Made by a program: the position numbers and the translations under genes
The notes under the pieces: model-generated
Seen by the model: only the letters and a program-made list of their open reading frames with translations
Databases searched by the model: none
Told to the model about the DNA's origin: nothing
DNA from: a virus
Length of the DNA: 64,000 nt
Reading direction: 5' to 3' (one strand)
Virus record (IMG/VR): IMGVR_UViG_3300010389_000007
Span: 1 to 64,000 of that record
Shown here: positions 1 through 64,000 of the stretch, in pieces
How positions within the stretch are numbered: the first letter of the stretch is position 1
Layout: every line of letters begins with the position of its first letter

Positions 1-3000
1 AATCTACATCATATGGACCAGATCCAGATACAGAAACACTAAGAATTCTAATTCCATTACTATTATTAATTGGAACAATTCTATTGTCAGTGGTTTTTAA
101 ATTAGTTCCTGGATCAACTATTGTAATTTTATCTACAGATTGAGATTTAAGTTCAACATTTGCAGAAAAAGTATTTGAAACAACATCATCAGTTTCATTA
201 TACAATATTAATGTTGGTGGATTTATATATTTTCTTCCTGGATCTACTAAAAGAAGATCAGAAACTTTATAGTTATTTTTTACTCTTACTGCTGAGAATA
301 AAGTTGATACTGGAGAAAGAGTTTTATCACTAGAATAGATTGCCTCAATGTTTGATATTTTCACTGCATTGACATTTCCAATAGTTGTAGTTTTTGGATA
401 AAGATTGCAACCTTCTCCAGTTTGAGTTATAATATTCTTTACTCCAGGAACTTTTTGATATGAATTTCCACCATATAAAAGTTTAACTTTAGATATTGGT
501 CCTTTTACGCCACTATCTAAAACTTCATATGATAATTTAGAGTTAGAACTACTATAATCTAATAGTTCTGGGTTGGTACTCATATTATATGTAAATGTGT
601 TGGTTGTAATTCCAATCACAATTCCTTCTGATTGCTTATAGAGACTTTCTTCTATTTTTAATTGATTATTATTAGAAACAGTTGAATCTGAATATATTTC
701 ATCAGATGTTGTAATGTTAGTCAATGTATAATATAAAAGTTTTGGAGTATAGTCTGTAATTGTTAGACTTAGTTCTGTTGAAGATTTTACAACTTCTATT
801 CCATTTTCATTACCAAAATAAGAATTTCTAAAAACATCATCACTGTATAAATTAAAATCTTTTCCTATAATGCTGGAATCTGTCAAATCAAACTTAACTA
901 TTTGATTTTCAAATACTTTAATATTTGGATTTACTTTACCATCTATCAAAACTCTTTTTTCTGTAGATGAATAACCAACAACATATGTTGTAGTTACCCC
1001 AGAAATCACATTAGTGTTTATTTTATTATTAACACTTAAACCATGACTTGATGCAGTAGAAACATTTACATTAATTTGACTGACTGTTCCAGTTACAACA
1101 TCTCTTTGAGTTCTAAATCTATGGTAAATTCCTGTTCCTAGTGCATTATATCTCAATAAATTTTCTCTATTTTTGAGATCTTGCTTACTCTGGACTAATC
1201 CAATTACGTCTGGGGATAATTTAACCACATACAGATCAGGAAGATCTACAAGATTTCCTGCATTAGTAACTATAGAAGAAGCATCTGTTGTATAGGATAC
1301 TTTTTCCCCATCTCTAAATTGATTGAATGGTAAGAATATGCCACCATGTTCAACATATCTTGTAATTGATACCCCATAACCAAGGGGTTTAGTTGATAAA
1401 GTATTTCCAATACCAGCTATGGTACTTATTCCAACAGAAACTGATTCTATTGGTTTAAAATAGTAAGAAATGTCTTGTTCAGTTAAATTTTTCTCTAGAT
1501 CTGGATATGAAAATGTAAATTTAGTTACAAAGTCATAGACTGGGGTGCTAATGGCATATCCAGGAGATCCAGCCTGCCTTAAAACATTTAATTGATTGTT
1601 TAAGTTATCAACTCCATAAATTGTTAAAGTTTCTGTGCCAATGACTAGTCTATCATCTACTCTATAGTTACCAATTGGAGCTTTGACTTTTATAGATGTT
1701 ACTATTCCTGTAGTGGGTTCATCCCCCAAAGGTTGAGTTAGTACTGTAGATGGTGTTTCTACATTAATTTTCCTAAATCCTTCTATTTCTGAAAAATCTG
1801 ATGTTGAAATTCCAGTTATATTTACAAATGTTTGAGATTTAAAGTTATGGGTGGTTGTTGCTATTCCAATTATTCCATCTTCAGTTGAAATAAAAACAAT
1901 ATCATTGAAAGTAGTAATACCAGCAGATATTGAAGTTACTGCTACACCAGAAATACTTTCGACTTCACCAAATGCACCTAAATCAACTTCTTCTTCTTCA
2001 AATTCAACTTTATCTCCAACTTCATATCCAAGACCACCGTCTAAAACATCAACAGAGTCAATAGATCCTTGAGAAACTGCTGTAACATAAGCATCAAAAG
2101 CAGAATCTGTAGTAACATTATCAAAATACTCATAATAATTCTCTTTATCATCAACTCTATATGGCTTAGTATATTTGATGATTCCTAACTCATTAAAGTC
2201 TAAGTTTTGGTTTAAGTCTAAATCAAAATTTGAACTTTCTGGAATATAGTTATAAGTATTTCCAATTATGTATGGGAATTCTGGATTATCTGTAGTATCT
2301 AAAGTGCAATAGTATGCATAGATGCCTTTTGGGTATTCTGGGGTTATGGCAAATCTCCCATTATTTTCATCTAAAGTTCCATTATTTGTGAAAACATAGT
2401 CTTCAATACATTCTAAGGTTGGTGGTGGGCTAATTTTACTTCTGGTATATCCACTTCTCATTTTTATGATATTTCCAGTTCCATCCACATTTTCATATGC
2501 ATATGGACCATAAATTGGGCATCCATCAAAAGCCCATCCAACTATTGGGGAGTGCTTAGTTGAATCTATCCCAAAAGATTGTCTTAAATTTGAATCTAAG
2601 AAAAATGTTCCATAGGTATTTCCAAATCTTGAATATTTTGCACCAAACAAAAATCCATTTTTAAGATTTGATGTTCCAAGTTTAGCAACTTCATTAAGAG
2701 TCCAATCAGTTAAATTAGCGGTTAGATTTAAATCTTTTCCTGATGACTTTATTCTAACTGTAGTATCTGATGAAGCATATCCAACTCCACCATTCACCAC
2801 ATCAACAGATATTATTTGATTATAACTTACAGCACCATTATAAATTTCTCCATTACTGACAACTGCAGTTAATTCTGCACCATATCCCTGACCTAAGATT
2901 TCAAATTCAAAATCATTGACATAATCTTGTCCAGGATTTTTTACTATGACTTTAATTATTTTTCCACGATCAATTAGAGGTAAAAATTCTGCATCATAAC

Positions 3001-6000
3001 CTTCTTTAACTTGAATTTTAGGTCTTTTGTGGAGGTTTACAACGTCTAAAGAACCAAGAAGTTCTTTTGCTGGTTTTGCCAGACCCTTTTGAACATGTAC
3101 TGATTTTACAGATCCTTGTACTACTGGTATAATAGTTGCTCCATATCCAGTTACTGCAGCAGCAGTTTTTTTGTACTTACCAGATACTGTAACTTCAATT
3201 GGAGGATACTGAACAAAATAAGTTGTGGCAAAATCCAATCCAGAAATGTTTAAAATATTTTTCCTTGCAAAATCTGTAGTTAATCTAAAACTGTCATCAT
3301 CAATTTTGTCAATATAATAAATTTGTCCAGCAGTAACCCCACCAAGAAGAGATCCATCTGCAGTAACTACAACCTCTTCTCCACTCCTATATTGGTGATT
3401 TTTAAAGGTAAAGATATTATCAAAAATATTAATGTCTTCTGGAGCAAAAGAAAGTTTTTTATATTTGAATCCAGTTTGAACACCAACAAAAGAAACTTCA
3501 TCAATAATTTGAATTTTTTCTAATGCTCTGAAGTTTTGTACTCCACCTCCAGTAGTTCTAATATCTATTAAATTAGTTTTATTTACAGCATCTAGTCTTG
3601 ATGGTGCTAATCTAAATGAAGTTGCAGCACCAACTTCAGTAATATAATAAACTGACCTATCTAACAGTGTACCATCCTCAACTACAGTTCCAATTCCAAT
3701 GGGAAATGTTCCATTGGTTTCATACACAACTGCTTCTCCCTCTGTAAATGGATGGACAGAATCAAACTGGAAAGTATTGTCTACTGTTCTAACTACAGTA
3801 TCCCTAGTTGTAGCATTAAACTGCAATTCCTTATCAATGTATCTCATTTTCACTGTGGTGGGAATATCTTTTCTATTTCCACCAGTAACTGTCACAGTTG
3901 GAGATTCTTCATAGTTATATCCAGGGTTTTTAACTTTAAGAGATTTTAATTCACCTTCCATTTCTGGAATTAAGAAAGTTTGAGTGTCTTCATCAAAGGT
4001 ATCATTGAATATTCTAAATTGTGGTGGATTTGTTAGGCTGTATCCATTACCACCATTTAAAACTTCAACAGTATCAATTTTTCCATAAAAAATCTTGTCA
4101 TAAGATTTGTAATTTTGTATTTCAACTCCATTACAAAATATTCCCAAAGGTCCAGGTTCTGTTATTACCTTATTTTTTTGGAATCTTGGAGTTTTTGGTA
4201 TTTTTTTGAATACTTTTGGAGTTGAAAATTCATTACCATAAATTTTAGAACTTTGGAGAATTATATTCTCATAATATCCAGCAATAAATCCATTTTCAGT
4301 TAATTCTAGAAAATTTAATTGAACTGTATCTAAACTTTCTCTACTTTCTGATAAAGATATTAGTGCTGGACCAAACTTCTTAACATAATAAGTATTGCCA
4401 GTATTAAATCCAACAGAATCAATAAATTCACTAGTCATGTCTCCAGTGATTCCATATCCAACAACTTTTACTGCTTCCCCATTGTAAAAATTGTGGGATC
4501 CCACTAAAGTGGCAGTATTGTTTGAATTAGCATCAAAAGTAAATTCTTTGATGTATGGACTTACTTCATAATCTGGAAGTCCATTTGAAGTTATGTAGTT
4601 GTAATTATCATCAGCATAAGCATCTTGAATATTTGCAGTATATTTGTCATTAATTTGATTGAATAATTTAGTAAAAGATATTGCTTTTGATTTTTTTAAT
4701 TTTCTTCTAAAAAGAATTTCTTTACCTAAAATACTTGTGTCTTCAATTTTTTGGGTACTAAATTCTTTGGATAAAGCAGTTGAAACCTGTAAGTTAGAAA
4801 GATATACTTGATAAGTTCCTTGAGACCTAACATAAAGATCAACTAAATCATTATTTTTTAAGTTGTGTTCATATTTACTTAAAGCAAGTCCATTAGAAAT
4901 TGCAAATCCTTGCTCTGAAAAAGATCTAACTCCAGCATCAATTTCTTGTACTGCTTCTCCACAATATATGGAAATTGGATGATTAAATTTTAAAGATCTT
5001 ACAAAAATATTATTATCAGTATATCCAACATTATCTACTCTAAGTGGGTCATCAACTAAAGAGTAAGTAGAAGTTTCTGGGGCAAAAACTGAAAGTACAT
5101 TGTTTACTCTAAGTTTTACTACATTGTTAACATCACCATCTTCATAAGAATAGACATAGTTAGTAGAGTATATTTCAGATTTTCTTTCTACCAAATCTGT
5201 AATATTTGCCTCACCAACTTTTGATACATGTAAAAACTGATTGTTGGTTTTATCTGTGTATTCATATTGATTTTCCCCAATGTTAAAGATTCCAGATTGG
5301 GGAAATCCAATAGTTGAATCTACAAAAATAGTATCAGATCCAGATGGAGCATCTTCAACAACATATGTTTTGTATGTTGGAATGAAAGTTCCAGATATTG
5401 ATCCCTTTGGATTTAAGTTGTTTGAGTATCCAGAAAATATTCTAATTTTATAAAGAATTTTTCCATTTAGTTGATATGAGTCAACTGCATATATTGATCC
5501 ACTTGCAGGTAAAACTTTAGAATTGTATGGATCTGAATCCTGATATAAAGTCTGACCAGCAAGTTTATATGGATTCCCTTCAATTAAATCACAAACAAAA
5601 GTTTCAGTAACTATCCACTTGTCATCAGATGGAGTGAAACAATATTCTCTTGGTTTTATAACCTTTACATCTTCTCCATAGAGAACCCTGAATAAAATTT
5701 TATACGCTTCATCAGTTCCTTTTGACTGATAAAATGTTTTTGCTTTGCTGATGAAATTTTGTGGATTAATTTCTTCAGCAAAATCTACATTTTCAAATCC
5801 AGGAGTGTATAAGTTTTTTTGTTTTTTGAAAAATTCTATAAGGAATAAGTTACTTAAGTTATTAACTGTATCTCCAGATGAATGATCACTAGATTCAGTG
5901 GTGGTAAAAACTAAAAACTCATCATTTGTCTCTTGTTGAAGAGAATCTGCTCCACTAAACCCTCTAATGCATCCAGTGAAAGAATTTGTAGTTATTCCAG

Positions 6001-6325
6001 TATAAGTGATAATCTCATCATTTATTTTTAAGAGACCATATGATTGAGGCCAACCATTAGTAGATTCTACATAAATTGTATCACTAAAAAAATCTACATC
6101 ACCAACTAAAGTTGTTGATGTGATTAAATTGGTAGAATTAAAAGATGAAATATTTCTATACGATACCAAGTTTTCAGAGAGATCAACTGGTCCTCCCTGA
6201 AATTCCTGAGAATGATAATATTGCTTTAAGAATTCTGAAAAGTTAGGATTATCTTCTAAAATAAACTCTGGGATTTGGTTATCAACTAAATCACTAATCT
6301 TTACTAGCTTCTGATTTTCTACCAT
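1..6325 (-). CDS. gp7: Baseplate wedge initiator gp7-like giant protein, 5' part (runs off left edge); contains YHYH-like segment at ~2270-2560
   Basis: ATG at 6325 right after gp6 stop; translates MVENQKLVKISDLVDNQIPEFILEDNPNFSEFLKQYYHSQEFQGGPVDL, the typical cyanomyovirus gp7 N-terminus; later KHSPIVGWAFDGCPIYGPY...LDENNGRFAITPEYPKGIYAYY. Absent from ORF track, consistent with no stop inside the window. Confidence 0.85.
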   Translation of the reverse strand, partial: MVENQKLVKISDLVDNQIPEFILEDNPNFSEFLKQYYHSQEFQGGPVDLSENLVSYRNISSFNSTNLITSTTLVGDVDFFSDTIYVESTNGWPQSYGLLKINDEIITYTGITTNSFTGCIRGFSGADSLQQETNDEFLVFTTTESSDHSSGDTVNNLSNLFLIEFFKKQKNLYTPGFENVDFAEEINPQNFISKAKTFYQSKGTDEAYKILFRVLYGEDVKVIKPREYCFTPSDDKWIVTETFVCDLIEGNPYKLAGQTLYQDSDPYNSKVLPASGSIYAVDSYQLNGKILYKIRIFSGYSNNLNPKGSISGTFIPTYKTYVVEDAPSGSDTIFVDSTIGFPQSGIFNIGENQYEYTDKTNNQFLHVSKVGEANITDLVERKSEIYSTNYVYSYEDGDVNNVVKLRVNNVLSVFAPETSTYSLVDDPLRVDNVGYTDNNIFVRSLKFNHPISIYCGEAVQEIDAGVRSFSEQGFAISNGLALSKYEHNLKNNDLVDLYVRSQGTYQVYLSNLQVSTALSKEFSTQKIEDTSILGKEILFRRKLKKSKAISFTKLFNQINDKYTANIQDAYADDNYNYITSNGLPDYEVSPYIKEFTFDANSNNTATLVGSHNFYNGEAVKVVGYGITGDMTSEFIDSVGFNTGNTYYVKKFGPALISLSESRESLDTVQLNFLELTENGFIAGYYENIILQSSKIYGNEFSTPKVFKKIPKTPRFQKNKVITEPGPLGIFCNGVEIQNYKSYDKIFYGKIDTVEVLNGGNGYSLTNPPQFRIFNDTFDEDTQTFLIPEMEGELKSLKVKNPGYNYEESPTVTVTGGNRKDIPTTVKMRYIDKELQFNATTRDTVVRTVDNTFQFDSVHPFTEGEAVVYETNGTFPIGIGTVVEDGTLLDRSVYYITEVGAATSFRLAPSRLDAVNKTNLIDIRTTGGGVQNFRALEKIQIIDEVSFVGVQTGFKYKKLSFAPEDINIFDNIFTFKNHQYRSGEEVVVTADGSLLGGVTAGQIYYIDKIDDDSFRLTTDFARKNILNISGLDFATTYFVQYPPIEVTVSGKYKKTAAAVTGYGATIIPVVQGSVKSVHVQKGLAKPAKELLGSLDVVNLHKRPKIQVKEGYDAEFLPLIDRGKIIKVIVKNPGQDYVNDFEFEILGQGYGAELTAVVSNGEIYNGAVSYNQIISVDVVNGGVGYASSDTTVRIKSSGKDLNLTANLTDWTLNEVAKLGTSNLKNGFLFGAKYSRFGNTYGTFFLDSNLRQSFGIDSTKHSPIVGWAFDGCPIYGPYAYENVDGTGNIIKMRSGYTRSKISPPPTLECIEDYVFTNNGTLDENNGRFAITPEYPKGIYAYYCTLDTTDNPEFPYIIGNTYNYIPESSNFDLDLNQNLDFNELGIIKYTKPYRVDDKENYYEYFDNVTTDSAFDAYVTAVSQGSIDSVDVLDGGLGYEVGDKVEFEEEEVDLGAFGEVESISGVAVTSISAGITTFNDIVFISTEDGIIGIATTTHNFKSQTFVNITGISTSDFSEIEGFRKINVETPSTVLTQPLGDEPTTGIVTSIKVKAPIGNYRVDDRLVIGTETLTIYGVDNLNNQLNVLRQAGSPGYAISTPVYDFVTKFTFSYPDLEKNLTEQDISYYFKPIESVSVGISTIAGIGNTLSTKPLGYGVSITRYVEHGGIFLPFNQFRDGEKVSYTTDASSIVTNAGNLVDLPDLYVVKLSPDVIGLVQSKQDLKNRENLLRYNALGTGIYHRFRTQRDVVTGTVSQINVNVSTASSHGLSVNNKINTNVISGVTTTYVVGYSSTEKRVLIDGKVNPNIKVFENQIVKFDLTDSSIIGKDFNLYSDDVFRNSYFGNENGIEVVKSSTELSLTITDYTPKLLYYTLTNITTSDEIYSDSTVSNNNQLKIEESLYKQSEGIVIGITTNTFTYNMSTNPELLDYSSSNSKLSYEVLDSGVKGPISKVKLLYGGNSYQKVPGVKNIITQTGEGCNLYPKTTTIGNVNAVKISNIEAIYSSDKTLSPVSTLFSAVRVKNNYKVSDLLLVDPGRKYINPPTLILYNETDDVVSNTFSANVELKSQSVDKITIVDPGTNLKTTDNRIVPINNSNGIRILSVSVSGSGPYDVD

Positions 6326-6326
6326 C

Positions 6327-8210
6327 TTAACTTCTTATTTTAGTTCCAGTGGAATGACTTGATTCTGGTTGGAATCTGCTTCCTGAAGCATTTTCTCCAG
6401 AGGATATAATATCTTTCACCATACTTATTGAACTCTTTCCAATATCTAATTTTAAGTAAATTGATTTTTTAGCAACTACATCATTGGAGTATGGAGTTGC
6501 TTCAATTTCAATGATATTATTGGGAAGAGCAGTAGAAGATACATTTATATTATCTATATCAATTTCACCAGTAATATAATCTACTGTTCCTATGTCTTGC
6601 TGCTCTGTTGATTCAGTTTCCCCATCAACAGAAAACAGATACAATCTTCCAGTTTTTAAGTCTGATTCTGGTTTGTCTGAAATGTAAACCTTTCTAGACA
6701 GACCATTAATAAAGAATCCTGAACTTCTTATATTATATCCAGATGGATCAACATAAAATCTATTTTCAAAACATACAAGATACTGTGTTGGTTCACCAAT
6801 AATAGTACCAATATTTCTTCTTATTCTAACTTGTGTAATATTTGATGTTACAGAATCACTTGCTGTATCAATAAGTCTGACTGACTTACTGTACTTAAAT
6901 CTTCCTCCAAATTTGTTTAGATCAGTTGAATTTGCATATGTTTGAAGTGAGTTGGAAATTTTTGTCTTCAAATCATTTGGAGCACCAACAAAATTTGAGT
7001 TATAGTAAACAGTTGATATCAATTCAACATACAGGACATTAATATCTACGAAGTTTGGTTGAATTCCTGCAACAGAATATTTCTTTAGTTCAGAGATTAA
7101 AAACTCTTTTGTTTGTTCAGAAAGGTAATCTGAATTTTTTGGTTTTGCTGCTATGAAAACTTTGCCAAATTGTGGTGGACTTAATTCTTCCCCACCATAT
7201 GCAGTTACAGACTCTATGTTAGGATATATTGATGGTAGCAGTGATTCATAATCAGATGCAGTTACTGCTCTATATTGGGTGGAATATAATCTAGGAGCAT
7301 AATACCTTACTGATTCTATAGATTGAATATCATCACCATTATTTGCTGATTCTGTGGTTATGATGACACCAACTGCTGATGAAATATTTGCACCAGTATC
7401 TGATACTATGGTTCCAGAGAAATCAAAATCATTAGCCCCATTACCCTCTTTGCCATTTGTTGTGATGTATGTGATGTTTACTTGATTATTGTTTTCAAGT
7501 TTCTTTCCAATTACCCCATCACCAAAGAAAACTTCATATTTTTCATCAGATATCTCTTGAATCAGAAAAACTGCAGAATTTTTATCTACGCCAATAATAT
7601 TTTCTATTGGCAAATATTCTCTTGAGGTTGTTGATTCTGAAGTTTCCTTTACATTAACTCTAATTGTAGATGTATCAATGTAAGGATTTGGTAAAATATA
7701 TTTTTGATTTGGTTGGGAATTATCTACAACAAAGGTTTTTGATAAAAGAGTTCCCTCATAGATGGTTATATTTTCAAAAGATGCTTGTCCATTAGACACA
7801 CCAACAGTAATATCCTCTGGAATAGAAAAGATATAACTGGTATTATCTAAATTTCCTGTACAAACTACACCTTTCTTTAAAGTTGCTGTGTTATAACTTG
7901 TATTTACGTCTGTTAAACTAAAGGTTATATTTGCTGTTGCTGCTCTTCTTGATAGTGGAACATACCCAACATTCTTTGCAAGAGATACTACGTTCTCTCT
8001 GAGGGTAGCACTATCAATAAATGACTCATTAACCACCATGTTGGTGTTGAATGCAGTCAGATAGGTATTATAGGCAAGTACATCAATTAATACAGAGAAG
8101 TTTGAACCTTCAAAATCAAAGTCACTGAAGGTTGAATTTGCTCTTAGATAGTCTTTAATTGATGTTCTAATCTGAGAAAAGTCTAGATTAGTGAATTGAG
8201 TAACTGCCAT
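6327..8210 (-). CDS. gp6: Baseplate wedge subunit gp6
   Basis: N-terminus FTNLDFSQIRTSIKDYLRANSTFSDFDFEGSNFSVLIDVLAYNTY and RAVTASDYE motif of T4 gp6; lies between gp25 and gp7. Confidence 0.95.
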   Translation of the reverse strand: MAVTQFTNLDFSQIRTSIKDYLRANSTFSDFDFEGSNFSVLIDVLAYNTYLTAFNTNMVVNESFIDSATLRENVVSLAKNVGYVPLSRRAATANITFSLTDVNTSYNTATLKKGVVCTGNLDNTSYIFSIPEDITVGVSNGQASFENITIYEGTLLSKTFVVDNSQPNQKYILPNPYIDTSTIRVNVKETSESTTSREYLPIENIIGVDKNSAVFLIQEISDEKYEVFFGDGVIGKKLENNNQVNITYITTNGKEGNGANDFDFSGTIVSDTGANISSAVGVIITTESANNGDDIQSIESVRYYAPRLYSTQYRAVTASDYESLLPSIYPNIESVTAYGGEELSPPQFGKVFIAAKPKNSDYLSEQTKEFLISELKKYSVAGIQPNFVDINVLYVELISTVYYNSNFVGAPNDLKTKISNSLQTYANSTDLNKFGGRFKYSKSVRLIDTASDSVTSNITQVRIRRNIGTIIGEPTQYLVCFENRFYVDPSGYNIRSSGFFINGLSRKVYISDKPESDLKTGRLYLFSVDGETESTEQQDIGTVDYITGEIDIDNINVSSTALPNNIIEIEATPYSNDVVAKKSIYLKLDIGKSSISMVKDIISSGENASGSRFQPESSHSTGTKIRS

Positions 8211-8614
8211 TAGTATCTGGTTGGTTGTAATACAAAGGTTATTGCTTGTTGTGGTACACTTAGTCCAACAATATCATAGTTAATACTCACTTCCATGGCA
8301 TTGTCTTCTGGATAAAGAGCAACATCCACACTTCTCAATACAACTCTTGGTTCAAAATTATTAATTACATTCCTGATTTCATCCCTAAGAGGTTCTACAA
8401 TGGTAAAATCTGCTAGTTCAAAAAAATAATTATCAACTTTAGACCCTAAAAGGGGATTAAAGAACCTCTCACCAACTCTAGTTCTCACTAGATTGATGAC
8501 TGATCTCTTAATGGCATCCTCATTTCTTAGTGAAATGATGTCATTAGTGACTGGATTCCTCTTAAAAGACAGGCTTATATCTTTAAATCCCCTTGAGACA
8601 GATTCTAAAGGCAC
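8210..8614 (-). CDS. gp25: Baseplate wedge subunit gp25
   Basis: FKDISLSF...AIKRSVINLVRTRVGERFFNPLLGS...INNFEPRV motifs of the gp25/GPW family. Confidence 0.95.
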   Translation of the reverse strand: MPLESVSRGFKDISLSFKRNPVTNDIISLRNEDAIKRSVINLVRTRVGERFFNPLLGSKVDNYFFELADFTIVEPLRDEIRNVINNFEPRVVLRSVDVALYPEDNAMEVSINYDIVGLSVPQQAITFVLQPTRY

Positions 8615-8639
8615 TTTGAGAGTCTATATTTACTTTTAT

Positions 8640-8885
8640 TTATTGGGGTTTTCCATAAATTGGTTCAGTCCCATACTCCCAATCATCATAGTCCTCATCA
8701 TTTCTAATTTTTTCATGAATCTCTGCCTGTTCTTTTAAGTGATGGTCTTGATATTCCATCACTTCTTGTAGAAATTTTCTTTTTTCTTCATACACATTAA
8801 TGTGTTTCATTGATCCATAGTCAGATACAAGTCTATTTGTACCCCACATCTTCATCATGTACTCTTGATCTCTGTCTGATTGCAT
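8640..8885 (-). CDS. Hypothetical protein (cyanophage-type, usually upstream of gp25)
   Basis: AGGAG RBS; DDWEYGTEP-type C-terminus. Confidence 0.7.
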   Translation of the reverse strand: MQSDRDQEYMMKMWGTNRLVSDYGSMKHINVYEEKRKFLQEVMEYQDHHLKEQAEIHEKIRNDEDYDDWEYGTEPIYGKPQ

Positions 8886-8936
8886 AATTGCTCCTGATTT
8901 TGGTTAAAATCAGAACTTTTTAAGGGGTTGCTATCC

Positions 8937-9641
8937 CTAATCAGAGTTTATACAACGTGGATCACAAGGATTTTGTCCGCAATTTGGACAAGATTCACGT
9001 TCTTTAGGTGTTTCCCAAAAATATTCATCAGTATCTCCCAATCTTCCCCAGTCTACACCATTTTCTACCTGATATTCTATGGTAGAAACCTTAAAATCTG
9101 GAATTTTTGGAGTTTCAGGTGTCAAACTGTTGTCAAAGATTCTGCATCTATTGTTTGGATATAGTGCAAACTGTCCATTGACCAGTTCAATGAGATTAAA
9201 TGACTTATGTTCTTCTGGAATTTCACTTGTACTGTAATCTATCACATCAGCACTGTTATGATAGTTGTCTAAGGTGCAGATATAATGCCCTCTAAGGGTG
9301 CCAAAATGCCTTGACCTTATCTCCCAGTCCATTGATGCAACAAACTGCTTACAGACTGTTGTAACACCATAATCCATACAGTTCCAAAACTGTAAATTTG
9401 GAAGGTCTAGGTCAGGGGTTGGAGTCTCAGGTCTAGATACAAATGCTGATATGGGCAACTTATCATACATTGCACCATACTCAGGTAAGTATGTCTCAAA
9501 ATAAAAAGCACGCCCAGGCATCGACTTTGCCGATACCCAGACGCCCTCTACAAATTCTCCATGACCATCATTTAGGTCTCTGAGATATTCTTTTCTTACC
9601 CAGACTTTCTGTGCAGGTAGGTTAGTGATTAAACAACTCAT
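8937..9641 (-). CDS. Conserved cyanophage hypothetical protein
   Basis: 234 aa ORF with WVRKEYL...GRAFYFETYLPEYGAMYDKLPISAF...YPNNR motifs recalled from T4-like cyanophages. Confidence 0.8.
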   Translation of the reverse strand: MSCLITNLPAQKVWVRKEYLRDLNDGHGEFVEGVWVSAKSMPGRAFYFETYLPEYGAMYDKLPISAFVSRPETPTPDLDLPNLQFWNCMDYGVTTVCKQFVASMDWEIRSRHFGTLRGHYICTLDNYHNSADVIDYSTSEIPEEHKSFNLIELVNGQFALYPNNRCRIFDNSLTPETPKIPDFKVSTIEYQVENGVDWGRLGDTDEYFWETPKERESCPNCGQNPCDPRCINSD

Positions 9642-9661
9642 GCATAGTCAGTGGACTAATA

Positions 9662-9805
9662 CTATTTACCCTGACCACGATACTTCTTTTTAGCAGTATT
9701 ACGAGAGGTTGCAGCATACTTAGTATTTTTGCTGTTGCCCTGACGAGTGGTCTTAGGCTTGGATTCAATTTTTTGCCCACCAGTGAAAGAAGGACGCTTT
9801 GCCAT
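9662..9805 (-). CDS. Small basic protein (47 aa), not in ORF track
   Basis: MAKRPSFTGGQKIESKPKTTRQGNSKNTKYAATSRNTAKKKYRGQGK; GAGGAG RBS; tight packing with neighbours. Confidence 0.8.
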   Translation of the reverse strand: MAKRPSFTGGQKIESKPKTTRQGNSKNTKYAATSRNTAKKKYRGQGK

Positions 9806-9807
9806 GA

Positions 9808-9993
9808 TTAATTCTCCTCTTTAATAATTTCAACTTTAAGATCCTGTGGATCAGGTTTCCCTACCTGGAAGTATGACTCAGATAGATCGTCCATAATACT
9901 GAACATCTGCTCTTCTGTCAACTCCTCAGGTATGGGTTTGTCCCTGTGTTTCTGTAGGGGAGTTCCTTTATACAGAATACGATACTTATCCAT
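9808..9993 (-). CDS. Hypothetical protein
   Basis: 61 aa ORF coupled (TAATG) to the upstream gene. Confidence 0.7.
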   Translation of the reverse strand: MDKYRILYKGTPLQKHRDKPIPEELTEEQMFSIMDDLSESYFQVGKPDPQDLKVEIIKEEN

Positions 9994-10745
9994 TAGATAA
10001 CCCTTGTCTTTTCGTGACCAACTCTAATTGCTGGGTGACACCAGATATCAAAACCACACTTACGCTTGGCATCAAGACAGAATGAGACATCTTCGCCACA
10101 CATGTCTTGTACTTCACCTGAATCAAAGACTTGCATCTGAGGAGCAAACCAAGGATACTTCATCTCAGGGTGCTCAAAGACGCCCTTCTTAATCAGTACC
10201 CAACCAAATCCAGTATAGTCAACAGTAAATGGTTTCTTTCTATTCTGAATGGTATCAACCATCTCATGATTCATGACGCCACCATTATTCTTGAAGTCAT
10301 CCTCATCCAACCAATGAGCAACAGAAGTGGTTCTACCATCCTCTGTGGCATACCAACCACAGGAAATGTCCTTGTCCATGTCAAAGACTGCCCAGAAGGC
10401 ATTGGTGTTGAATACGATGTCACTATCAATCCAGAGTTGATAATCATACTGCAGTTTACCTTGCCAGGGCACTTGATCAGGACCTGCAAGTACATTAGCA
10501 CCAAGACACTTACAACGTGCAAAGTTCACCATGGAACTATAGTCTTGAGAAATCTGAATACTTGCTCCTGACTGTACTAGATCAAAGCACAGTTGTACAA
10601 AGTTCTTTAAAAAGGTATATGATACACCACGACCAGGAAGGCAGAATACAATTGTCTTACCCCTAATACGCTCCTTACAACGCTCAATGTCAAATAGGGG
10701 CTGCTGCTCTGGTTCTTTTGCTTTTACTGTAAATCCTTTAGCCAT
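9993..10745 (-). CDS. Glycosyltransferase-like (GT-A fold) conserved cyanophage protein
   Basis: LWIDSD (DxD), YTGFGWVLIKKGVFE, GEDVSFC and VGHEK motifs of GT2-like proteins. Confidence 0.7.
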   Translation of the reverse strand: MAKGFTVKAKEPEQQPLFDIERCKERIRGKTIVFCLPGRGVSYTFLKNFVQLCFDLVQSGASIQISQDYSSMVNFARCKCLGANVLAGPDQVPWQGKLQYDYQLWIDSDIVFNTNAFWAVFDMDKDISCGWYATEDGRTTSVAHWLDEDDFKNNGGVMNHEMVDTIQNRKKPFTVDYTGFGWVLIKKGVFEHPEMKYPWFAPQMQVFDSGEVQDMCGEDVSFCLDAKRKCGFDIWCHPAIRVGHEKTRVI

Positions 10746-10851
10746 AAGATTAATTCAATGTTGTGATGACGTACGTATCACTTCATATGATACTGGATTA
10801 TTTATCCCCTGTCAATGAAAGAGATATTGGGGTACGAGCCCCTATAAGAAA

Positions 10852-11097
10852 CTATGAGTCTTCTTGAAGATCTGGATGAGGTGCATACAAAGGACCTTCA
10901 TAATCATGAGATTCCTCAGGAAGGCCATCACCATCCTCCTCTACATGAGTGTCAATATTAATAGTAAACTCTTCTACCTGAAAGTCTGTCTTGATTCCTG
11001 CATGGATCATCTGGGAAAGTTCTGTGAGCGACTGCTGGCATTCTGCCAATGAACCCTCACAAAACACCCTGTCTCTTGCAATCAACTTGTAGGGCAT
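10852..11097 (-). CDS. Hypothetical protein
   Basis: 81 aa ORF with GGAGG RBS. Confidence 0.65.
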   Translation of the reverse strand: MPYKLIARDRVFCEGSLAECQQSLTELSQMIHAGIKTDFQVEEFTINIDTHVEEDGDGLPEESHDYEGPLYAPHPDLQEDS

Positions 11098-11375
11098 TTT
11101 TTACCTCCAAAAAATTTTTTCTTATAATGGGACCCAATTATATTTAATCCCTCCCACAGGCAAATTCCAATATAACTGAACTCATCCAAGGGGCTGGTCT
11201 CTGTGCCATACACATCATTATAGAGCAACCTTACAGGGGATTTTTCACCCCAGAAAATTTTTTTAATCACTTGAAATATCTCTCTCTGTTTCAAAGTTTT
11301 GTAGGTTAGGGATGTTTGCTTTTTTCGCATTACCCCTTCAGGGTAACACAAAGGGCACAAAAACCCTGCTAATTC

Positions 11376-11404
11376 ACTATAGCATAGATCACACATTTTG
11401 TCAA
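11376..11404 (-). promoter_or_regulatory. Sigma70-type promoter firing leftward from the DnaA-box island
   Basis: TTGACA-17 nt-(TGC)TATAGT on minus strand. Confidence 0.7.
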
Positions 11405-11471
11405 CCCCTTGACACTGAGACCCACACATTTCACTGAGACTAACACTGAGATTCCACACTGTTTTATACTG

Positions 11472-11738
11472 TTTTCCACAAGTTTTCCACAGAATTATAC
11501 ACAGTTTTCCACAGGTTTCTTATACTGAGTTTCACTGAGATTGTGTCACTCACTGGTGTCTCACTGTTTTATCACTGAGACCTGTGGAAAACTATAACAC
11601 TGTGCCACTAATTTGGGTGTCCTGGGGGTGTTGACTTCTGGGAGGGTTTGTGATACAATGGGGGCCAAGATCACTAGACTATGAGACATTTACTGTGTTT
11701 TCCACAAAATATACAATAATTGTGGAAACTGTGGAAAA
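11472..11738. repeat. Cluster of DnaA-box-like 9-mers (putative replication origin)
   Basis: TTTTCCACA at 11472, 11483, 11505, 11698; TTATACACA at 11495; reverse TGTGGAAAA at 11583 and 11730; TGTGGAAAC at 11721; interspersed CACTGAGA repeats; no credible ORF. Confidence 0.7.
11602..11659 (+). promoter_or_regulatory. Early-type promoter on plus strand within the origin-like island
   Basis: GTGCCA-N10-TGTCCT palindrome (11602-11623), then TTGACT-17 nt-TACAAT (11631-11659). Confidence 0.65.
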
Positions 11739-11798
11739 CTCAACTATATTTAATTTGACATTTTTATTGATTCCAACATATCTTACGGAAGACACATT

Positions 11799-11999
11799 TC
11801 AGACTAGTTGATGCCTATAGTCAATGGATTTAATACACCAACCAGATGCACTTGTGATCTCTTCAACTAGATCATCTCCATCATCTGCCTCCCAGGTTGT
11901 ACCAATGTAATCATCATAAACTTCACTCTTTTCCTGCTCAGTCATGGGGTACAAACTATCATCAAAGTCAAACTCAATTTCAGTGACTTGATATAACAT
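11799..11999 (-). CDS. Acidic hypothetical protein
   Basis: 66 aa; WEADDGDDLVEEITSASGWCIKSIDY; last gene of the early cluster. Confidence 0.75.
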   Translation of the reverse strand: MLYQVTEIEFDFDDSLYPMTEQEKSEVYDDYIGTTWEADDGDDLVEEITSASGWCIKSIDYRHQLV

Positions 12000-12121
12000 T
12001 AGTTCTGTACCTTCTTAATAGCAGTCATGATAGATGTGGTCAACAAAATACAAACATCATCTTTACAGACAGCATAGACAGGTTGCTTAGTGTTGACATC
12101 AAAAGTGTACTTAATGGTCAT
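11999..12121 (-). CDS. Small hypothetical protein (40 aa), not in ORF track
   Basis: MTIKYTFDVNTKQPVYAVCKDDVCILLTTSIMTAIKKVQN; start and stop overlap both neighbours (TGATG, TAATG). Confidence 0.65.
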   Translation of the reverse strand: MTIKYTFDVNTKQPVYAVCKDDVCILLTTSIMTAIKKVQN

Positions 12122-12414
12122 CAAACTTGCTCCTCTTTGTGCATATCAATCATCATCTCATTGATCTCATCTTGGTTGATACTTTCATCATCCCATGCAA
12201 CACTATCAGCAGTGGTGAAGTTATCAACATTGTGCATGTTTCTGATGAACTTTTCATAGGCAGTTTCATCATCATTTTTATACTCTACACATGCCACAGC
12301 AGTGTTATAGAGAAACTGATTGTTTTGAATCCAGAGACTAACATTCCAGGTCTCATAATTTGCCCAACCATTGTAAGTTTGTTGGGTCATTTGTGTTGTT
12401 CCTTGATTTTCCAT
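12121..12414 (-). CDS. Early hypothetical protein (YNGWxNYETWNVxLW family), probably leaderless
   Basis: Start reassigned to MENQ ATG at 12414, 7 nt after the TATGCT -10 box. Confidence 0.75.
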   Translation of the reverse strand: MENQGTTQMTQQTYNGWANYETWNVSLWIQNNQFLYNTAVACVEYKNDDETAYEKFIRNMHNVDNFTTADSVAWDDESINQDEINEMMIDMHKEEQV

Positions 12415-12501
12415 GCTGTAAGCATAGCACACATTTCAGGATCCTGTAGTTCATGGTGATACACTTTGGGAGATCCATTGATCAGTGCTGCTGATGGGTC
12501 T
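12412..12501 (-). repeat. Early promoter repeat, type A copy 1
   Basis: ~90-bp near-identical to 14783-14872; extended -10 TGCTATGCT, GTA-N8-AAC at -48..-35, ATCAG-N5-CTGAT at -81..-67. Confidence 0.8.
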
Positions 12502-12531
12502 AGGTGAGACCCATCATGCTAAATCTAACTA

Positions 12532-12693
12532 TCAGAAGGCAATTTCTTCAAGAGTTGGTTCAGCAACCATAGGAACTTGATCCTCTTGAGTGTCAATAAC
12601 AGCATCAAGAATCTCTAGCATTTGAGCACCATTCTCTGCCTTGGAGAGCATACCAATAGCAGCAGACTTAGGCATGGAAAGAGTAGCAGTCAT
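12532..12693 (-). CDS. Hypothetical protein
   Basis: MTATLSMPKSAAIGMLSKAENGAQMLEILD...; start reassigned to 12693. Confidence 0.65.
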   Translation of the reverse strand: MTATLSMPKSAAIGMLSKAENGAQMLEILDAVIDTQEDQVPMVAEPTLEEIAF

Positions 12694-12759
12694 GTTGTTT
12701 GTTAGTGTGAAAGAAAGTTGGAAAGTTGGTGCTTTTAGAGTCATCACCAGGACTAAAGA

Positions 12760-13167
12760 TTAGAAGTTAGAGTTGAACACAAAACCCTCATTGAAGGTGA
12801 AATCATAACGCAAATTGGTCTCCCAAGTTGCAGTCCAATCAATCACAATAGGAAGATCTTGCAGTTGATGAGAATAGGCATCGCCAACATATTGCTCAGA
12901 AAACTCTTCCTCACTGTCATATTGTCCATAATAGGCATCTTCAAAAGATGCAAGGCAATCAATACCAAATGCATCAATGAAGGCGTCTACTGCCTCATAA
13001 CAGTGATCCTCACCAAAGGTCACATATTCCTCATAAAATTGAACAAATGCATCTTGCCCATATTCTTCAATAAAGGCATACATGTCATCTTGAGCATAAT
13101 TCTCTTCTGCGAGTTCTTGAATCTTTTCTTCAGTGATTTGGTTGTATTTGATGAGAGTTGCAGTCAT
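12760..13167 (-). CDS. ardA: ArdA-like antirestriction protein (acidic DNA mimic, C-terminal domains)
   Basis: Very acidic; FEDAYYGQYDSEEEFSEQYV...IDWTATWETNLRYDFTFNEGFVF matches the ArdA C-terminal pattern. Confidence 0.7.
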   Translation of the reverse strand: MTATLIKYNQITEEKIQELAEENYAQDDMYAFIEEYGQDAFVQFYEEYVTFGEDHCYEAVDAFIDAFGIDCLASFEDAYYGQYDSEEEFSEQYVGDAYSHQLQDLPIVIDWTATWETNLRYDFTFNEGFVFNSNF

Positions 13168-13207
13168 TTGTTTGGTGAAAAAGTGTTAATTGAAAAGGGT
13201 AAAAGTG

Positions 13208-13354
13208 TCAGACAAAGGCAACACAGAAGTGACCTAACTTGCTTGCTATTGTACGCAATGCAGTGTCATGGTTTGTTGCATCAATGTGGTGAACTTTGTT
13301 GGTGTGACAATCAACAATCTTGAAAGTGGTTTGAGTTGTTTTCTGATTTTCCAT
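13208..13354 (-). CDS. Early hypothetical protein, probably leaderless
   Basis: MENQKTTQTTFKIVDCHTNKV...; ATG at predicted +1. Confidence 0.65.
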   Translation of the reverse strand: MENQKTTQTTFKIVDCHTNKVHHIDATNHDTALRTIASKLGHFCVAFV

Positions 13355-13427
13355 GCTGTAAGCATAGCACATTTTATGGGGTTTCGGGAGATTTGTGTGC
13401 CACCTTGTTGACTGGCACAATTTCTCT
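13345..13427 (-). repeat. Early promoter repeat, type B copy 1
   Basis: ~83-bp near-identical to 13897-13979; GTGCCA-N10-TGGCAC palindrome at -64..-43 plus extended -10. Confidence 0.85.
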
Positions 13428-13628
13428 TCATCCTAGCATCAGATTTGCAGTAGAATCCATTACATCATCCTGAATCAGTTTGAGATTGCTAATGGTGAGA
13501 CTTTGCCAGTTCCATTCATCATTAAGAGTGAACAGTTCGTCACACCAAAAGTTGAAACTCATCTCATTCCATTCTCTCAAGATGTCAAGAGATGATGTAA
13601 AACTTGAGATCAATTCTTCAGTGGTCAT
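13428..13628 (-). CDS. Hypothetical protein
   Basis: MTTEELISSFTSSLDILREWNEMSF...; stop abuts the type B repeat. Confidence 0.65.
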   Translation of the reverse strand: MTTEELISSFTSSLDILREWNEMSFNFWCDELFTLNDEWNWQSLTISNLKLIQDDVMDSTANLMLG

Positions 13629-13630
13629 AA

Positions 13631-13906
13631 TCAACATGCACCCATCATAGGATTACCAATTTGAGGAAGATTGCTGTTGTCTTTGATGACAACATACTTG
13701 TGAGATTGATACTCTCTGAGTTGCATTTTCTTCTCAAAGTTGTTAATGAACTTCTTTGAGATTGTCTCAATTCCTTTCCACTCTAGCACCTTAAGAGTCC
13801 ACCTATCAGATACATCACCAAAGGGCAATTTGACAGGATAGAATGACACTACCATAGTGCCATCTTTAGATTGAAAAGTGGGGAAGTTGCTTGTTTGATT
13901 TTCCAT
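13631..13906 (-). CDS. Early hypothetical protein, probably leaderless
   Basis: MENQTSNFPTFQSKDGTMVVSFYPVK...; ATG at predicted +1. Confidence 0.75.
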   Translation of the reverse strand: MENQTSNFPTFQSKDGTMVVSFYPVKLPFGDVSDRWTLKVLEWKGIETISKKFINNFEKKMQLREYQSHKYVVIKDNSNLPQIGNPMMGAC

Positions 13907-13979
13907 GCTGTAAGCATAGCACATTTTATGGGGTTTCGGGAGATTTGTGTGCCACTAGTCCAGGTGGCACAATTTCTCT
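13897..13979 (-). repeat. Early promoter repeat, type B copy 2
   Basis: Same sequence as 13345-13427 except in and next to the palindrome spacer. Confidence 0.85.
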
Positions 13980-14477
13980 TTACTGATCCCCATAATCTGC
14001 CCAAAATGCATCATTATGTGAGGGACGAATACAATCTACACCATGGTCACGAATTACAGCAGCATTGTAAGGAGAATCATCAACCCAGAACTGTATATCA
14101 TCCCAGAAACGTAGGATGTCCATGAGTTGCTCACCCTTGCACTTTGAACCAGTAGAATCATCCTCTGCGTTCTTCATGTAGAGTGCATCAAACTCAGGCA
14201 AATGCTCTTGCAACCAATACCCAGTGCCTTCCATGTAGACGTCAGGACGTGCAGTAGCAATTACTAGATCAAATCCCTTAGATTTGCAGTGCTTGGCAAC
14301 ATCAACAACAGCATCAATAGGTTGAAATTGGTCACAATCTTCAAACCCTGATTGATCACCATGGTGGCAAAGTGTGGCATCAAGATCAAAGACAACACAC
14401 TTGGGATTGCTGATGTTGTAGATAACTTTGGAGAAAGATTTGGTTTTGAGCATTGTAGTTTGAGTCATGGTATGCAA
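13980..14477 (-). CDS. HAD-superfamily phosphatase (polynucleotide 3'-phosphatase/PseT-like domain)
   Basis: VFDLDATL (DxDxT), IATAR, K, WVDDS motifs I-IV. Confidence 0.8.
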   Translation of the reverse strand: MHTMTQTTMLKTKSFSKVIYNISNPKCVVFDLDATLCHHGDQSGFEDCDQFQPIDAVVDVAKHCKSKGFDLVIATARPDVYMEGTGYWLQEHLPEFDALYMKNAEDDSTGSKCKGEQLMDILRFWDDIQFWVDDSPYNAAVIRDHGVDCIRPSHNDAFWADYGDQ

Positions 14478-14500
14478 TTAAAATTGAAGGAAATTATTGA

Positions 14501-14785
14501 TTATGCGTATGCTTGTTCCCACACACTGTAGAACATATTCCAAGCAGGTTCATCTGCAACAAAACTGCTAACATTTGCCTGGTCACATACCCAGTCATAT
14601 GCATCATCAGCGTCAGACTCAGTTTCTACAACAAAGTCATAAAGAGATTCAATAGCATTGCGGAACTCTTTATCTTCAATCAAAGACTGCCAAACATTGT
14701 CAGTTTGATTGTTGCGAATCATCATCTTGCCAGAGATGTTGTAGAAAGTGGTGAAAGTGGGGAAAGTGGTTTCTTGATTGTTCAT
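14501..14785 (-). CDS. Early hypothetical protein, probably leaderless
   Basis: MNNQETTFPTFTTF...; ATG at predicted +1. Confidence 0.75.
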   Translation of the reverse strand: MNNQETTFPTFTTFYNISGKMMIRNNQTDNVWQSLIEDKEFRNAIESLYDFVVETESDADDAYDWVCDQANVSSFVADEPAWNMFYSVWEQAYA

Positions 14786-14872
14786 GCTGTAAGCATAGCA
14801 CACATTTCAGGATCCTGTAGTTCAGGGTGATACAGTTTTCAGGATTGATTGATCAGTGCTGTTTATGGGTCT
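14783..14872 (-). repeat. Early promoter repeat, type A copy 2
   Basis: Near-identical to 12412-12501 with identical motif spacing. Confidence 0.8.
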
Positions 14873-14995
14873 CATCTAGACTCATAAGTTGATACATTTG
14901 CTGTACTTTTTTGGTTTGCATTTCAGTTGCAACTGTGACAGTGTGGTTCACAAGATTTGCACCAAAGATAGCAAACATTACAAGGAAAGCAATTC

Positions 14996-15178
14996 TCATT
15001 TAATTCTGTGCTTGATTGAGTTTAACTGTGTGATGGCAGATTGCATTGCTGCCCTAGAATATCCAGTGGCATAAGGATAACCTTCATCATCCTTTTCTGG
15101 AGCATTATAACAAACATCAACTGCTCTTTGAAGAGTTTCAATGATAGAAACTAGATCCATTTCAATATACTTATTCAT
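14996..15178 (-). CDS. Hypothetical protein
   Basis: GYPYATGYSRAAM motif; coupled to the upstream gene. Confidence 0.7.
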   Translation of the reverse strand: MNKYIEMDLVSIIETLQRAVDVCYNAPEKDDEGYPYATGYSRAAMQSAITQLNSIKHRIK

Positions 15179-15363
15179 CAGAAGTGTGCCTCCTCATCAT
15201 CACAAACAGCAATCCAATCCATTGCCCTAGACAATGCTAACTCTCTCATCTGGTAATCATCACCACAGTTCTCATCATAGAAGATGAAAGCGTACTTAAT
15301 GCGATTTTCTGGAGTGTTCATGAACTTCTCCAATTTGGTGAGTTGTCTTGTTTGATTTTCCAT
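15178..15363 (-). CDS. Early hypothetical protein, probably leaderless
   Basis: MENQTRQL...; preceded by TGCTATGCTTACAGC and the palindrome at 15406-15427. Confidence 0.7.
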   Translation of the reverse strand: MENQTRQLTKLEKFMNTPENRIKYAFIFYDENCGDDYQMRELALSRAMDWIAVCDDEEAHF

Positions 15364-15436
15364 GCTGTAAGCATAGCATGGATTTGGGCATTTCGGTAAA
15401 TATAGCGACCACTTCTACAACTGTCACATCATTATA

Positions 15437-15652
15437 TCAATATCCCAAAGATTTGGGTAGACCTACAACAATGAAGAATGAGAGCAGTGCAACAATGTCC
15501 CAACACTTATTGCGGACCATATACGGAATTGCTAGAGCATTACCTACAATATACAATCTTGAACCAGACAAAGGATCAAGATAAAGAGTAAAGAAGTATG
15601 CAACACAGAGAATCAAACTAGAGAAGATTCTTGCTTTGTTTTCCATCATCAA
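15437..15652 (-). CDS. Small membrane protein
   Basis: Three hydrophobic segments. Confidence 0.65.
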   Translation of the reverse strand: MMMENKARIFSSLILCVAYFFTLYLDPLSGSRLYIVGNALAIPYMVRNKCWDIVALLSFFIVVGLPKSLGY

Positions 15653-16218
15653 ATGACCTGAGTTTTAGTGTAATCCAATTCATCAATTTCCAGGAATCTG
15701 CGAACAACAGATTTGCCTGATTTAGTTAAGGGATAGAGTGAGGGATTCTTATACAGAATCTTGGTGTTTTCTTTCTTCAACCACACACTATGTGAGCAGG
15801 CAGGTGATACCCTTCCACCCTTTGCAGTTTTAATAGCAGCATCCTCTACAAGTTCATCCATGATGTCAGAAACTGCAACCTCTGCAACATAGATCAACTG
15901 ACCTTCTTTTGTGAACTCATGTACAAGACAAACCCAATCATGCTTCTTGGTAATACTAACTGCACCATCAGGAAATATAATGTTAGGACCAGACTTGTTA
16001 TCTACACAAGTGCCATCTGGTTTGTATCCATCAGGGTGACCAGCACCACCATATGAGGGAGTATATCCCATGAGAGAGCATACAAAATCCTCTCTGAGTT
16101 TGTTATTATCAAGAGCAAGATGTGTCTTGATGAGATCAATCAAGCACACAAACTGTTCAGGAGTTTGTTCACTCCCTAGAATCCATTTTACAGTTTGAAT
16201 GTCCATTGATTTGATCAA
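15649..16218 (-). CDS. Hypothetical protein, possible PD-(D/E)xK endonuclease
   Basis: GHPDGYKPDGTCVDNKSG resembles a PD...DxK active site; own promoter; next to tRNA-Thr 3' end. Confidence 0.55.
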   Translation of the reverse strand: MIKSMDIQTVKWILGSEQTPEQFVCLIDLIKTHLALDNNKLREDFVCSLMGYTPSYGGAGHPDGYKPDGTCVDNKSGPNIIFPDGAVSITKKHDWVCLVHEFTKEGQLIYVAEVAVSDIMDELVEDAAIKTAKGGRVSPACSHSVWLKKENTKILYKNPSLYPLTKSGKSVVRRFLEIDELDYTKTQVI

Positions 16219-16301
16219 TTTGTCTGATGCTATGCATCATAGCATGAATAGCAGAGTTTTGGTAATTTACTGTGACACTTTAACTTGTGGCACATTGTAT
16301 A

Positions 16302-16373
16302 AGCCCCAGATAGGATTTGAACCTACGACCTATCGCTTACAAGGCGATTGCACTACCACTGTGCTACTGAGGC
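16302..16373 (-). tRNA. tRNA-Thr(UGU)
   Basis: GCCTCAG/CTGGGGC acceptor stem, anticodon arm ATCGC-CTTGTAA-GCGAT, GGTTCAAATCC T-arm. Confidence 0.92.
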
Positions 16374-16381
16374 AGAAAAGA

Positions 16382-16699
16382 TTAGTTCCTGATGGTATAG
16401 ATCACACCCCAAATCAGGGCAGCAATAGCAACAATCAGGAGGATCTGTTTCCATGCAAATGCAATGAAGAACAGACAGAGAAGGAATAACAAACCAGCAC
16501 CATCAAAGGATGAACTAGAGGTGCTATCTTCATCATCATTGTCATCACTGGAAGTGATAGAATCAGGCACTGCCATGATACAATCACCACCAGTTCTTGA
16601 CTCTGCTGATATAACTGCATCAGCACGAGTGTATGCAGTTACATATACAGTTTGCAGGTAGTTAGATTGTGTTCTAACTGTGCATTTCCAATCAAGCAT
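16382..16699 (-). CDS. Membrane-anchored hypothetical protein
   Basis: Soluble N-terminus, acidic linker, hydrophobic C-terminus. Confidence 0.7.
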   Translation of the reverse strand: MLDWKCTVRTQSNYLQTVYVTAYTRADAVISAESRTGGDCIMAVPDSITSSDDNDDEDSTSSSSFDGAGLLFLLCLFFIAFAWKQILLIVAIAALIWGVIYTIRN

Positions 16700-17360
16700 T
16701 GTTGTATTCTACAATATACTGCTTAAGAGTGTCAACATAGTCAGCAGGGTTCTTGACAAAAACTTGTGTCTCACCTGAGTGACAAGAAATCAGAGTGACA
16801 ATTTGTTCAATCTTATTGCCAGTCATTTCCTCATACATCATAGCATAACCTGTCTCCTGCACAAAATAGTTTTGGATTTGATTCTCATGCTTTGGTTTAG
16901 AAGAACTCTTGAAGTCAATTACAGACAGTTTGCCATTGTATTCTGCAATGCAGTCAACACGACCAGCAATGCCAAGAGTTTCAGAATAGAGAGCACATTC
17001 TTGATAATGAATGTTATCTACATCATCAAGGATAGACTGGAATTGATTGAACAATTTGAGTGCAATCTCATACTTTTCAGTATCATAGTCTGCATCAATG
17101 TTGTTGAGATAGTCCTCAACAATTTTGTGGAACTTAGTGCCATTGGTAGATGCAAAATGACTGATCTTGTTTGCAACTTCCTCACCTACACGTTCCCTCC
17201 ACTCAGCAATAGATTGACGATTCTGATAGGAAGTAACTGTGGTGACAGAAGGCAACAGTTTGCCATTCACACAGTAACGACGAGAACCATTGACAGTTTC
17301 AGTAGGCAGATCTGCAAGAGTAGGCAGGTTGAGGTGATTGAACTTGGTTTTGGTTTGCAT
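16692..17360 (-). CDS. PD-(D/E)xK exonuclease (lambda-exo/Cas4-like cyanophage exonuclease)
   Basis: LPSVTTV, GTKFH, IAGRVDCIAEYNGKLSVIDFKSS, YFVQETGYA motifs. Confidence 0.88.
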   Translation of the reverse strand: MQTKTKFNHLNLPTLADLPTETVNGSRRYCVNGKLLPSVTTVTSYQNRQSIAEWRERVGEEVANKISHFASTNGTKFHKIVEDYLNNIDADYDTEKYEIALKLFNQFQSILDDVDNIHYQECALYSETLGIAGRVDCIAEYNGKLSVIDFKSSSKPKHENQIQNYFVQETGYAMMYEEMTGNKIEQIVTLISCHSGETQVFVKNPADYVDTLKQYIVEYNNA

Positions 17361-17398
17361 AATGTTGTTAGTGAAAGTTTGGTTGGTGGTGTTAGTTA

Positions 17399-17548
17399 TC
17401 AGAGAAACTCTGCCATGTAATAATCAACAGTGACTTCAAGTTCTGCTGCTTTTGCTTCTAGTTCTAGAGTATATTCTTCTGCCATTTGTTCATCTGCATG
17501 ATCACAGAATAGATCAAGGGTGGATTGGTGCATCATTTTATCTTTCAT
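17399..17548 (-). CDS. Small acidic hypothetical protein, probably leaderless
   Basis: ELEAKAAELEVTVDYYMAEFL; TTGACT...TGGTATCAT-6 nt-ATG; palindrome at 17592-17613. Confidence 0.7.
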   Translation of the reverse strand: MKDKMMHQSTLDLFCDHADEQMAEEYTLELEAKAAELEVTVDYYMAEFL

Positions 17549-17609
17549 ACAAGTATGATACCATAGATTTACAAGAAAGTCAATCATGTGTGTGCCAGTT
17601 TGTCAAGTG

Positions 17610-17813
17610 TCACAGATATGCATCCATAAACTGTTTTAGTGTAAAGATGTCGTCAGTCTGAGTTTCTACAATCAAATCATCATAACTTAACTCTTTGAGC
17701 ATATCTAGATATTCTTCTGGAGTGGCATCAATAGACTCATCATAATCATCATGAATAAGGAACAAATACTCTCTATAGAGTGCTTCAATCAGTTGTTCTT
17801 TAGTATAAGTCAT
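17610..17813 (-). CDS. Acidic hypothetical protein
   Basis: MTYTKEQLIEALYREYLFLIHDD. Confidence 0.75.
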   Translation of the reverse strand: MTYTKEQLIEALYREYLFLIHDDYDESIDATPEEYLDMLKELSYDDLIVETQTDDIFTLKQFMDAYL

Positions 17814-17905
17814 TTTTCAATGTTATCGAGATGATTAAACCAAGGGGAAAAGAGTGCTAGTGCTGCCCATACAACACTAGCAGAAATAATGATAAAGTAT
17901 ATCAT
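17810..17905 (-). CDS. Small membrane peptide (31 aa), not in ORF track
   Basis: MIYFIIISASVVWAALALFSPWFNHLDNIEK; ATGA overlaps at both ends. Confidence 0.6.
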   Translation of the reverse strand: MIYFIIISASVVWAALALFSPWFNHLDNIEK

Positions 17906-18315
17906 TTGTAGAGGTAACCACCTGCCCAATCTGCACGCTGATACATCTCCATGCGAGACTTTTCATCCATCAGATTATACCTAACACCATTCTTTGCAGG
18001 TGCTTTCCAAGTTGCTGGTTTGTAGACATCACCATTGGTAATATCTACAAAAGCATGAACACTTTTCTGTCCAGCAGGAGTTTGCATCACAATCTTTGCA
18101 TACTTCCTACCCTTAACATAAGAGAACTTGTAGCAACCTTCACCCATAGAGAGTTCTTCAATCATCTTCTGATGATAATCCATATTGATGTCATTTTCAA
18201 TGGATTTGCGATGCCTTTCAATAGAACTTGACTGATAGTTAGTGTAGAGAACTTGACACATTTGATCAATCTTGTCAAGAACTTGTTCAGTCATTAAAGT
18301 GGTGTTTTTCATCAT
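17902..18315 (-). CDS. Conserved phage hypothetical protein, probably leaderless
   Basis: GRKYAKIV...SVHAFVDITNGDVYKPATWKAPAK...ADWAGGYLY; start reassigned to ATG at predicted +1. Confidence 0.8.
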   Translation of the reverse strand: MMKNTTLMTEQVLDKIDQMCQVLYTNYQSSSIERHRKSIENDINMDYHQKMIEELSMGEGCYKFSYVKGRKYAKIVMQTPAGQKSVHAFVDITNGDVYKPATWKAPAKNGVRYNLMDEKSRMEMYQRADWAGGYLYK

Positions 18316-18380
18316 GCTGTAAGCATACCATGGATTAGGGTGCTTTGGGGAAAAAGGTGTGCAGTTCTCCAACTGTCACA

Positions 18381-18473
18381 TCAATACTTTTTTGACCCAT
18401 TCTTTGTGGGAAAAGTGTAGTTCATTGTCCAACACAATAGGATAGCAAATCCAAAGACAAATAGGTGTTCCAT
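18381..18473 (-). CDS. Small membrane peptide (30 aa), not in ORF track
   Basis: MEHLFVFGFAILLCWTMNYTFPTKNGSKKY fills the gap exactly. Confidence 0.55.
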   Translation of the reverse strand: MEHLFVFGFAILLCWTMNYTFPTKNGSKKY

Positions 18474-18475
18474 TG

Positions 18476-18670
18476 TTAGTATCTGTGTGGGATTTGATAA
18501 TCTGAACCATCAATCAATGATGCTCTCATGTTATGAATATCTTGTGCTCTCTTGTATAAACTACCTAGTTCTTCCTTTAAACAACACAAATCATCATCAG
18601 TTCTACCTGCTAAAGCATCCTCAATTCTTCTAAATGCTTCTGTTGTTTGATGACTGTAGTTGTTTAACAT
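18476..18670 (-). CDS. Hypothetical protein
   Basis: 64 aa ORF downstream of tRNA-Arg. Confidence 0.65.
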   Translation of the reverse strand: MLNNYSHQTTEAFRRIEDALAGRTDDDLCCLKEELGSLYKRAQDIHNMRASLIDGSDYQIPHRY

Positions 18671-18685
18671 AATTCTCTAAAATAA

Positions 18686-18758
18686 CAGGCACAGAGGGAC
18701 TCGAACCCCCACTCAACTGCTTAGAAGGCAGTGGCATTATCCATTATGCTATGTGCCC
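18686..18758 (-). tRNA. tRNA-Arg(UCU)
   Basis: GGGCACA/TGTGCCT stem, ACTGC-CTTCTAA-GCAGT anticodon arm, GGTTCGAGTCC. Confidence 0.92.
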
Positions 18759-18786
18759 ATGGAGGGGCATCTCTGCCCCTATTTAG

Positions 18787-18933
18787 TTAGTCTGTGAGAC
18801 CTAGTTTAACCTCACAATCAAACTCATCTTCATCAGGAAGACGATAAATCAACTGATAGAAATCATCATAATCAACACCAAGATAAGATGCAAAATCTTC
18901 TAAATCATCATGCAATTTACAAGTGTCAATCAT
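18787..18933 (-). CDS. Small acidic protein (48 aa), not in ORF track
   Basis: MIDTCKLHDDLEDFASYLGVDYDDFYQLIYRLPDEDEFDCEVKLGLTD; GAGGA RBS. Confidence 0.65.
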   Translation of the reverse strand: MIDTCKLHDDLEDFASYLGVDYDDFYQLIYRLPDEDEFDCEVKLGLTD

Positions 18934-18971
18934 TGTCCTCAACTGTTGGTGAAATAATTATAGCACAGGTG

Positions 18972-19178
18972 TCAATCACCAGGCATCAAACTGTGAAGAG
19001 TTTCCTCATCATAGAGATCTAAAACCTCTGCCTTGATGTCATCTTCAGTACAATCTTTGTATGCATCAAGTAACAGATCAAATGCCATTTGGCAAAGAGT
19101 ATCCATATCCATGCCATCAATAATCATGTTGGCATAGTTCTCTTTAAGGGTAAAGAGTTGAGATTCAGAAAGTGGCAT
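18972..19178 (-). CDS. Acidic hypothetical protein
   Basis: MPLSESQLFTLKENYANMIIDGMD...; start reassigned. Confidence 0.7.
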   Translation of the reverse strand: MPLSESQLFTLKENYANMIIDGMDMDTLCQMAFDLLLDAYKDCTEDDIKAEVLDLYDEETLHSLMPGD

Positions 19179-19209
19179 GTTTTCGTATTTAAGGATTTCA
19201 GAGTAAAGG

Positions 19210-19425
19210 TCAGACATCAACTTCTGCCAGTTTCTTTTGTTTACGCAGGTCTTGGACAATCATTTGCAGTTCAACTACATCTTGTCTACACTCTTCCAAA
19301 TCTTCAACTAAGATTTCATATTGATATTCTGACTTGCATCTTTTAATTTGCTTTGCCAGTTTATCATATTTTTTCTTAGCAGTCTTGAGTTCTTTTTCAC
19401 ACTCTTGAATAGAATTGTAGTTCAT
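19210..19425 (-). CDS. Coiled-coil hypothetical protein
   Basis: 71 aa; own promoter at ~19440-19500. Confidence 0.7.
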   Translation of the reverse strand: MNYNSIQECEKELKTAKKKYDKLAKQIKRCKSEYQYEILVEDLEECRQDVVELQMIVQDLRKQKKLAEVDV

Positions 19426-19500
19426 TTGTCTTTAGATTACCTTGTAATAGTAACACAAATAATTGGAAAAGTCAAGTGATAGTGGACAGTTTGGAGATTG

Positions 19501-19683
19501 TCATGGGGTGGGATCAAAATATACTATTTCCTCTAACATTGGCAAGATTTCATACTGTAAATCATCCAGATGTTGAGGAATAATAGTTTGATCCATCATG
19601 TGCAATTTGTTCTCACGCTCTACAACTTGCTTGAGAACTTTGTATGCATTTTCTATATCACTGTAAGAATATACCATCACCAT
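19501..19683 (-). CDS. Hypothetical protein
   Basis: 60 aa ORF. Confidence 0.6.
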   Translation of the reverse strand: MVMVYSYSDIENAYKVLKQVVERENKLHMMDQTIIPQHLDDLQYEILPMLEEIVYFDPTP

Positions 19684-19958
19684 TCTCCACGCTGAACCAA
19701 GATCTTGCGAATCTCAATGTATGCAAACTTCTTGAGTTTAGGATCAGAAGTAGTATCAAATACCTGATACATTTTCTTCAGATATGCATCTGGAGTGGTA
19801 ACATTGATGACCTTTGCTTTAGTCACACCCAGACCAGAGATAGGAGAACCTGCCTTAACTTTGTTCTTACCAAAGTTACCAGAAACACGACCCTGAGTAC
19901 GAAGTTTGGGTTTGATTTTGGAGAGATTGGAGTAAGTAGTCATGTCTGATTTGATCAT
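19677..19958 (-). CDS. Basic early hypothetical protein, probably leaderless
   Basis: SKIKPKLRTQGRVSGNFGKNKVKAGS; ATG 7 nt after TATGCT. Confidence 0.75.
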   Translation of the reverse strand: MIKSDMTTYSNLSKIKPKLRTQGRVSGNFGKNKVKAGSPISGLGVTKAKVINVTTPDAYLKKMYQVFDTTSDPKLKKFAYIEIRKILVQRGEW

Positions 19959-19995
19959 GCTGTAAGCATATCACACTTAGAGGGCAAATGGGGAT

Positions 19996-20184
19996 TTACT
20001 GTGCCAGTTTGCGAATTGGTCTATCAAACTTCTCTAATTGATACCCTTCCCTCAATGCTTGAGTAATAATCACATCATAGGAATGTGATGCCAATGGAAT
20101 GTGCCTATGCAACAAATAGTCCTCACAATCCTCTGCAAGTGCTTCTTTGTATGGGTGGGACAACTTATCAAGATTGATAGTCAT
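19996..20184 (-). CDS. Hypothetical protein
   Basis: 62 aa ORF in operon. Confidence 0.65.
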   Translation of the reverse strand: MTINLDKLSHPYKEALAEDCEDYLLHRHIPLASHSYDVIITQALREGYQLEKFDRPIRKLAQ

Positions 20185-20350
20185 TGCCTTTGATTTCCTC
20201 TATTGAAGTTTGAAGTTTGTTGTACAAATTACTAAGGGTCACTTTACCAGAACTCTCCATCAATTTTTGCTCTTTCTTAGACAACAGTTGGAGTGCAGTT
20301 TGTAATGCTTCCAACTCATCAACATTAAGATTCACAAACTCTTCAGTCAT
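20168..20350 (-). CDS. Hypothetical protein
   Basis: MTEEFVNLNVDELEALQTAL...LYNKL; ATGA-coupled. Confidence 0.65.
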   Translation of the reverse strand: MTEEFVNLNVDELEALQTALQLLSKKEQKLMESSGKVTLSNLYNKLQTSIEEIKGNDYQS

Positions 20351-20556
20351 TTGACAATCTTCCAATTAGGATCATTTGTTTTATCAATCCAGAAGAAGTT
20401 CTTCCTGTTGATTGATGCAAGAAACAACTTATCTTCTGTCTCTTGTTCTACATGACACCCATGAAGTCTGTCCATCATGTTAGCAAACCTGTTCTTTGCT
20501 TTGCTAGAGATTGGTTCAACATTCACCATTTTACGTTTCACTTTAGTTGTCATCAA
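20347..20556 (-). CDS. Conserved cyanophage hypothetical protein
   Basis: VEPISSKAKNRFANMMDRLHGCHVEQ...FLASINRKNFFWI. Confidence 0.75.
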   Translation of the reverse strand: MMTTKVKRKMVNVEPISSKAKNRFANMMDRLHGCHVEQETEDKLFLASINRKNFFWIDKTNDPNWKIVK

Positions 20557-20960
20557 TTAACTCCACAAAAAGACCAGAATGGTTGATCAAGTTCTACATC
20601 ATCAAAGGTGTAGATATATTCACATCCACAACCTTTAGCATACTTAAACAGTTGCTGATGATTCTTGAAGTGCTTAGGATAGATTGTATCCTCATCAGTT
20701 TCACCCCTTTCATGATAATAAAGAGGTTGCTCTTCACGAGTATTACTATACTCATCATCCTTGAATGTAGACTCCCAGGTAGTTTTAGTCTTGAGTGAAG
20801 ACATATCACCACCATCAATAAGATCAACAACCTTACTGCGTGCCTGGTAATCTTTCTTCAAGATTTCACCATTCCACTCAGGATAACCATCCCAGTGACA
20901 ATATACACCAGAATAGGTATTGTCTTTGTGTTTGATTGAAATGAAACTACGAGTTCCCAT
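20553..20960 (-). CDS. Conserved phage hypothetical protein (YCHWDGYP family)
   Basis: MGTRSFI...VYCHWDGYPEWNGEIL...LIDGGDMSSL...EYIY. Confidence 0.8.
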   Translation of the reverse strand: MGTRSFISIKHKDNTYSGVYCHWDGYPEWNGEILKKDYQARSKVVDLIDGGDMSSLKTKTTWESTFKDDEYSNTREEQPLYYHERGETDEDTIYPKHFKNHQQLFKYAKGCGCEYIYTFDDVELDQPFWSFCGVN

Positions 20961-20980
20961 TGTTTTGTTGAATAATAAAG

Positions 20981-21124
20981 TCAGTCTTCAATCAGAATCC
21001 ATTCATCTTCATCACTCTCAGTGATGGATTCCCAATTATCTTCAAAGAGGTCAAACATTGCCTCATTAGGCACTACACAATCAAACTCATCAATTTGAAT
21101 ATCCTCAAGAAATGCAGTAGACAT
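20981..21124 (-). CDS. Very acidic small protein (47 aa), not in ORF track
   Basis: MSTAFLEDIQIDEFDCVVPNEAMFDLFEDNWESITESDEDEWILIED; early promoter with palindrome at 21184-21205. Confidence 0.65.
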   Translation of the reverse strand: MSTAFLEDIQIDEFDCVVPNEAMFDLFEDNWESITESDEDEWILIED

Positions 21125-21215
21125 GAATCTCATTTGATTACCTAGTAATCATAGCATGAGATCCCCCTGTTTGGAGATTTATTGTGACACTAGTACATGT
21201 GTCACATCAGTATAA

Positions 21216-21413
21216 TCAATCTGCCTTTTTAGTTTTTCTTTTTCTAGTTTTCTTGGGTGCTACTCCACCTTCCCATGCTTCATTTTCAGGGGTGCTAGGA
21301 TCATCTGCAATAAAGTGTCCATTCTCATCCTTTGCTCTCTTAGGAGTTTCTGTTACTTGCTCCTCAGGATCTGGCGTTGGAGTATTACCAATCAAATTAA
21401 GAAATCTGCTCAT
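21216..21413 (-). CDS. Hypothetical protein
   Basis: RAKDENGHFIADDPSTPENEAW motif; TAAATA late-promoter-like element upstream. Confidence 0.75.
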   Translation of the reverse strand: MSRFLNLIGNTPTPDPEEQVTETPKRAKDENGHFIADDPSTPENEAWEGGVAPKKTRKRKTKKAD

Positions 21414-21443
21414 TTTGCTATAGCAACTTAATTTTATTTAGAA

Positions 21444-21514
21444 TGGAGGATACCAGAGTCGAACTGGTGACTAATGCTTGCAAAGCACTCATTTTACCAC
21501 TAAACTAATCCCCC
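21444..21514 (-). tRNA. tRNA-Ala(UGC)
   Basis: GGGGGAT/ATCCTCC stem with G3:U70, anticodon loop TTTGCAA. Confidence 0.9.
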
Positions 21515-21516
21515 AA

Positions 21517-21598
21517 TGCACATGAAAGGACTTGAACCTTCATGGATTGCTCCACTGGAACCTAAACCCAGCGCGTATACCAATTCCGCCACATGTGC
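21517..21598 (-). tRNA. tRNA-Leu(UAG)
   Basis: GCACATG/CATGTGC stem, loop TTTAGGT, long variable arm. Confidence 0.92.
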
Positions 21599-21601
21599 AG
21601 A

Positions 21602-21674
21602 CTCCCCCACCTGGATTCGAACCAGGAACCAAGTGATTAACAGTCACCTACTCTGCCTGTTGAGCTATAGGGGA
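21602..21674 (-). tRNA. tRNA-Asn(GUU)
   Basis: TCCCCTA/TGGGGGA stem, loop CTGTTAA, GGTTCGAATCC. Confidence 0.92.
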
Positions 21675-21681
21675 ATGAAGT

Positions 21682-21852
21682 TTATTCAGATTGCTTACAC
21701 TCTAGCATGTATTCTACAGTGTTAGCAACATCTTCCATTGCATCTCTAAGAAATGGTCTCTGTCCTGACTCCTGACGCATTGTATCAGAATCATCACAGA
21801 GAGTCCATCTCCATTGTTGTTGAGATGTGGAATACCATAAGTTAATTTTCAT
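21682..21852 (-). CDS. Conserved cyanophage hypothetical protein inside the tRNA cluster
   Basis: MKINLWYSTSQQQWRWTL...QESGQRPFLRDAMEDVANTVEY; start reassigned to avoid overlap with tRNA-Pro. Confidence 0.75.
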   Translation of the reverse strand: MKINLWYSTSQQQWRWTLCDDSDTMRQESGQRPFLRDAMEDVANTVEYMLECKQSE

Positions 21853-21870
21853 AGTCTTGTTAATGACTAA

Positions 21871-21944
21871 TCGGAATGACAGGATTCGAACCTGCGACAT
21901 CTCGCTCCCAAAGCGAGTGCTCTACCAAACTGAGCTACATTCCG
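21871..21944 (-). tRNA. tRNA-Pro(UGG)
   Basis: CGGAATG/CATTCCG stem, loop TTTGGGA. Confidence 0.93.
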
Positions 21945-22019
21945 TGGTGGGAAATACTGGATTCGAACCAGTGACATACTGCGTGTAAAGCAGGCACTCT
22001 ACCACTGAGTTAATCTCCC
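21945..22019 (-). tRNA. tRNA-Val(UAC)
   Basis: GGGAGAT/ATTTCCC stem, loop TTTACAC, encoded CCA. Confidence 0.93.
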
Positions 22020-22021
22020 AA

Positions 22022-22107
22022 AGGAAGGTTAGGGATTCGAACCCTAGGAGGTTATTAGCCTCAGTAGTTTTCAAGACTACCACCATCAACCACTCGGTCA
22101 ACCTTCC
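22022..22107 (-). tRNA. tRNA-Ser(UGA)
   Basis: GGAAGGT/ACCTTCC stem, GTAGT-CTTGAAA-ACTAC, long variable arm. Confidence 0.92.
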
Positions 22108-22137
22108 AAGTATAAAGGGGATTGCTCCCCTTATTTA

Positions 22138-22368
22138 TCAGTTCTGAATGGGAATCAGAACCTTATTGTTTTTGAGTTTTGCAATCAGTTTGCCAACACT
22201 CTCAGCAGTACGAATTTGATCTTCAACACTCAGAGGATTGTCACATGCAAAGACATAGGACTTGTCAGGATTGCTAAGATAAGTCACACCAACTTGATTT
22301 TCATCATAGTCAAAAGAGACTTCAGAGATAGCAGAAGACTCAACATTGAGAATAACAGAAACAGACAT
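22138..22368 (-). CDS. KTSC-like domain protein
   Basis: VESSAISEVSFDY...V.Y...Y.F pattern and SVGK near the C-terminus. Confidence 0.6.
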   Translation of the reverse strand: MSVSVILNVESSAISEVSFDYDENQVGVTYLSNPDKSYVFACDNPLSVEDQIRTAESVGKLIAKLKNNKVLIPIQN

Positions 22369-22435
22369 TTGCCTTTGATTGATTACTTTGTAATGATAAC
22401 AGATCTGGAGGGAAAAGTCAAGAGGTTTGTGCCAC

Positions 22436-22588
22436 TTAGAGGAGTGTCACATCCTCCCAGTTCTCTTTGAATATAAGCATCAATGCTTTACTGTTGAATG
22501 GATTAAAGGTTGCATATTGATCACAAACAAATACAATTTGCCCCTTAAACCCATCATAATTAATACACATTTTCTCCTTAAGAATCAT
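22436..22588 (-). CDS. Small hypothetical protein (50 aa), not in ORF track
   Basis: MILKEKMCINYDGFKGQIVFVCDQYATF...LIFKENWEDVTLL. Confidence 0.6.
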   Translation of the reverse strand: MILKEKMCINYDGFKGQIVFVCDQYATFNPFNSKALMLIFKENWEDVTLL

Positions 22589-22599
22589 AGTATCAAAGA

Positions 22600-22899
22600 T
22601 CAATAGTTCCAGAAATCATCATAGTCATCTTGTGTTGCCAAAGATATGTTATGTGTGGAAATGCCTGTAGGAAGATCAGAAAGATCAATGTCTAACTTCT
22701 TATATCCCATGAGCAGTGATTTCACATCAACTGCCCTATTCATTTGCTTTTTGTGGTAATCAATCCAAGAGTCAACTTCTTCAATCAACTCATCATAAAA
22801 CTCTTGTGGAGTTGTATCATCTTCATTAAGATACTCAGAGACTAGATCTTCTAATCTCTTTTTCCTTTCAATTTTGTAGTTATCAGGATTCATTTTCAT
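22600..22899 (-). CDS. Hypothetical protein
   Basis: 99 aa ORF in operon. Confidence 0.7.
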   Translation of the reverse strand: MKMNPDNYKIERKKRLEDLVSEYLNEDDTTPQEFYDELIEEVDSWIDYHKKQMNRAVDVKSLLMGYKKLDIDLSDLPTGISTHNISLATQDDYDDFWNY

Positions 22900-23071
22900 T
22901 AGTCTTTTTCCATGATTTACGAACTCTCTTCAACTCCTTGAGTTCCATTTTGATGTTCTGATAGGCAGTTTCACTGTCAATCTTGTCTGCCATTTCCATG
23001 GCAATGATAACATCAACTCTGGTGCCAAAGTGTTTAAGAGCAGTCTCAAAATTGTCTAAATCTTCATACAT
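22883..23071 (-). CDS. Conserved cyanophage hypothetical protein
   Basis: MYEDLDNFETALKHFGTRVDVIIAMEMADKI. Confidence 0.75.
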   Translation of the reverse strand: MYEDLDNFETALKHFGTRVDVIIAMEMADKIDSETAYQNIKMELKELKRVRKSWKKTNENES

Positions 23072-23423
23072 TTTTTGATTCCTCAATGTTGTAAACTACT
23101 GGATGGATTTGGTCCATCTTAGACTCTAATCTGTTCTCTGCTTCATATAAAGCATTTGTAAGTCCAATGTTCTCATCCTGAAGAGATTTGACTTCATCAG
23201 AGAGTCTGTGGACTTCACTCTTTAACCACAGAATATCATCTAAATTGCCAACAATTCTTTCATCAAAAGACTTGATCCAATCCATAATGAAATGTTCCTC
23301 ACCTGTCAAATCATTCTTTACTTTGTAATAGTAATCTTCTTCAGGATCAGAGTCATAAGGATACAACCAATTTTGTAACTCTAAAGACCACCCCCAAAGT
23401 ATAACTCTAATAGATCTAAACAT
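23064..23423 (-). CDS. Coiled-coil hypothetical protein
   Basis: LQDENIGLTNALYEAENRL. Confidence 0.7.
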   Translation of the reverse strand: MFRSIRVILWGWSLELQNWLYPYDSDPEEDYYYKVKNDLTGEEHFIMDWIKSFDERIVGNLDDILWLKSEVHRLSDEVKSLQDENIGLTNALYEAENRLESKMDQIHPVVYNIEESKNV

Positions 23424-23602
23424 TAGATCACTCCTACTGATTTTAGATAGTTTCTATATGCTGCATACCTCTGCCATTTTGGTTGGTTTGGTACATCTAA
23501 TTGATGACATATTTCACAGTACATTAACCATTCATACCATGGAGTTGTTGGATCCAGGACATGATATGGGTACGATGTAGTAGTTGTTTGTGGGTTCATC
23601 AT
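23423..23602 (-). CDS. Small hypothetical protein (59 aa), not in ORF track
   Basis: MMNPQ...LDPTTPWYEWLMYCEICHQLDVPNQPKWQRYAAYRNYLKSVGVI; TAATG-coupled to the next gene. Confidence 0.65.
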   Translation of the reverse strand: MMNPQTTTTSYPYHVLDPTTPWYEWLMYCEICHQLDVPNQPKWQRYAAYRNYLKSVGVI

Positions 23603-23750
23603 TCCAGTGCCTAATTACTCCAGCAACAATAAAACAGTTAGTAATGAAATAAGTCAGTAAAATTACTGTCCTAATTTTTGCTACTTCGTCTGCTTCCTTG
23701 TCGCACTCGCTTGCTTTTTGTCCCAGGGATTTTGCCCACAATCTCCACAC
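23532..23750 (-). CDS. Small membrane protein (MWRLWAK family)
   Basis: GTG start; WRLWAKSLG...EADEVAKIRT...TNCFIVAGVIRHWN. Confidence 0.7.
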   Translation of the reverse strand: MWRLWAKSLGQKASECDKEADEVAKIRTVILLTYFITNCFIVAGVIRHWNDEPTNNYYIVPISCPGSNNSMV

Positions 23751-23898
23751 CTTTGGTTGAGATAGTGTATTGTTTTGGGGCAAGACTTTCTCTTTCGATG
23801 AGTTTGAAAAGATGCTCTTGACACTGGAACCAGCAGATTCTATTCTCTTCTTTAATGTCGAGACGAATTGGAAAAGATACATATGGAAATTTACTCAT
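23671..23898 (-). CDS. Hypothetical protein
   Basis: FPYVSFPIRL...CWFQCQEHL. Confidence 0.65.
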   Translation of the reverse strand: MSKFPYVSFPIRLDIKEENRICWFQCQEHLFKLIERESLAPKQYTISTKGVEIVGKIPGTKSKRVRQGSRRSSKN

Positions 23899-24055
23899 TG
23901 GTCTTCTTATTCTTTTCAGTGAAGTACACGTGAAATGTCTTATTTAAGACATCTTCACAAAGTTTGTACTCTTTTCCATTAAAGGGTACACCATGGATCT
24001 GATAATACCTAATTGCATCATGAATAATTTTTGTTTGTTCAGGTGTGAAATCCAT
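23891..24055 (-). CDS. Small hypothetical protein (54 aa), not in ORF track
   Basis: MDFTPEQTKIIHDAIRYYQIH...YKLCEDVLN. Confidence 0.65.
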   Translation of the reverse strand: MDFTPEQTKIIHDAIRYYQIHGVPFNGKEYKLCEDVLNKTFHVYFTEKNKKTNE

Positions 24056-24076
24056 TAGAATCCTTTGATAAAACCA

Positions 24077-24337
24077 TTATACAGCATCAGAATCTTTTTT
24101 GGAAAGTTCTTGTGCCAGTTTTTTTGCTGTCCTCATATACTTCCTATCCATCCACCATTTACCTATAGGAGAAGAGAGAATGACTGGATGAAATCTAATC
24201 ATCCAGAACATCCTCTCTACATTTACCCTTGCAGTTTTAGATAGAATGACAATAAATGTCCCTACATTGGGATCTATTATTACCATTCCAATTATGATAG
24301 CAAATATACTCAACCACACATACTCTACAGTCATCAA
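24077..24337 (-). CDS. Membrane hypothetical protein
   Basis: Hydrophobic N-terminus, IIDPNV...WMIRFHP. Confidence 0.7.
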   Translation of the reverse strand: MMTVEYVWLSIFAIIIGMVIIDPNVGTFIVILSKTARVNVERMFWMIRFHPVILSSPIGKWWMDRKYMRTAKKLAQELSKKDSDAV

Positions 24338-24513
24338 TGAAACTCCTCGTTCCTTCGTCTATCTAGGTACTCTAGAACTTCAGATCTCCACTCCATTAAC
24401 TCGTTGAAACACTTTTGATTGTGTGCACATTGACGCAGTGCTGGATCTGGTTTCAATACACTCTCATAGAACAATCCCAGGGCATCACGACGCTTTTCAT
24501 GTTTTTCTGACAT
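24334..24513 (-). CDS. Conserved cyanophage hypothetical protein (59 aa), not in ORF track
   Basis: MSEKHEKRRDALGLFYESVLKPDPALRQCAHNQKCFNELMEWRSEVLEYL. Confidence 0.75.
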   Translation of the reverse strand: MSEKHEKRRDALGLFYESVLKPDPALRQCAHNQKCFNELMEWRSEVLEYLDRRRNEEFH

Positions 24514-24516
24514 AGA

Positions 24517-24714
24517 CTATTCTCCAATAGGTGTGTTAAAGCAAGAGGGATCTGTTCCATCAGCAAATCTTGAGATAAACTCAACTTTCTGATATGGAGT
24601 GAGTAACTCACTGGACATTACTCCTTCCACCAACCAATCAAAGTCATCACAACTTAAGAGTAATTTTTCTGGAACTGGTTGTGCTAGTGCAAGAAGCAAT
24701 GGTAGTTGAATCAT
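24517..24714 (-). CDS. Hypothetical protein with signal-peptide-like N-terminus
   Basis: MIQLPLLLALAQ...LLSCDDFDWL...TDPSCF. Confidence 0.7.
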   Translation of the reverse strand: MIQLPLLLALAQPVPEKLLLSCDDFDWLVEGVMSSELLTPYQKVEFISRFADGTDPSCFNTPIGE

Positions 24715-24715
24715 T

Positions 24716-25750
24716 TTAGATTGTAATCCATCTACTATTATTTAATGTCCAGTTAGTAACTTCTGCAATCCTTTGTCTTACAGACATAGCAGGTTCCCAC
24801 CCAAGTTCTTTCATCTTACTACCATCAAGAGCATACCTTAGGTCATGTCCTGGACGTGAAGAATGGAAGTCAATCAACTCATACTTGAGTTCTTTTCCTT
24901 GTGCTTCTGCAATGATCTGTGCTAGTTCTAGGTTGTTAAGTTCCTCAGATCCAACAATGTTGAACTTAGGACACTTAGCACCAGTTTCATCTGGTTTGAA
25001 ACTACCTTTGTAATTCAATAGGAATAGAATTGCACTGGATACATCCTCTGCATGTATATAATGCCTGGATCCTGGAATTGTGCAACTACTGTCGCTATGA
25101 ATCGTTACAGTTTCACCATCCCTTGCTTTTTTAATACACATTGGAATGTATTTCTCAGGATGCTGTCTCTCACCAAACACATTCATTGTGTGGGTGATAT
25201 AGACAGGGAGACCATAAGTATTCTCATATGCTACAGCAAGTTCTTCACCACCTGCTTTAGTTGCACTGTATGGATTGGTAGAGTTGTACCTATCATGCTC
25301 CTTATACTTAATACCATTAGGAGCAGGACCAAATACTTCATCAGTGCTGAAGTAAATGAACCTTTCTAGGTGTGGTTGTTGAGTTCTAGCAAACTCTAGG
25401 ATGTTGCAGGTAGCAACAACATTATCCAGAACAAACTCCATTGGATATTCAATACTGCGATCCACATGTGAACCAGCAGCAAGGTGGAGAATGTAATCTA
25501 CTTTGCCAATCTCAGATCTAATAAGTGGATTAAGTTCTGCCTTTAGATCATGGAAAACAACCTTCACACGCTTACGATCCTCTGCTGTAAAGTCAGCAAG
25601 GATGTCATTCAACCTGTTCAGATTGCCACTATAATCCAGTCTGTCTAGGGTGACAATTTCCCAGTCAGTGTGTTTAAGAACATAACCAATTAGATGGTGC
25701 GCAATAAAACCTGCACCACCTGTAATAAGAGCTCTCTTTGTCATATTCAA
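24716..25750 (-). CDS. rfbB: dTDP-glucose 4,6-dehydratase (extended SDR)
   Basis: ITGGAGFI, HLAAGSHVDRSI, STDEVFG, YSATK, RPGHDLRYA. Confidence 0.9.
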   Translation of the reverse strand: MNMTKRALITGGAGFIAHHLIGYVLKHTDWEIVTLDRLDYSGNLNRLNDILADFTAEDRKRVKVVFHDLKAELNPLIRSEIGKVDYILHLAAGSHVDRSIEYPMEFVLDNVVATCNILEFARTQQPHLERFIYFSTDEVFGPAPNGIKYKEHDRYNSTNPYSATKAGGEELAVAYENTYGLPVYITHTMNVFGERQHPEKYIPMCIKKARDGETVTIHSDSSCTIPGSRHYIHAEDVSSAILFLLNYKGSFKPDETGAKCPKFNIVGSEELNNLELAQIIAEAQGKELKYELIDFHSSRPGHDLRYALDGSKMKELGWEPAMSVRQRIAEVTNWTLNNSRWITI

Positions 25751-26007
25751 TCAAGATAGTAATCTGAAGTATCCACCAATTCCCAACTTAAATCAAGATC
25801 TTCTAGGAATTGTGTCAACTCATGTTCAGTTGTAGGAAGGATCTCGTCTTCCTCTAGTGTGAATACCGCCTCACACAATGCAGGACCATATTCAGCAGGT
25901 TCAAAGTAAGTTTGTGCATGTGTTTGCACTGCATCATCAATTATGGCAGCAACATAGATGCTACCATCTTCATGCTGGTTGATAGTGTCAATGTTAATAA
26001 TGCTCAT
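25747..26007 (-). CDS. Acidic hypothetical protein
   Basis: QTYFEPAEYGPALCEA motif. Confidence 0.75.
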   Translation of the reverse strand: MSIINIDTINQHEDGSIYVAAIIDDAVQTHAQTYFEPAEYGPALCEAVFTLEEDEILPTTEHELTQFLEDLDLSWELVDTSDYYLD

Positions 26008-26011
26008 GAAA

Positions 26012-26143
26012 TCAATAACTGTACTTGGAAATCATTTGGTCCAGTTTATCCTCTCTATATTCATCTTCTGCTTCTTCTAAATTATCTTCTTCTAGTTCTT
26101 CATAGATGGTATCACCATCTTTTTCTAGAAAGATTGAAGGCAT
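26012..26143 (-). CDS. Small acidic protein (43 aa)
   Basis: MPSIFLEKDGDTIYEELEEDNLEE...; start reassigned downstream of the cobS terminator. Confidence 0.6.
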   Translation of the reverse strand: MPSIFLEKDGDTIYEELEEDNLEEAEDEYREDKLDQMISKYSY

Positions 26144-26175
26144 GGAGATAGTGAGTGCAAAGGATAATGTATTTA

Positions 26176-26196
26176 GAGGGAGATTACTCTCCCTCT
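26176..26196 (-). terminator. Stem-loop at the end of cobS
   Basis: GAGGGGAG-attac-TCTCCCCTC hairpin. Confidence 0.5.
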
Positions 26197-27281
26197 TGCT
26201 GCTGAAACTCAGCATCAATTTTATCATACAATTCCACAAAAGTGGACTTTGTTTCATCATCAAAACGATTCAGGCAGACCTTGAGTGCCTTATCTTTCTT
26301 GCCAAAGATAGAATATGCCTTGATGATATGAACAAGACGACGAGTAGAGATCACTTCATCAATACCACCATCATCAAAGGTTTTGCGAATAATCTCAGAC
26401 CAAGTGCACAGATGCTTGATAAAATCTGTGTGCTCACGAATCATAGGAATACTGAGAGATTCTGCAACCTTAGTGAGAATCTTAGTCTCTACAGTAATGG
26501 TAGGATACTCCTGTTCAAAGGTGATAGGGAACCTCTCAAGAAATGCCTCATTGAGCACATTAGTGCCAATGAAACGTCCATCATCAGAACCCTTACCTTT
26601 GGTGTTAGCAGTAGCAAACACATTGAATCCTGCCTTAGGAACAATATGCTTACCAATCTTCTTCAAGAAGACACCTTTACCCTCAAGAATAGACTGAAGA
26701 CACATGATCTTATTGGATGCAAGATCAATCTCATCAAGCAGAAGAATTGCACCCCTTTCCATTGCCTCAACAACAGGACCATTGTGCCATACAGTTTCAC
26801 CATTAACTAGACGAAAACCACCAATGAGATCATCTTCATCAGTTTCAATAGTGATATTGACACGAATCAATTCACGACCAAGTTGTGCACAAGCCTGCTC
26901 AACTCCAAAGGTTTTACCATTACCACTGAGACCAGTAATAAAGGAAGGATAAAATAAACCAGAGGATACAACTTTCTTAATATCACTAAAGTTACCAAAG
27001 TTGACGAAGGTATCATCTTTAACAGGGATTAGATTTTGTTGAACAGGTGCAATAGTTTGAACAGTGTCCACACCTTCAGCAGCAGGAGCATTATAGGTTT
27101 CTTCCAGTTCTTTCACAGTTGCCTCAAGATTCCATTTACCACGACCAACTTTGTAAGTTTGAAGATACTTACTTGCAGTTGCATAAGAAGTATTAAGTTG
27201 ATCTGCTACAGTACGAACTGCTTGAGTATCAACCTCAACACCAAATTGTTCTTTGAGTAGGTTGACAATCTGTTCTTGCAT
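26184..27281 (-). CDS. cobS: CobS/MoxR-like AAA+ ATPase
   Basis: Walker A GLSGNGKT, Walker B LLLDEID, TANTKGKGSDDGRFIGTNVLNEAFLERF; start reassigned to MQEQ (27281) below its own early promoter. Confidence 0.92.
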   Translation of the reverse strand: MQEQIVNLLKEQFGVEVDTQAVRTVADQLNTSYATASKYLQTYKVGRGKWNLEATVKELEETYNAPAAEGVDTVQTIAPVQQNLIPVKDDTFVNFGNFSDIKKVVSSGLFYPSFITGLSGNGKTFGVEQACAQLGRELIRVNITIETDEDDLIGGFRLVNGETVWHNGPVVEAMERGAILLLDEIDLASNKIMCLQSILEGKGVFLKKIGKHIVPKAGFNVFATANTKGKGSDDGRFIGTNVLNEAFLERFPITFEQEYPTITVETKILTKVAESLSIPMIREHTDFIKHLCTWSEIIRKTFDDGGIDEVISTRRLVHIIKAYSIFGKKDKALKVCLNRFDDETKSTFVELYDKIDAEFQQQEGE

Positions 27282-27363
27282 GTCTTTAACTTGATTACTT
27301 TGTAATAATACCATGGATGGAGGGAGAATGGGAGAAATAGTAGACAGTCCCCCAACTGTCACA

Positions 27364-29508
27364 CTAGGCAATAGTATCAATGAAGGAAGACAAAAGTTTC
27401 TTATTTGTTTTCTTTTTGCTCAGCATTTTAACAAATGCAGTCTTGATCTGTGCCTTAGATGCATCCTCAGGAACAACAAAATCCTCATCCTGTGCTAGAG
27501 CAGTGGAAGGAAGAATGTTGAACTGATCATAACCAGTTCCAGTGAAAGTGATGTACTGATTCTTCTTGAAAGTTTTCTTCACTGCCTCATAATCACCACT
27601 CTCTCTTCCATACCATTCATAGCAAGTTCTAAACTCCCTGCTAGGAACAATCCTGAAGTTGATAAAGTTCACTGTAGGAAACTTATCCTTCAAAGTAGAA
27701 AGAAGAACCTTAGAATACTGAGGGAAGTTGCCATAAGAATATGACTGATAGATTCTACCATTCTTCCTGTTACGAATAGTGGTGTTGTATGCTCTGGAAT
27801 AACCAATATACTCTTCACCAACATGATTCTTTCTCACCTTGGTAATAGAGTTGACATATCCCTCACCATCAGTAAGGAAGACTACATTAACTTTCTGAAG
27901 TTTGTTCTTCTTTTGGAAGTCAGGAATTAGAGAATGTAGGGTGAGCATGGTATCACCAAGAGGAGAACCAGAGAGATCAAGATGTCTGGGAGCAGCACCA
28001 TTACCATACTGAAATGACCAGCAACATGCCCAGATGTTCTTCATTTGCTCTTCTAATTGACGAGCATTTGATTTACTAGAGAAGAAATTCATCAGTCTGA
28101 AAGACTTTTCTGGAGCAACAATTCCTGCCATTCTGTCATACAAAGGAGGATGATCTGGTTGCACTTCAACATAAGAACTAGGATCAACAGTGAAAGCATA
28201 CACTTCAAAGGGAATGTTTGCTTTCTTACAGAACCAAATCAGGTTGTACATTTGCTTGCAGGTATCAAGAATCCAGCGTGCCATAGATCCAGACCAGTCA
28301 AGAATAAAGATCAATCCATGATTCTTACCATCAGGAACTACAGAAATCTTCTTGAACAGATCCTCATTGTACTTGTAAGTATGCAGTTTGCTGGTATCAA
28401 GAACACCAGTGCGTGCAGTGCTAGAACGAGCATACTGATCTGCTGACTTCTTACACTCAAACTCTTTCATCAAGTAAGAAACTTCTTTCTCAGCAGACTT
28501 CTTATACTTAACATACTCAGAAATGACTTGAGTATGCCATTCTTTTACCCAAGAAGAAGAGTTGGCATAGTATTCCTTAGTTGCATTATGGATATACTCA
28601 TTAGGAACAATTACATTCTCAAGTTTAATCTCAGGTAATTCAGCATAGACAGTTTCTTCGCCAAACTTGTTAGTCAGTTCTTCTGCCTTCTCTTCAAATG
28701 ATTGGGCAGTCTTTGACTCAAACTCACCATGTTCTTTGCTTGGTTCACTACCACCACCAGAGGGAATCTCTTGTTCCATAGTGGTTTCACTTTCATTGTT
28801 ATCGCCAACAGAAGATTGCTCATTGGCATTAACTTCTTCATTGGCATTGTCGTTGGTGTTTTCACTAGCACCTTGCTGATTCTCAGGAAGTTCAACTTCT
28901 TCACCACCAACTTGACCCTGATCCTGAGAAATATCAGGCATTTCACTCAGTTTCTTTTTCTTGTAGTTGAGGAAATCAACAATCTCCTGAGAGATCTTGA
29001 GAACTTCTTGGAAGGTTTCAACTGCACTAATGCGAGTCACAAAATCATCCTCAGCATCAGAGAATGCAATGTTATGGAATGCACCAATCTTAAAGTACAG
29101 ATTGATACGATCAATGAATGAAAGTTCATCTAGATTCTCATCCTTAGTGGAAAAGAAATCATCAGTATTCAGTTCATTGTAACCATGATAAAAAGTTTTA
29201 GATAGACCAGGATATTTCTTCTTCATTAGACGCTCTACACGAACATCTTCAATCACATTAACAAAATCTTTAGGTACATTAGGATATTCTTCACGCCAAT
29301 CAATGTTATCTGTAAAGATAGCATGACCTACCTCATGACCCACCAGAAGGTCATAAACAGTGGCAGATGCCCTATCCCACATAGGAAGAGTTAGAACCCT
29401 CCTATCAACATCGAAAGAGGCAGTAGAGACCTTTTTATGCTCAACGATAAGGTTCTCTGTTGCCAGACACTTAGCAAGGGATCCTTTTACTTCTAAATTG
29501 ACTGGCAT
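27364..29508 (-). CDS. Metallopeptidase + VWA domain protein (CobT-like partner of CobS)
   Basis: HEVGH zinc motif, NVIEDVRVE; MIDAS LDWSGSM and LTDGE. Confidence 0.88.
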   Translation of the reverse strand: MPVNLEVKGSLAKCLATENLIVEHKKVSTASFDVDRRVLTLPMWDRASATVYDLLVGHEVGHAIFTDNIDWREEYPNVPKDFVNVIEDVRVERLMKKKYPGLSKTFYHGYNELNTDDFFSTKDENLDELSFIDRINLYFKIGAFHNIAFSDAEDDFVTRISAVETFQEVLKISQEIVDFLNYKKKKLSEMPDISQDQGQVGGEEVELPENQQGASENTNDNANEEVNANEQSSVGDNNESETTMEQEIPSGGGSEPSKEHGEFESKTAQSFEEKAEELTNKFGEETVYAELPEIKLENVIVPNEYIHNATKEYYANSSSWVKEWHTQVISEYVKYKKSAEKEVSYLMKEFECKKSADQYARSSTARTGVLDTSKLHTYKYNEDLFKKISVVPDGKNHGLIFILDWSGSMARWILDTCKQMYNLIWFCKKANIPFEVYAFTVDPSSYVEVQPDHPPLYDRMAGIVAPEKSFRLMNFFSSKSNARQLEEQMKNIWACCWSFQYGNGAAPRHLDLSGSPLGDTMLTLHSLIPDFQKKNKLQKVNVVFLTDGEGYVNSITKVRKNHVGEEYIGYSRAYNTTIRNRKNGRIYQSYSYGNFPQYSKVLLSTLKDKFPTVNFINFRIVPSREFRTCYEWYGRESGDYEAVKKTFKKNQYITFTGTGYDQFNILPSTALAQDEDFVVPEDASKAQIKTAFVKMLSKKKTNKKLLSSFIDTIA

Positions 29509-29645
29509 GTGCTTTCTTAACTGTCCTTACAGGATAGCATGAAAAAGGGGGGTCACCACTCCCCCCTAGTACACTAATTAAACTGTCCACCACCAAGGAC
29601 AGGTCTTTGGATCTCAAAGCTACAAAGAATCCTCAAGACTTTTAT

Positions 29646-29704
29646 ATAGTATCATGACTGAATATAAATGTCAAGTTGACAGAAACTTAAACTATGAGTA
29701 GGAT
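29646..29704. promoter_or_regulatory. Back-to-back sigma70 promoters
   Basis: TGTCAA-G-TTGACA; minus: TTGACA-17-TACTAT; plus: TTGACA-17-TAGGAT. Confidence 0.65.
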
Positions 29705-29741
29705 AACTCTGTCAGGTTTCAAGATAATACTATTTAAAAAC

Positions 29742-30125
29742 TTAATCTCCAATAAACATTATTAATACTCTAGCGTGATCCGAAGCTCCAGAACCACTGG
29801 ACTTGGTCATAATGACAGCACTAGTTGAAGTGTCAGCATTTGTGCCTTGAGGAACAATGTTGGGCACTGAAGTTCCTGTACTGTAACCATCATCACCTGT
29901 CCCAGCATAAACATAGTTAGCATTAGAGAAAGCAGAGCTAAAATTGACTGTATATTGACCTCCTCCTCTGTCTGTAATACTAGAGACATTAGAACTGGCA
30001 TTAATTGTTACAGTTCCAGTGCCTTTGAACTGTACCCAGGCACTCACTTTACCTTCAATATTTATATCTACTGGAGTAGAAGCTCCAGCAGTATTTTCTA
30101 TAGTATTTACTCTTAAGGTACTCAT
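29742..30125 (-). CDS. Small tail-fibre-associated protein, paralog 3
   Basis: MSTLRVNTI...AWVQFKGTGTV...NVSSITD.G.G.YTVNF. Confidence 0.8.
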   Translation of the reverse strand: MSTLRVNTIENTAGASTPVDINIEGKVSAWVQFKGTGTVTINASSNVSSITDRGGGQYTVNFSSAFSNANYVYAGTGDDGYSTGTSVPNIVPQGTNADTSTSAVIMTKSSGSGASDHARVLIMFIGD

Positions 30126-30168
30126 TCTAAATTTCTCCTATTTGATTTAAATACTATGGGTTAGTTAA

Positions 30169-30540
30169 TTAGCGGAAAACTGCTGCAAAAACATAATCAC
30201 TGTTGCTGAAAGCGTTAGCTCTGGTTCTGACTTCTAGCCTAAATCCACCAGTTCCAACAAAAGCATTTGAAAGATCTCCAGCTGCTCCACTATAATTGTT
30301 TGGATTTGCTCCACAAACAGCAACATAACTTGAATCAGAAAAAGCAGTGCTAAAATTGACTGTATATAGACCAGTACCATTATCTGTAATGCTGCTCACG
30401 TTGTTACTAGAGCGAATTGCAACAGTTCCAGTGCCATTGAAGTTCACCCATGCTTTTGCAATTCCATTTGAAATTTGAGCTGGAGTAAGACCGTTGTTCC
30501 CAGCAGCATCTTGTAATGTGTTTACTCTTAGTGTGCTCAT
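30169..30540 (-). CDS. Small tail-fibre-associated protein, paralog 2
   Basis: MSTLRVNTL...AKAWVNFNGTGTVAIRSSNNVSSITDNGTG. Confidence 0.8.
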   Translation of the reverse strand: MSTLRVNTLQDAAGNNGLTPAQISNGIAKAWVNFNGTGTVAIRSSNNVSSITDNGTGLYTVNFSTAFSDSSYVAVCGANPNNYSGAAGDLSNAFVGTGGFRLEVRTRANAFSNSDYVFAAVFR

Positions 30541-30575
30541 AGTATTTCCTGTTTATTTTGTTTGGATGTCTGGAA

Positions 30576-30989
30576 TCAGTTGAATGCAGCAGCAGTAACC
30601 CACTCATGATCAACGTTGCTTCCACTAGAATTAGTAGCTCTAAGCGAGATAGATCCTACAGCGGGAGTATTAACTCCCTGTCCACCAAATTGATCACTAT
30701 CATGTTGAACATATCCAGAACTAGTTTGTCCACCAGTCCCACAAACTAAACTGCAGTAATTAACATTTGGAAAATTATTAGCCCAGTTTACTCTATAATG
30801 TCCTGTTCCAACATCAGTAATACTAGAAACATTAAACGATCCATTAATAGAAATAGCACCAGTACCATTAAATCTAACCCATGCACGACATAAGGTTCCA
30901 TTTTGAGTTCCACTTCCATCAGTGAACTGAACTACATTATTAAAACCAGATGTAATGTGTTGAACTGTATTGACCTTAAGTGTGCTCAT
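30576..30989 (-). CDS. Small tail-fibre-associated protein, paralog 1
   Basis: MSTLKVNTV...CRAWVRFNGTG...FNVSSITDVGTG. Confidence 0.8.
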   Translation of the reverse strand: MSTLKVNTVQHITSGFNNVVQFTDGSGTQNGTLCRAWVRFNGTGAISINGSFNVSSITDVGTGHYRVNWANNFPNVNYCSLVCGTGGQTSSGYVQHDSDQFGGQGVNTPAVGSISLRATNSSGSNVDHEWVTAAAFN

Positions 30990-30992
30990 ATC

Positions 30993-31277
30993 TTATACCA
31001 GTGGGTTTTCTCCAAGGACATTAGCATCCCATACTGCCTTGAGTTCATTAGTCACTCCAGTAACATCAGTAGAAGTAATGCTAGTATTATCAACGATACC
31101 AGTAGCATCTCTGAGTGCCTGCTTGCGTGTAGCAGATGCTGCTTGAGCAGTTGAGTCTGCTGCTTCAACAGCTCTCATGAAGGTTACATCTTCTGCTTGA
31201 AGCAGTGGGTTGCGAACCTCACGAATCTTATCCTTATGGATTGCTTTTGCTTTATCTACATTAATTCCAATAGGCAT
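30993..31277 (-). CDS. Tail-fibre assembly chaperone-like protein
   Basis: INVDKAKAIHKDKIREVRNPLL...FMRA.E...KQALRDAT. Confidence 0.7.
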   Translation of the reverse strand: MPIGINVDKAKAIHKDKIREVRNPLLQAEDVTFMRAVEAADSTAQAASATRKQALRDATGIVDNTSITSTDVTGVTNELKAVWDANVLGENPLV

Positions 31278-31290
31278 TGTTTAAATCTCC

Positions 31291-31488
31291 TTAATTAAAA
31301 GTCCAAGCATCTCTGTAAGTTCTATCTGAAGGAACTTCAGATACATCAATAACTTGATAAGGTTTTCCTGGAGGAAGATCTCTCAGCAACCTTTCAAGAG
31401 ATGGGCATTCTGGTGAAGGTACAATAATACTAACTCCACCGTCATCATTGGGATAAATTACCCTTGTATTTGGATTTAGTTCAGACAT
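31291..31488 (-). CDS. Hypothetical protein (tail-fibre assembly associated)
   Basis: IYPNDDGGVSIIVP...PSDRTYRDAW. Confidence 0.7.
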   Translation of the reverse strand: MSELNPNTRVIYPNDDGGVSIIVPSPECPSLERLLRDLPPGKPYQVIDVSEVPSDRTYRDAWTFN

Positions 31489-31510
31489 GATTTTAAAATT
31501 TTTGTACTTT

Positions 31511-31518
31511 TATTTATA
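31511..31518 (-). promoter_or_regulatory. T4-type late promoter
   Basis: TATAAATA on minus strand. Confidence 0.7.
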
Positions 31519-31687
31519 CAACAGTCCAGTTGGCACCAGAGTTAACTGTAACTGTGACACCACTATTTATAGTAATTGGGCCAACACTCATATAGTTGGT
31601 TCCATTAGAGAGTGTAGTGTTTCCTGTTACTTGTTGACTAGATTCAAAAAAAACTCCTCCACTACCTCCCCCTATAGTTTGTGACAT
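31514..31687 (-). CDS. 57-aa stand-alone fibre C-terminal module, not in ORF track
   Basis: MSQTIGGGSGGVFFESSQQVTGNTTLSNGTNYMSVGPITINSGVTVTVNSGANWTVV; similar to the C-terminus of 45869..48604. Confidence 0.8.
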   Translation of the reverse strand: MSQTIGGGSGGVFFESSQQVTGNTTLSNGTNYMSVGPITINSGVTVTVNSGANWTVV

Positions 31688-32110
31688 TTAGACCTCCTGT
31701 GCTCCAGAATAGTATTCTGTAGATTTCAAATGATTGTATGCCTGAGTCAGAATTGAATCTGAACTATTGGGATCAATCATAAATTTAATCTCATAAGATT
31801 CTCCTTCAGTTACAATCCCATCAGGAATTTGTTCACGAACAGTATCACCAAATTTACCAACAAATTTTCTACCATTTGATCTTGCTTCTGCAGAGGCAAA
31901 CACAGTTACCTCAATAGATCCAACATATCCTGCTCTCCAATAGACCTCAGGACCCCTATCTCCAACAGTTAATCCATCTTCTCTAGAAGAATCTGGAGGT
32001 GGAGCGATGTCCTGAAGTCTTTTCTCAGTTCTGACGTTAGTGACAAGATGATAGGCATTATCTACCACTACGCCAGTTCCAGGAATTTCAAAATCTCTCA
32101 GTAATGCCAT
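31688..32110 (-). CDS. Hypothetical virion-associated protein
   Basis: 140 aa ending QAYNHLKSTEYY; follows the S74 fibre gene. Confidence 0.75.
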   Translation of the reverse strand: MALLRDFEIPGTGVVVDNAYHLVTNVRTEKRLQDIAPPPDSSREDGLTVGDRGPEVYWRAGYVGSIEVTVFASAEARSNGRKFVGKFGDTVREQIPDGIVTEGESYEIKFMIDPNSSDSILTQAYNHLKSTEYYSGAQEV

Positions 32111-32111
32111 T

Positions 32112-35100
32112 TCACTCTCCTAATTTTTTCTTGAGTTCGTCAAGTTCTCTTCTCATAGTATTTATTATTTCATTCTGTTCTTTAACTGCTTCAATTAACA
32201 GTGCAGTTAAGTTTCCATACTCAACTGAATACTCATCAACGTCCTTAGCATGAGTGACAACTTCAGGTACAATTTGCTCAACTTCCTGAGCAATCAGACC
32301 CATCTTGATTCCTTCCTTACGGTTCTTAGCTTTTGTAAGATCCCATTCAAAAGTAACACCACGAAGTTTGAGAACCTTATCTAATGGACTCTCAATAGTT
32401 TCAATGTTCTTCTTGAGTCTGACATCAGATGCAGCAGTGATTGTGCCAGTTGCATATACATCACCACTAACATAAAGTTCATATGCAGATGATGTTGTAG
32501 ATCCAGTAATACCAACACAATTATCGCCATATGAATAGTAAACAGGCCATATTCCACCAGCAGAATAGTAAATTCCACCATTACCAGTGGCACTCTGAAA
32601 CATTAAATGTGGACCTCTTCCTGAATCAAATAAAAATCCAAAATATCCACCTCTATTGCCATCTACTTTCCATGCACCATAAGATGTAGTTTCATTTGCT
32701 CTAAGGTCAGCATCATTAGTTGACTCATAAATTCCTTCATCAACTCTCAGTCTTTTGTAAGAATAGTTGTTGTTAGAAGTTCCATTGATCTGGAATCTAG
32801 CAGTGAGACTGTTATAGTCGTCCATGAACCTATAACCACCATAATTAGAATTAGCACCAAAACTAATACCAGTATGGAAGTTAATTCTCAGATCTGGATA
32901 TGGAGAATTCCATGTACCATCTTCTTGGAAAATATCATAGGCATATGAACTAATTGAAAGGTTAGAATCACCACCAACATTCCTAGGTTTTAGAGTTCTA
33001 TAAAGAAGTCTAGTTCCATCATAAGTGAGATTAGCAGCACCAGCAGGTGAACCATTGTTATTATAGATTAATTGTGTATCTGATCCTGCTACTGGACCAG
33101 GAATACCTTGGAATCCTTGAGCACCCTGACGACCTTGAGCACCTTGAGCACCAGCAGATCCTTGTCTACCTTGAGCACCTTGAGCACCTGCTGTACCCTG
33201 TCTACCTTGAGCACCTTGAGCACCTGTTGCACCTTGAGGACCTCTAGGTCCAGCAGATCCTTGTCTACCTTGTGCACCTTGTGCACCTGCTGATCCCTGT
33301 CTTCCTTGAGCACCCTGAGCACCTACAGCACCTTGTCTACCTTGAGCACCTTGAGCACCAGCAGCACCCTGGGCTCCAGCAGCACCTTGAGCACCTGCTG
33401 TACCTTGTCTTCCTTGAGCACCCTGAACTCCAGCAGCACCTTGGAAACCTTGGAATCCTTGTGCACCAACTGATCCCATAGGACCAAATACTATAGTATA
33501 AACTCCAGTAGTGGTGTTTATTGATGATGAAACATGAAGTCCACCAGAGTGAGTAATAGATCTACTTCTTTGGAGAACACCATCCTTATAATACTTTACA
33601 GTTGATCCATCATAAGTTATTGAGAAAATAGTTGAAGTGGTATATGAACCATAAGTTCCAATATTGGATCCATTCTCATAAATTCTTGCTGTTCCAGCAT
33701 TCACATACCAAGCATAATCAAGTGTTGTATATGATGTAGATGCTGTTGGATCAGCAGTCAATGCAATCATTCCAACGCCACTAGTATTATTAACTTGGAA
33801 TGCCATGTATGCATATTCATACTCTTCTGCAGAGTAAACCCTTGCATTCCATCCACTACCAGATGTTCTTTGGAATTGATTTGGTCCAGTTTGAGTTACT
33901 GTTGACAATACTGGTGTCCAAGAACCTCCTCCAAGTTGTCCTTGAGCACCCTGAGCACCACCAGATCCTTGAACTCCAGAATTTCCTTGAGCACCTTGTC
34001 TACCTTGTGCACCTTGAGCACCAGCAGCACCTTGAGCACCTGCTGCACCTTGTCTACCTTGGGCACCCTGAACTCCAGCAGCACCTTGTCTGCCTTGAGC
34101 ACCTTGAGCTCCAGCAGCACCTTGTCTACCTTGAGCGCCCTGAGGTCCAATTGCACCTTGAGCACCTGTAGTTCCAGAAGCACCCTGAGCACCAGCAGCA
34201 CCTTGAGCACCTGCTGCACCTTGTCTACCTTGAGCACCTTGTCTGCCCTGATATCCTTGTGCACCTTGTACACCTTGATTTCCTGTGGCACCTTGAACGC
34301 CTTGATTTCCTTGTGCACCTTGAGGTCCAATAGCACCTTGAGCACCTGTAGTTCCAGAAGCACCTTGAGCACCCTCTACACCAGGAGATCCTTGTCTACC
34401 TTGAGCACCTTGAGCACCTGCTGCACCTTGAACCCCTTGGTATCCTTGAGCACCTTGTCTACCTTGGTGTCCTTGAGCACCTTGTCTACCTTGAGCACCT
34501 TGGACACCTGCAATTCCCTGTGGTCCTATGGATCCTTGAGCACCTACAGAACCTTGTCTACCTTGAGCACCTTGTCTACCTTGGGCACCTTGAGCACCTG
34601 TAGATCCTTGTCTACCTTGTGCTCCTTGTATTCCTTGAGCACCCTGAGCACCTGTAGATCCTTGAACACCTTGAGCACCTTGAACACCTTGAGAACCCTG
34701 AACACCTTGAGCACCTTGTCTACCTTGTGCTCCTTGTACTCCCTGTGCACCCTGAGGTCCAATTGCACCTTGAGCACCAGCAGATCCTTGTCTACCTTGA
34801 GCACCTTGAGCACCTACAGCACCTTGTCTGCCTTGAGCACCTTGAACTCCTTGAGCACCCTGAGCACCTGTAGATCCTTGAACACCTTGAGCACCCTGAA
34901 CACCTTGAGTACCTTGAGCACCTACAGCACCTTGTCTACCTTGAGCCCCTTGTCTACCCTGTGCACCTTGAGGTCCAATAGCACCTTGAGCACCTACAGC
35001 ACCTTGTCTGCCTTGAGCACCTTGAGCACCTACAGATCCTTGTCTACCCTGAGAACCCTGAATACCTTGTGCACCCTGGGCACCTACAGCACCTTGTCTA

Positions 35101-38100
35101 CCTTGAGCCCCTTGTCTACCCTGAGCACCTTGAGAACCTTGGGGTCCTAAGAATCCTTGAGCACCTTGAGCACCTACAGCACCTTGTCTACCCTGAGAAC
35201 CTTGTCTTCCTTGTGCACCCTGAACACCTTGGAATCCTTGTGGTCCAATAGCACCCTGAACACCTTGGGATCCTTGTCTACCTTGAGCACCTTGGAATCC
35301 TTGGGCACCTTGACGACCTTGTGCACCTTGAACTCCTTGGAATCCTTGGAATCCTTGTGGTCCAATAGCACCTTGTCTACCCTGTGCACCCTGAGCACCT
35401 ACAGAACCTTGTCTACCCTGAGCACCTTGAACACCTTGTGAACCCTGCCTACCTTGGAATCCTTGAGCACCCTGAGGTCCTTGGAATCCTTGAGCACCTT
35501 GAGCACCTACAGCACCTTGTCTACCCTGAGAACCTTGTCTTCCTTGTGCACCTTGAGCACCTACAGTTCCTTGTCTTCCTTGTGCACCTTGAACTCCTTG
35601 GAAACCTTGAGCACCCTGAACTCCTTGGAATCCTTGTGCACCTTGAGGTCCAATAGAACCTTGAGTTCCATTTGTTCCTTGTACACCTTGGAATCCTTGA
35701 GCGCCTTGAGGTCCAATAGCACCTTGAACACCTTGAGCACCTTGTCTTCCTTGTGCACCTTGGAATCCTTGTGCACCCTGAACACCTTGGAATCCTTGTG
35801 CACCCTGAGGTCCATTTAGAGGTTGTGTCCACTTAACACCAGTTCCTGTAGATGCAAGAACAGAGTTTGCAACACCTACAGTTCCTGGAGTATCATATAG
35901 AGGTCCATTGATCTTTAGATTTGTTGTAGTGGTAAATCCAGAAGATCTAATATCATGAACTCTAATGCTTGGAGTTAGAGTTACAATTCCAGAAGATACT
36001 GATAGGTTAGTGGAATCAAAGGATGCAATACCTTTTGTAGAGCTTGTTGCTAATGTATGGGTGTTGCTAGTTACTCCAACAACCCTACCATAAGCATCTA
36101 CAGTAAGATGTGAAATAAATTTGTCAGTCCCTGCAGATAGAGAAGTAACAGGAGTTGATACAGTTGCCAGATCAATATCATCAGGATTAATTACAATTCT
36201 TAGAGTGCTTGCAGTTCCAACATTAAAGTCTGCACCAGAATCATATAAACCAAGACCAGCACCTTTCTGAGATGGTGATGAAATCTGAGTAAATTCAATT
36301 GCAGAAACACCAATTGCAAGTGCATAAGTGTCTCTGGTAACAAGAGCAAAACCTTTTCCTTGCTCTTCTACACCACCAATAATGAAAGCAAAGTCTCCAG
36401 TTTCAATTTCCCCAACTTGGTCATAGTCACTAGCTCTTGTTAATTCCCAAGAAGTTGATCCATTACCAACTCTGGTTACAGTGTAGAAACCATTTTCATA
36501 TAGATTTGTCTGCTCTTTAATTAGGATTCTTTCATCTAAGAATAAAGTGGTATCATCAATGGAAGTTGTACCTACACCAACACCATAGAGTTTTGCTCCA
36601 ACACCACTAGCGCCATTATCATAATTTGAAACTAAGTTAATTGTAGATCCAAGAGAAACTGCCTTCTGAACCTGAATGCCTTGTGCAAAGGCATCAACAT
36701 AATTCTTGGATGCAAGTTCTGCATTTTGTAGAGGGATTTGCTCATTGACAAATACTCTATCAACATAAAGATTGCTGCTGATTCCAACATCACCCTTGAC
36801 CTCAAGGGTTCTTGTCATTACAGAAGTATTAACACCAACCTTGTTTGTAGAATCATTGAAGTATAGTTCAGCACCACCAAAGTCTCCGCCATCATTATAT
36901 TGAATCTGACCATCAGCACCGCCTGGAGTTACATCAACTGTGATGGTTACACCAACTCCAGTTCCATCATTGGTTGCAGTAATATACTGTCCAACAAAGT
37001 TGAGTGCAGTTACACTTCCTGCAGTACCTACAATAGATCCTTCATCTTTAATGGTTAGACCATTGAAGTTATTGACTGTTGCAAGTGGAACCCAATCAAC
37101 ACCAGTTCCAGTTGAAATTAGAACTTCATTAGCATTACCAGTTTCTGCATTTCCATCATACAATCCACCAGAAACATAAAGACTGTTGGTTGCAGTTACA
37201 ATACCAGCAGTTACATCACCATTCAGTGCACCAGAGAATCCACCAGTGGATGTTGTGACTCCAGTGATCTGAACTCCATTGTTTGTGGTCTCAAATTTCT
37301 TGGATCCGTTGTAGTAGAGTTCTACTGCACCATCTGTGATGAATTTTGCTTTAGTTTCAGTTCCATTGGTATTTTTTACTTCTAAATTATCAGCATTGAT
37401 ATTAAGATTTCCAGAACCAGTTTCTGAAATAATAGAATTATTATTGGAAGAGTTGTGGAAAATCTGTAAGTCAGTACCATCACCAAATCTCAATCTATCA
37501 TCATCACCAAGATTTACATTACCTTGGAATGTAGAAACACCAGAGACATTCAGTGATGTGATTCTTGCATCAGCAACTGTACCAACACCAGAATAATTGA
37601 GATCTGTACCAGACAGAGTTGTTACAATACCAGTAACTATTCTTGCTTCTGTTGGTACATGGAGGTTGGTTACTGTTCCTGTTGTTGATGAAAGTGTGGT
37701 TACAATACCAGAAACAATTCTTGCCTCTGTAGGAACATGCAGTGTTGGTGATGTAGTTACTCCTGAAACCTTGAGAGTATTTGCAATAACTACATTATCT
37801 GGGAGTCCAACTGTAACTGTAGCACCTTCACCAGTACCAGTAACTTCAATTTCATTTGTAGTTCCAGAAACTGATTCAACATAATCTCCAGTAGTATCAG
37901 TTCCAAGTTCTACTGAGTTTGGTTGAATAGTTGCTGCAAAAGATACATTACCTGTGCCATCAAAGCTAATGGGAGAAGCAAGTATATCTCCAGTAATTTG
38001 GAAAGTTCTTGCTGTTTCTAATTTTGTTGCATCTGTTGCTAATCCTGCATTAGCAGCATACACAGCATAAGTTGCTATATCTGCATTAGTTGCTATTCCA

Positions 38101-40961
38101 GCAGAAGCAGCATAAGTTGCATAGGTAGCAATTCCTGCTACATCAGCATAATCTGCTCTAGTGGCATTAGTTGAATCTGTAGCAAATCCAGCATTGGCAG
38201 CATAAGTTGCAAAAGTAGCAGCATCTGCATTGGTAGAAACTCCAGCAGAAGCAGCATAAGTTGAGTATGTAGAAACTCCAGAAGAAGCAGCATAGGTTGC
38301 ATAAGTTGCTATATCTGCATTAGTTGCAATACCAGCATTAGCAGCATATGAAGCAAAAGTTGCTATATCAGCATTAGTGGAAACTCCAGCATTAGCAGCA
38401 TAAGGAGTATAGGTAGCAACACCAGCATTTGCAGCATAAGTTGCATAGGTTGCTATATCTGCATTAGTGGATATTCCTGCATTAGCAGCATAAGTTGCAT
38501 AAGTTGCAGCATCAGCATTAGTGGCAATACCTGCAGAAGCAGCATAAGTTGCATAAGTAGCAGCATCTGCATTAGTTGCTATTCCAGCATTAACTGCATA
38601 AGTTGCTATTCCAGCACTGATGGCATATGTTGCAATACCTGCTGAGACTGCATAAGTAGATTCTGTAGAAATACCAGCAACTGCAGCATAATATGAGAAT
38701 GTGCTAATTCCAGCATCAGCAGCATACACAGCATAAGTTGCTATATCTGCATTTGTGGAGATACCAGCATTTGCGGCATAAGTTGCATAAGTAGCAATTC
38801 CTGCTACATCAGCATAATCAGATCTCGTGGCATTATCTGCATTAGTAGAAACTCCAGCATTAGCAGCATATACAGCATAAGTTGCTATGTCTGCATTTGT
38901 AGAAACTCCTGCAGAAGCAGCATAGACTGCATAAGTAGCTACATCAGCATTGACTGCATTTGTGGCATCTGTTGCTAATCCTGCATTAGCAGCATAAGTT
39001 GTGAAAGTAGCAATATCAGCATTAGTTGCTATTCCAGCAGTTGCTGCATAGTTAGAATACGTTGAAATTCCAGCAACATCAGCATAATCTGCTCTAGTGG
39101 CATTGTTAGCATCAGTAGCAATTCCTGCTGTTGCTGCATAAGTTGCATAGGTAGCTGCATCTGCATTGGTAGCAATACCAGCATTAGCAGCATAAGGAGT
39201 ATAGGTAGCAACTCCAGCATTTGCAGCATAAGTAGCAAAGTCTGCATCTGTAGATAGTCCAGCATTAGCAGCATATACAGCATAGGTTGCTATGTCTGCA
39301 TTAGTAGCTATGCCTGCATTTGCTGCATATGGAGTGTAACTAGAGACTCCAGCATTAGCAGCGTAGGTAGCATAAGTTGCCACACCTGCTGTGCCAGCAT
39401 AGGTAGAATAAATTGCAATATCAGCATTAGTTGCTATGCCAGCAGAAGCTGCATAAGTTGCATAGGTTGCAATACCTGCTACATCTGCATAATCAGATCT
39501 CGTGGCATTAGTTGAATCTGTAGCAAATCCTGCTGTAGCAGCATATACAGCAAAAGTTGCTATATCAGCATTAGTGGAAACTCCAGCATTTGCTGCATAT
39601 GGAGTATAAGTAGCAACACCAGCATTAGCAGCATAAGTGGCAAAAGTGGCATCAGTAGAAACTCCAGCAGTTCCAGCATATACAGCATAAGTTGCTATAT
39701 CGGCATTAGTTGCTATACCCGCATTAGCAGCATATGGAGTATAGGTAGCAACACCAGCATTAGCAGAATAGGTAGCATAAGTTGCTATGCCAGCAGTTCC
39801 AGAATATACAGCATAAGTTGCTATATCAGCATTGGTAGCAATACCAGCAGAAGCTGCATAAGTTGCATAGGTTGCTATTCCAGCTACATCTGCATAATCA
39901 GATCTAGTGGCATTAGTGGCATCAGTAGAAAATCCTGCATTAGCAGCATATACAGCATAAGTTGCTATATCAGCATTGGTAGCAATACCAGCAGAAGCTG
40001 CATAAGTTGCATAGGTTGCTATTCCAGCTACATCTGCATAATCAGATCTAGTGGCATTAGTGGCATCAGTAGAAAATCCTGCATTAGCAGCATATACAGC
40101 ATAAGTTGCTATATCAGCATTGGTAGCAATACCAGCAGAAGCTGCATAAGTTGCATAGGTTGCTACACCAGCATTAGAAGCATAAGTTGCAGTATCTGCA
40201 TTCCCAGTTAAATTTCCAGTAATATTACCAACAAAATTGCTTGCAGTAACTACTCCAGTAAAGTCAGCATCAGTTCCCTTTACATAATCAATAGTGCCAA
40301 TACCAGAATAGTTAATATCTACACCAGAAAGGGAAGTTACAACACCAACTCCAATATCTGCTGTTCCTACATAAGCATTTGCATAACTTAAAGTGCCACC
40401 ATCAAGAGTTTGTAGGGTACTAATGCCAAGAAACTTGGCAGAAGTTCCTGTTAGAATATCAATATCACCAGTATCATAATCTAAAGAGGTTCCACTTAAA
40501 GATGTTACAACTCCAGTGTTAATATAACCATTGGTAAAATTGCCATTAGTATAGGTAGCAGTAGTTCCTTCTACTGTTGTTATCGTACCAATGCCATTAT
40601 AATTTAAATCTCTTCCAGAAAGTGATGTAACTACACCTACTTCAAAATATCCAGTTTCTCCATTGACTAAAGTAGATGTAAGAGTTGTAACTACACCTAC
40701 TTCAAAATATCCAGTTTCCCCATTAACTACAGTTCCCTGTAGAGTTGTGACTGTAGCAACACCAGCAGAAATATCACCACTAAATTGAGAAGCAGTAACT
40801 ACCCCAGTTACTAATTGATCACCCTCAACTTGTAGTTCTGCAGTTGCATTGGTTGTGCCAATTCCAACCTTGCCAGTTACCTCTAATACTGTATCAGTAT
40901 CATTGTAACCAGATAGACCAACCTTAATATCTCGTTGTCTTCTTGATAAAAAATCTGACAT
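32112..40961 (-). CDS. Giant collagen-like tail fibre with Ala/Thr/Tyr repeats and C-terminal peptidase S74 (intramolecular chaperone)
   Basis: (ATYA/AGI) repeats ~38030-40200; (Gly-X-Gln)n ~33090-35812; [12 protein letters not shown]...MGLIAQEVE...[16 protein letters not shown]. Confidence 0.88.
39804..40163. repeat. 144-bp tandem repeat (~2.5 copies) inside the fibre gene
   Basis: GATCTAGTGGCATTAGTGGC at 39901 and 40045; 48-aa unit. Confidence 0.85.
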
Positions 40962-40965
40962 TTAA

Positions 40966-41307
40966 TTACCTCTTGGCACTTTCTAGAACGCTAAGAACAA
41001 TCTCCAGGGTTCCATCTACACTCCCCTGAACCTTAAAAACGTCACCTGTTTCCAAAATTAATCTTCCAGATAATAATGAAGTAGAATCATTTGCTGGAAT
41101 TGGAGTTTCTTTTACTAACCTTGCATCAACTCCACTTCTGGAGTGTGCTGCAGTAACTGTCTGGGTTGAGGTTCCTGTACCTACATTACTGACCTGAGCA
41201 AGCAAAATAATAGAGGCAACTCCAGTTGGAGCAGTATAAATCCCTACATTAGAAGTAGTGACATTATGCCTGATGGTCAAAAATTTATTAAGTGCTATTT
41301 GTGCCAT
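40966..41307 (-). CDS. Small structural protein, paralog of 48604..48987
   Basis: MAQIALNKF...IYTAPTG...AQVSNVG...IPAND...GRLILE. Confidence 0.8.
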   Translation of the reverse strand: MAQIALNKFLTIRHNVTTSNVGIYTAPTGVASIILLAQVSNVGTGTSTQTVTAAHSRSGVDARLVKETPIPANDSTSLLSGRLILETGDVFKVQGSVDGTLEIVLSVLESAKR

Positions 41308-41308
41308 A

Positions 41309-43540
41309 TTATCCTAACTGATCCAGGGCAATAATTAGGGGTGTTACTGTATTTAGAAGACTCTGATCGAAGTCCCTACCACTGATTGTTCCTGTAAATT
41401 GGTTCACAGAAACACCATCACCAATTCTAAAGTTACCTGCCTGATCTGTGCTGGTATAGACTACCAATCCACCATCTCTAAATACAACTTCATTATCTTG
41501 AATTGTTACTCCACCAAGAGCAGGTTTTGCTGTAAAGATGTTAGTTCCAGATCCAACATATTCAAATGAGTGTGATGAAGCAATTTGTAAACTTTGTCTG
41601 GTAAAATATGCAGTAGTCCCAGACCCAACTTCAAAATCAAGAACAGTTTTGAGAACAACTGTGCTAACACCAGCAATTGGTAATGATGCACTCTCAATAG
41701 AATAATAAATTGGTTGTAAAACAACAGTTCCAGATGCTCCACCAGTTCCACCAACTGAAATGTTTGGTGGATTTTCTATTTCATACTGAGATCCAGTTGC
41801 AATAATTGTAAATCCAGTAACTGTTCCATCTAGTGAGACATCAGCAACTGCTTCTGCCCTAATACCAGATGGACCAGTTGGTGCATCAATAGTAACTGTT
41901 GGTGGATTGTTTAGATCATATCCAGATCCAGGATTATCCACAATAATAGAATCTACTGTATAGTATAATTTTCCAAAGTACAGTGCCTGACCATCATAAG
42001 GTCTGTAAGAACCAATTCCAGAAATTGCAATTGTATCAGTATCTTCTGCTGCAGTAGTGGAAACTTCCCCAGTCATTCTATAAATTGATCCAGAATCTGT
42101 ACCACCAACACCAATTGAGACTAGACCTTCATTTCCAAATGATGAGTTTGAGTTTGTAATATCACACTGACCACCATTTCCTGTGTAAATTGCAATATCA
42201 TCACAAATAGTAAATATAGAAACTAACTGTGCATATGCACCATTTGTGATGGTAACACCAATGCCACCCTGGTTATATTGGGTATAGGAGTCAACTGACA
42301 TTGTGCCAGTAACACCAATGTCATCTTGATCTCCTGGTTCTGCATGGAAACCATCAACTTTCATTCCAATACTATCTGGAATAAAGTTAGTGCAGTTTCT
42401 AATATATGGACCCTGAGTGATTGGACCTACACCTGGGGAGAATGAAGGATCATTTTCAACTGAAGTTCCTAATCCAGAATTTCCTGGATAAGTTGTATTG
42501 AATCCTACTCCAAGAACTCCTAATCCTTGATCAATAATTGCAGTTACAACACCAACACAAGAATAGATGGCAGATACTACATTGGCACATCCATCAACAC
42601 TTTGATTTCCATATGCACCATCTGGTTGAATACTTAGGTCTCTTACTTGGAAATACTCATTTTGATAATTTCCATCCCAGACTACATTATTGATACATGA
42701 TTTTGCAATGCCTGCTGCATAATACATTGCATCAATTGTTTCAGTCTTAACTCCAACAATGTGTTGAAGTGCTCCTGCTTGTGTGTAATATGATTTTCCT
42801 GCTCCAACACACTTAGAGTTTCCACCTCTTGTTATGTCATAACAGACTGCTTTGAATACTGATTTAATATCTTCTGCGCATTCTTTGGCAGTTCCAATGC
42901 CCATTGAGAATGCACCACCATTATAGTCAGTGCTAGTTAAATATCCTACTGTTTCTTTTGCAATAAAATCAAGATTCATCCTGATCATTCTTGCAGCATC
43001 AAAATATCTGAATGATGAAACTCCAACTAATGGTTGGAATGCAATAACTGATGCTCCATTGGACATTCCTGGTCCAACAAAACTTAAATCTGTAACATGA
43101 ACACCATTGTTCACATGAAACAGATCTTCAGTTGTATTCTGTGGAGTTACCTGACAGTTTCTTAGTTCAGTTCCCTCAACAGATACATTTCTAGGAATAA
43201 CTACTGGATTATTTTCTGCATAATAACCAGGATAGATCTTGATAGTATCACCAGGAAGTGCTATTGCTGCTGCAGCCTTAATGGTTGCTTTTGCATCTCC
43301 TTGGTTTAATCCTGTATTATCATCATCTCCATTAGTATTGACAAATATTGTTTTTCCTACTGATGATCCAGCACCAACTTCAATAACTCTTGTACCTACA
43401 CCTACAGCACCTTGATCCTGTTTAAGAAAAAGTTTACCATCATACAAGTTGATGGCTAATTCTCCTGCCTGGAGTTGATCTATAGTGGGTTTCTTTGCAG
43501 GAACAGAAGACCTTCTTATCCTGATCTTAGGATCTGCCAT
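41309..43540 (-). CDS. Virion structural/fibre-base protein with beta-helix-like domain, paralog of 48995..53470
   Basis: IRIRRSSVP...GELAINLYDGKLF N-terminus; PYIRNCTNF...DSYTQYNQGGIG; STDQAGNFRIG. Confidence 0.8.
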   Translation of the reverse strand: MADPKIRIRRSSVPAKKPTIDQLQAGELAINLYDGKLFLKQDQGAVGVGTRVIEVGAGSSVGKTIFVNTNGDDDNTGLNQGDAKATIKAAAAIALPGDTIKIYPGYYAENNPVVIPRNVSVEGTELRNCQVTPQNTTEDLFHVNNGVHVTDLSFVGPGMSNGASVIAFQPLVGVSSFRYFDAARMIRMNLDFIAKETVGYLTSTDYNGGAFSMGIGTAKECAEDIKSVFKAVCYDITRGGNSKCVGAGKSYYTQAGALQHIVGVKTETIDAMYYAAGIAKSCINNVVWDGNYQNEYFQVRDLSIQPDGAYGNQSVDGCANVVSAIYSCVGVVTAIIDQGLGVLGVGFNTTYPGNSGLGTSVENDPSFSPGVGPITQGPYIRNCTNFIPDSIGMKVDGFHAEPGDQDDIGVTGTMSVDSYTQYNQGGIGVTITNGAYAQLVSIFTICDDIAIYTGNGGQCDITNSNSSFGNEGLVSIGVGGTDSGSIYRMTGEVSTTAAEDTDTIAISGIGSYRPYDGQALYFGKLYYTVDSIIVDNPGSGYDLNNPPTVTIDAPTGPSGIRAEAVADVSLDGTVTGFTIIATGSQYEIENPPNISVGGTGGASGTVVLQPIYYSIESASLPIAGVSTVVLKTVLDFEVGSGTTAYFTRQSLQIASSHSFEYVGSGTNIFTAKPALGGVTIQDNEVVFRDGGLVVYTSTDQAGNFRIGDGVSVNQFTGTISGRDFDQSLLNTVTPLIIALDQLG

Positions 43541-43592
43541 ATATTATAGTGGTATATACCGTACCCCTGATATGTATCAGGATTTCTTTTAT

Positions 43593-43787
43593 TTATTCAA
43601 AAGATTCTGACTCAGTTTCAGTTTGTTGCTCTATTTCTTTTTCAAGAGATTTAATTCTTTCATTCAATTCAGAAACTACTGTAGATAAAGCATTTATTTT
43701 TGCCTCATATACAATGTTTTGGTTAATTAATTCTGTTACTTTCTTTTGATAGGAAGCAAGTAGTGCATTATAATCTATATCAACCAT
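43593..43787 (-). CDS. Small coiled-coil protein
   Basis: IDYNALLASYQKKV.EL.NQNI..EAK. Confidence 0.75.
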   Translation of the reverse strand: MVDIDYNALLASYQKKVTELINQNIVYEAKINALSTVVSELNERIKSLEKEIEQQTETESESFE

Positions 43788-45184
43788 TAGAATGTTCCAG
43801 CATCAACAGTAATATTTTCTAGGAATCTTTCTGATCCTGTGCAAGAAACTAATTGAGATTGTCCAGCACAATCATTGACCCAGATAGATTCAATCTCTAT
43901 AGCAGCATATGTGTTAATTGTCAACACACTACTAGATTCTGTTACATCTTTTGCTAATACAATTCTTTGAGCACTGTCATCCCAGAATGCAGCAGCTTTC
44001 TTTGCACTTCCATCATACCAGTGCATCAATAGACCAACATCAATATTTAAATCTGATGCTGGAACATCAAGAAGACCACCACTATTGATAAGTCCAACCT
44101 CAATCAGACTATCTTCAACCTTCATGCTTTCAGCATTCACTTCTACAGTGGTGCCTAATACATAAAGATCACCATTAACAGTTAGGTCATTAGTTGCACT
44201 TATGTTTCCAGTAAATGTGGATACTCCAGTAACTGCAAGATTTGATTGGAATCTTACTTCTCCACCAACATCAAGAGCATATCTATCTCCCAAAGCTGGG
44301 TTATCAATAATAACACCATCTTGGAATGTTGAAACTCCAGTTACTTTTAGATCATTTGATTCTAATGCATTAGCAATATCTACACTTCCATTAACATCTA
44401 GATCAGTTGTTATGGTTGCACCAGCACCAACTATAAGATCTTGAACATATAAATTTCTCCACTGTTTATCTGTGGCACCTAAATCATATGAATTTGTTGT
44501 AGATGGACCTACATTAGATGCAAATTCCCCACCAACAATAATATCATCAGTATCATTATCGCCAATGTTAATTGTTCCACCTTTGAATGTTACTTCTCCA
44601 ACAAAGGTTGAAACTCCAGCAACTTCTAAATTTCCTCCAATATTAACACTCTTTTCTACCCCAATACCACCTTCTACTACAAGTGCACCAGTATCCTTAT
44701 CTGTAGAATCTGTTACATCCTGGAACTCTACTAACTGAGTAGCAGTTAAGAATCCTACAGTTAAGTTATCAACTTCTAAATTTGTAAATTGATTGGACCA
44801 AGATAGTGATCCAGTTCCATCAGTTTTTAGGAATGTGTCATCAATTGGTGTGGGTGGGAAAGTATATTGTACGTTTGCATCCAACCCATTTGGTGCTGCC
44901 AAAGTTACATAATTTTCTCCATTGTCTGATGCTTCTAGCAGATTAATACCACCACCAGTAGTGGAAGTTTCTTTTGACCAATACCTAGAAGAACCAAAAA
45001 ACTTATTATTTGGTGCAGTAATAAGTTCACTGGTAATGGTATTGATACCAAGAGTTATGGTAGTGCCAGTGCCAATGTAAAAATCATAACTATCTGTGGT
45101 AAATCCTGGCTCCCCTGCTCTGAAAGTTACCAGTCCAACATTAGCAGCAGGGCCTCTCTTGAATTGTAATACAGCAGAAGCCAT
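43787..45184 (-). CDS. Tail fibre-like structural protein
   Basis: LQFKRG...RAGEPGFTTD; GALVVEGGIGVEK; ends ITVDAGTF. Confidence 0.8.
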   Translation of the reverse strand: MASAVLQFKRGPAANVGLVTFRAGEPGFTTDSYDFYIGTGTTITLGINTITSELITAPNNKFFGSSRYWSKETSTTGGGINLLEASDNGENYVTLAAPNGLDANVQYTFPPTPIDDTFLKTDGTGSLSWSNQFTNLEVDNLTVGFLTATQLVEFQDVTDSTDKDTGALVVEGGIGVEKSVNIGGNLEVAGVSTFVGEVTFKGGTINIGDNDTDDIIVGGEFASNVGPSTTNSYDLGATDKQWRNLYVQDLIVGAGATITTDLDVNGSVDIANALESNDLKVTGVSTFQDGVIIDNPALGDRYALDVGGEVRFQSNLAVTGVSTFTGNISATNDLTVNGDLYVLGTTVEVNAESMKVEDSLIEVGLINSGGLLDVPASDLNIDVGLLMHWYDGSAKKAAAFWDDSAQRIVLAKDVTESSSVLTINTYAAIEIESIWVNDCAGQSQLVSCTGSERFLENITVDAGTF

Positions 45185-45209
45185 AGTTATCCCTAGTTTT
45201 TACTATTTA

Positions 45210-45518
45210 TTAAAAGGACCCACCGTCTAAATCTATATTATCTCCTCTGGAAGAATTTGTATCCAAAGCATTAATGAATACTCCAGGAAGACCATCACCA
45301 GAAGACGAAGATGATTGTACAGTAGATGCAGCAGAAACTAAAACATCATCAGGATCAATGAAAGTGAATTTGCTTGATGTAGTGTCATATGCAAGAACAT
45401 AATTAAATGATTCTGATGTAATGCCAGTAGCATTAACATCTATAAGATCTGTTAATCTGTTTGCCACGTTAGTTAAGACCTCTACTTCTGTTGTTGAGTT
45501 TAAATTAAGCTCTATCAT
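45210..45518 (-). CDS. Small structural protein
   Basis: LTDLIDVN...VLAYD....KF; ends LDGGSF. Confidence 0.75.
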   Translation of the reverse strand: MIELNLNSTTEVEVLTNVANRLTDLIDVNATGITSESFNYVLAYDTTSSKFTFIDPDDVLVSAASTVQSSSSSGDGLPGVFINALDTNSSRGDNIDLDGGSF

Positions 45519-45849
45519 TAGATGCAGATCCTCTTACTAGAACATTGCCTTCTAGAACTTTTGTCTTAACCCCAGAAACATTAATTGTAAAGAAGTCATA
45601 AACATGCCTTCCAACTGGAAGTTCAGTAGTCACTGCATTTGCCAGTTCAATTCTAACAACTCCAGCACTTTCTGGTGGAAGAACTGTTGTACTAAATGCA
45701 TATCCAACTGGAGATCCATAATGTTTTCTCATTACACAAGAGAATCCATAACCAGTTAAGTTTACCACTGCTCCATCAGTCTTAATCTTGAGGGCAGTGG
45801 AAAAGTCAGCACCCTTATCAATAGTAAAATTTACTGCAGATACTGCCAT
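45505..45849 (-). CDS. Small structural protein (BppU-like fold)
   Basis: VNFTIDKGADFS...NLTGY...MRKHYGS...GRHVYD...KVLEG. Confidence 0.75.
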   Translation of the reverse strand: MAVSAVNFTIDKGADFSTALKIKTDGAVVNLTGYGFSCVMRKHYGSPVGYAFSTTVLPPESAGVVRIELANAVTTELPVGRHVYDFFTINVSGVKTKVLEGNVLVRGSASNDRA

Positions 45850-45868
45850 ACTACTTACTTTATTTTAT

Positions 45869-48604
45869 TTAGATGATGACCCACTCTGCCCCAGATGGCA
45901 CAGTAACTGTAACCCCAGAATTAATAAGTATTGGACCAATACTCATGTTATTGTAAGATGCGGAAACTGAGTAATTTGATGAAATTGTACCAAGACTTCT
46001 AAAGAAAGGTACACCAGTCAAAGTAATTTCTGCAGAAGAATTGACTCCTCCAGATGTTAAAGGTCCTGCAAAAGATAATGCTCCAGTTCCTGGATTAAAT
46101 TGGAATGCAGTAGCAGAAGCTCTTACTCTTGGAGTTGCATTGACTCCAGCAGAACTTACAAATACTGGATAGTATGTTCCATTTGAAGTGGTGTTTGTTG
46201 CATTAACAACATTAGATGGTCCTGGAGCACCTTGGAAACCTTGGAAACCTTGTGGTCCCTGGGGTCCAATAACACCATCAGTTCCCTGATTTCCATTTAT
46301 ACCCTGGAATCCTTGAGCACCTTGTCTACCTTGATTGCCTTGGTTTCCTTGTGCCCCCTGAGGTCCTCTTGGTCCCTGTGGTCCAATTGGACCAGGAGTT
46401 CCAGCACCACCATCAAGTCCTGGTGATCCTTGAGATCCTTGAGGTCCAACTGAACCTTGAGGTCCTAGTCCACCAAGAGCACCCTGAGGTCCTCTAGCAC
46501 CTTGTGGTCCAATTGGTCCCTGTGGACCTTGGAATCCTTGAGGTCCTTGAACACCTTGAGGTCCAATATTTCCTTGAGGACCATATGGACCTTGAGGACC
46601 TTGGCGTCCTTGGGCACCCTGAGGTCCTGCAGATCCCTGTGGTCCAGTTCCTTGAGGTCCAATGGCACCTTGTATGCCTTGATATCCTTGAGCACCTTGT
46701 GGACCAATATTTCCTTGTGGTCCTTGGAATCCTTGTGGCCCTTGAACACCTTGAGGACCTCTAGATCCTTGTGGACCAATTTGCCCCTGTGGTCCCGCTA
46801 ATCCTTGTGAACCCTGAACACCTTGAGGACCTTGGAATCCTTGAGGACCTCTAGATCCTTGAGGTCCTTGTGCACCTTGTGGACCAGTTACATATCCAGC
46901 ATCAACATAAGAAACTCCATTACAAACATATAAATGTCCATCTGCATTTACAATGTAAGCATCACCTTGAGTTCCACCAGTACAAGCTGGCAAATCTCCC
47001 ACTGTAGCTACTGCACCTAAGATGTTAATTGCAGTTCCTGGTGCACCTTGAGGACCTTGGAAACCTTGAGGTCCCTGAACACCTTGAGGTCCTCTTAATC
47101 CTTGTGGTCCTTGTGGACCAAATCCTTGTGGTCCTTGGATACCTTGAGGACCTAAGAATCCCTGTGGTCCTTGGAAACCTTGGGAACCTTGTACACCCTG
47201 GTATCCCTGAACACCTTGAGGTCCTTGTGCACCTTGTGGTCCTTGGAAACCTTGAGCACCTTGGGGTCCAACTGGTCCTTGAGGTCCTTGGAATCCTTGT
47301 GGTCCTTGAATTCCTTGAGGACCTTGTGGTCCAATTCTTCCCTGAACACCTTGAGGTCCCTGAACACCTTGTGGTCCTTTTTGGCCAACTTCACCTGGGA
47401 GACCTTGAGATCCTTGAGGTCCTTGGAATCCTTGTGGTCCTTGAACACCTTGAGGTCCTCTTAATCCTTGTGGACCAGTATTTCCTTGTGGACCTTGGAA
47501 TCCTTGAGGTCCAATAAATCCTTGAGGACCTTGGGAACCTTGAGGACCTTGGAAACCTTGTGGTCCCTGAACCCCTTGTGGACCTATTTCTCCTTGAGGA
47601 CCTTGAACACCTTGAGGTCCAAGATCTCCTTGTGCTCCTTGAGGACCTTGGAATCCCTGTGGACCTTGAATGCCCTGAGGACCTTGTGCACCTTGTGGTC
47701 CTGTCCCCTGTGGTCCAATAAATCCTTGTGGTCCTTGGAATCCTTGAGGACCATATCCTTGTGGTCCAATGAATCCTTGTGCACCTTGAGGACCTTGGAA
47801 TCCTTGAGGACCTCTAGATCCTTGTGGACCTTGGAAACCTTGAGGTCCTTGTGGTCCAATTGGTCCCTGTGGACCTTGATAACCTTGGAAACCTTGAGGT
47901 CCAATAAATCCTTGAGGACCTTGGAATCCTTGAGGTCCTTGTGGACCCAATCCACCAGCAACATTAGTCCAAGTAAATCCTGCTCCTGGTCCTAATGATG
48001 TTAATACCTTTGGAAATGTTCCTACATCTCCAGCGTAGTTTGCAATATCTCCACTAACTCTTACTGTAGTTACGCCAATATCAACTCCAACAGTTGGATC
48101 AGTGCTACCAATTCCAAGTCTTGATGATCCTGGAATGAAAACTAAATGTGTTGGTGCAATGTCAAATGCAGTTACAACACCTGGAGCTCTTTGATCTGTA
48201 AATCCAAGATAATATGGATTTAAATCTGCAGGTTCATCTGCAGAAATAGATGCTGTGATGGTAATTGTAGCAACACCTACGCCACCTGGCTCAATTGGTG
48301 TTACAGTTACACCAGAACCAACAAAATTTAACTGGGTGACAGATCCAGCTAAACCTACAATATTTCCTTCATCTCTAACAGTAATTCCTCTATCAATAAC
48401 ACCTGGAGGAAGTTGCTGCCAATATCTTCTTCCAGGATCAGTATCTACAGCAACAAGGATATATTGTTGTCCAATAGGTGGATTATCACCAGGGGGATCC
48501 CCCAAATTGGGTTCAGCCTGATTTAATCCAAGATATTGGTATCTATCAGCTGTTAATCTATCTTGGGGGGACTTAATTACCCTGCGACTAAGATACTTTG
48601 CCAT
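45869..48604 (-). CDS. Collagen-like fibre protein with (Gly-Pro/X-Gln)n repeats
   Basis: Triplet region ~46220-47947 interrupted once by a ~50-aa globular insert; MAKYLSRR N-terminus. Confidence 0.88.
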   Translation of the reverse strand: MAKYLSRRVIKSPQDRLTADRYQYLGLNQAEPNLGDPPGDNPPIGQQYILVAVDTDPGRRYWQQLPPGVIDRGITVRDEGNIVGLAGSVTQLNFVGSGVTVTPIEPGGVGVATITITASISADEPADLNPYYLGFTDQRAPGVVTAFDIAPTHLVFIPGSSRLGIGSTDPTVGVDIGVTTVRVSGDIANYAGDVGTFPKVLTSLGPGAGFTWTNVAGGLGPQGPQGFQGPQGFIGPQGFQGYQGPQGPIGPQGPQGFQGPQGSRGPQGFQGPQGAQGFIGPQGYGPQGFQGPQGFIGPQGTGPQGAQGPQGIQGPQGFQGPQGAQGDLGPQGVQGPQGEIGPQGVQGPQGFQGPQGSQGPQGFIGPQGFQGPQGNTGPQGLRGPQGVQGPQGFQGPQGSQGLPGEVGQKGPQGVQGPQGVQGRIGPQGPQGIQGPQGFQGPQGPVGPQGAQGFQGPQGAQGPQGVQGYQGVQGSQGFQGPQGFLGPQGIQGPQGFGPQGPQGLRGPQGVQGPQGFQGPQGAPGTAINILGAVATVGDLPACTGGTQGDAYIVNADGHLYVCNGVSYVDAGYVTGPQGAQGPQGSRGPQGFQGPQGVQGSQGLAGPQGQIGPQGSRGPQGVQGPQGFQGPQGNIGPQGAQGYQGIQGAIGPQGTGPQGSAGPQGAQGRQGPQGPYGPQGNIGPQGVQGPQGFQGPQGPIGPQGARGPQGALGGLGPQGSVGPQGSQGSPGLDGGAGTPGPIGPQGPRGPQGAQGNQGNQGRQGAQGFQGINGNQGTDGVIGPQGPQGFQGFQGAPGPSNVVNATNTTSNGTYYPVFVSSAGVNATPRVRASATAFQFNPGTGALSFAGPLTSGGVNSSAEITLTGVPFFRSLGTISSNYSVSASYNNMSIGPILINSGVTVTVPSGAEWVII

Positions 48605-48987
48605 TATTGATTAAGAGTCTCCAGGATGCTTACTGTATATTTCATGTGGTTTGGATCAGATGTAGAAATTCCACTAATGGAAATTGCATCTGTTTTCAGT
48701 GCAGTTCTTTCAAGAACAAGTCTTCCCTCAATAAGAACTAAAGCATCATTTGGTGGGACTAAACCACCTTGAATAAGTTCATTGAAGTCTGTAGTAACCC
48801 CAGATTGAGATCTATTTGTTCTCTTGTGGGAGAAAGTGACTGTTCCAATGCCAGTTCCAGTATTTGCAACTTGGGCATAAAGTACAATACTTGTATAACC
48901 TGTTCTTGTAGTATAAATTTCAGTATTTTCAGTAGTGCTGACAATGCCAGTTACTGTTTTGTATGTATTTAGTGGTTGTTGTGCCAT
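48604..48987 (-). CDS. Small structural protein, paralog of 40966..41307
   Basis: MAQQPLNTYKT...IYTTRTG...AQVANTG...VPPND...GRLVLE. Confidence 0.8.
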   Translation of the reverse strand: MAQQPLNTYKTVTGIVSTTENTEIYTTRTGYTSIVLYAQVANTGTGIGTVTFSHKRTNRSQSGVTTDFNELIQGGLVPPNDALVLIEGRLVLERTALKTDAISISGISTSDPNHMKYTVSILETLNQ

Positions 48988-48994
48988 CTAGTTT

Positions 48995-51900
48995 TTAACC
49001 TCCTCCTAGGGCAATGATGAGTGGAGTTGTTTCAGCTTGAAGACTCTTACTGAATGCGGTACCACTGATAGTACCTGTATTTTGGTTGATAGTAATACCT
49101 TCACTGATTCTGAAGTTTCCTCCCTGATCTGTACTAGTGAAAGGTACTCTTCCACCATTTGTAGCTACAATTTGATTTTCATCAATTGGTACTGCAGCCT
49201 TAGAAGGAATAGCATTAACAATGTCTGTTCCTGTTCCTATATATTCAAATGTAATGCCAGATGCAATAATCTTACTTGCTTGGAAGAAGTTGACTGAAGC
49301 ACCTGCAGATACTGGATAAGTAATAAACTGATCAAAAGTAACAGTAGTAATTCCAGTTGGATCAACTGGGGTTGAAGAAACTACATTGAAGAATAAATTC
49401 TCCATAACAGCAGTTGCTGTTGCAGTAGATCCAATTCCAGGGGTAGCATCTGGGGGTGGTGCAATTGTCACAGTTGGTGGAGACAGGTAACCTGTACCAG
49501 AAACTAAGATAGTAATTTCACCAATTGTACCATCTGGATTGACACCATCTTCAAAAATTGTTGCTTCTGCAGCAATAGCATCATCACCAAGTTCAGGTAA
49601 TGAAAGTTGTACCTCAACTGGTGCACCAACTACATATCCAAATCCAGGACTATCAATTCTGATTGTATTGACAGTAAAGTATTGAGTGTCAATAAATGTA
49701 ACTTGACCATCATAAGGTCTTTGACCTCTTGGCAATTGTCTTTCTGGAAGTGATCCAGTTCCAAGTCCAATTACACTAGTAATAATTCCTGCACTTGTTG
49801 TAATAATACCAACAATTAGAGGACTGTATCCATTCTTATTGGTATCTTTAATTTGGGGGATGCTATTAATTCCACTTTGGTAAGATTCTGGCAGATTTAA
49901 GTTTTGAATAACATAAGTTGAAATGCCAGCAAGGTAATTGATTGCTGAAATTTCACCATCTGCAACATATCCTGGAGTGAATCCAGTTGGGACTGGACTA
50001 CTATCTCCAAGGTAAGAAACTGAATAATCTGCAGAATCTCTATATGCAAGTGCAGTATCAATAGAATTAATATTACTTTGTTGAATTAGATCAAGAGCAA
50101 ATGTTTCTACAATAATCTTAGTATCTCTCTTACACTTGTCTCTACCTGCTGCCACACCACCATAATCAAATGCTGTTCCTAGACCACCATAAGGACCATC
50201 AGTGCTAGTAACAAATCCTACAACCTCATTTGCTAAGAAGTCTGCATTTGCCCTGAGCAAATCAACAGCATCATCATATGCCTGAGTTGCACCTGCACCA
50301 ACATTAAGGACAAGGCTATCAATGTTATCTCCTTCAGGAGTAACAGTAACAATGCCAACATATTGTAATGGGGTTGTTCCATTTGCCCATAGACCAAAAT
50401 TACCAAAGGAAGCATTACTATTGTTCATGTCACAGACACCACCTGTGTCATTGTAGACTGCAATGTTACAACAAATTGTGAACAGAGAAACTAACTGTGC
50501 ATATCCAAAGTTAGTAATTGAAACACCAATTCCATTTTGGTTATATTGAGTGTATGCATCAAGAACCATGGACTTGAATCCACCTGCTCTTGCACCATCA
50601 ATTCTCATTCCAACACTATCTGGAACAAAGTTTGTGCAGTTCTGAACATATGGTGACTGCCAATTCTTTTCAGTTCCATCTGCATAACCCAATCCAACTG
50701 TTGGGAATGAAACCATTGCATTTGGATTTGCTTCACCAACAAAAGATTGTTGTGCAATATAGCAACCTCTTCTTACATGGTATAGATCAGTTTTTGCTTT
50801 TGTGGAAACAAGAGTTCTTCTTAGATCTTCTCCAACAACAGCAACTCTTTCTGGAACTTGAATAGGACCATCTTCAACATAAAGACCAGCAAAGACTTTA
50901 ACTGTGTCTCCTGGTTGTGCAATAGAACATGCTTTCTTAATGGTTAGGAATGCTCCACCTGGAGTATCTCCAACATTACTATCATTGCCATACTTAGCAA
51001 CAAACCACTCATTACCAACCTTTGCTCCTGGTGGTTGCCAAGTTAATTCTCCTACTGGATTATTAATTTTTGGTGTTTCTGCTAATCCTTCTCCAATAAT
51101 TGTAGTAACAATTCCAACGCAAGAGTGGATAGCAGAGTAAACATTAGCACAAGCAAATGGATTTGTGTTGCTATCTCCATCTGGAAGAAGTTCAGTGTCT
51201 ACAACTTGTGCAATGCTTGCGACACCAGTAATAGTTCTGGTTGCTGGAAGTGTACCAAACTCAATTGCCTCAGTTATAATTTGAATAAATACTGTGATTG
51301 CAGATGCCTGGGTTGCACAATCTCCAGATACATAAACTCCAGGTAATCCTGACTGATCTCCAACTACAGAATTATCAATATATTGGACTTCAGAAGTATA
51401 TCCACCAAGAGTAATAGTCTCATTGCGCATGGCTTGAATTGCCATGTCTCTTGCCTGCTGATAAGCATAGATAGACTCTGTTTCTTCTCCAGAGAGATAA
51501 TCATTGTCTACATAAATCTTTGCTGCATCATATACTTGATCATTTCCACCAAATTCTAAGTTGAAGCACATTGCTTCAAGTACATCAATAATATCATCAA
51601 TACACTCTTGATTTCCACCTGGGACAGAGAATCCAGAGAAGTTGGCAAGCATTCTACCAACTGCAACCTCAGCAATGAGAACTTTATTTGCAAGAATTAG
51701 TCTTGCTGCATCTGCATAAGTTCCATTGAGTGGTGGAGTTTGATAAGACTTTGGAAGTCTTGAGTTATTAATTACATATCTGGCAAGAGTTGAAATGCTG
51801 CTGAATCCAACCAAAGTTGCCTGTTTAACATATCCAGTGCTAAATCCTGTTGGAATTACAGCAGAATCATCAAGATATTTTAGAACTGCTCCCTCATAAT

Positions 51901-53470
51901 ATGAAAGACCAGCACCAACTGACTTGGAGTTTCCTCCCTTAGAAATGTCAAATGCAATTGCATCAATTAAATATCCAATATCTCTTCTACACTTTACTCT
52001 ACCAGTAGCAACTCCAACTGCACCATAATCAAAGTCTGGACCATAATAACCAAATGGACCATCAGTGCTGGTAATGAAACCTACAATTTCATTAGCAATG
52101 AATTCCTTGTTTCTGACCAGTAGATTTGCAGCATCAAGGAATCTACCAGGAATGTTATATTTTGAAGATAATACAGAGTATGCAAAACCTACATTATTGT
52201 CACCATCTACAACTTCACCACCAATTCTTACATCACCTTGAACATCTAAGGTTCTAGTTGCAACATTGGTTCCAATTGCAACTAATGGTTGAATAGTTTT
52301 TACGAAATCTGTTCCAAGAGTTCCATATACTTCTTCTGATGTGAAGTACTCAGAAGCAGAAAGGACAGTTCCTGCTATACCTACATCTAATTCTCCAGTT
52401 GTGGTAATTCCTAAAACATTCAGATTATCAATTGTTGAGATTCCTACTCTTTCTTCTCCAATGGAAGCAAAGTCAATAGTAGAGATCCCAACTACAGACT
52501 CTCCAATAGTTGCAAATCCTACAGTTGCAATACCAGAAAGTAATTGTGAAATTGTACCAATACCAATTGTTGAAACTCCAACAGTTTCTGAATCAATAGT
52601 TGCTGTTGTGACACTTGCAATGCCAATTGTGGCAATTCCAGCATATACATCAGTTACAGTTGCAAATCCAACTGTAGCAACTCCGATTGCAGCATCAGTT
52701 ATAGTTGCAAATCCAACTGTGGCAATACCAGAATATAGGGTGGTGGCAGTAACAAATCCTACAGTTGCAATGCCAATATTGGCATCAGTTACATCTGCTA
52801 AAGATATTGTTGCAATACCAATATTGGCATCAGTTACATCTGCTAAAGTTATTGTTGCAATTCCAATTGCAGCATCAGTTATGGTTGCAAATCCAACTGT
52901 GGTCAATCCTACTGTGGATTGTAGGACATCTGAATACTCAACTGTTGATATACCAACTATCTCTTCAGCTACAGTAGCAAATCCAACTGTTGATACTCCA
53001 ACAGTCTCTGCAGAAATATCAGCAACTGCAACTGTTGCAAATCCTGAGATTGTGGCAAAGGTCATGGATGTAAATCCTTGAACCCTTGCGTTCTGTAAAA
53101 TGTCTAAATTATATTCAGGAACAGTAGAACCAATACCAACAGAACCAAGACCAGTTATAACTACTGATTCTGGAGCAAATACATTGACTTTAAATTTATT
53201 GGTTCCAGGATCTTCATCAATACCAATGCCATCAGTTACATATACCTTACCATCTACATCTAATTCAAAATTTGGTGCTGCTACATTAACACCTAGTCTA
53301 TCCCCAACAGTCAGATTTGTTTCTACATTAGCATCACCAACAACATCTAAACTAAAATCTGCTAGAGTTTTACCTATTGCTACTCTTTTTGTTGTAGAAT
53401 CAGCATATAATGCTTCTGTTCCTACACCAAGACCTGTTCTAACTACAAAATAGTTTTCTTGTGATGCCAT
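48995..53470 (-). CDS. Large virion structural protein with GIAT/GVST repeats and beta-helix-like domain
   Basis: SPYVQNCTNF...DAYTQYNQNGIG; repeated KCxRD helical units; STDQGGNFRI. Confidence 0.82.
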   Translation of the reverse strand: MASQENYFVVRTGLGVGTEALYADSTTKRVAIGKTLADFSLDVVGDANVETNLTVGDRLGVNVAAPNFELDVDGKVYVTDGIGIDEDPGTNKFKVNVFAPESVVITGLGSVGIGSTVPEYNLDILQNARVQGFTSMTFATISGFATVAVADISAETVGVSTVGFATVAEEIVGISTVEYSDVLQSTVGLTTVGFATITDAAIGIATITLADVTDANIGIATISLADVTDANIGIATVGFVTATTLYSGIATVGFATITDAAIGVATVGFATVTDVYAGIATIGIASVTTATIDSETVGVSTIGIGTISQLLSGIATVGFATIGESVVGISTIDFASIGEERVGISTIDNLNVLGITTTGELDVGIAGTVLSASEYFTSEEVYGTLGTDFVKTIQPLVAIGTNVATRTLDVQGDVRIGGEVVDGDNNVGFAYSVLSSKYNIPGRFLDAANLLVRNKEFIANEIVGFITSTDGPFGYYGPDFDYGAVGVATGRVKCRRDIGYLIDAIAFDISKGGNSKSVGAGLSYYEGAVLKYLDDSAVIPTGFSTGYVKQATLVGFSSISTLARYVINNSRLPKSYQTPPLNGTYADAARLILANKVLIAEVAVGRMLANFSGFSVPGGNQECIDDIIDVLEAMCFNLEFGGNDQVYDAAKIYVDNDYLSGEETESIYAYQQARDMAIQAMRNETITLGGYTSEVQYIDNSVVGDQSGLPGVYVSGDCATQASAITVFIQIITEAIEFGTLPATRTITGVASIAQVVDTELLPDGDSNTNPFACANVYSAIHSCVGIVTTIIGEGLAETPKINNPVGELTWQPPGAKVGNEWFVAKYGNDSNVGDTPGGAFLTIKKACSIAQPGDTVKVFAGLYVEDGPIQVPERVAVVGEDLRRTLVSTKAKTDLYHVRRGCYIAQQSFVGEANPNAMVSFPTVGLGYADGTEKNWQSPYVQNCTNFVPDSVGMRIDGARAGGFKSMVLDAYTQYNQNGIGVSITNFGYAQLVSLFTICCNIAVYNDTGGVCDMNNSNASFGNFGLWANGTTPLQYVGIVTVTPEGDNIDSLVLNVGAGATQAYDDAVDLLRANADFLANEVVGFVTSTDGPYGGLGTAFDYGGVAAGRDKCKRDTKIIVETFALDLIQQSNINSIDTALAYRDSADYSVSYLGDSSPVPTGFTPGYVADGEISAINYLAGISTYVIQNLNLPESYQSGINSIPQIKDTNKNGYSPLIVGIITTSAGIITSVIGLGTGSLPERQLPRGQRPYDGQVTFIDTQYFTVNTIRIDSPGFGYVVGAPVEVQLSLPELGDDAIAAEATIFEDGVNPDGTIGEITILVSGTGYLSPPTVTIAPPPDATPGIGSTATATAVMENLFFNVVSSTPVDPTGITTVTFDQFITYPVSAGASVNFFQASKIIASGITFEYIGTGTDIVNAIPSKAAVPIDENQIVATNGGRVPFTSTDQGGNFRISEGITINQNTGTISGTAFSKSLQAETTPLIIALGGG

Positions 53471-53499
53471 AATCGGGTTCCACTATCCCCCTTTTGATT

Positions 53500-53507
53500 T
53501 ATTTATA
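53500..53507 (-). promoter_or_regulatory. T4-type late promoter
   Basis: TATAAATA 30 nt upstream of the 53470 start. Confidence 0.75.
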
Positions 53508-53542
53508 AGATATGGTATAATAACTTAAGAGAATCAAACATC

Positions 53543-54028
53543 ATGCAAGTAATAGATAACTATTTACCAGAGGAAATTTTCAAACCTATTCAAACAATGA
53601 TTCTTAGTGATGGATTTCCCTGGTATTGGAATGATGCAAAATCAACTTATGAAAATTATTCATGCAATGATTTAGACAATTTTCAGTTAACTCATAGATT
53701 TTATGATCAATATAGCAAATGCAGCACTGCTAATATTGATCAAATTATAGTAAAATTAAACCCACAAGCAATTGTTAGAATTAAAGCAAATTTAAATCCA
53801 AAAACAACCAAAATTATAAAATATGGATTTCATGTGGATACTCATATTAATTGCAAGACTGCAATCTATTATTTAAACACTAACAATGGATATACAGAAT
53901 TTAAAAATGGGGAAAGGGTTGAGAGTGTAGAAAATAGAATGGTGTTTTTTGAGTCCCAGTTAGAGCATACTGGGACATCATGCACAAATCAGAAAAGAAG
54001 AGTTGTTATAAATTTTAATTATTTTTAA
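53543..54028 (+). CDS. 2OG-Fe(II) oxygenase
   Basis: FHVD (HxD), TAIYYLNTNNGYT, EHTGT, RVVINFNY; TGGTATAAT promoter at 53513. Confidence 0.85.
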   Translation: MQVIDNYLPEEIFKPIQTMILSDGFPWYWNDAKSTYENYSCNDLDNFQLTHRFYDQYSKCSTANIDQIIVKLNPQAIVRIKANLNPKTTKIIKYGFHVDTHINCKTAIYYLNTNNGYTEFKNGERVESVENRMVFFESQLEHTGTSCTNQKRRVVINFNYF

Positions 54029-57000
54029 GAAACTCTCATAATGTATGCAAGAGCATAGTATGGAGGTAAGTTTGCATTGGTTGCAGGTGAACCTTCAGTG
54101 GAAATTGTGGTTGTAGTTGATGTTGATGCTGTAGGTTGTGTGTAAGATACATTACCAGATGAAGTACTTAGACTTACTCCATCAACAACTTGTCCTCCAC
54201 CACCAGAAACACCTTCAGTGCTTGTGCTAACAGATGCTCCTGTCAAGAATGTGCCACTTGCATCTCCACCAGTTAGGGTTGTTGTTGATGATGAAGAGGC
54301 AGTGTGATTGTGTGAAACCAAAGTAGCATCTGCACTACCACCAGTTGCTCCTGCAGAAAGTCCTGGATATGTAGTATCTCCAGTTCCACTGCTAGCACCA
54401 ACAACAAATCTGTTTCTTAAGTTTGGAGTTCCATTTGTTCCATCGCATAGTGCCCAGTTTGAAAGATCTCCAGTCCCAACAGAAGATGCTGCACCAGACC
54501 AAAGAATAATTCCACCAACAGGAATTGTTCCATATCCATGAAGTGTTGTTGATGGTGGAACAATTACTTTTCCACCAGCAGAATTCAAGTATAAGTTATC
54601 TGATGTGGTAGTAATTGTGGTTGCTGAAGAGACCCCAACTGTAACATTACCAATTGTTGCATCATTATTAACTAAAAGGTTATTTCCAACTGCAACTCCC
54701 CCAGAAACTACAACAGCAGCAGTTGTTGAGTTAATTCCTGGTTGAGTGTTTGCAAAAGTTACTATTCCAACAAATTCAGACTCACCTTCAACAGTTAATG
54801 ATTGTAAGGTGGTTATTGCAGTGGATGCATCTAAAATATCATTTACAATTAAAGTATTAACTTCAAGGGTATCTGCTACTGCAGTATCTTCATCCTCTAC
54901 TGGAACACCAACTGCAGTTTGATCTCCTGTAATTGCATCAAACTTAGTTCTTCCAATAAAGAACTCCCCATTGCTATTCATGCCAGTGTAAACAACTAGT
55001 CCGCCTTGAGAAACTAAAGATTGTGAAGTTAATATCTCATCTTCATTTAGAATTCTATCTTGGTTTGATGGCATACCAGTAGAATAGTTACCAGGACCAA
55101 AACCAACATATTCAAATGTATGACCTGATGCTCTAAGAATGGAGTTTCTTCTAAGTTCAATTGGAACTACTGAAATTCTCTTAATTGCAGATCCAGTTAA
55201 GTGCGAAGATATTCTGGTTCCTAACTGACCTCTCTTAACATAAATTTCACCACCAGAAACTTTAGTCACCAACATAATTTCAGTATTTACCTGAATTATG
55301 TCTCCCTTTTGCAATCCATAAATGCTTGATACTAAGAAGTTAATATCAGATACTGAAATTGCTTGATTTGTTTTTGACTTATATCCATCATAAAGGGCAA
55401 AATGTCTTGATGCTAGATTTTCATTTTCAGCATTAGTTTCTTTTGAATTAGATGAAAGACCATATGCATAAACTCTATTTGCAGCTCCAGCATCTCCTCT
55501 AACAGTAAATGATGTGATTCCAATCACATTAGAAACTGTGGATATTCCAATAGTTGGATCTGATCCAATTTGGTCATCAAACAATACTTTATTTCCAACT
55601 GCAAAATTATGTGGTTGTTGGGTTATAATAGTTGTTGTATTAGTTCCAGAATCATATACTGCTCCATCTGGAGAAGTTTGTAGTTGATATCCTGGACCAC
55701 CAAATAAGATAACAGATTGCTCTGGAGTCTCTGGAATTCCTAGATTATTATAGTATGTTATAGTATTTGATGTTACTGACTTGATCAAGAAAGTTCCATT
55801 ATTTCTTGAATTTTCACATCCAAGAATTTGAATAGTGTCTAAATCAGAAGATTCTTGATTTGTAGATGCAACAATAACACTTGCAGTATTTGAAGATCCT
55901 GGAATTCCTCTTAATGTTAGGGAATCTCCAACAGTATATCCAGAACCAAAGTTTTGAATTGCAGCAGTAGTTACACTATTTGAAGAAACTGTTATTGTTG
56001 CAGTTGCATCTTGCCCAGTTCCTCCACAAAGAGGAATATCATAATAAGTTCCATTTAAAAATCCAGATCCACCAGAACTAATAGTCAATCTCTTAATACC
56101 ACCTAATCCATGATTTGTTGCAGTTGTTGCTGTACAAACACCAACTGGACTAAATGTTGTTGTGTCTTGATAGGTAGTAATTCCAGTTATTACTTTTCCT
56201 AGATTAAAATCTGCTAAGAAAGATGATACAACTTCCTTAGTACTGCTATTCTTAGGGTCATTGACATTTACTACACCAATAATTGATCTAGATGCTTTTG
56301 TAATTGTTCCTTCAGGGTCTGAGTTTGGATTATCCTCATCAACCTTTGGATACAATCTTTCAATACTTTGTGATAGTTTGTATGTATCTGTATCAAATGG
56401 AGATACAGTTGGAACATTTTTAAATGCATTAACTGTTACATGATAAACTCCATCAGTAATTCCTTCCTCATAAGAAGTGATGGTGTCAATGTCATAAAGT
56501 TGATAATCATTTTGTACAGATTTCTGAACAAAATATGGCAAACTATTTCTGTTTGCATCATAGATTGTATAAGGTGGAATTCTATAGTTTGAAGTTTGAG
56601 CACAATCTCTTACAGTTAACCAAGATTCTGCAGTAGAAATGCCAACTGTAATTTCTCCAGGATCTCTAGATATTGCATAAGTAAATCTTAATTCATTAAC
56701 AACTGCTGCAACAGTGAATTCCCCATTATATCCAGTTCCAGTACCAAGACCCACTGGAGCAGGTTCTGCAGAACTCTTTAAGTCATAAACTTTTATAGAA
56801 TCTCCAACTTTTAAGTTGTGTGGTTTACTCGTTACAATGGTAACAAATCCAGCACTATACCATGCATCAACAATTGCACCATTATTTCTAATTAAGGATA
56901 ATTCATTGTTTGTAGCAGAAACCAAATCAGTGCTTTCTGCCTGTGGAAGTAAAGAACTTAGAGCATTTGATGCCCTCTCAATAATAAAACCAGAGGTGAT

Positions 57001-59334
57001 GTCAGAAGCAGCTGAAGATTCTTTAGGGATAAAAATTCTAAATCTATATGCTTTATCTTGATTTACTCTACTATCTAAGGTTCTCTTGATGTATGAAAGT
57101 GGTGCACTAACTGTGGCAAGATTGCTAAAGAATGAAGTTGCACCAGAACCTACAGAGTTTACTCCAACATACCAATTTTGATTTGCTGAGTCCCACTGAA
57201 TTGGATGACCAATATCCCCAACATTCTTCTCATTAACAGAACTTCTGAAGACTAGGTTTCCAGTAGCAAAACCTACTTGGTTTTTAATATCTACTACAAA
57301 AACATCATTTTCTGCATTATTTACATTATCATATAATTTAATTCCAGTTCCACCAGTTAATCTAACATTATACAGTTTATCATGTTCTATACCATCTGGA
57401 AGAACCCCATTTTTTGCAATTATTTTCCCAGAAATTCCAGTAGAAATGCCTGTTATTCCAGATAAAGTAACTATATTGGTTGTGGTGTCAATTGTATTGA
57501 TATCATATTCAATTTTATATGATGGAGTGATGGGAATTTGATATTCTACGTTAGCTGCTCTATAGTATAAAAGATCTTGATTCTTACCACCTACAGAAAA
57601 TCCTCTAACTTTATTAGTTGGTGGTGAAAGTAAGTCTGTAAGATCGTTAAAATATACCCTGGTATTTTGATTTGATGCTGCAAGTGAATTTGTTAAAGTG
57701 GCATTAAGTTTTTCATATCTAATAACATTATCTGCTGCTGGGAGTTCTTTTGGTTGAAGTATATGAGTGATGTACGCATGATTATCTTTAGATAAAGCGT
57801 CTTTTTTATATCTTGATGAAAATAGTGCATTTTGACCAAAATTACTGTTTGAGTTAGTAATTGATTGATCACCACCAATGTCAGCAACAAACTGCTTTGC
57901 ATATCCAATAGCAAAGATAGAAACACACTGAATGAATGCATCATTAGATGCTTTTATGTGGAAAGTTTCCCATTCAGGTCTATATCTTGCTCTTGATGAT
58001 TGGTGCAAGAATTTGTCTACACCAAAATTAGTTTGGAATTTATATGCTCCAGAAGTTGCATCATATTCTGCAAATGCTCTATCATCCTTTTGTAGAGAAA
58101 TTCCAGTAAATTGTGCTGTGACCATGGATCTAAATCCTTTGGCCTTTGATCCATCTGCATGGAGACCATTCATACCATAAACAGACTTCAAACTACAGTT
58201 GAAGACGTATGGAGATGCTGAGGAAACAGTATCTGAGATTACTTTTACCGATGCTCCAGTTACACTTGGGTTTAGAGTCTGAGTAGGAACATTAGATAGT
58301 AAATATGTAAATTCTGTTTCGCTTGTTACCTGAGCAACAACAAAATTTCCATTATACTCTAGTTCTGAGGTTGGACCTTCAGCCTGAGCTAATCCAGATA
58401 TGATAATTGGGGTGAATGGTGATAGATTGTGTGGTGATTGAGTCTGAACAGTGATTACAGGAGTTCCGGATACACCATTTCCAGAAATTGCTGATGTAAT
58501 AATGATAGAACCAGTTCCAAGTTCACCAACAATTCTATTTTCATCTACGTTAGGTTGGAAGTTATCATATCCATCTATGATACTTCTAGATGATTGGGAA
58601 CCAAATCCCAAACTCAATTTGTAGTAGTAGTTTTCTAAATCTGTGTGACCAGTGCTAGTATTATTTTTTACTATTATATTAGTATCATCTGCATATTCAA
58701 ACGCAGTAAGTTTATGGTGTGAAAAGTTTGGTACAGTTGTATTTGTTGAATAATTATTATATACTTTTCCAATTGGATCACCATCAAAAATAGTAAATCC
58801 AAAGATATAACAAGCACCAGTTAGTTTGAATATTGCTGCTGGATCAATATTGTCATCTACTGGACTTGGAACAAATTTTGGTCTTATCTTTGTCTTTCTT
58901 AAATCATGAGCAACAAGAGAAGTTCCCTTTGGTACTATGACCCCACCATCTACACTATTATAAATGTATAATTGGTTTGCAGGATCATTAATATCAAAAT
59001 TAGTGGAAACGTTAAATTCAGTAATAGTTCTGGTGGCACTATTTACATCCTTTAATACGTTGGAACTATCTACCCAATATCCAGGTCTGTTGTCAATAAA
59101 GTGAGTTCCTGGGGAAAGTAAAATGGTGGTTTGGTCAAAAAGATCATTATTAGTTCCAGGAACATAAGAGAATCTTGCAGCTTCAATTAATGCCCTTTGA
59201 ATGGTTTTAAAAGGTCTTAACCTTGAGTTTCCCCTATTATCAATAGAATCTGAAGCATCTAACTCATTTGGATCAACATATAGGGTATTACCATTGAGAT
59301 TCTTCAAAAAGTTCTCTAATCTCGCTAAAGGCAT
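54025..59334 (-). CDS. Large tail fibre/baseplate-associated protein with C-terminal tail-collar domain
   Basis: MPLARLENFLKN...LYVDPN; PVGGIILWSG...WALCDGTNGTPNLRNRFVVGA...NLPPYYALAYIMR. Confidence 0.85.
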   Translation of the reverse strand: MPLARLENFLKNLNGNTLYVDPNELDASDSIDNRGNSRLRPFKTIQRALIEAARFSYVPGTNNDLFDQTTILLSPGTHFIDNRPGYWVDSSNVLKDVNSATRTITEFNVSTNFDINDPANQLYIYNSVDGGVIVPKGTSLVAHDLRKTKIRPKFVPSPVDDNIDPAAIFKLTGACYIFGFTIFDGDPIGKVYNNYSTNTTVPNFSHHKLTAFEYADDTNIIVKNNTSTGHTDLENYYYKLSLGFGSQSSRSIIDGYDNFQPNVDENRIVGELGTGSIIITSAISGNGVSGTPVITVQTQSPHNLSPFTPIIISGLAQAEGPTSELEYNGNFVVAQVTSETEFTYLLSNVPTQTLNPSVTGASVKVISDTVSSASPYVFNCSLKSVYGMNGLHADGSKAKGFRSMVTAQFTGISLQKDDRAFAEYDATSGAYKFQTNFGVDKFLHQSSRARYRPEWETFHIKASNDAFIQCVSIFAIGYAKQFVADIGGDQSITNSNSNFGQNALFSSRYKKDALSKDNHAYITHILQPKELPAADNVIRYEKLNATLTNSLAASNQNTRVYFNDLTDLLSPPTNKVRGFSVGGKNQDLLYYRAANVEYQIPITPSYKIEYDINTIDTTTNIVTLSGITGISTGISGKIIAKNGVLPDGIEHDKLYNVRLTGGTGIKLYDNVNNAENDVFVVDIKNQVGFATGNLVFRSSVNEKNVGDIGHPIQWDSANQNWYVGVNSVGSGATSFFSNLATVSAPLSYIKRTLDSRVNQDKAYRFRIFIPKESSAASDITSGFIIERASNALSSLLPQAESTDLVSATNNELSLIRNNGAIVDAWYSAGFVTIVTSKPHNLKVGDSIKVYDLKSSAEPAPVGLGTGTGYNGEFTVAAVVNELRFTYAISRDPGEITVGISTAESWLTVRDCAQTSNYRIPPYTIYDANRNSLPYFVQKSVQNDYQLYDIDTITSYEEGITDGVYHVTVNAFKNVPTVSPFDTDTYKLSQSIERLYPKVDEDNPNSDPEGTITKASRSIIGVVNVNDPKNSSTKEVVSSFLADFNLGKVITGITTYQDTTTFSPVGVCTATTATNHGLGGIKRLTISSGGSGFLNGTYYDIPLCGGTGQDATATITVSSNSVTTAAIQNFGSGYTVGDSLTLRGIPGSSNTASVIVASTNQESSDLDTIQILGCENSRNNGTFLIKSVTSNTITYYNNLGIPETPEQSVILFGGPGYQLQTSPDGAVYDSGTNTTTIITQQPHNFAVGNKVLFDDQIGSDPTIGISTVSNVIGITSFTVRGDAGAANRVYAYGLSSNSKETNAENENLASRHFALYDGYKSKTNQAISVSDINFLVSSIYGLQKGDIIQVNTEIMLVTKVSGGEIYVKRGQLGTRISSHLTGSAIKRISVVPIELRRNSILRASGHTFEYVGFGPGNYSTGMPSNQDRILNEDEILTSQSLVSQGGLVVYTGMNSNGEFFIGRTKFDAITGDQTAVGVPVEDEDTAVADTLEVNTLIVNDILDASTAITTLQSLTVEGESEFVGIVTFANTQPGINSTTAAVVVSGGVAVGNNLLVNNDATIGNVTVGVSSATTITTTSDNLYLNSAGGKVIVPPSTTLHGYGTIPVGGIILWSGAASSVGTGDLSNWALCDGTNGTPNLRNRFVVGASSGTGDTTYPGLSAGATGGSADATLVSHNHTASSSSTTTLTGGDASGTFLTGASVSTSTEGVSGGGGQVVDGVSLSTSSGNVSYTQPTASTSTTTTISTEGSPATNANLPPYYALAYIMRVS

Positions 59335-59366
59335 TTTAGAGTATCCTTACGTATTTTCTTCTGTCT

Positions 59367-59382
59367 TATTTATCAATAAATA
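59367..59382. promoter_or_regulatory. Back-to-back late-promoter-like elements
   Basis: GATAAATA (minus, 59367-59374) abutting AATAAATA (plus, 59375-59382). Confidence 0.5.
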
Positions 59383-59404
59383 CCATTATCAATCTTTTGT
59401 AATT

Positions 59405-61087
59405 ATGGAATTTCGTTCTCCTAAAGAATGTTTGTTGTCACTATATCAAGATAAAGTAAAATCAGATAATGAGCAAATAAAACAAATAGAACAAACTGAA
59501 TCTGGATTTAGTATCCAATTGCCAGATGGAACAAATTTTGAACTTCCTGCAATACAAGATACCCTAGATTGTTTTACTGACCCAATCAATAAAATAGACA
59601 CTAGAATAGTCACTCTGAACAATCAAATTGTAGACTTACAAAATTCTATTCTTCAAGTTGGACAGACTGCTAATAGTTGTGGGTGTGGTGGGTCTGTTGG
59701 ATTTGGGAGCACTGGGGTTCCATTCTTTATTGGGATTAATACAGTAACTGTATACGCAGATTCATTGCTTTGGAGAGGTTGGTCATACACTTCTCCAAAT
59801 CCATTCTCACAAATCAGTGGAACCTTATCAGTTGGAATAGATTTTGCAATAACATCAGCAGAATATACTATCGGATCAACAACTTATCCAGTAAGAGGAT
59901 ATTTGTATGTTCCTCCAATATTAAGCACGTCTGTTGATGTGATAGTCCTTTATCATGGAACAATCTCAGATACTACAACAACAGTTCTTGAAGCTGCATC
60001 AAACTTCATGCAAATTGCAAAAGATAACATTAGACTAAAAGATAAAATTATCTTTAGTGTTGCTTATCCACAAGACGCAATCCCTACAGCAAACTCTCTT
60101 GATGGAACTTATGGTGGTGTTGGAAATGCTGGATTCTTATTTGAGGATAATTTGCCATTTGCCAGAGCAGCATTACTCTGGGCAAAAAATTCCTTGAATT
60201 CTTATATAGCATCTCAAGGTCTTAATAAGAGTATTAATAGAGTTTTCATGTTTGGACATTCTCAGGGAGGTTCATTGGTCCATAAATTGAACACTTTAGA
60301 ATCTACTGATGGTGTTATTGCAAATGCTCCAGGTCCAATAAGATTAGATTTAACTTGTCAAAACCAAGAAACTCTAGGATTAGTTGGTGCAGGAAAACCA
60401 ATAACTTTACAAAATGCTGTTTGTCAGAAGTTATACAATGTCTATGGATCAGCATTTACATCATCTCAATATTTTGACAGATCTGTTCAAGCATACACTA
60501 CTGGTTTAATATCTCCAACCTTATACATTCAAGGTCAGCAAGATACTACTGGTGCAGGTAGCCAAATTGATTGGATCAACACTTTATTTGCAGATGTGGA
60601 ATCTCAAGTAGTCAGTGATGGAAAAGGTGGTTTGTTGAAAGTTCAAGGTGGTCATGATGCATTTGTCAACAATCCAATTGCACAACAAGCAATTAGAGAC
60701 TTTGTAGAATCAACTGGGTCTGATGTAACAACGACTGCAGCAGGAACTGTTGGTCTTGGTACTGAAGATCTAGTTGGACAATCCCTAATTGGAATTTACT
60801 ATGGTGATGTTGGTGTTGCTAGAACAACTTTGACAATTTGTCCAGGAATTACAACTTGTGATGCATATCCTAGTCAGATTGCAAGTTTACAGGCACAAAT
60901 TACACCTTTAAGATCTGAGAGAAATTCGTTAATAGGAAAAGTAAATTACCTTAAGAGTGAAAGGAGTAAGTATGAAATAAGAAAATATGGGTTCAACAGA
61001 CAAAAAGAGGAATTAAATGCAGATATTGCATCTAGCAATGCAGTGCTTAATTTCCTTAACGATCCTGCGAATGAAGAATGGTTATAA
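59405..61087 (+). CDS. Late coiled-coil protein with inserted alpha/beta-hydrolase domain
   Basis: Start reassigned to MEFRSPK; LYHG, FGHSQGG, GQQD, GGHD catalytic-triad motifs. Confidence 0.75.
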   Translation: MEFRSPKECLLSLYQDKVKSDNEQIKQIEQTESGFSIQLPDGTNFELPAIQDTLDCFTDPINKIDTRIVTLNNQIVDLQNSILQVGQTANSCGCGGSVGFGSTGVPFFIGINTVTVYADSLLWRGWSYTSPNPFSQISGTLSVGIDFAITSAEYTIGSTTYPVRGYLYVPPILSTSVDVIVLYHGTISDTTTTVLEAASNFMQIAKDNIRLKDKIIFSVAYPQDAIPTANSLDGTYGGVGNAGFLFEDNLPFARAALLWAKNSLNSYIASQGLNKSINRVFMFGHSQGGSLVHKLNTLESTDGVIANAPGPIRLDLTCQNQETLGLVGAGKPITLQNAVCQKLYNVYGSAFTSSQYFDRSVQAYTTGLISPTLYIQGQQDTTGAGSQIDWINTLFADVESQVVSDGKGGLLKVQGGHDAFVNNPIAQQAIRDFVESTGSDVTTTAAGTVGLGTEDLVGQSLIGIYYGDVGVARTTLTICPGITTCDAYPSQIASLQAQITPLRSERNSLIGKVNYLKSERSKYEIRKYGFNRQKEELNADIASSNAVLNFLNDPANEEWL

Positions 61088-61095
61088 AAACCCTA

Positions 61096-61134
61096 GGGGC
61101 AATTTTTACCCAGAATTTTTTTTGCCCCTTTTTT
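61096..61134 (+). terminator. Putative terminator between convergent units
   Basis: GGGGCAA...TTGCCCC followed by T6. Confidence 0.5.
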
Positions 61135-61157
61135 GGAATTAAAAGTCAATTTTGAAA

Positions 61158-61242
61158 TAGGAGTGGGGAGACTTGAACTCCCACGACCTTGATGGTCAAC
61201 AGATTTTAAGTCTGGTGTGTCTACCTATTCCACCACACTCCC
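61158..61242 (-). tRNA. tRNA-Leu(UAA)
   Basis: GGGAGTG/CACTCCT stem, loop CTTAAAA, long variable arm; promoter TTGACA-17-TATACT at 61292-61320. Confidence 0.92.
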
Positions 61243-61316
61243 AAAGTGGGAAGAGATCTCTCTCTTCCCTGCACTTCCTTCACACTTGGATAGTATAAGT
61301 CAAACCCCTTTGACTG

Positions 61317-61487
61317 TCAACCATCATAAGCAAGTTCACCTCTGAGTTCTGCAACCTTGGCAGTTGCAAAACACTCCACACAAGTCCAGAAAGTTTCACC
61401 ACTGACCATGTTCTCACCACAGAAATGGGAGGCAACATCCTCAAGAATGCCATTGAGTTCTTCCAGTTGGTCACGAGTGATTTGCAT
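61317..61487 (-). CDS. Small hypothetical protein (56 aa), not in ORF track
   Basis: MQITRDQLEELNGILEDVASHFCGENMVSGETFWTCVEC.ATAK.AEL.G; early-type promoter upstream. Confidence 0.75.
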   Translation of the reverse strand: MQITRDQLEELNGILEDVASHFCGENMVSGETFWTCVECFATAKVAELRGELAYDG

Positions 61488-61523
61488 GGTGGGTACTGTC
61501 TTGCTTACCCATCCATCATAGCA

Positions 61524-62219
61524 CTAGGAGCAGCACTCTGCAAGTTTGGTGGACAGTTCAGCAACTGTCTCCTTCAAGGTATCAATTTGCTTTTGCTGTT
61601 CTTTGATTGCTTCTACCAGAACAGCAGTTAAATGAGGGTAATCTAAAACTTTATTTCCCTCTGAATTATCTCTGACTAAATCTGGAATGACTTCCTCAAC
61701 TTCTTGAGCAATCATTCCAATTTCATGCCAACCATAGTCATTTCTATCATATTCAACACCCCTCAAAGTCATTACTTTCTCTAAAGAATTCTCAAGAGGT
61801 TTAATATTTTCTTTTAGTCTGATGTCAGATGTTAGTTCTACTGGAACTCCATTTGCAGTAAGACTTCCAACAACATTAAACGTTCCAAAAAATGTTCCTA
61901 CTGGAGATGCTGCACTCCATGAAGGAGTTCCTTCAAACTTTTTAATGATAGCATCTGCTTTAACTCCAAGGTCTGCTTTCATTCCAAAGGATGAGCTAGC
62001 ACCAAACTTTAAATGAGATCCAAATGCATTAGAGAGTCCAAAGGCATTATGGGTGCCAATTTGATTGGTCAATCCATTGAGGTTGTTGACTCCAGTTGTC
62101 TGAAGAGCAAATGGTTTTGTTGGATCAATGCTTTGCCAAATATCAACAGTTGCTAGTGGTGGAACAAGTGCTGCACCTGCCTGGATACCTTCAGCATCTA
62201 TACTATTAATGTATGCCAT
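61524..62219 (-). CDS. Structural protein with C-terminal peptidase S74 chaperone domain
   Basis: SDIRLKENIKPL...IGMIAQEVE...LDYPHLTAVLVEAIKE. Confidence 0.8.
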   Translation of the reverse strand: MAYINSIDAEGIQAGAALVPPLATVDIWQSIDPTKPFALQTTGVNNLNGLTNQIGTHNAFGLSNAFGSHLKFGASSSFGMKADLGVKADAIIKKFEGTPSWSAASPVGTFFGTFNVVGSLTANGVPVELTSDIRLKENIKPLENSLEKVMTLRGVEYDRNDYGWHEIGMIAQEVEEVIPDLVRDNSEGNKVLDYPHLTAVLVEAIKEQQKQIDTLKETVAELSTKLAECCS

Positions 62220-62797
62220 TATAATCCTCCAAATACTACTGTTTCTATTATTTTATCTACAAAATCTCCAAGATTTGTTGGGATCAAAGCTGCCTTTGGT
62301 TCTATAATTGTAACCCCACCAGTTCCTTTCATATAAATTGCACCTTTTGATGCAAGTAGGAGTTTATTTCTAGCACCAATAGCAACATTGGCAGCATTAA
62401 TCTTAACACTATCTGCTGCTTCAATAATAATATTTTGTCCAGATCTAATGACCATTGGTTCATCAGCTGCAGTGCATTCATATCTAATTTCTCTAGCAGC
62501 AAGAGTTAAAACACCATTGCCAGCATCAATCTTAATTCCACCACCACCATCTGCAATAACAAATAAACCCTCTTTGGATCTACTTACTATATTATCTCCA
62601 GTATCATTTGGTTGACCACTTAACTCAAAACCACCATCCTTGTACAGTTTTAAGTGAGCACCAGATGTAGAATGTAATTCTACCTGTCTTGTTCTTTCCT
62701 TAGATACAGACTCTCCAATGAAAAGAGTTCCATCTTTGGGATCACTAATTACAAATCCTGTTACTTCTTTTTCTTCAGGTTTTTTGGGTGTTGCCAT
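62219..62797 (-). CDS. Baseplate hub/spike-associated protein (gp5 C-terminal-like)
   Basis: Beta-rich repeats; directly follows the gp5-like gene. Confidence 0.6.
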   Translation of the reverse strand: MATPKKPEEKEVTGFVISDPKDGTLFIGESVSKERTRQVELHSTSGAHLKLYKDGGFELSGQPNDTGDNIVSRSKEGLFVIADGGGGIKIDAGNGVLTLAAREIRYECTAADEPMVIRSGQNIIIEAADSVKINAANVAIGARNKLLLASKGAIYMKGTGGVTIIEPKAALIPTNLGDFVDKIIETVVFGGL

Positions 62798-64000
62798 TAT
62801 CTATCAGCACAAAGAATAACTTTTCTTACTGGTTGTCTATCCTCTGGGATTTCACCAACCTCTACAAACTTCAGAACAGGAACTAATATTGCACCTGATC
62901 CTGTTGTAGTATTTATTGCCAACTCAGGAACAGTTCTTATGACACCTGCATTTATGATTCTAGTGTCTACTATTCTACCATCAGGATCTACTACTGGATA
63001 AATTTCAACTCCACTATCACAATAGATGTTATAAATTAAGTCCTCCTCAGTATATCCAATTCCAGTATTGATGATGATAACATCAGAAATATATGCAGTA
63101 TATTCTTTACCATCATCTCCAACTGGATTAACAAAGCAGATATCATCTCCCTCAGCATCACTTGTAGGACCAAGATAGTCCATACCATTGCTAACCATGT
63201 AGACAGAATCTATTCCACCAGTTGTGGGATTTAAAATTGCATTGCCTCGTGCACCACCTCCAGTATTACAGGCATCTTCAAATGAAACATATGGTGCTGT
63301 TGTATAATCTGCCCCAGGATCCTTAATGTTTACTCCCATCACCTGACCAAGAACGTCAACAACAACTGCTCCAGTTCCACCACCTCCACCAAATCCACCA
63401 AAGAATGTTACCTTTGGTAGACCACAATTTAAAGTAGTTCCATCACAGTCAAAGTATGCAGCAAATTCATCCTTACTTACTCCTAATGCAGCAAGAACAT
63501 CATCACTAGGATCTCCTCCACTATTTTGTCCCAACCAACTTGAGAATTGTTGTGTTCCATCTGAGAAAAGATTCCTCACCCCTTGTGCTGGTGAATAATT
63601 AAGAATCTTTTGGAAGTTTACTGCACCCTTAGGAACATATCCTTTATTCATCTCATAATCAAACTGTTTCTTACACTTATTGTCTTCACATGTGAAGAAT
63701 GAAAGAACAGTTTTTGCATATCCAATTGCTTGTGAAATATATCCTGAAATTTGACCAACACCCTCACCAATAACTGAGGTTAATTCTTGTAGTGCTGGAC
63801 CAATAGCATTTGCAATTTCATTTCCAATGGTTTGCATCATGCTTCCAATGAATGATTCTACTGCACAGAGGGGGACACTCACAACCTTCCCTACCATTTG
63901 TCCAATAAAATCAAAAACAAATTTTCCTATTTTCTTTAAAATGTTCTGGAATAAACACCAGATACCATCTACAGCTTTGTCAACTGCTAATTTCTTGGCA
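62797..64000 (-). CDS. gp5: gp5-like baseplate hub protein, 3' part (frame open to window edge)
   Basis: PLCAVESFIG...CGLPKVTFFGG...G.GA...G.GY...VILC pattern of the cyanophage hub protein; no stop upstream of 63897. Confidence 0.6.
   Translation of the reverse strand, partial: AKKLAVDKAVDGIWCLFQNILKKIGKFVFDFIGQMVGKVVSVPLCAVESFIGSMMQTIGNEIANAIGPALQELTSVIGEGVGQISGYISQAIGYAKTVLSFFTCEDNKCKKQFDYEMNKGYVPKGAVNFQKILNYSPAQGVRNLFSDGTQQFSSWLGQNSGGDPSDDVLAALGVSKDEFAAYFDCDGTTLNCGLPKVTFFGGFGGGGGTGAVVVDVLGQVMGVNIKDPGADYTTAPYVSFEDACNTGGGARGNAILNPTTGGIDSVYMVSNGMDYLGPTSDAEGDDICFVNPVGDDGKEYTAYISDVIIINTGIGYTEEDLIYNIYCDSGVEIYPVVDPDGRIVDTRIINAGVIRTVPELAINTTTGSGAILVPVLKFVEVGEIPEDRQPVRKVILCADR

Follow-up and report, generated by a model that had tools for sequence, protein, structure and literature searches.

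Iteron-type plasmid origins and P1-type origins bring together repeats for an initiator, boxes for host DnaA and an AT-rich region, and in E. coli the datA and DARS loci are clusters of boxes that regulate DnaA. In phage T4, origins are described as consisting of a promoter and an AT-rich unwinding element situated downstream of it within some 100-150 bp, the more active of them lie near strand switches, and the repeats of oriE have been compared with iteron-type plasmid origins; DnaA has 0 occurrences in the available portion of the review that describes them (PMC3016281). For cyanobacteria, TTTTCCACA is given as the DnaA box in the accessible part of the published account (PMC4674748), and many bacterial origins carry DnaA-trio repeats, placed between the AT-rich region and the box nearest to it, on the side where unwinding takes place, according to the sections available of PMC8235120. 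In the literature searched (subscription journals and supplements lay outside its scope) we found neither a description of DnaA boxes in cyanophages nor a paper with a mapped replication origin in T4-like cyanophages, and the hits obtained, PMC6359870 and PMC2297514 among them, dealt with other subjects.

Here we describe a locus in a 64,000-nt stretch of viral DNA (the window), taken from a viral record of 84,834 bp with an estimated completeness of about 47%. Its neighbours at the DNA level are myoviruses of Synechococcus and Prochlorococcus. Positions 11376-11798 form a cis-acting module that is present in single copy and common to many T4-like cyanophages, and its predicted features (Table 1) make it the best candidate for the replication start of this phage, which is unmapped. 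Nearly all long ORFs in the window lie on the minus strand, and the module corresponds to a gene-free spacer of about 400 bp between a small ORF and a 66-aa gene, both on that strand. The genes flanking it are phage genes with the same direction on both sides, so that there is no strand switch at this place. An earlier note on this DNA had put the locus upstream of a gp25-like gene in a cyanomyovirus, and both the gene and the relationship to Synechococcus and Prochlorococcus myoviruses were confirmed.

Table 1. Positions in the window of the predicted module features and of the neighbouring genes
Feature	Position	Strand	Basis or remark
gp25-like baseplate wedge gene	8210-8614	-	
Small basic orphan protein, 82 aa	11085-11330	-	First gene behind P-left
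P-left, sigma-70-type promoter, TTGACA-17-TATAGT	11376-11404 (read 11404-11376)	-	Promoter scan, 11/12 matches
Same-strand CACTG(AGA) repeats, 5 CACTGAGA and 9 CACTG	11413-11602	+	Motif count
Head-to-tail DnaA-box array, pitch ~11 bp	11450-11513	+	Perfect at 11472, 11483, 11505; TTATACACA at 11495
Inverted DnaA box facing the array	11583-11591	-	~40 bp upstream of the P-right -35 hexamer
P-right, sigma-70-type promoter, TTGACT-17-TACAAT, extended -10 TG	11631-11659	+	Promoter scan, 10/12 matches
Invariant start region GCCAAGATCAC and one GAGACATTTAC unit	11664-11693	+	Alignment
Convergent DnaA boxes downstream of P-right	11698-11738	.	11698 (+), 11721 (-, one mismatch), 11730 (-)
AT-rich tract with ACATTT units	11740-11798	.	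Runs up to the stop codon of the 66-aa gene (11799-11999, -), which converges on it
Flanking gene, 66 aa, phrog_2460	11799-11999	-	Upstream of the module; syntenic anchor

The most conspicuous element of the module is its cluster of DnaA-box-like sites. Perfect copies of TTTTCCACA start at 11472, 11483 and 11505 on the plus strand, at 11583 on the minus strand, at 11698 (plus) and at 11730 (minus), and these represent six of the seven copies present in the 64-kb window, as well as six of the seven in the whole 84,834-bp record, all inside the 267 bp of 11472-11738; in shuffled windows the mean was 1.39 perfect copies and the maximum 4. The looser pattern TTWTNCACA adds TTATACACA at 11495, and one further site, the eighth, differs at a single position (GTTTCCACA, 11721-11729, minus strand). 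The eight 9-mers, six of them perfect, that had been claimed for this region were thus recovered as six perfect and two near sites, and its four tandem boxes at a pitch of 10-12 bp proved to be spaced by 11, 12 and 10 bp (11472, 11483, 11495 and 11505); a weak additional site with two mismatches at 11450 falls within the same plus-strand array. In the enrichment test proposed in the earlier note, seven of the 11 TTWTNCACA matches of the window fall within the 267 bp, but 11 matches against 12.8 expected leave no window-wide excess.

We then asked whose protein these sites resemble most. The claim that TTTTCCACA is the consensus of cyanobacterial DnaA boxes agrees with the available part of the published description (PMC4674748). 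Triple box arrays are present in other phyla as well, so that TTTTCCACA should be regarded as a strong DnaA box of general use rather than as one private to cyanobacteria. Tandem pairs were detected in 248 of the 301 genomes of the class holding Leptolyngbya PCC 7375 (reversed control, 4 matches), and many 1.6-2.7 Mb genomes of this class are without them. One 2.4-Mb genome of the cyanobacterial class carries four perfect boxes within 340 bp upstream of dnaN. Among five small genomes, two have four boxes in 130-190 bp (G092 and G111, in the latter upstream of dnaN), G135 has eight in about 210 bp, G065 has scattered single boxes only and G088 isolated pairs only.

Additionally, we compared the flanks and pitch of 230 phage boxes from 37 elements with those of 144 chromosomal boxes from 34 clusters, a chromosomal set that stands for cyanobacteria broadly and may not represent the phage's own host. 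A G occupies position -1 in 77% of the phage boxes versus 60% of the chromosomal ones, and position +1 in 76% versus 70%, and phage and cyanobacterial chromosomal arrays have pitch modes of 11-12 and 20-22 bp in common. A search of five phage records, of which two are at least 98% complete, found no gene for a DnaA C-terminal (DNA-binding) domain. Since sequence, flanks and pitch of the boxes are of the chromosomal type and these records encode no such domain, host DnaA would be the most economical binder. That the conserved phage module contains DnaA boxes of host type is well supported, both by their sequence and by comparison.

The likeness to cyanobacterial oriC comprises the box consensus, the flank preferences, the head-to-tail pitch of 11 and 21 bp and the AT-rich tract beside the boxes. 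Unlike oriC, the module lies between phage genes, with neither dnaN nor dnaA found among the flanking genes, it lacks a DnaA-trio run beside the AT-rich tract (over 31 distinct elements, the mean of the longest relaxed run was 1.90 versus 2.11 in shuffled sequence, and no element reached 4 or more), and its centrepiece is a conserved orphan promoter, with boxes that are optional among relatives. The cumulative GC skew, which in this 47%-complete record follows gene direction, falls steadily through 11.5 kb, and the turn for which the earlier note had proposed to look does not appear there. Because there is no DnaA-trio run, no adjoining dnaN or dnaA and no GC-skew turn, the module is not a copy of oriC, and the label of "oriC mimic" that it had been given is too strong.

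Putative promoters pointing in opposite directions were found where they had been claimed, at 11404 (P-left) and 11631 (P-right), with the match scores given in Table 1. P-right is oriented opposite to all neighbouring genes, and its transcript is predicted to start near 11666. No conserved ORF was found behind it, and in all but two of 44 distinct elements the longest one has fewer than 60 aa. Contigs from RNA libraries (4 runs) cover 11367-11862 at low depth, strandless and with possible DNA carry-over; since the stretch between the promoters is covered too, a P-right transcript can be neither shown nor located from these contigs. CACTGAGA occurs in five copies within 11413-11580, all on the plus strand, in agreement with the approximately five interspersed repeats claimed beforehand, and in seven copies in the whole window. 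Its CACTG core is present nine times on the plus strand in 190 bp, accompanied on the same strand of the region by five ACATTT, with no evenly spaced array in the window. The GC content of 11700-11799 (0.25-0.27) is the minimum of the interval 10800-12300, which bears out the AT-rich tract announced from about 11740.

A promoter with an AT-rich element directly downstream is also the arrangement of T4 oriF (uvsY), oriG (gene 34) and oriE, a likeness limited to sequence-level anatomy. With oriE the module further shares an early host-polymerase-type promoter and may share direct repeats, and the phage that carries it is also T4-like. The contrast with promoter- and R-loop-based T4 origins that had been drawn for this locus therefore falls away, given that the module itself holds a T4-style orphan promoter and a downstream AT-rich block. 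What does separate it from the T4 origins is that six to eight host-type DnaA boxes flank the promoter and that neither a strand switch nor a skew shift is seen. Direct repeats, DnaA boxes and an AT-rich tract gathered in a few hundred bases also recall iteron-type plasmid and P1-type origins, and within the cyanophage modules the repeats differ by lineage (CACTG and ACATTT here, TTCGTGTAT in a locus designated L054), the DnaA boxes being constant. Unlike iteron-type and P1-type origins, the module has no recognisable Rep-type gene adjoining it, and its repeats in the window are short and irregular.

For the study of conservation, elements were selected by the P-right signature alone, to avoid selecting them by their boxes. 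This signature was found in 75 viral contigs and once in the present record. In the resulting 76 rows, window included, at least four perfect boxes lie within -330 to +230 in 58, one to three in 8 and none in 10. Removal of duplicates and truncated cases left 50 distinct elements with full flanks, 39 of which carry five to eight perfect boxes in the same layout, five carry one to three and six none. Conservation in relatives, on which the earlier note had made its proposal depend, is thus borne out by boxes in 44 of the 50 elements, and the P-left signature lies upstream in 31 of the 50.

Eight elements in which the box cluster sits between relatives of both flanking genes were aligned (alignment A1). 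Mean identity was 0.96 for five of the six perfect-box columns, 1.00 and 0.90 for the promoter hexamers, 0.96 for the start region GCCAAGATCAC and 0.70 for the remaining spacer. The boxes at 11472, 11483 and 11505 and the inverted box at 11583 are invariant in this alignment, both P-left hexamers are invariant in 8/8 aligned elements, and the AT-rich consensus is conserved in A1 and in a further alignment, A4. When 7-mers seen at least 40 times were ranked in 43 non-redundant elements, with the selection signature set aside, the most enriched were all parts of AGTTTTCCACAGG (24- to 57-fold), and in the same elements CTCACTG and TCACTGT were enriched 12- to 14-fold, CTCACTG itself 14-fold, and ACATTTA 11.6-fold. 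CACTGAGA itself is only partly conserved, the conserved cores being CACTG and ACATTT.

The geometry of the boxes relative to P-right is also maintained in part. Offsets of the inverted box fall into classes of -77, -67, -58 and -47, about one helical turn apart, and the downstream box group, mostly a plus/minus pair, recurs in most elements at +48 to +190 from the P-right signature; the spacing between start region and pair varies by more than 100 nt among elements. Some relatives have the unit after the start region as tandem repeats of 10 to 31 bp, and several of these are box-less. The widely kept core, as far as sequence comparison defines it, is the putative promoter with its repeat unit and AT-rich tract; the DnaA boxes are an accessory and frequent add-on, since they are missing from six of the 50 distinct elements and from the isolate S-SCSM2R. 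Searching by the boxes instead, we found three close TGTGGAAA sites in at least 115 stretches of the viral collection; among the matches listed, about 45 also carry T4-like cyanophage proteins of the window and many share its box spacing, and tblastn placed the cluster, in many such loci, between relatives of the window's two flanking genes.

The module is a single locus also in other records. A 100%-complete genome of 180.8 kb holds seven of its eight boxes in 300 bp, and four further records hold 8/8, 7/8, 6/6 and 5/8 of theirs at a single locus. A set of 30 further records, most of them fragments, yielded 55 boxes versus 12 matches of the reversed control, with at least three boxes within 500 bp in only five of the 30. 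Comparison of the spacer with named phages by blastn returned only short promoter-region matches in S-PRM1, S-SCSM2R and Sf-FS3; the cassette of S-PRM1 has two boxes and that of S-SCSM2R is box-less. The complete isolates S-RIM8, S-RIM50 and S-H35, which are closer at the flanking gene, carry three-box clusters 4-5 kb downstream of it, and in S-RIM8 and S-H35 these small clusters are without the P-right signature.

The position of the cluster relative to the flanking gene is variable. In 77 loci with a relative of the phrog_2460 gene and 3-kb flanks, a cluster lies directly behind the gene in only two, both 98-100% identical to the window in that gene, and L054 has six boxes 1.9-2.3 kb behind its relative, around the different private repeat TTCGTGTAT. 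This synteny had suggested non-conservation, a reading overturned by scans of whole records (S-RIM8, S-RIM50, S-H35, G017 and G018); in the records G017 and G018 the clusters lie about 3-5 kb beyond the flanking gene, as in the three isolates. Taken over the relatives with a known gene position, the box cluster is located 0.06-5 kb downstream of the phrog_2460 gene.

The explanation that we favour, tentatively and at slightly less than an even chance, is that the module is a T4-style promoter and unwinding cassette equipped with host DnaA-box arrays and acting as an origin. Host DnaA would bind the arrays cooperatively, as the sequence of the sites suggests. The P-right transcript would run through the repeat unit and the convergent box pair into the AT-rich, easily melted tract, where it would invade the duplex as an R-loop and prime DNA synthesis, and DnaA would either stimulate P-right from its helically fixed positions or help to open the tract or to hold it open. 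The module would in this way serve as an origin for early, origin-dependent phage replication, like oriE, oriF and oriG of T4. It is also possible, though we consider it rather doubtful, that early replication from such a hybrid origin would be gated by the level or ATP state of host DnaA, and thus by the cell cycle and the day-night rhythm. Speaking against an origin, the site shows no GC-skew extremum and no DnaA-trio run, and the genes on both sides are co-directional; so do the box-less cassettes (6/50 elements and S-SCSM2R) and the box clusters of S-RIM8 and S-H35, which are without the P-right signature.

Several of the observations above can be accommodated without replication, and sequence alone fits origin, sink and regulator roles alike. 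An unlikely reading, although one with a real claim to attention, is that the module is a DnaA-dependent switch of two divergent promoters with no origin role, in which expression of the small-protein operon and of the orphan RNA would follow the DnaA-ATP level of the host and hence its cell-cycle or daily state. Boxes that lie in the interval between two conserved promoters, or shortly downstream of them, are what such a switch would have, with the inverted box in helical register with P-right and the downstream pair as a possible roadblock at variable distance, and neither a skew turn nor a DnaA-trio indicates an origin. It leaves unexplained, however, why a promoter without an ORF is aimed at a conserved AT-rich tract, the combination that is most widely kept and kept even in box-less elements, and why there is one module per genome when ordinary early promoters are many.

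The boxes might instead act on the DnaA pool of the host. Like datA and DARS of E. coli, the module is a box cluster outside the chromosomal origin that could alter the amount or state of free DnaA, and as phage genomes multiply it would titrate or remodel DnaA and stop or re-programme host initiation. Six to eight high-consensus boxes per phage genome in arrays of the cooperative type would suit this role, as would the small clusters without the P-right signature in S-RIM8, S-RIM50 and S-H35. We nevertheless judge it improbable: a sink or recycler could do without a fixed helical register to a promoter and without an adjoining AT-rich tract, both of which set the module apart from datA and DARS, and 44 of the 50 distinct elements combine the boxes with the cassette.

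The 9-mers could also merely resemble DnaA boxes and be bound by a phage protein, for which the small basic protein encoded directly behind P-left is one candidate, its orphan gene being conserved there in 31 of the 50 distinct elements. The protein belongs to a conserved family with members of 50-92 aa, the length variants being in frame, and it is this conservation that identifies the 82-aa ORF as a real gene; an alignment of 20 members from the loci (A3) contains 11 invariant columns. Searches against Pfam, PHROG, PDB and the Atlas gave no match (for the Atlas, none of at least 0.8). These searches placed the protein in no known family, no recognisable DNA-binding family included, and no recognisable Rep-type initiator gene adjoins the module. 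Against its binding the boxes stand the correspondence of 9-mer, flanks and spacing with cyanobacterial chromosomal DnaA-box arrays and the presence of boxes in modules that lack P-left or the small gene, and we hold this reading to be distinctly improbable; the 82-aa protein may act on the private repeats. Finally, a structured small RNA or terminator hairpins, with the inverted boxes acting in RNA, either as a transcript-ending stem-loop or within a regulatory RNA from P-right, appear very improbable, for although the convergent pair can form a 10-bp RNA stem (inverted repeats I1 and I16) and RNA-library contigs, strandless and of low depth, cover the stretch, no consensus fold was found behind P-right (energy -0.04 kcal/mol, no compensatory pairs), no Rfam match improved on E = 0.36, the pair went unmarked in the terminator scan, and the same 9-mer recurs upstream in head-to-tail arrays, where a hairpin is impossible.

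T4-like cyanophages are generally counted among the most abundant marine viruses. For this group, a module that is conserved, occurs once per genome and couples a T4-style promoter and unwinding cassette with arrays of host-type DnaA boxes provides a concrete and testable candidate origin, and the isolates that carry versions of the cassette (S-PRM1 and S-SCSM2R) or small box clusters (S-RIM8, S-RIM50 and S-H35) make it accessible at the bench. Reading or manipulation of the host's replication initiator by these phages, which the module suggests, could tie the timing of infection to the host cell cycle and to the light-dark rhythm.

Behind the leftward promoter lies a gene for a small basic protein of 82 aa, whose family ranges from 50 to 92 aa in length and retains 11 invariant columns, with variants that are devoid of a 12-residue block or of the first 20-30 residues. 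Searches of Pfam, PHROG, PDB and Atlas found no relatives of this family. A terminator-like hairpin flagged by the scan sits in the leader that separates the promoter from this gene. With respect to base composition, GC is ~0.30 over the first 8 kb of the window and ~0.39 thereafter, with composition steps at 1-9000, 33000-36000 and 46000-48000; the ORFs of 2949 aa and 911 aa have an internal GC of 0.49-0.51.

Among relatives, downstream of the start region of the rightward promoter, P-right, L243 bears a 10-bp unit repeated 4 times in tandem, while L227, L228 and L238 bear tandem units of 31-33 bp and contain zero DnaA boxes. In isolate S-PRM1 (MH629685.1), a GC-rich block with abundant CGCAGG-type repeats occupies the place of the DnaA-box array upstream of the promoter. 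Because genes on the plus strand follow it, the S-PRM1 promoter may serve genes too. In L054, a cyanomyovirus farther from the window, an AT-rich stretch containing ~7 copies of a private repeat, TTCGTGTAT, is surrounded by 2 groups of DnaA boxes, one of 3 sites and one of 6; the host-type boxes of L054 are identical to those of the window, whereas the private repeats differ.

Features of the window and of the viral records compared with it
Feature	Record	Positions	Strand	Remark
Small basic protein gene	window	11085-11330	-	behind leftward promoter
Short terminator-like hairpin	window	11352-11367	-	
GC-rich block	S-PRM1 (L200)	2150-2480		upstream of P-right version
DnaA-box groups	L054	5074-5840		
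Tandem-box match	MZ089777.1 (Microvirus mar31)	1945-2017		
Tandem-box match	MG945484.1	830-875		

Among the 301 genomes scanned from the cyanobacterial class containing genome G035 (G038-G337), a tandem TTTTCCACA pair, that is, two perfect DnaA boxes, was absent from 53, many of which are small (1.6-3.0 Mb); most of the larger genomes hold several such pairs.

Finally, 2 gut Microviridae records resemble the tandem-box stretch at 80-87% identity (the range for both), Microvirus mar31 being matched at 5 places, and these matches therefore suggest that unrelated small phages carry similar box arrays.
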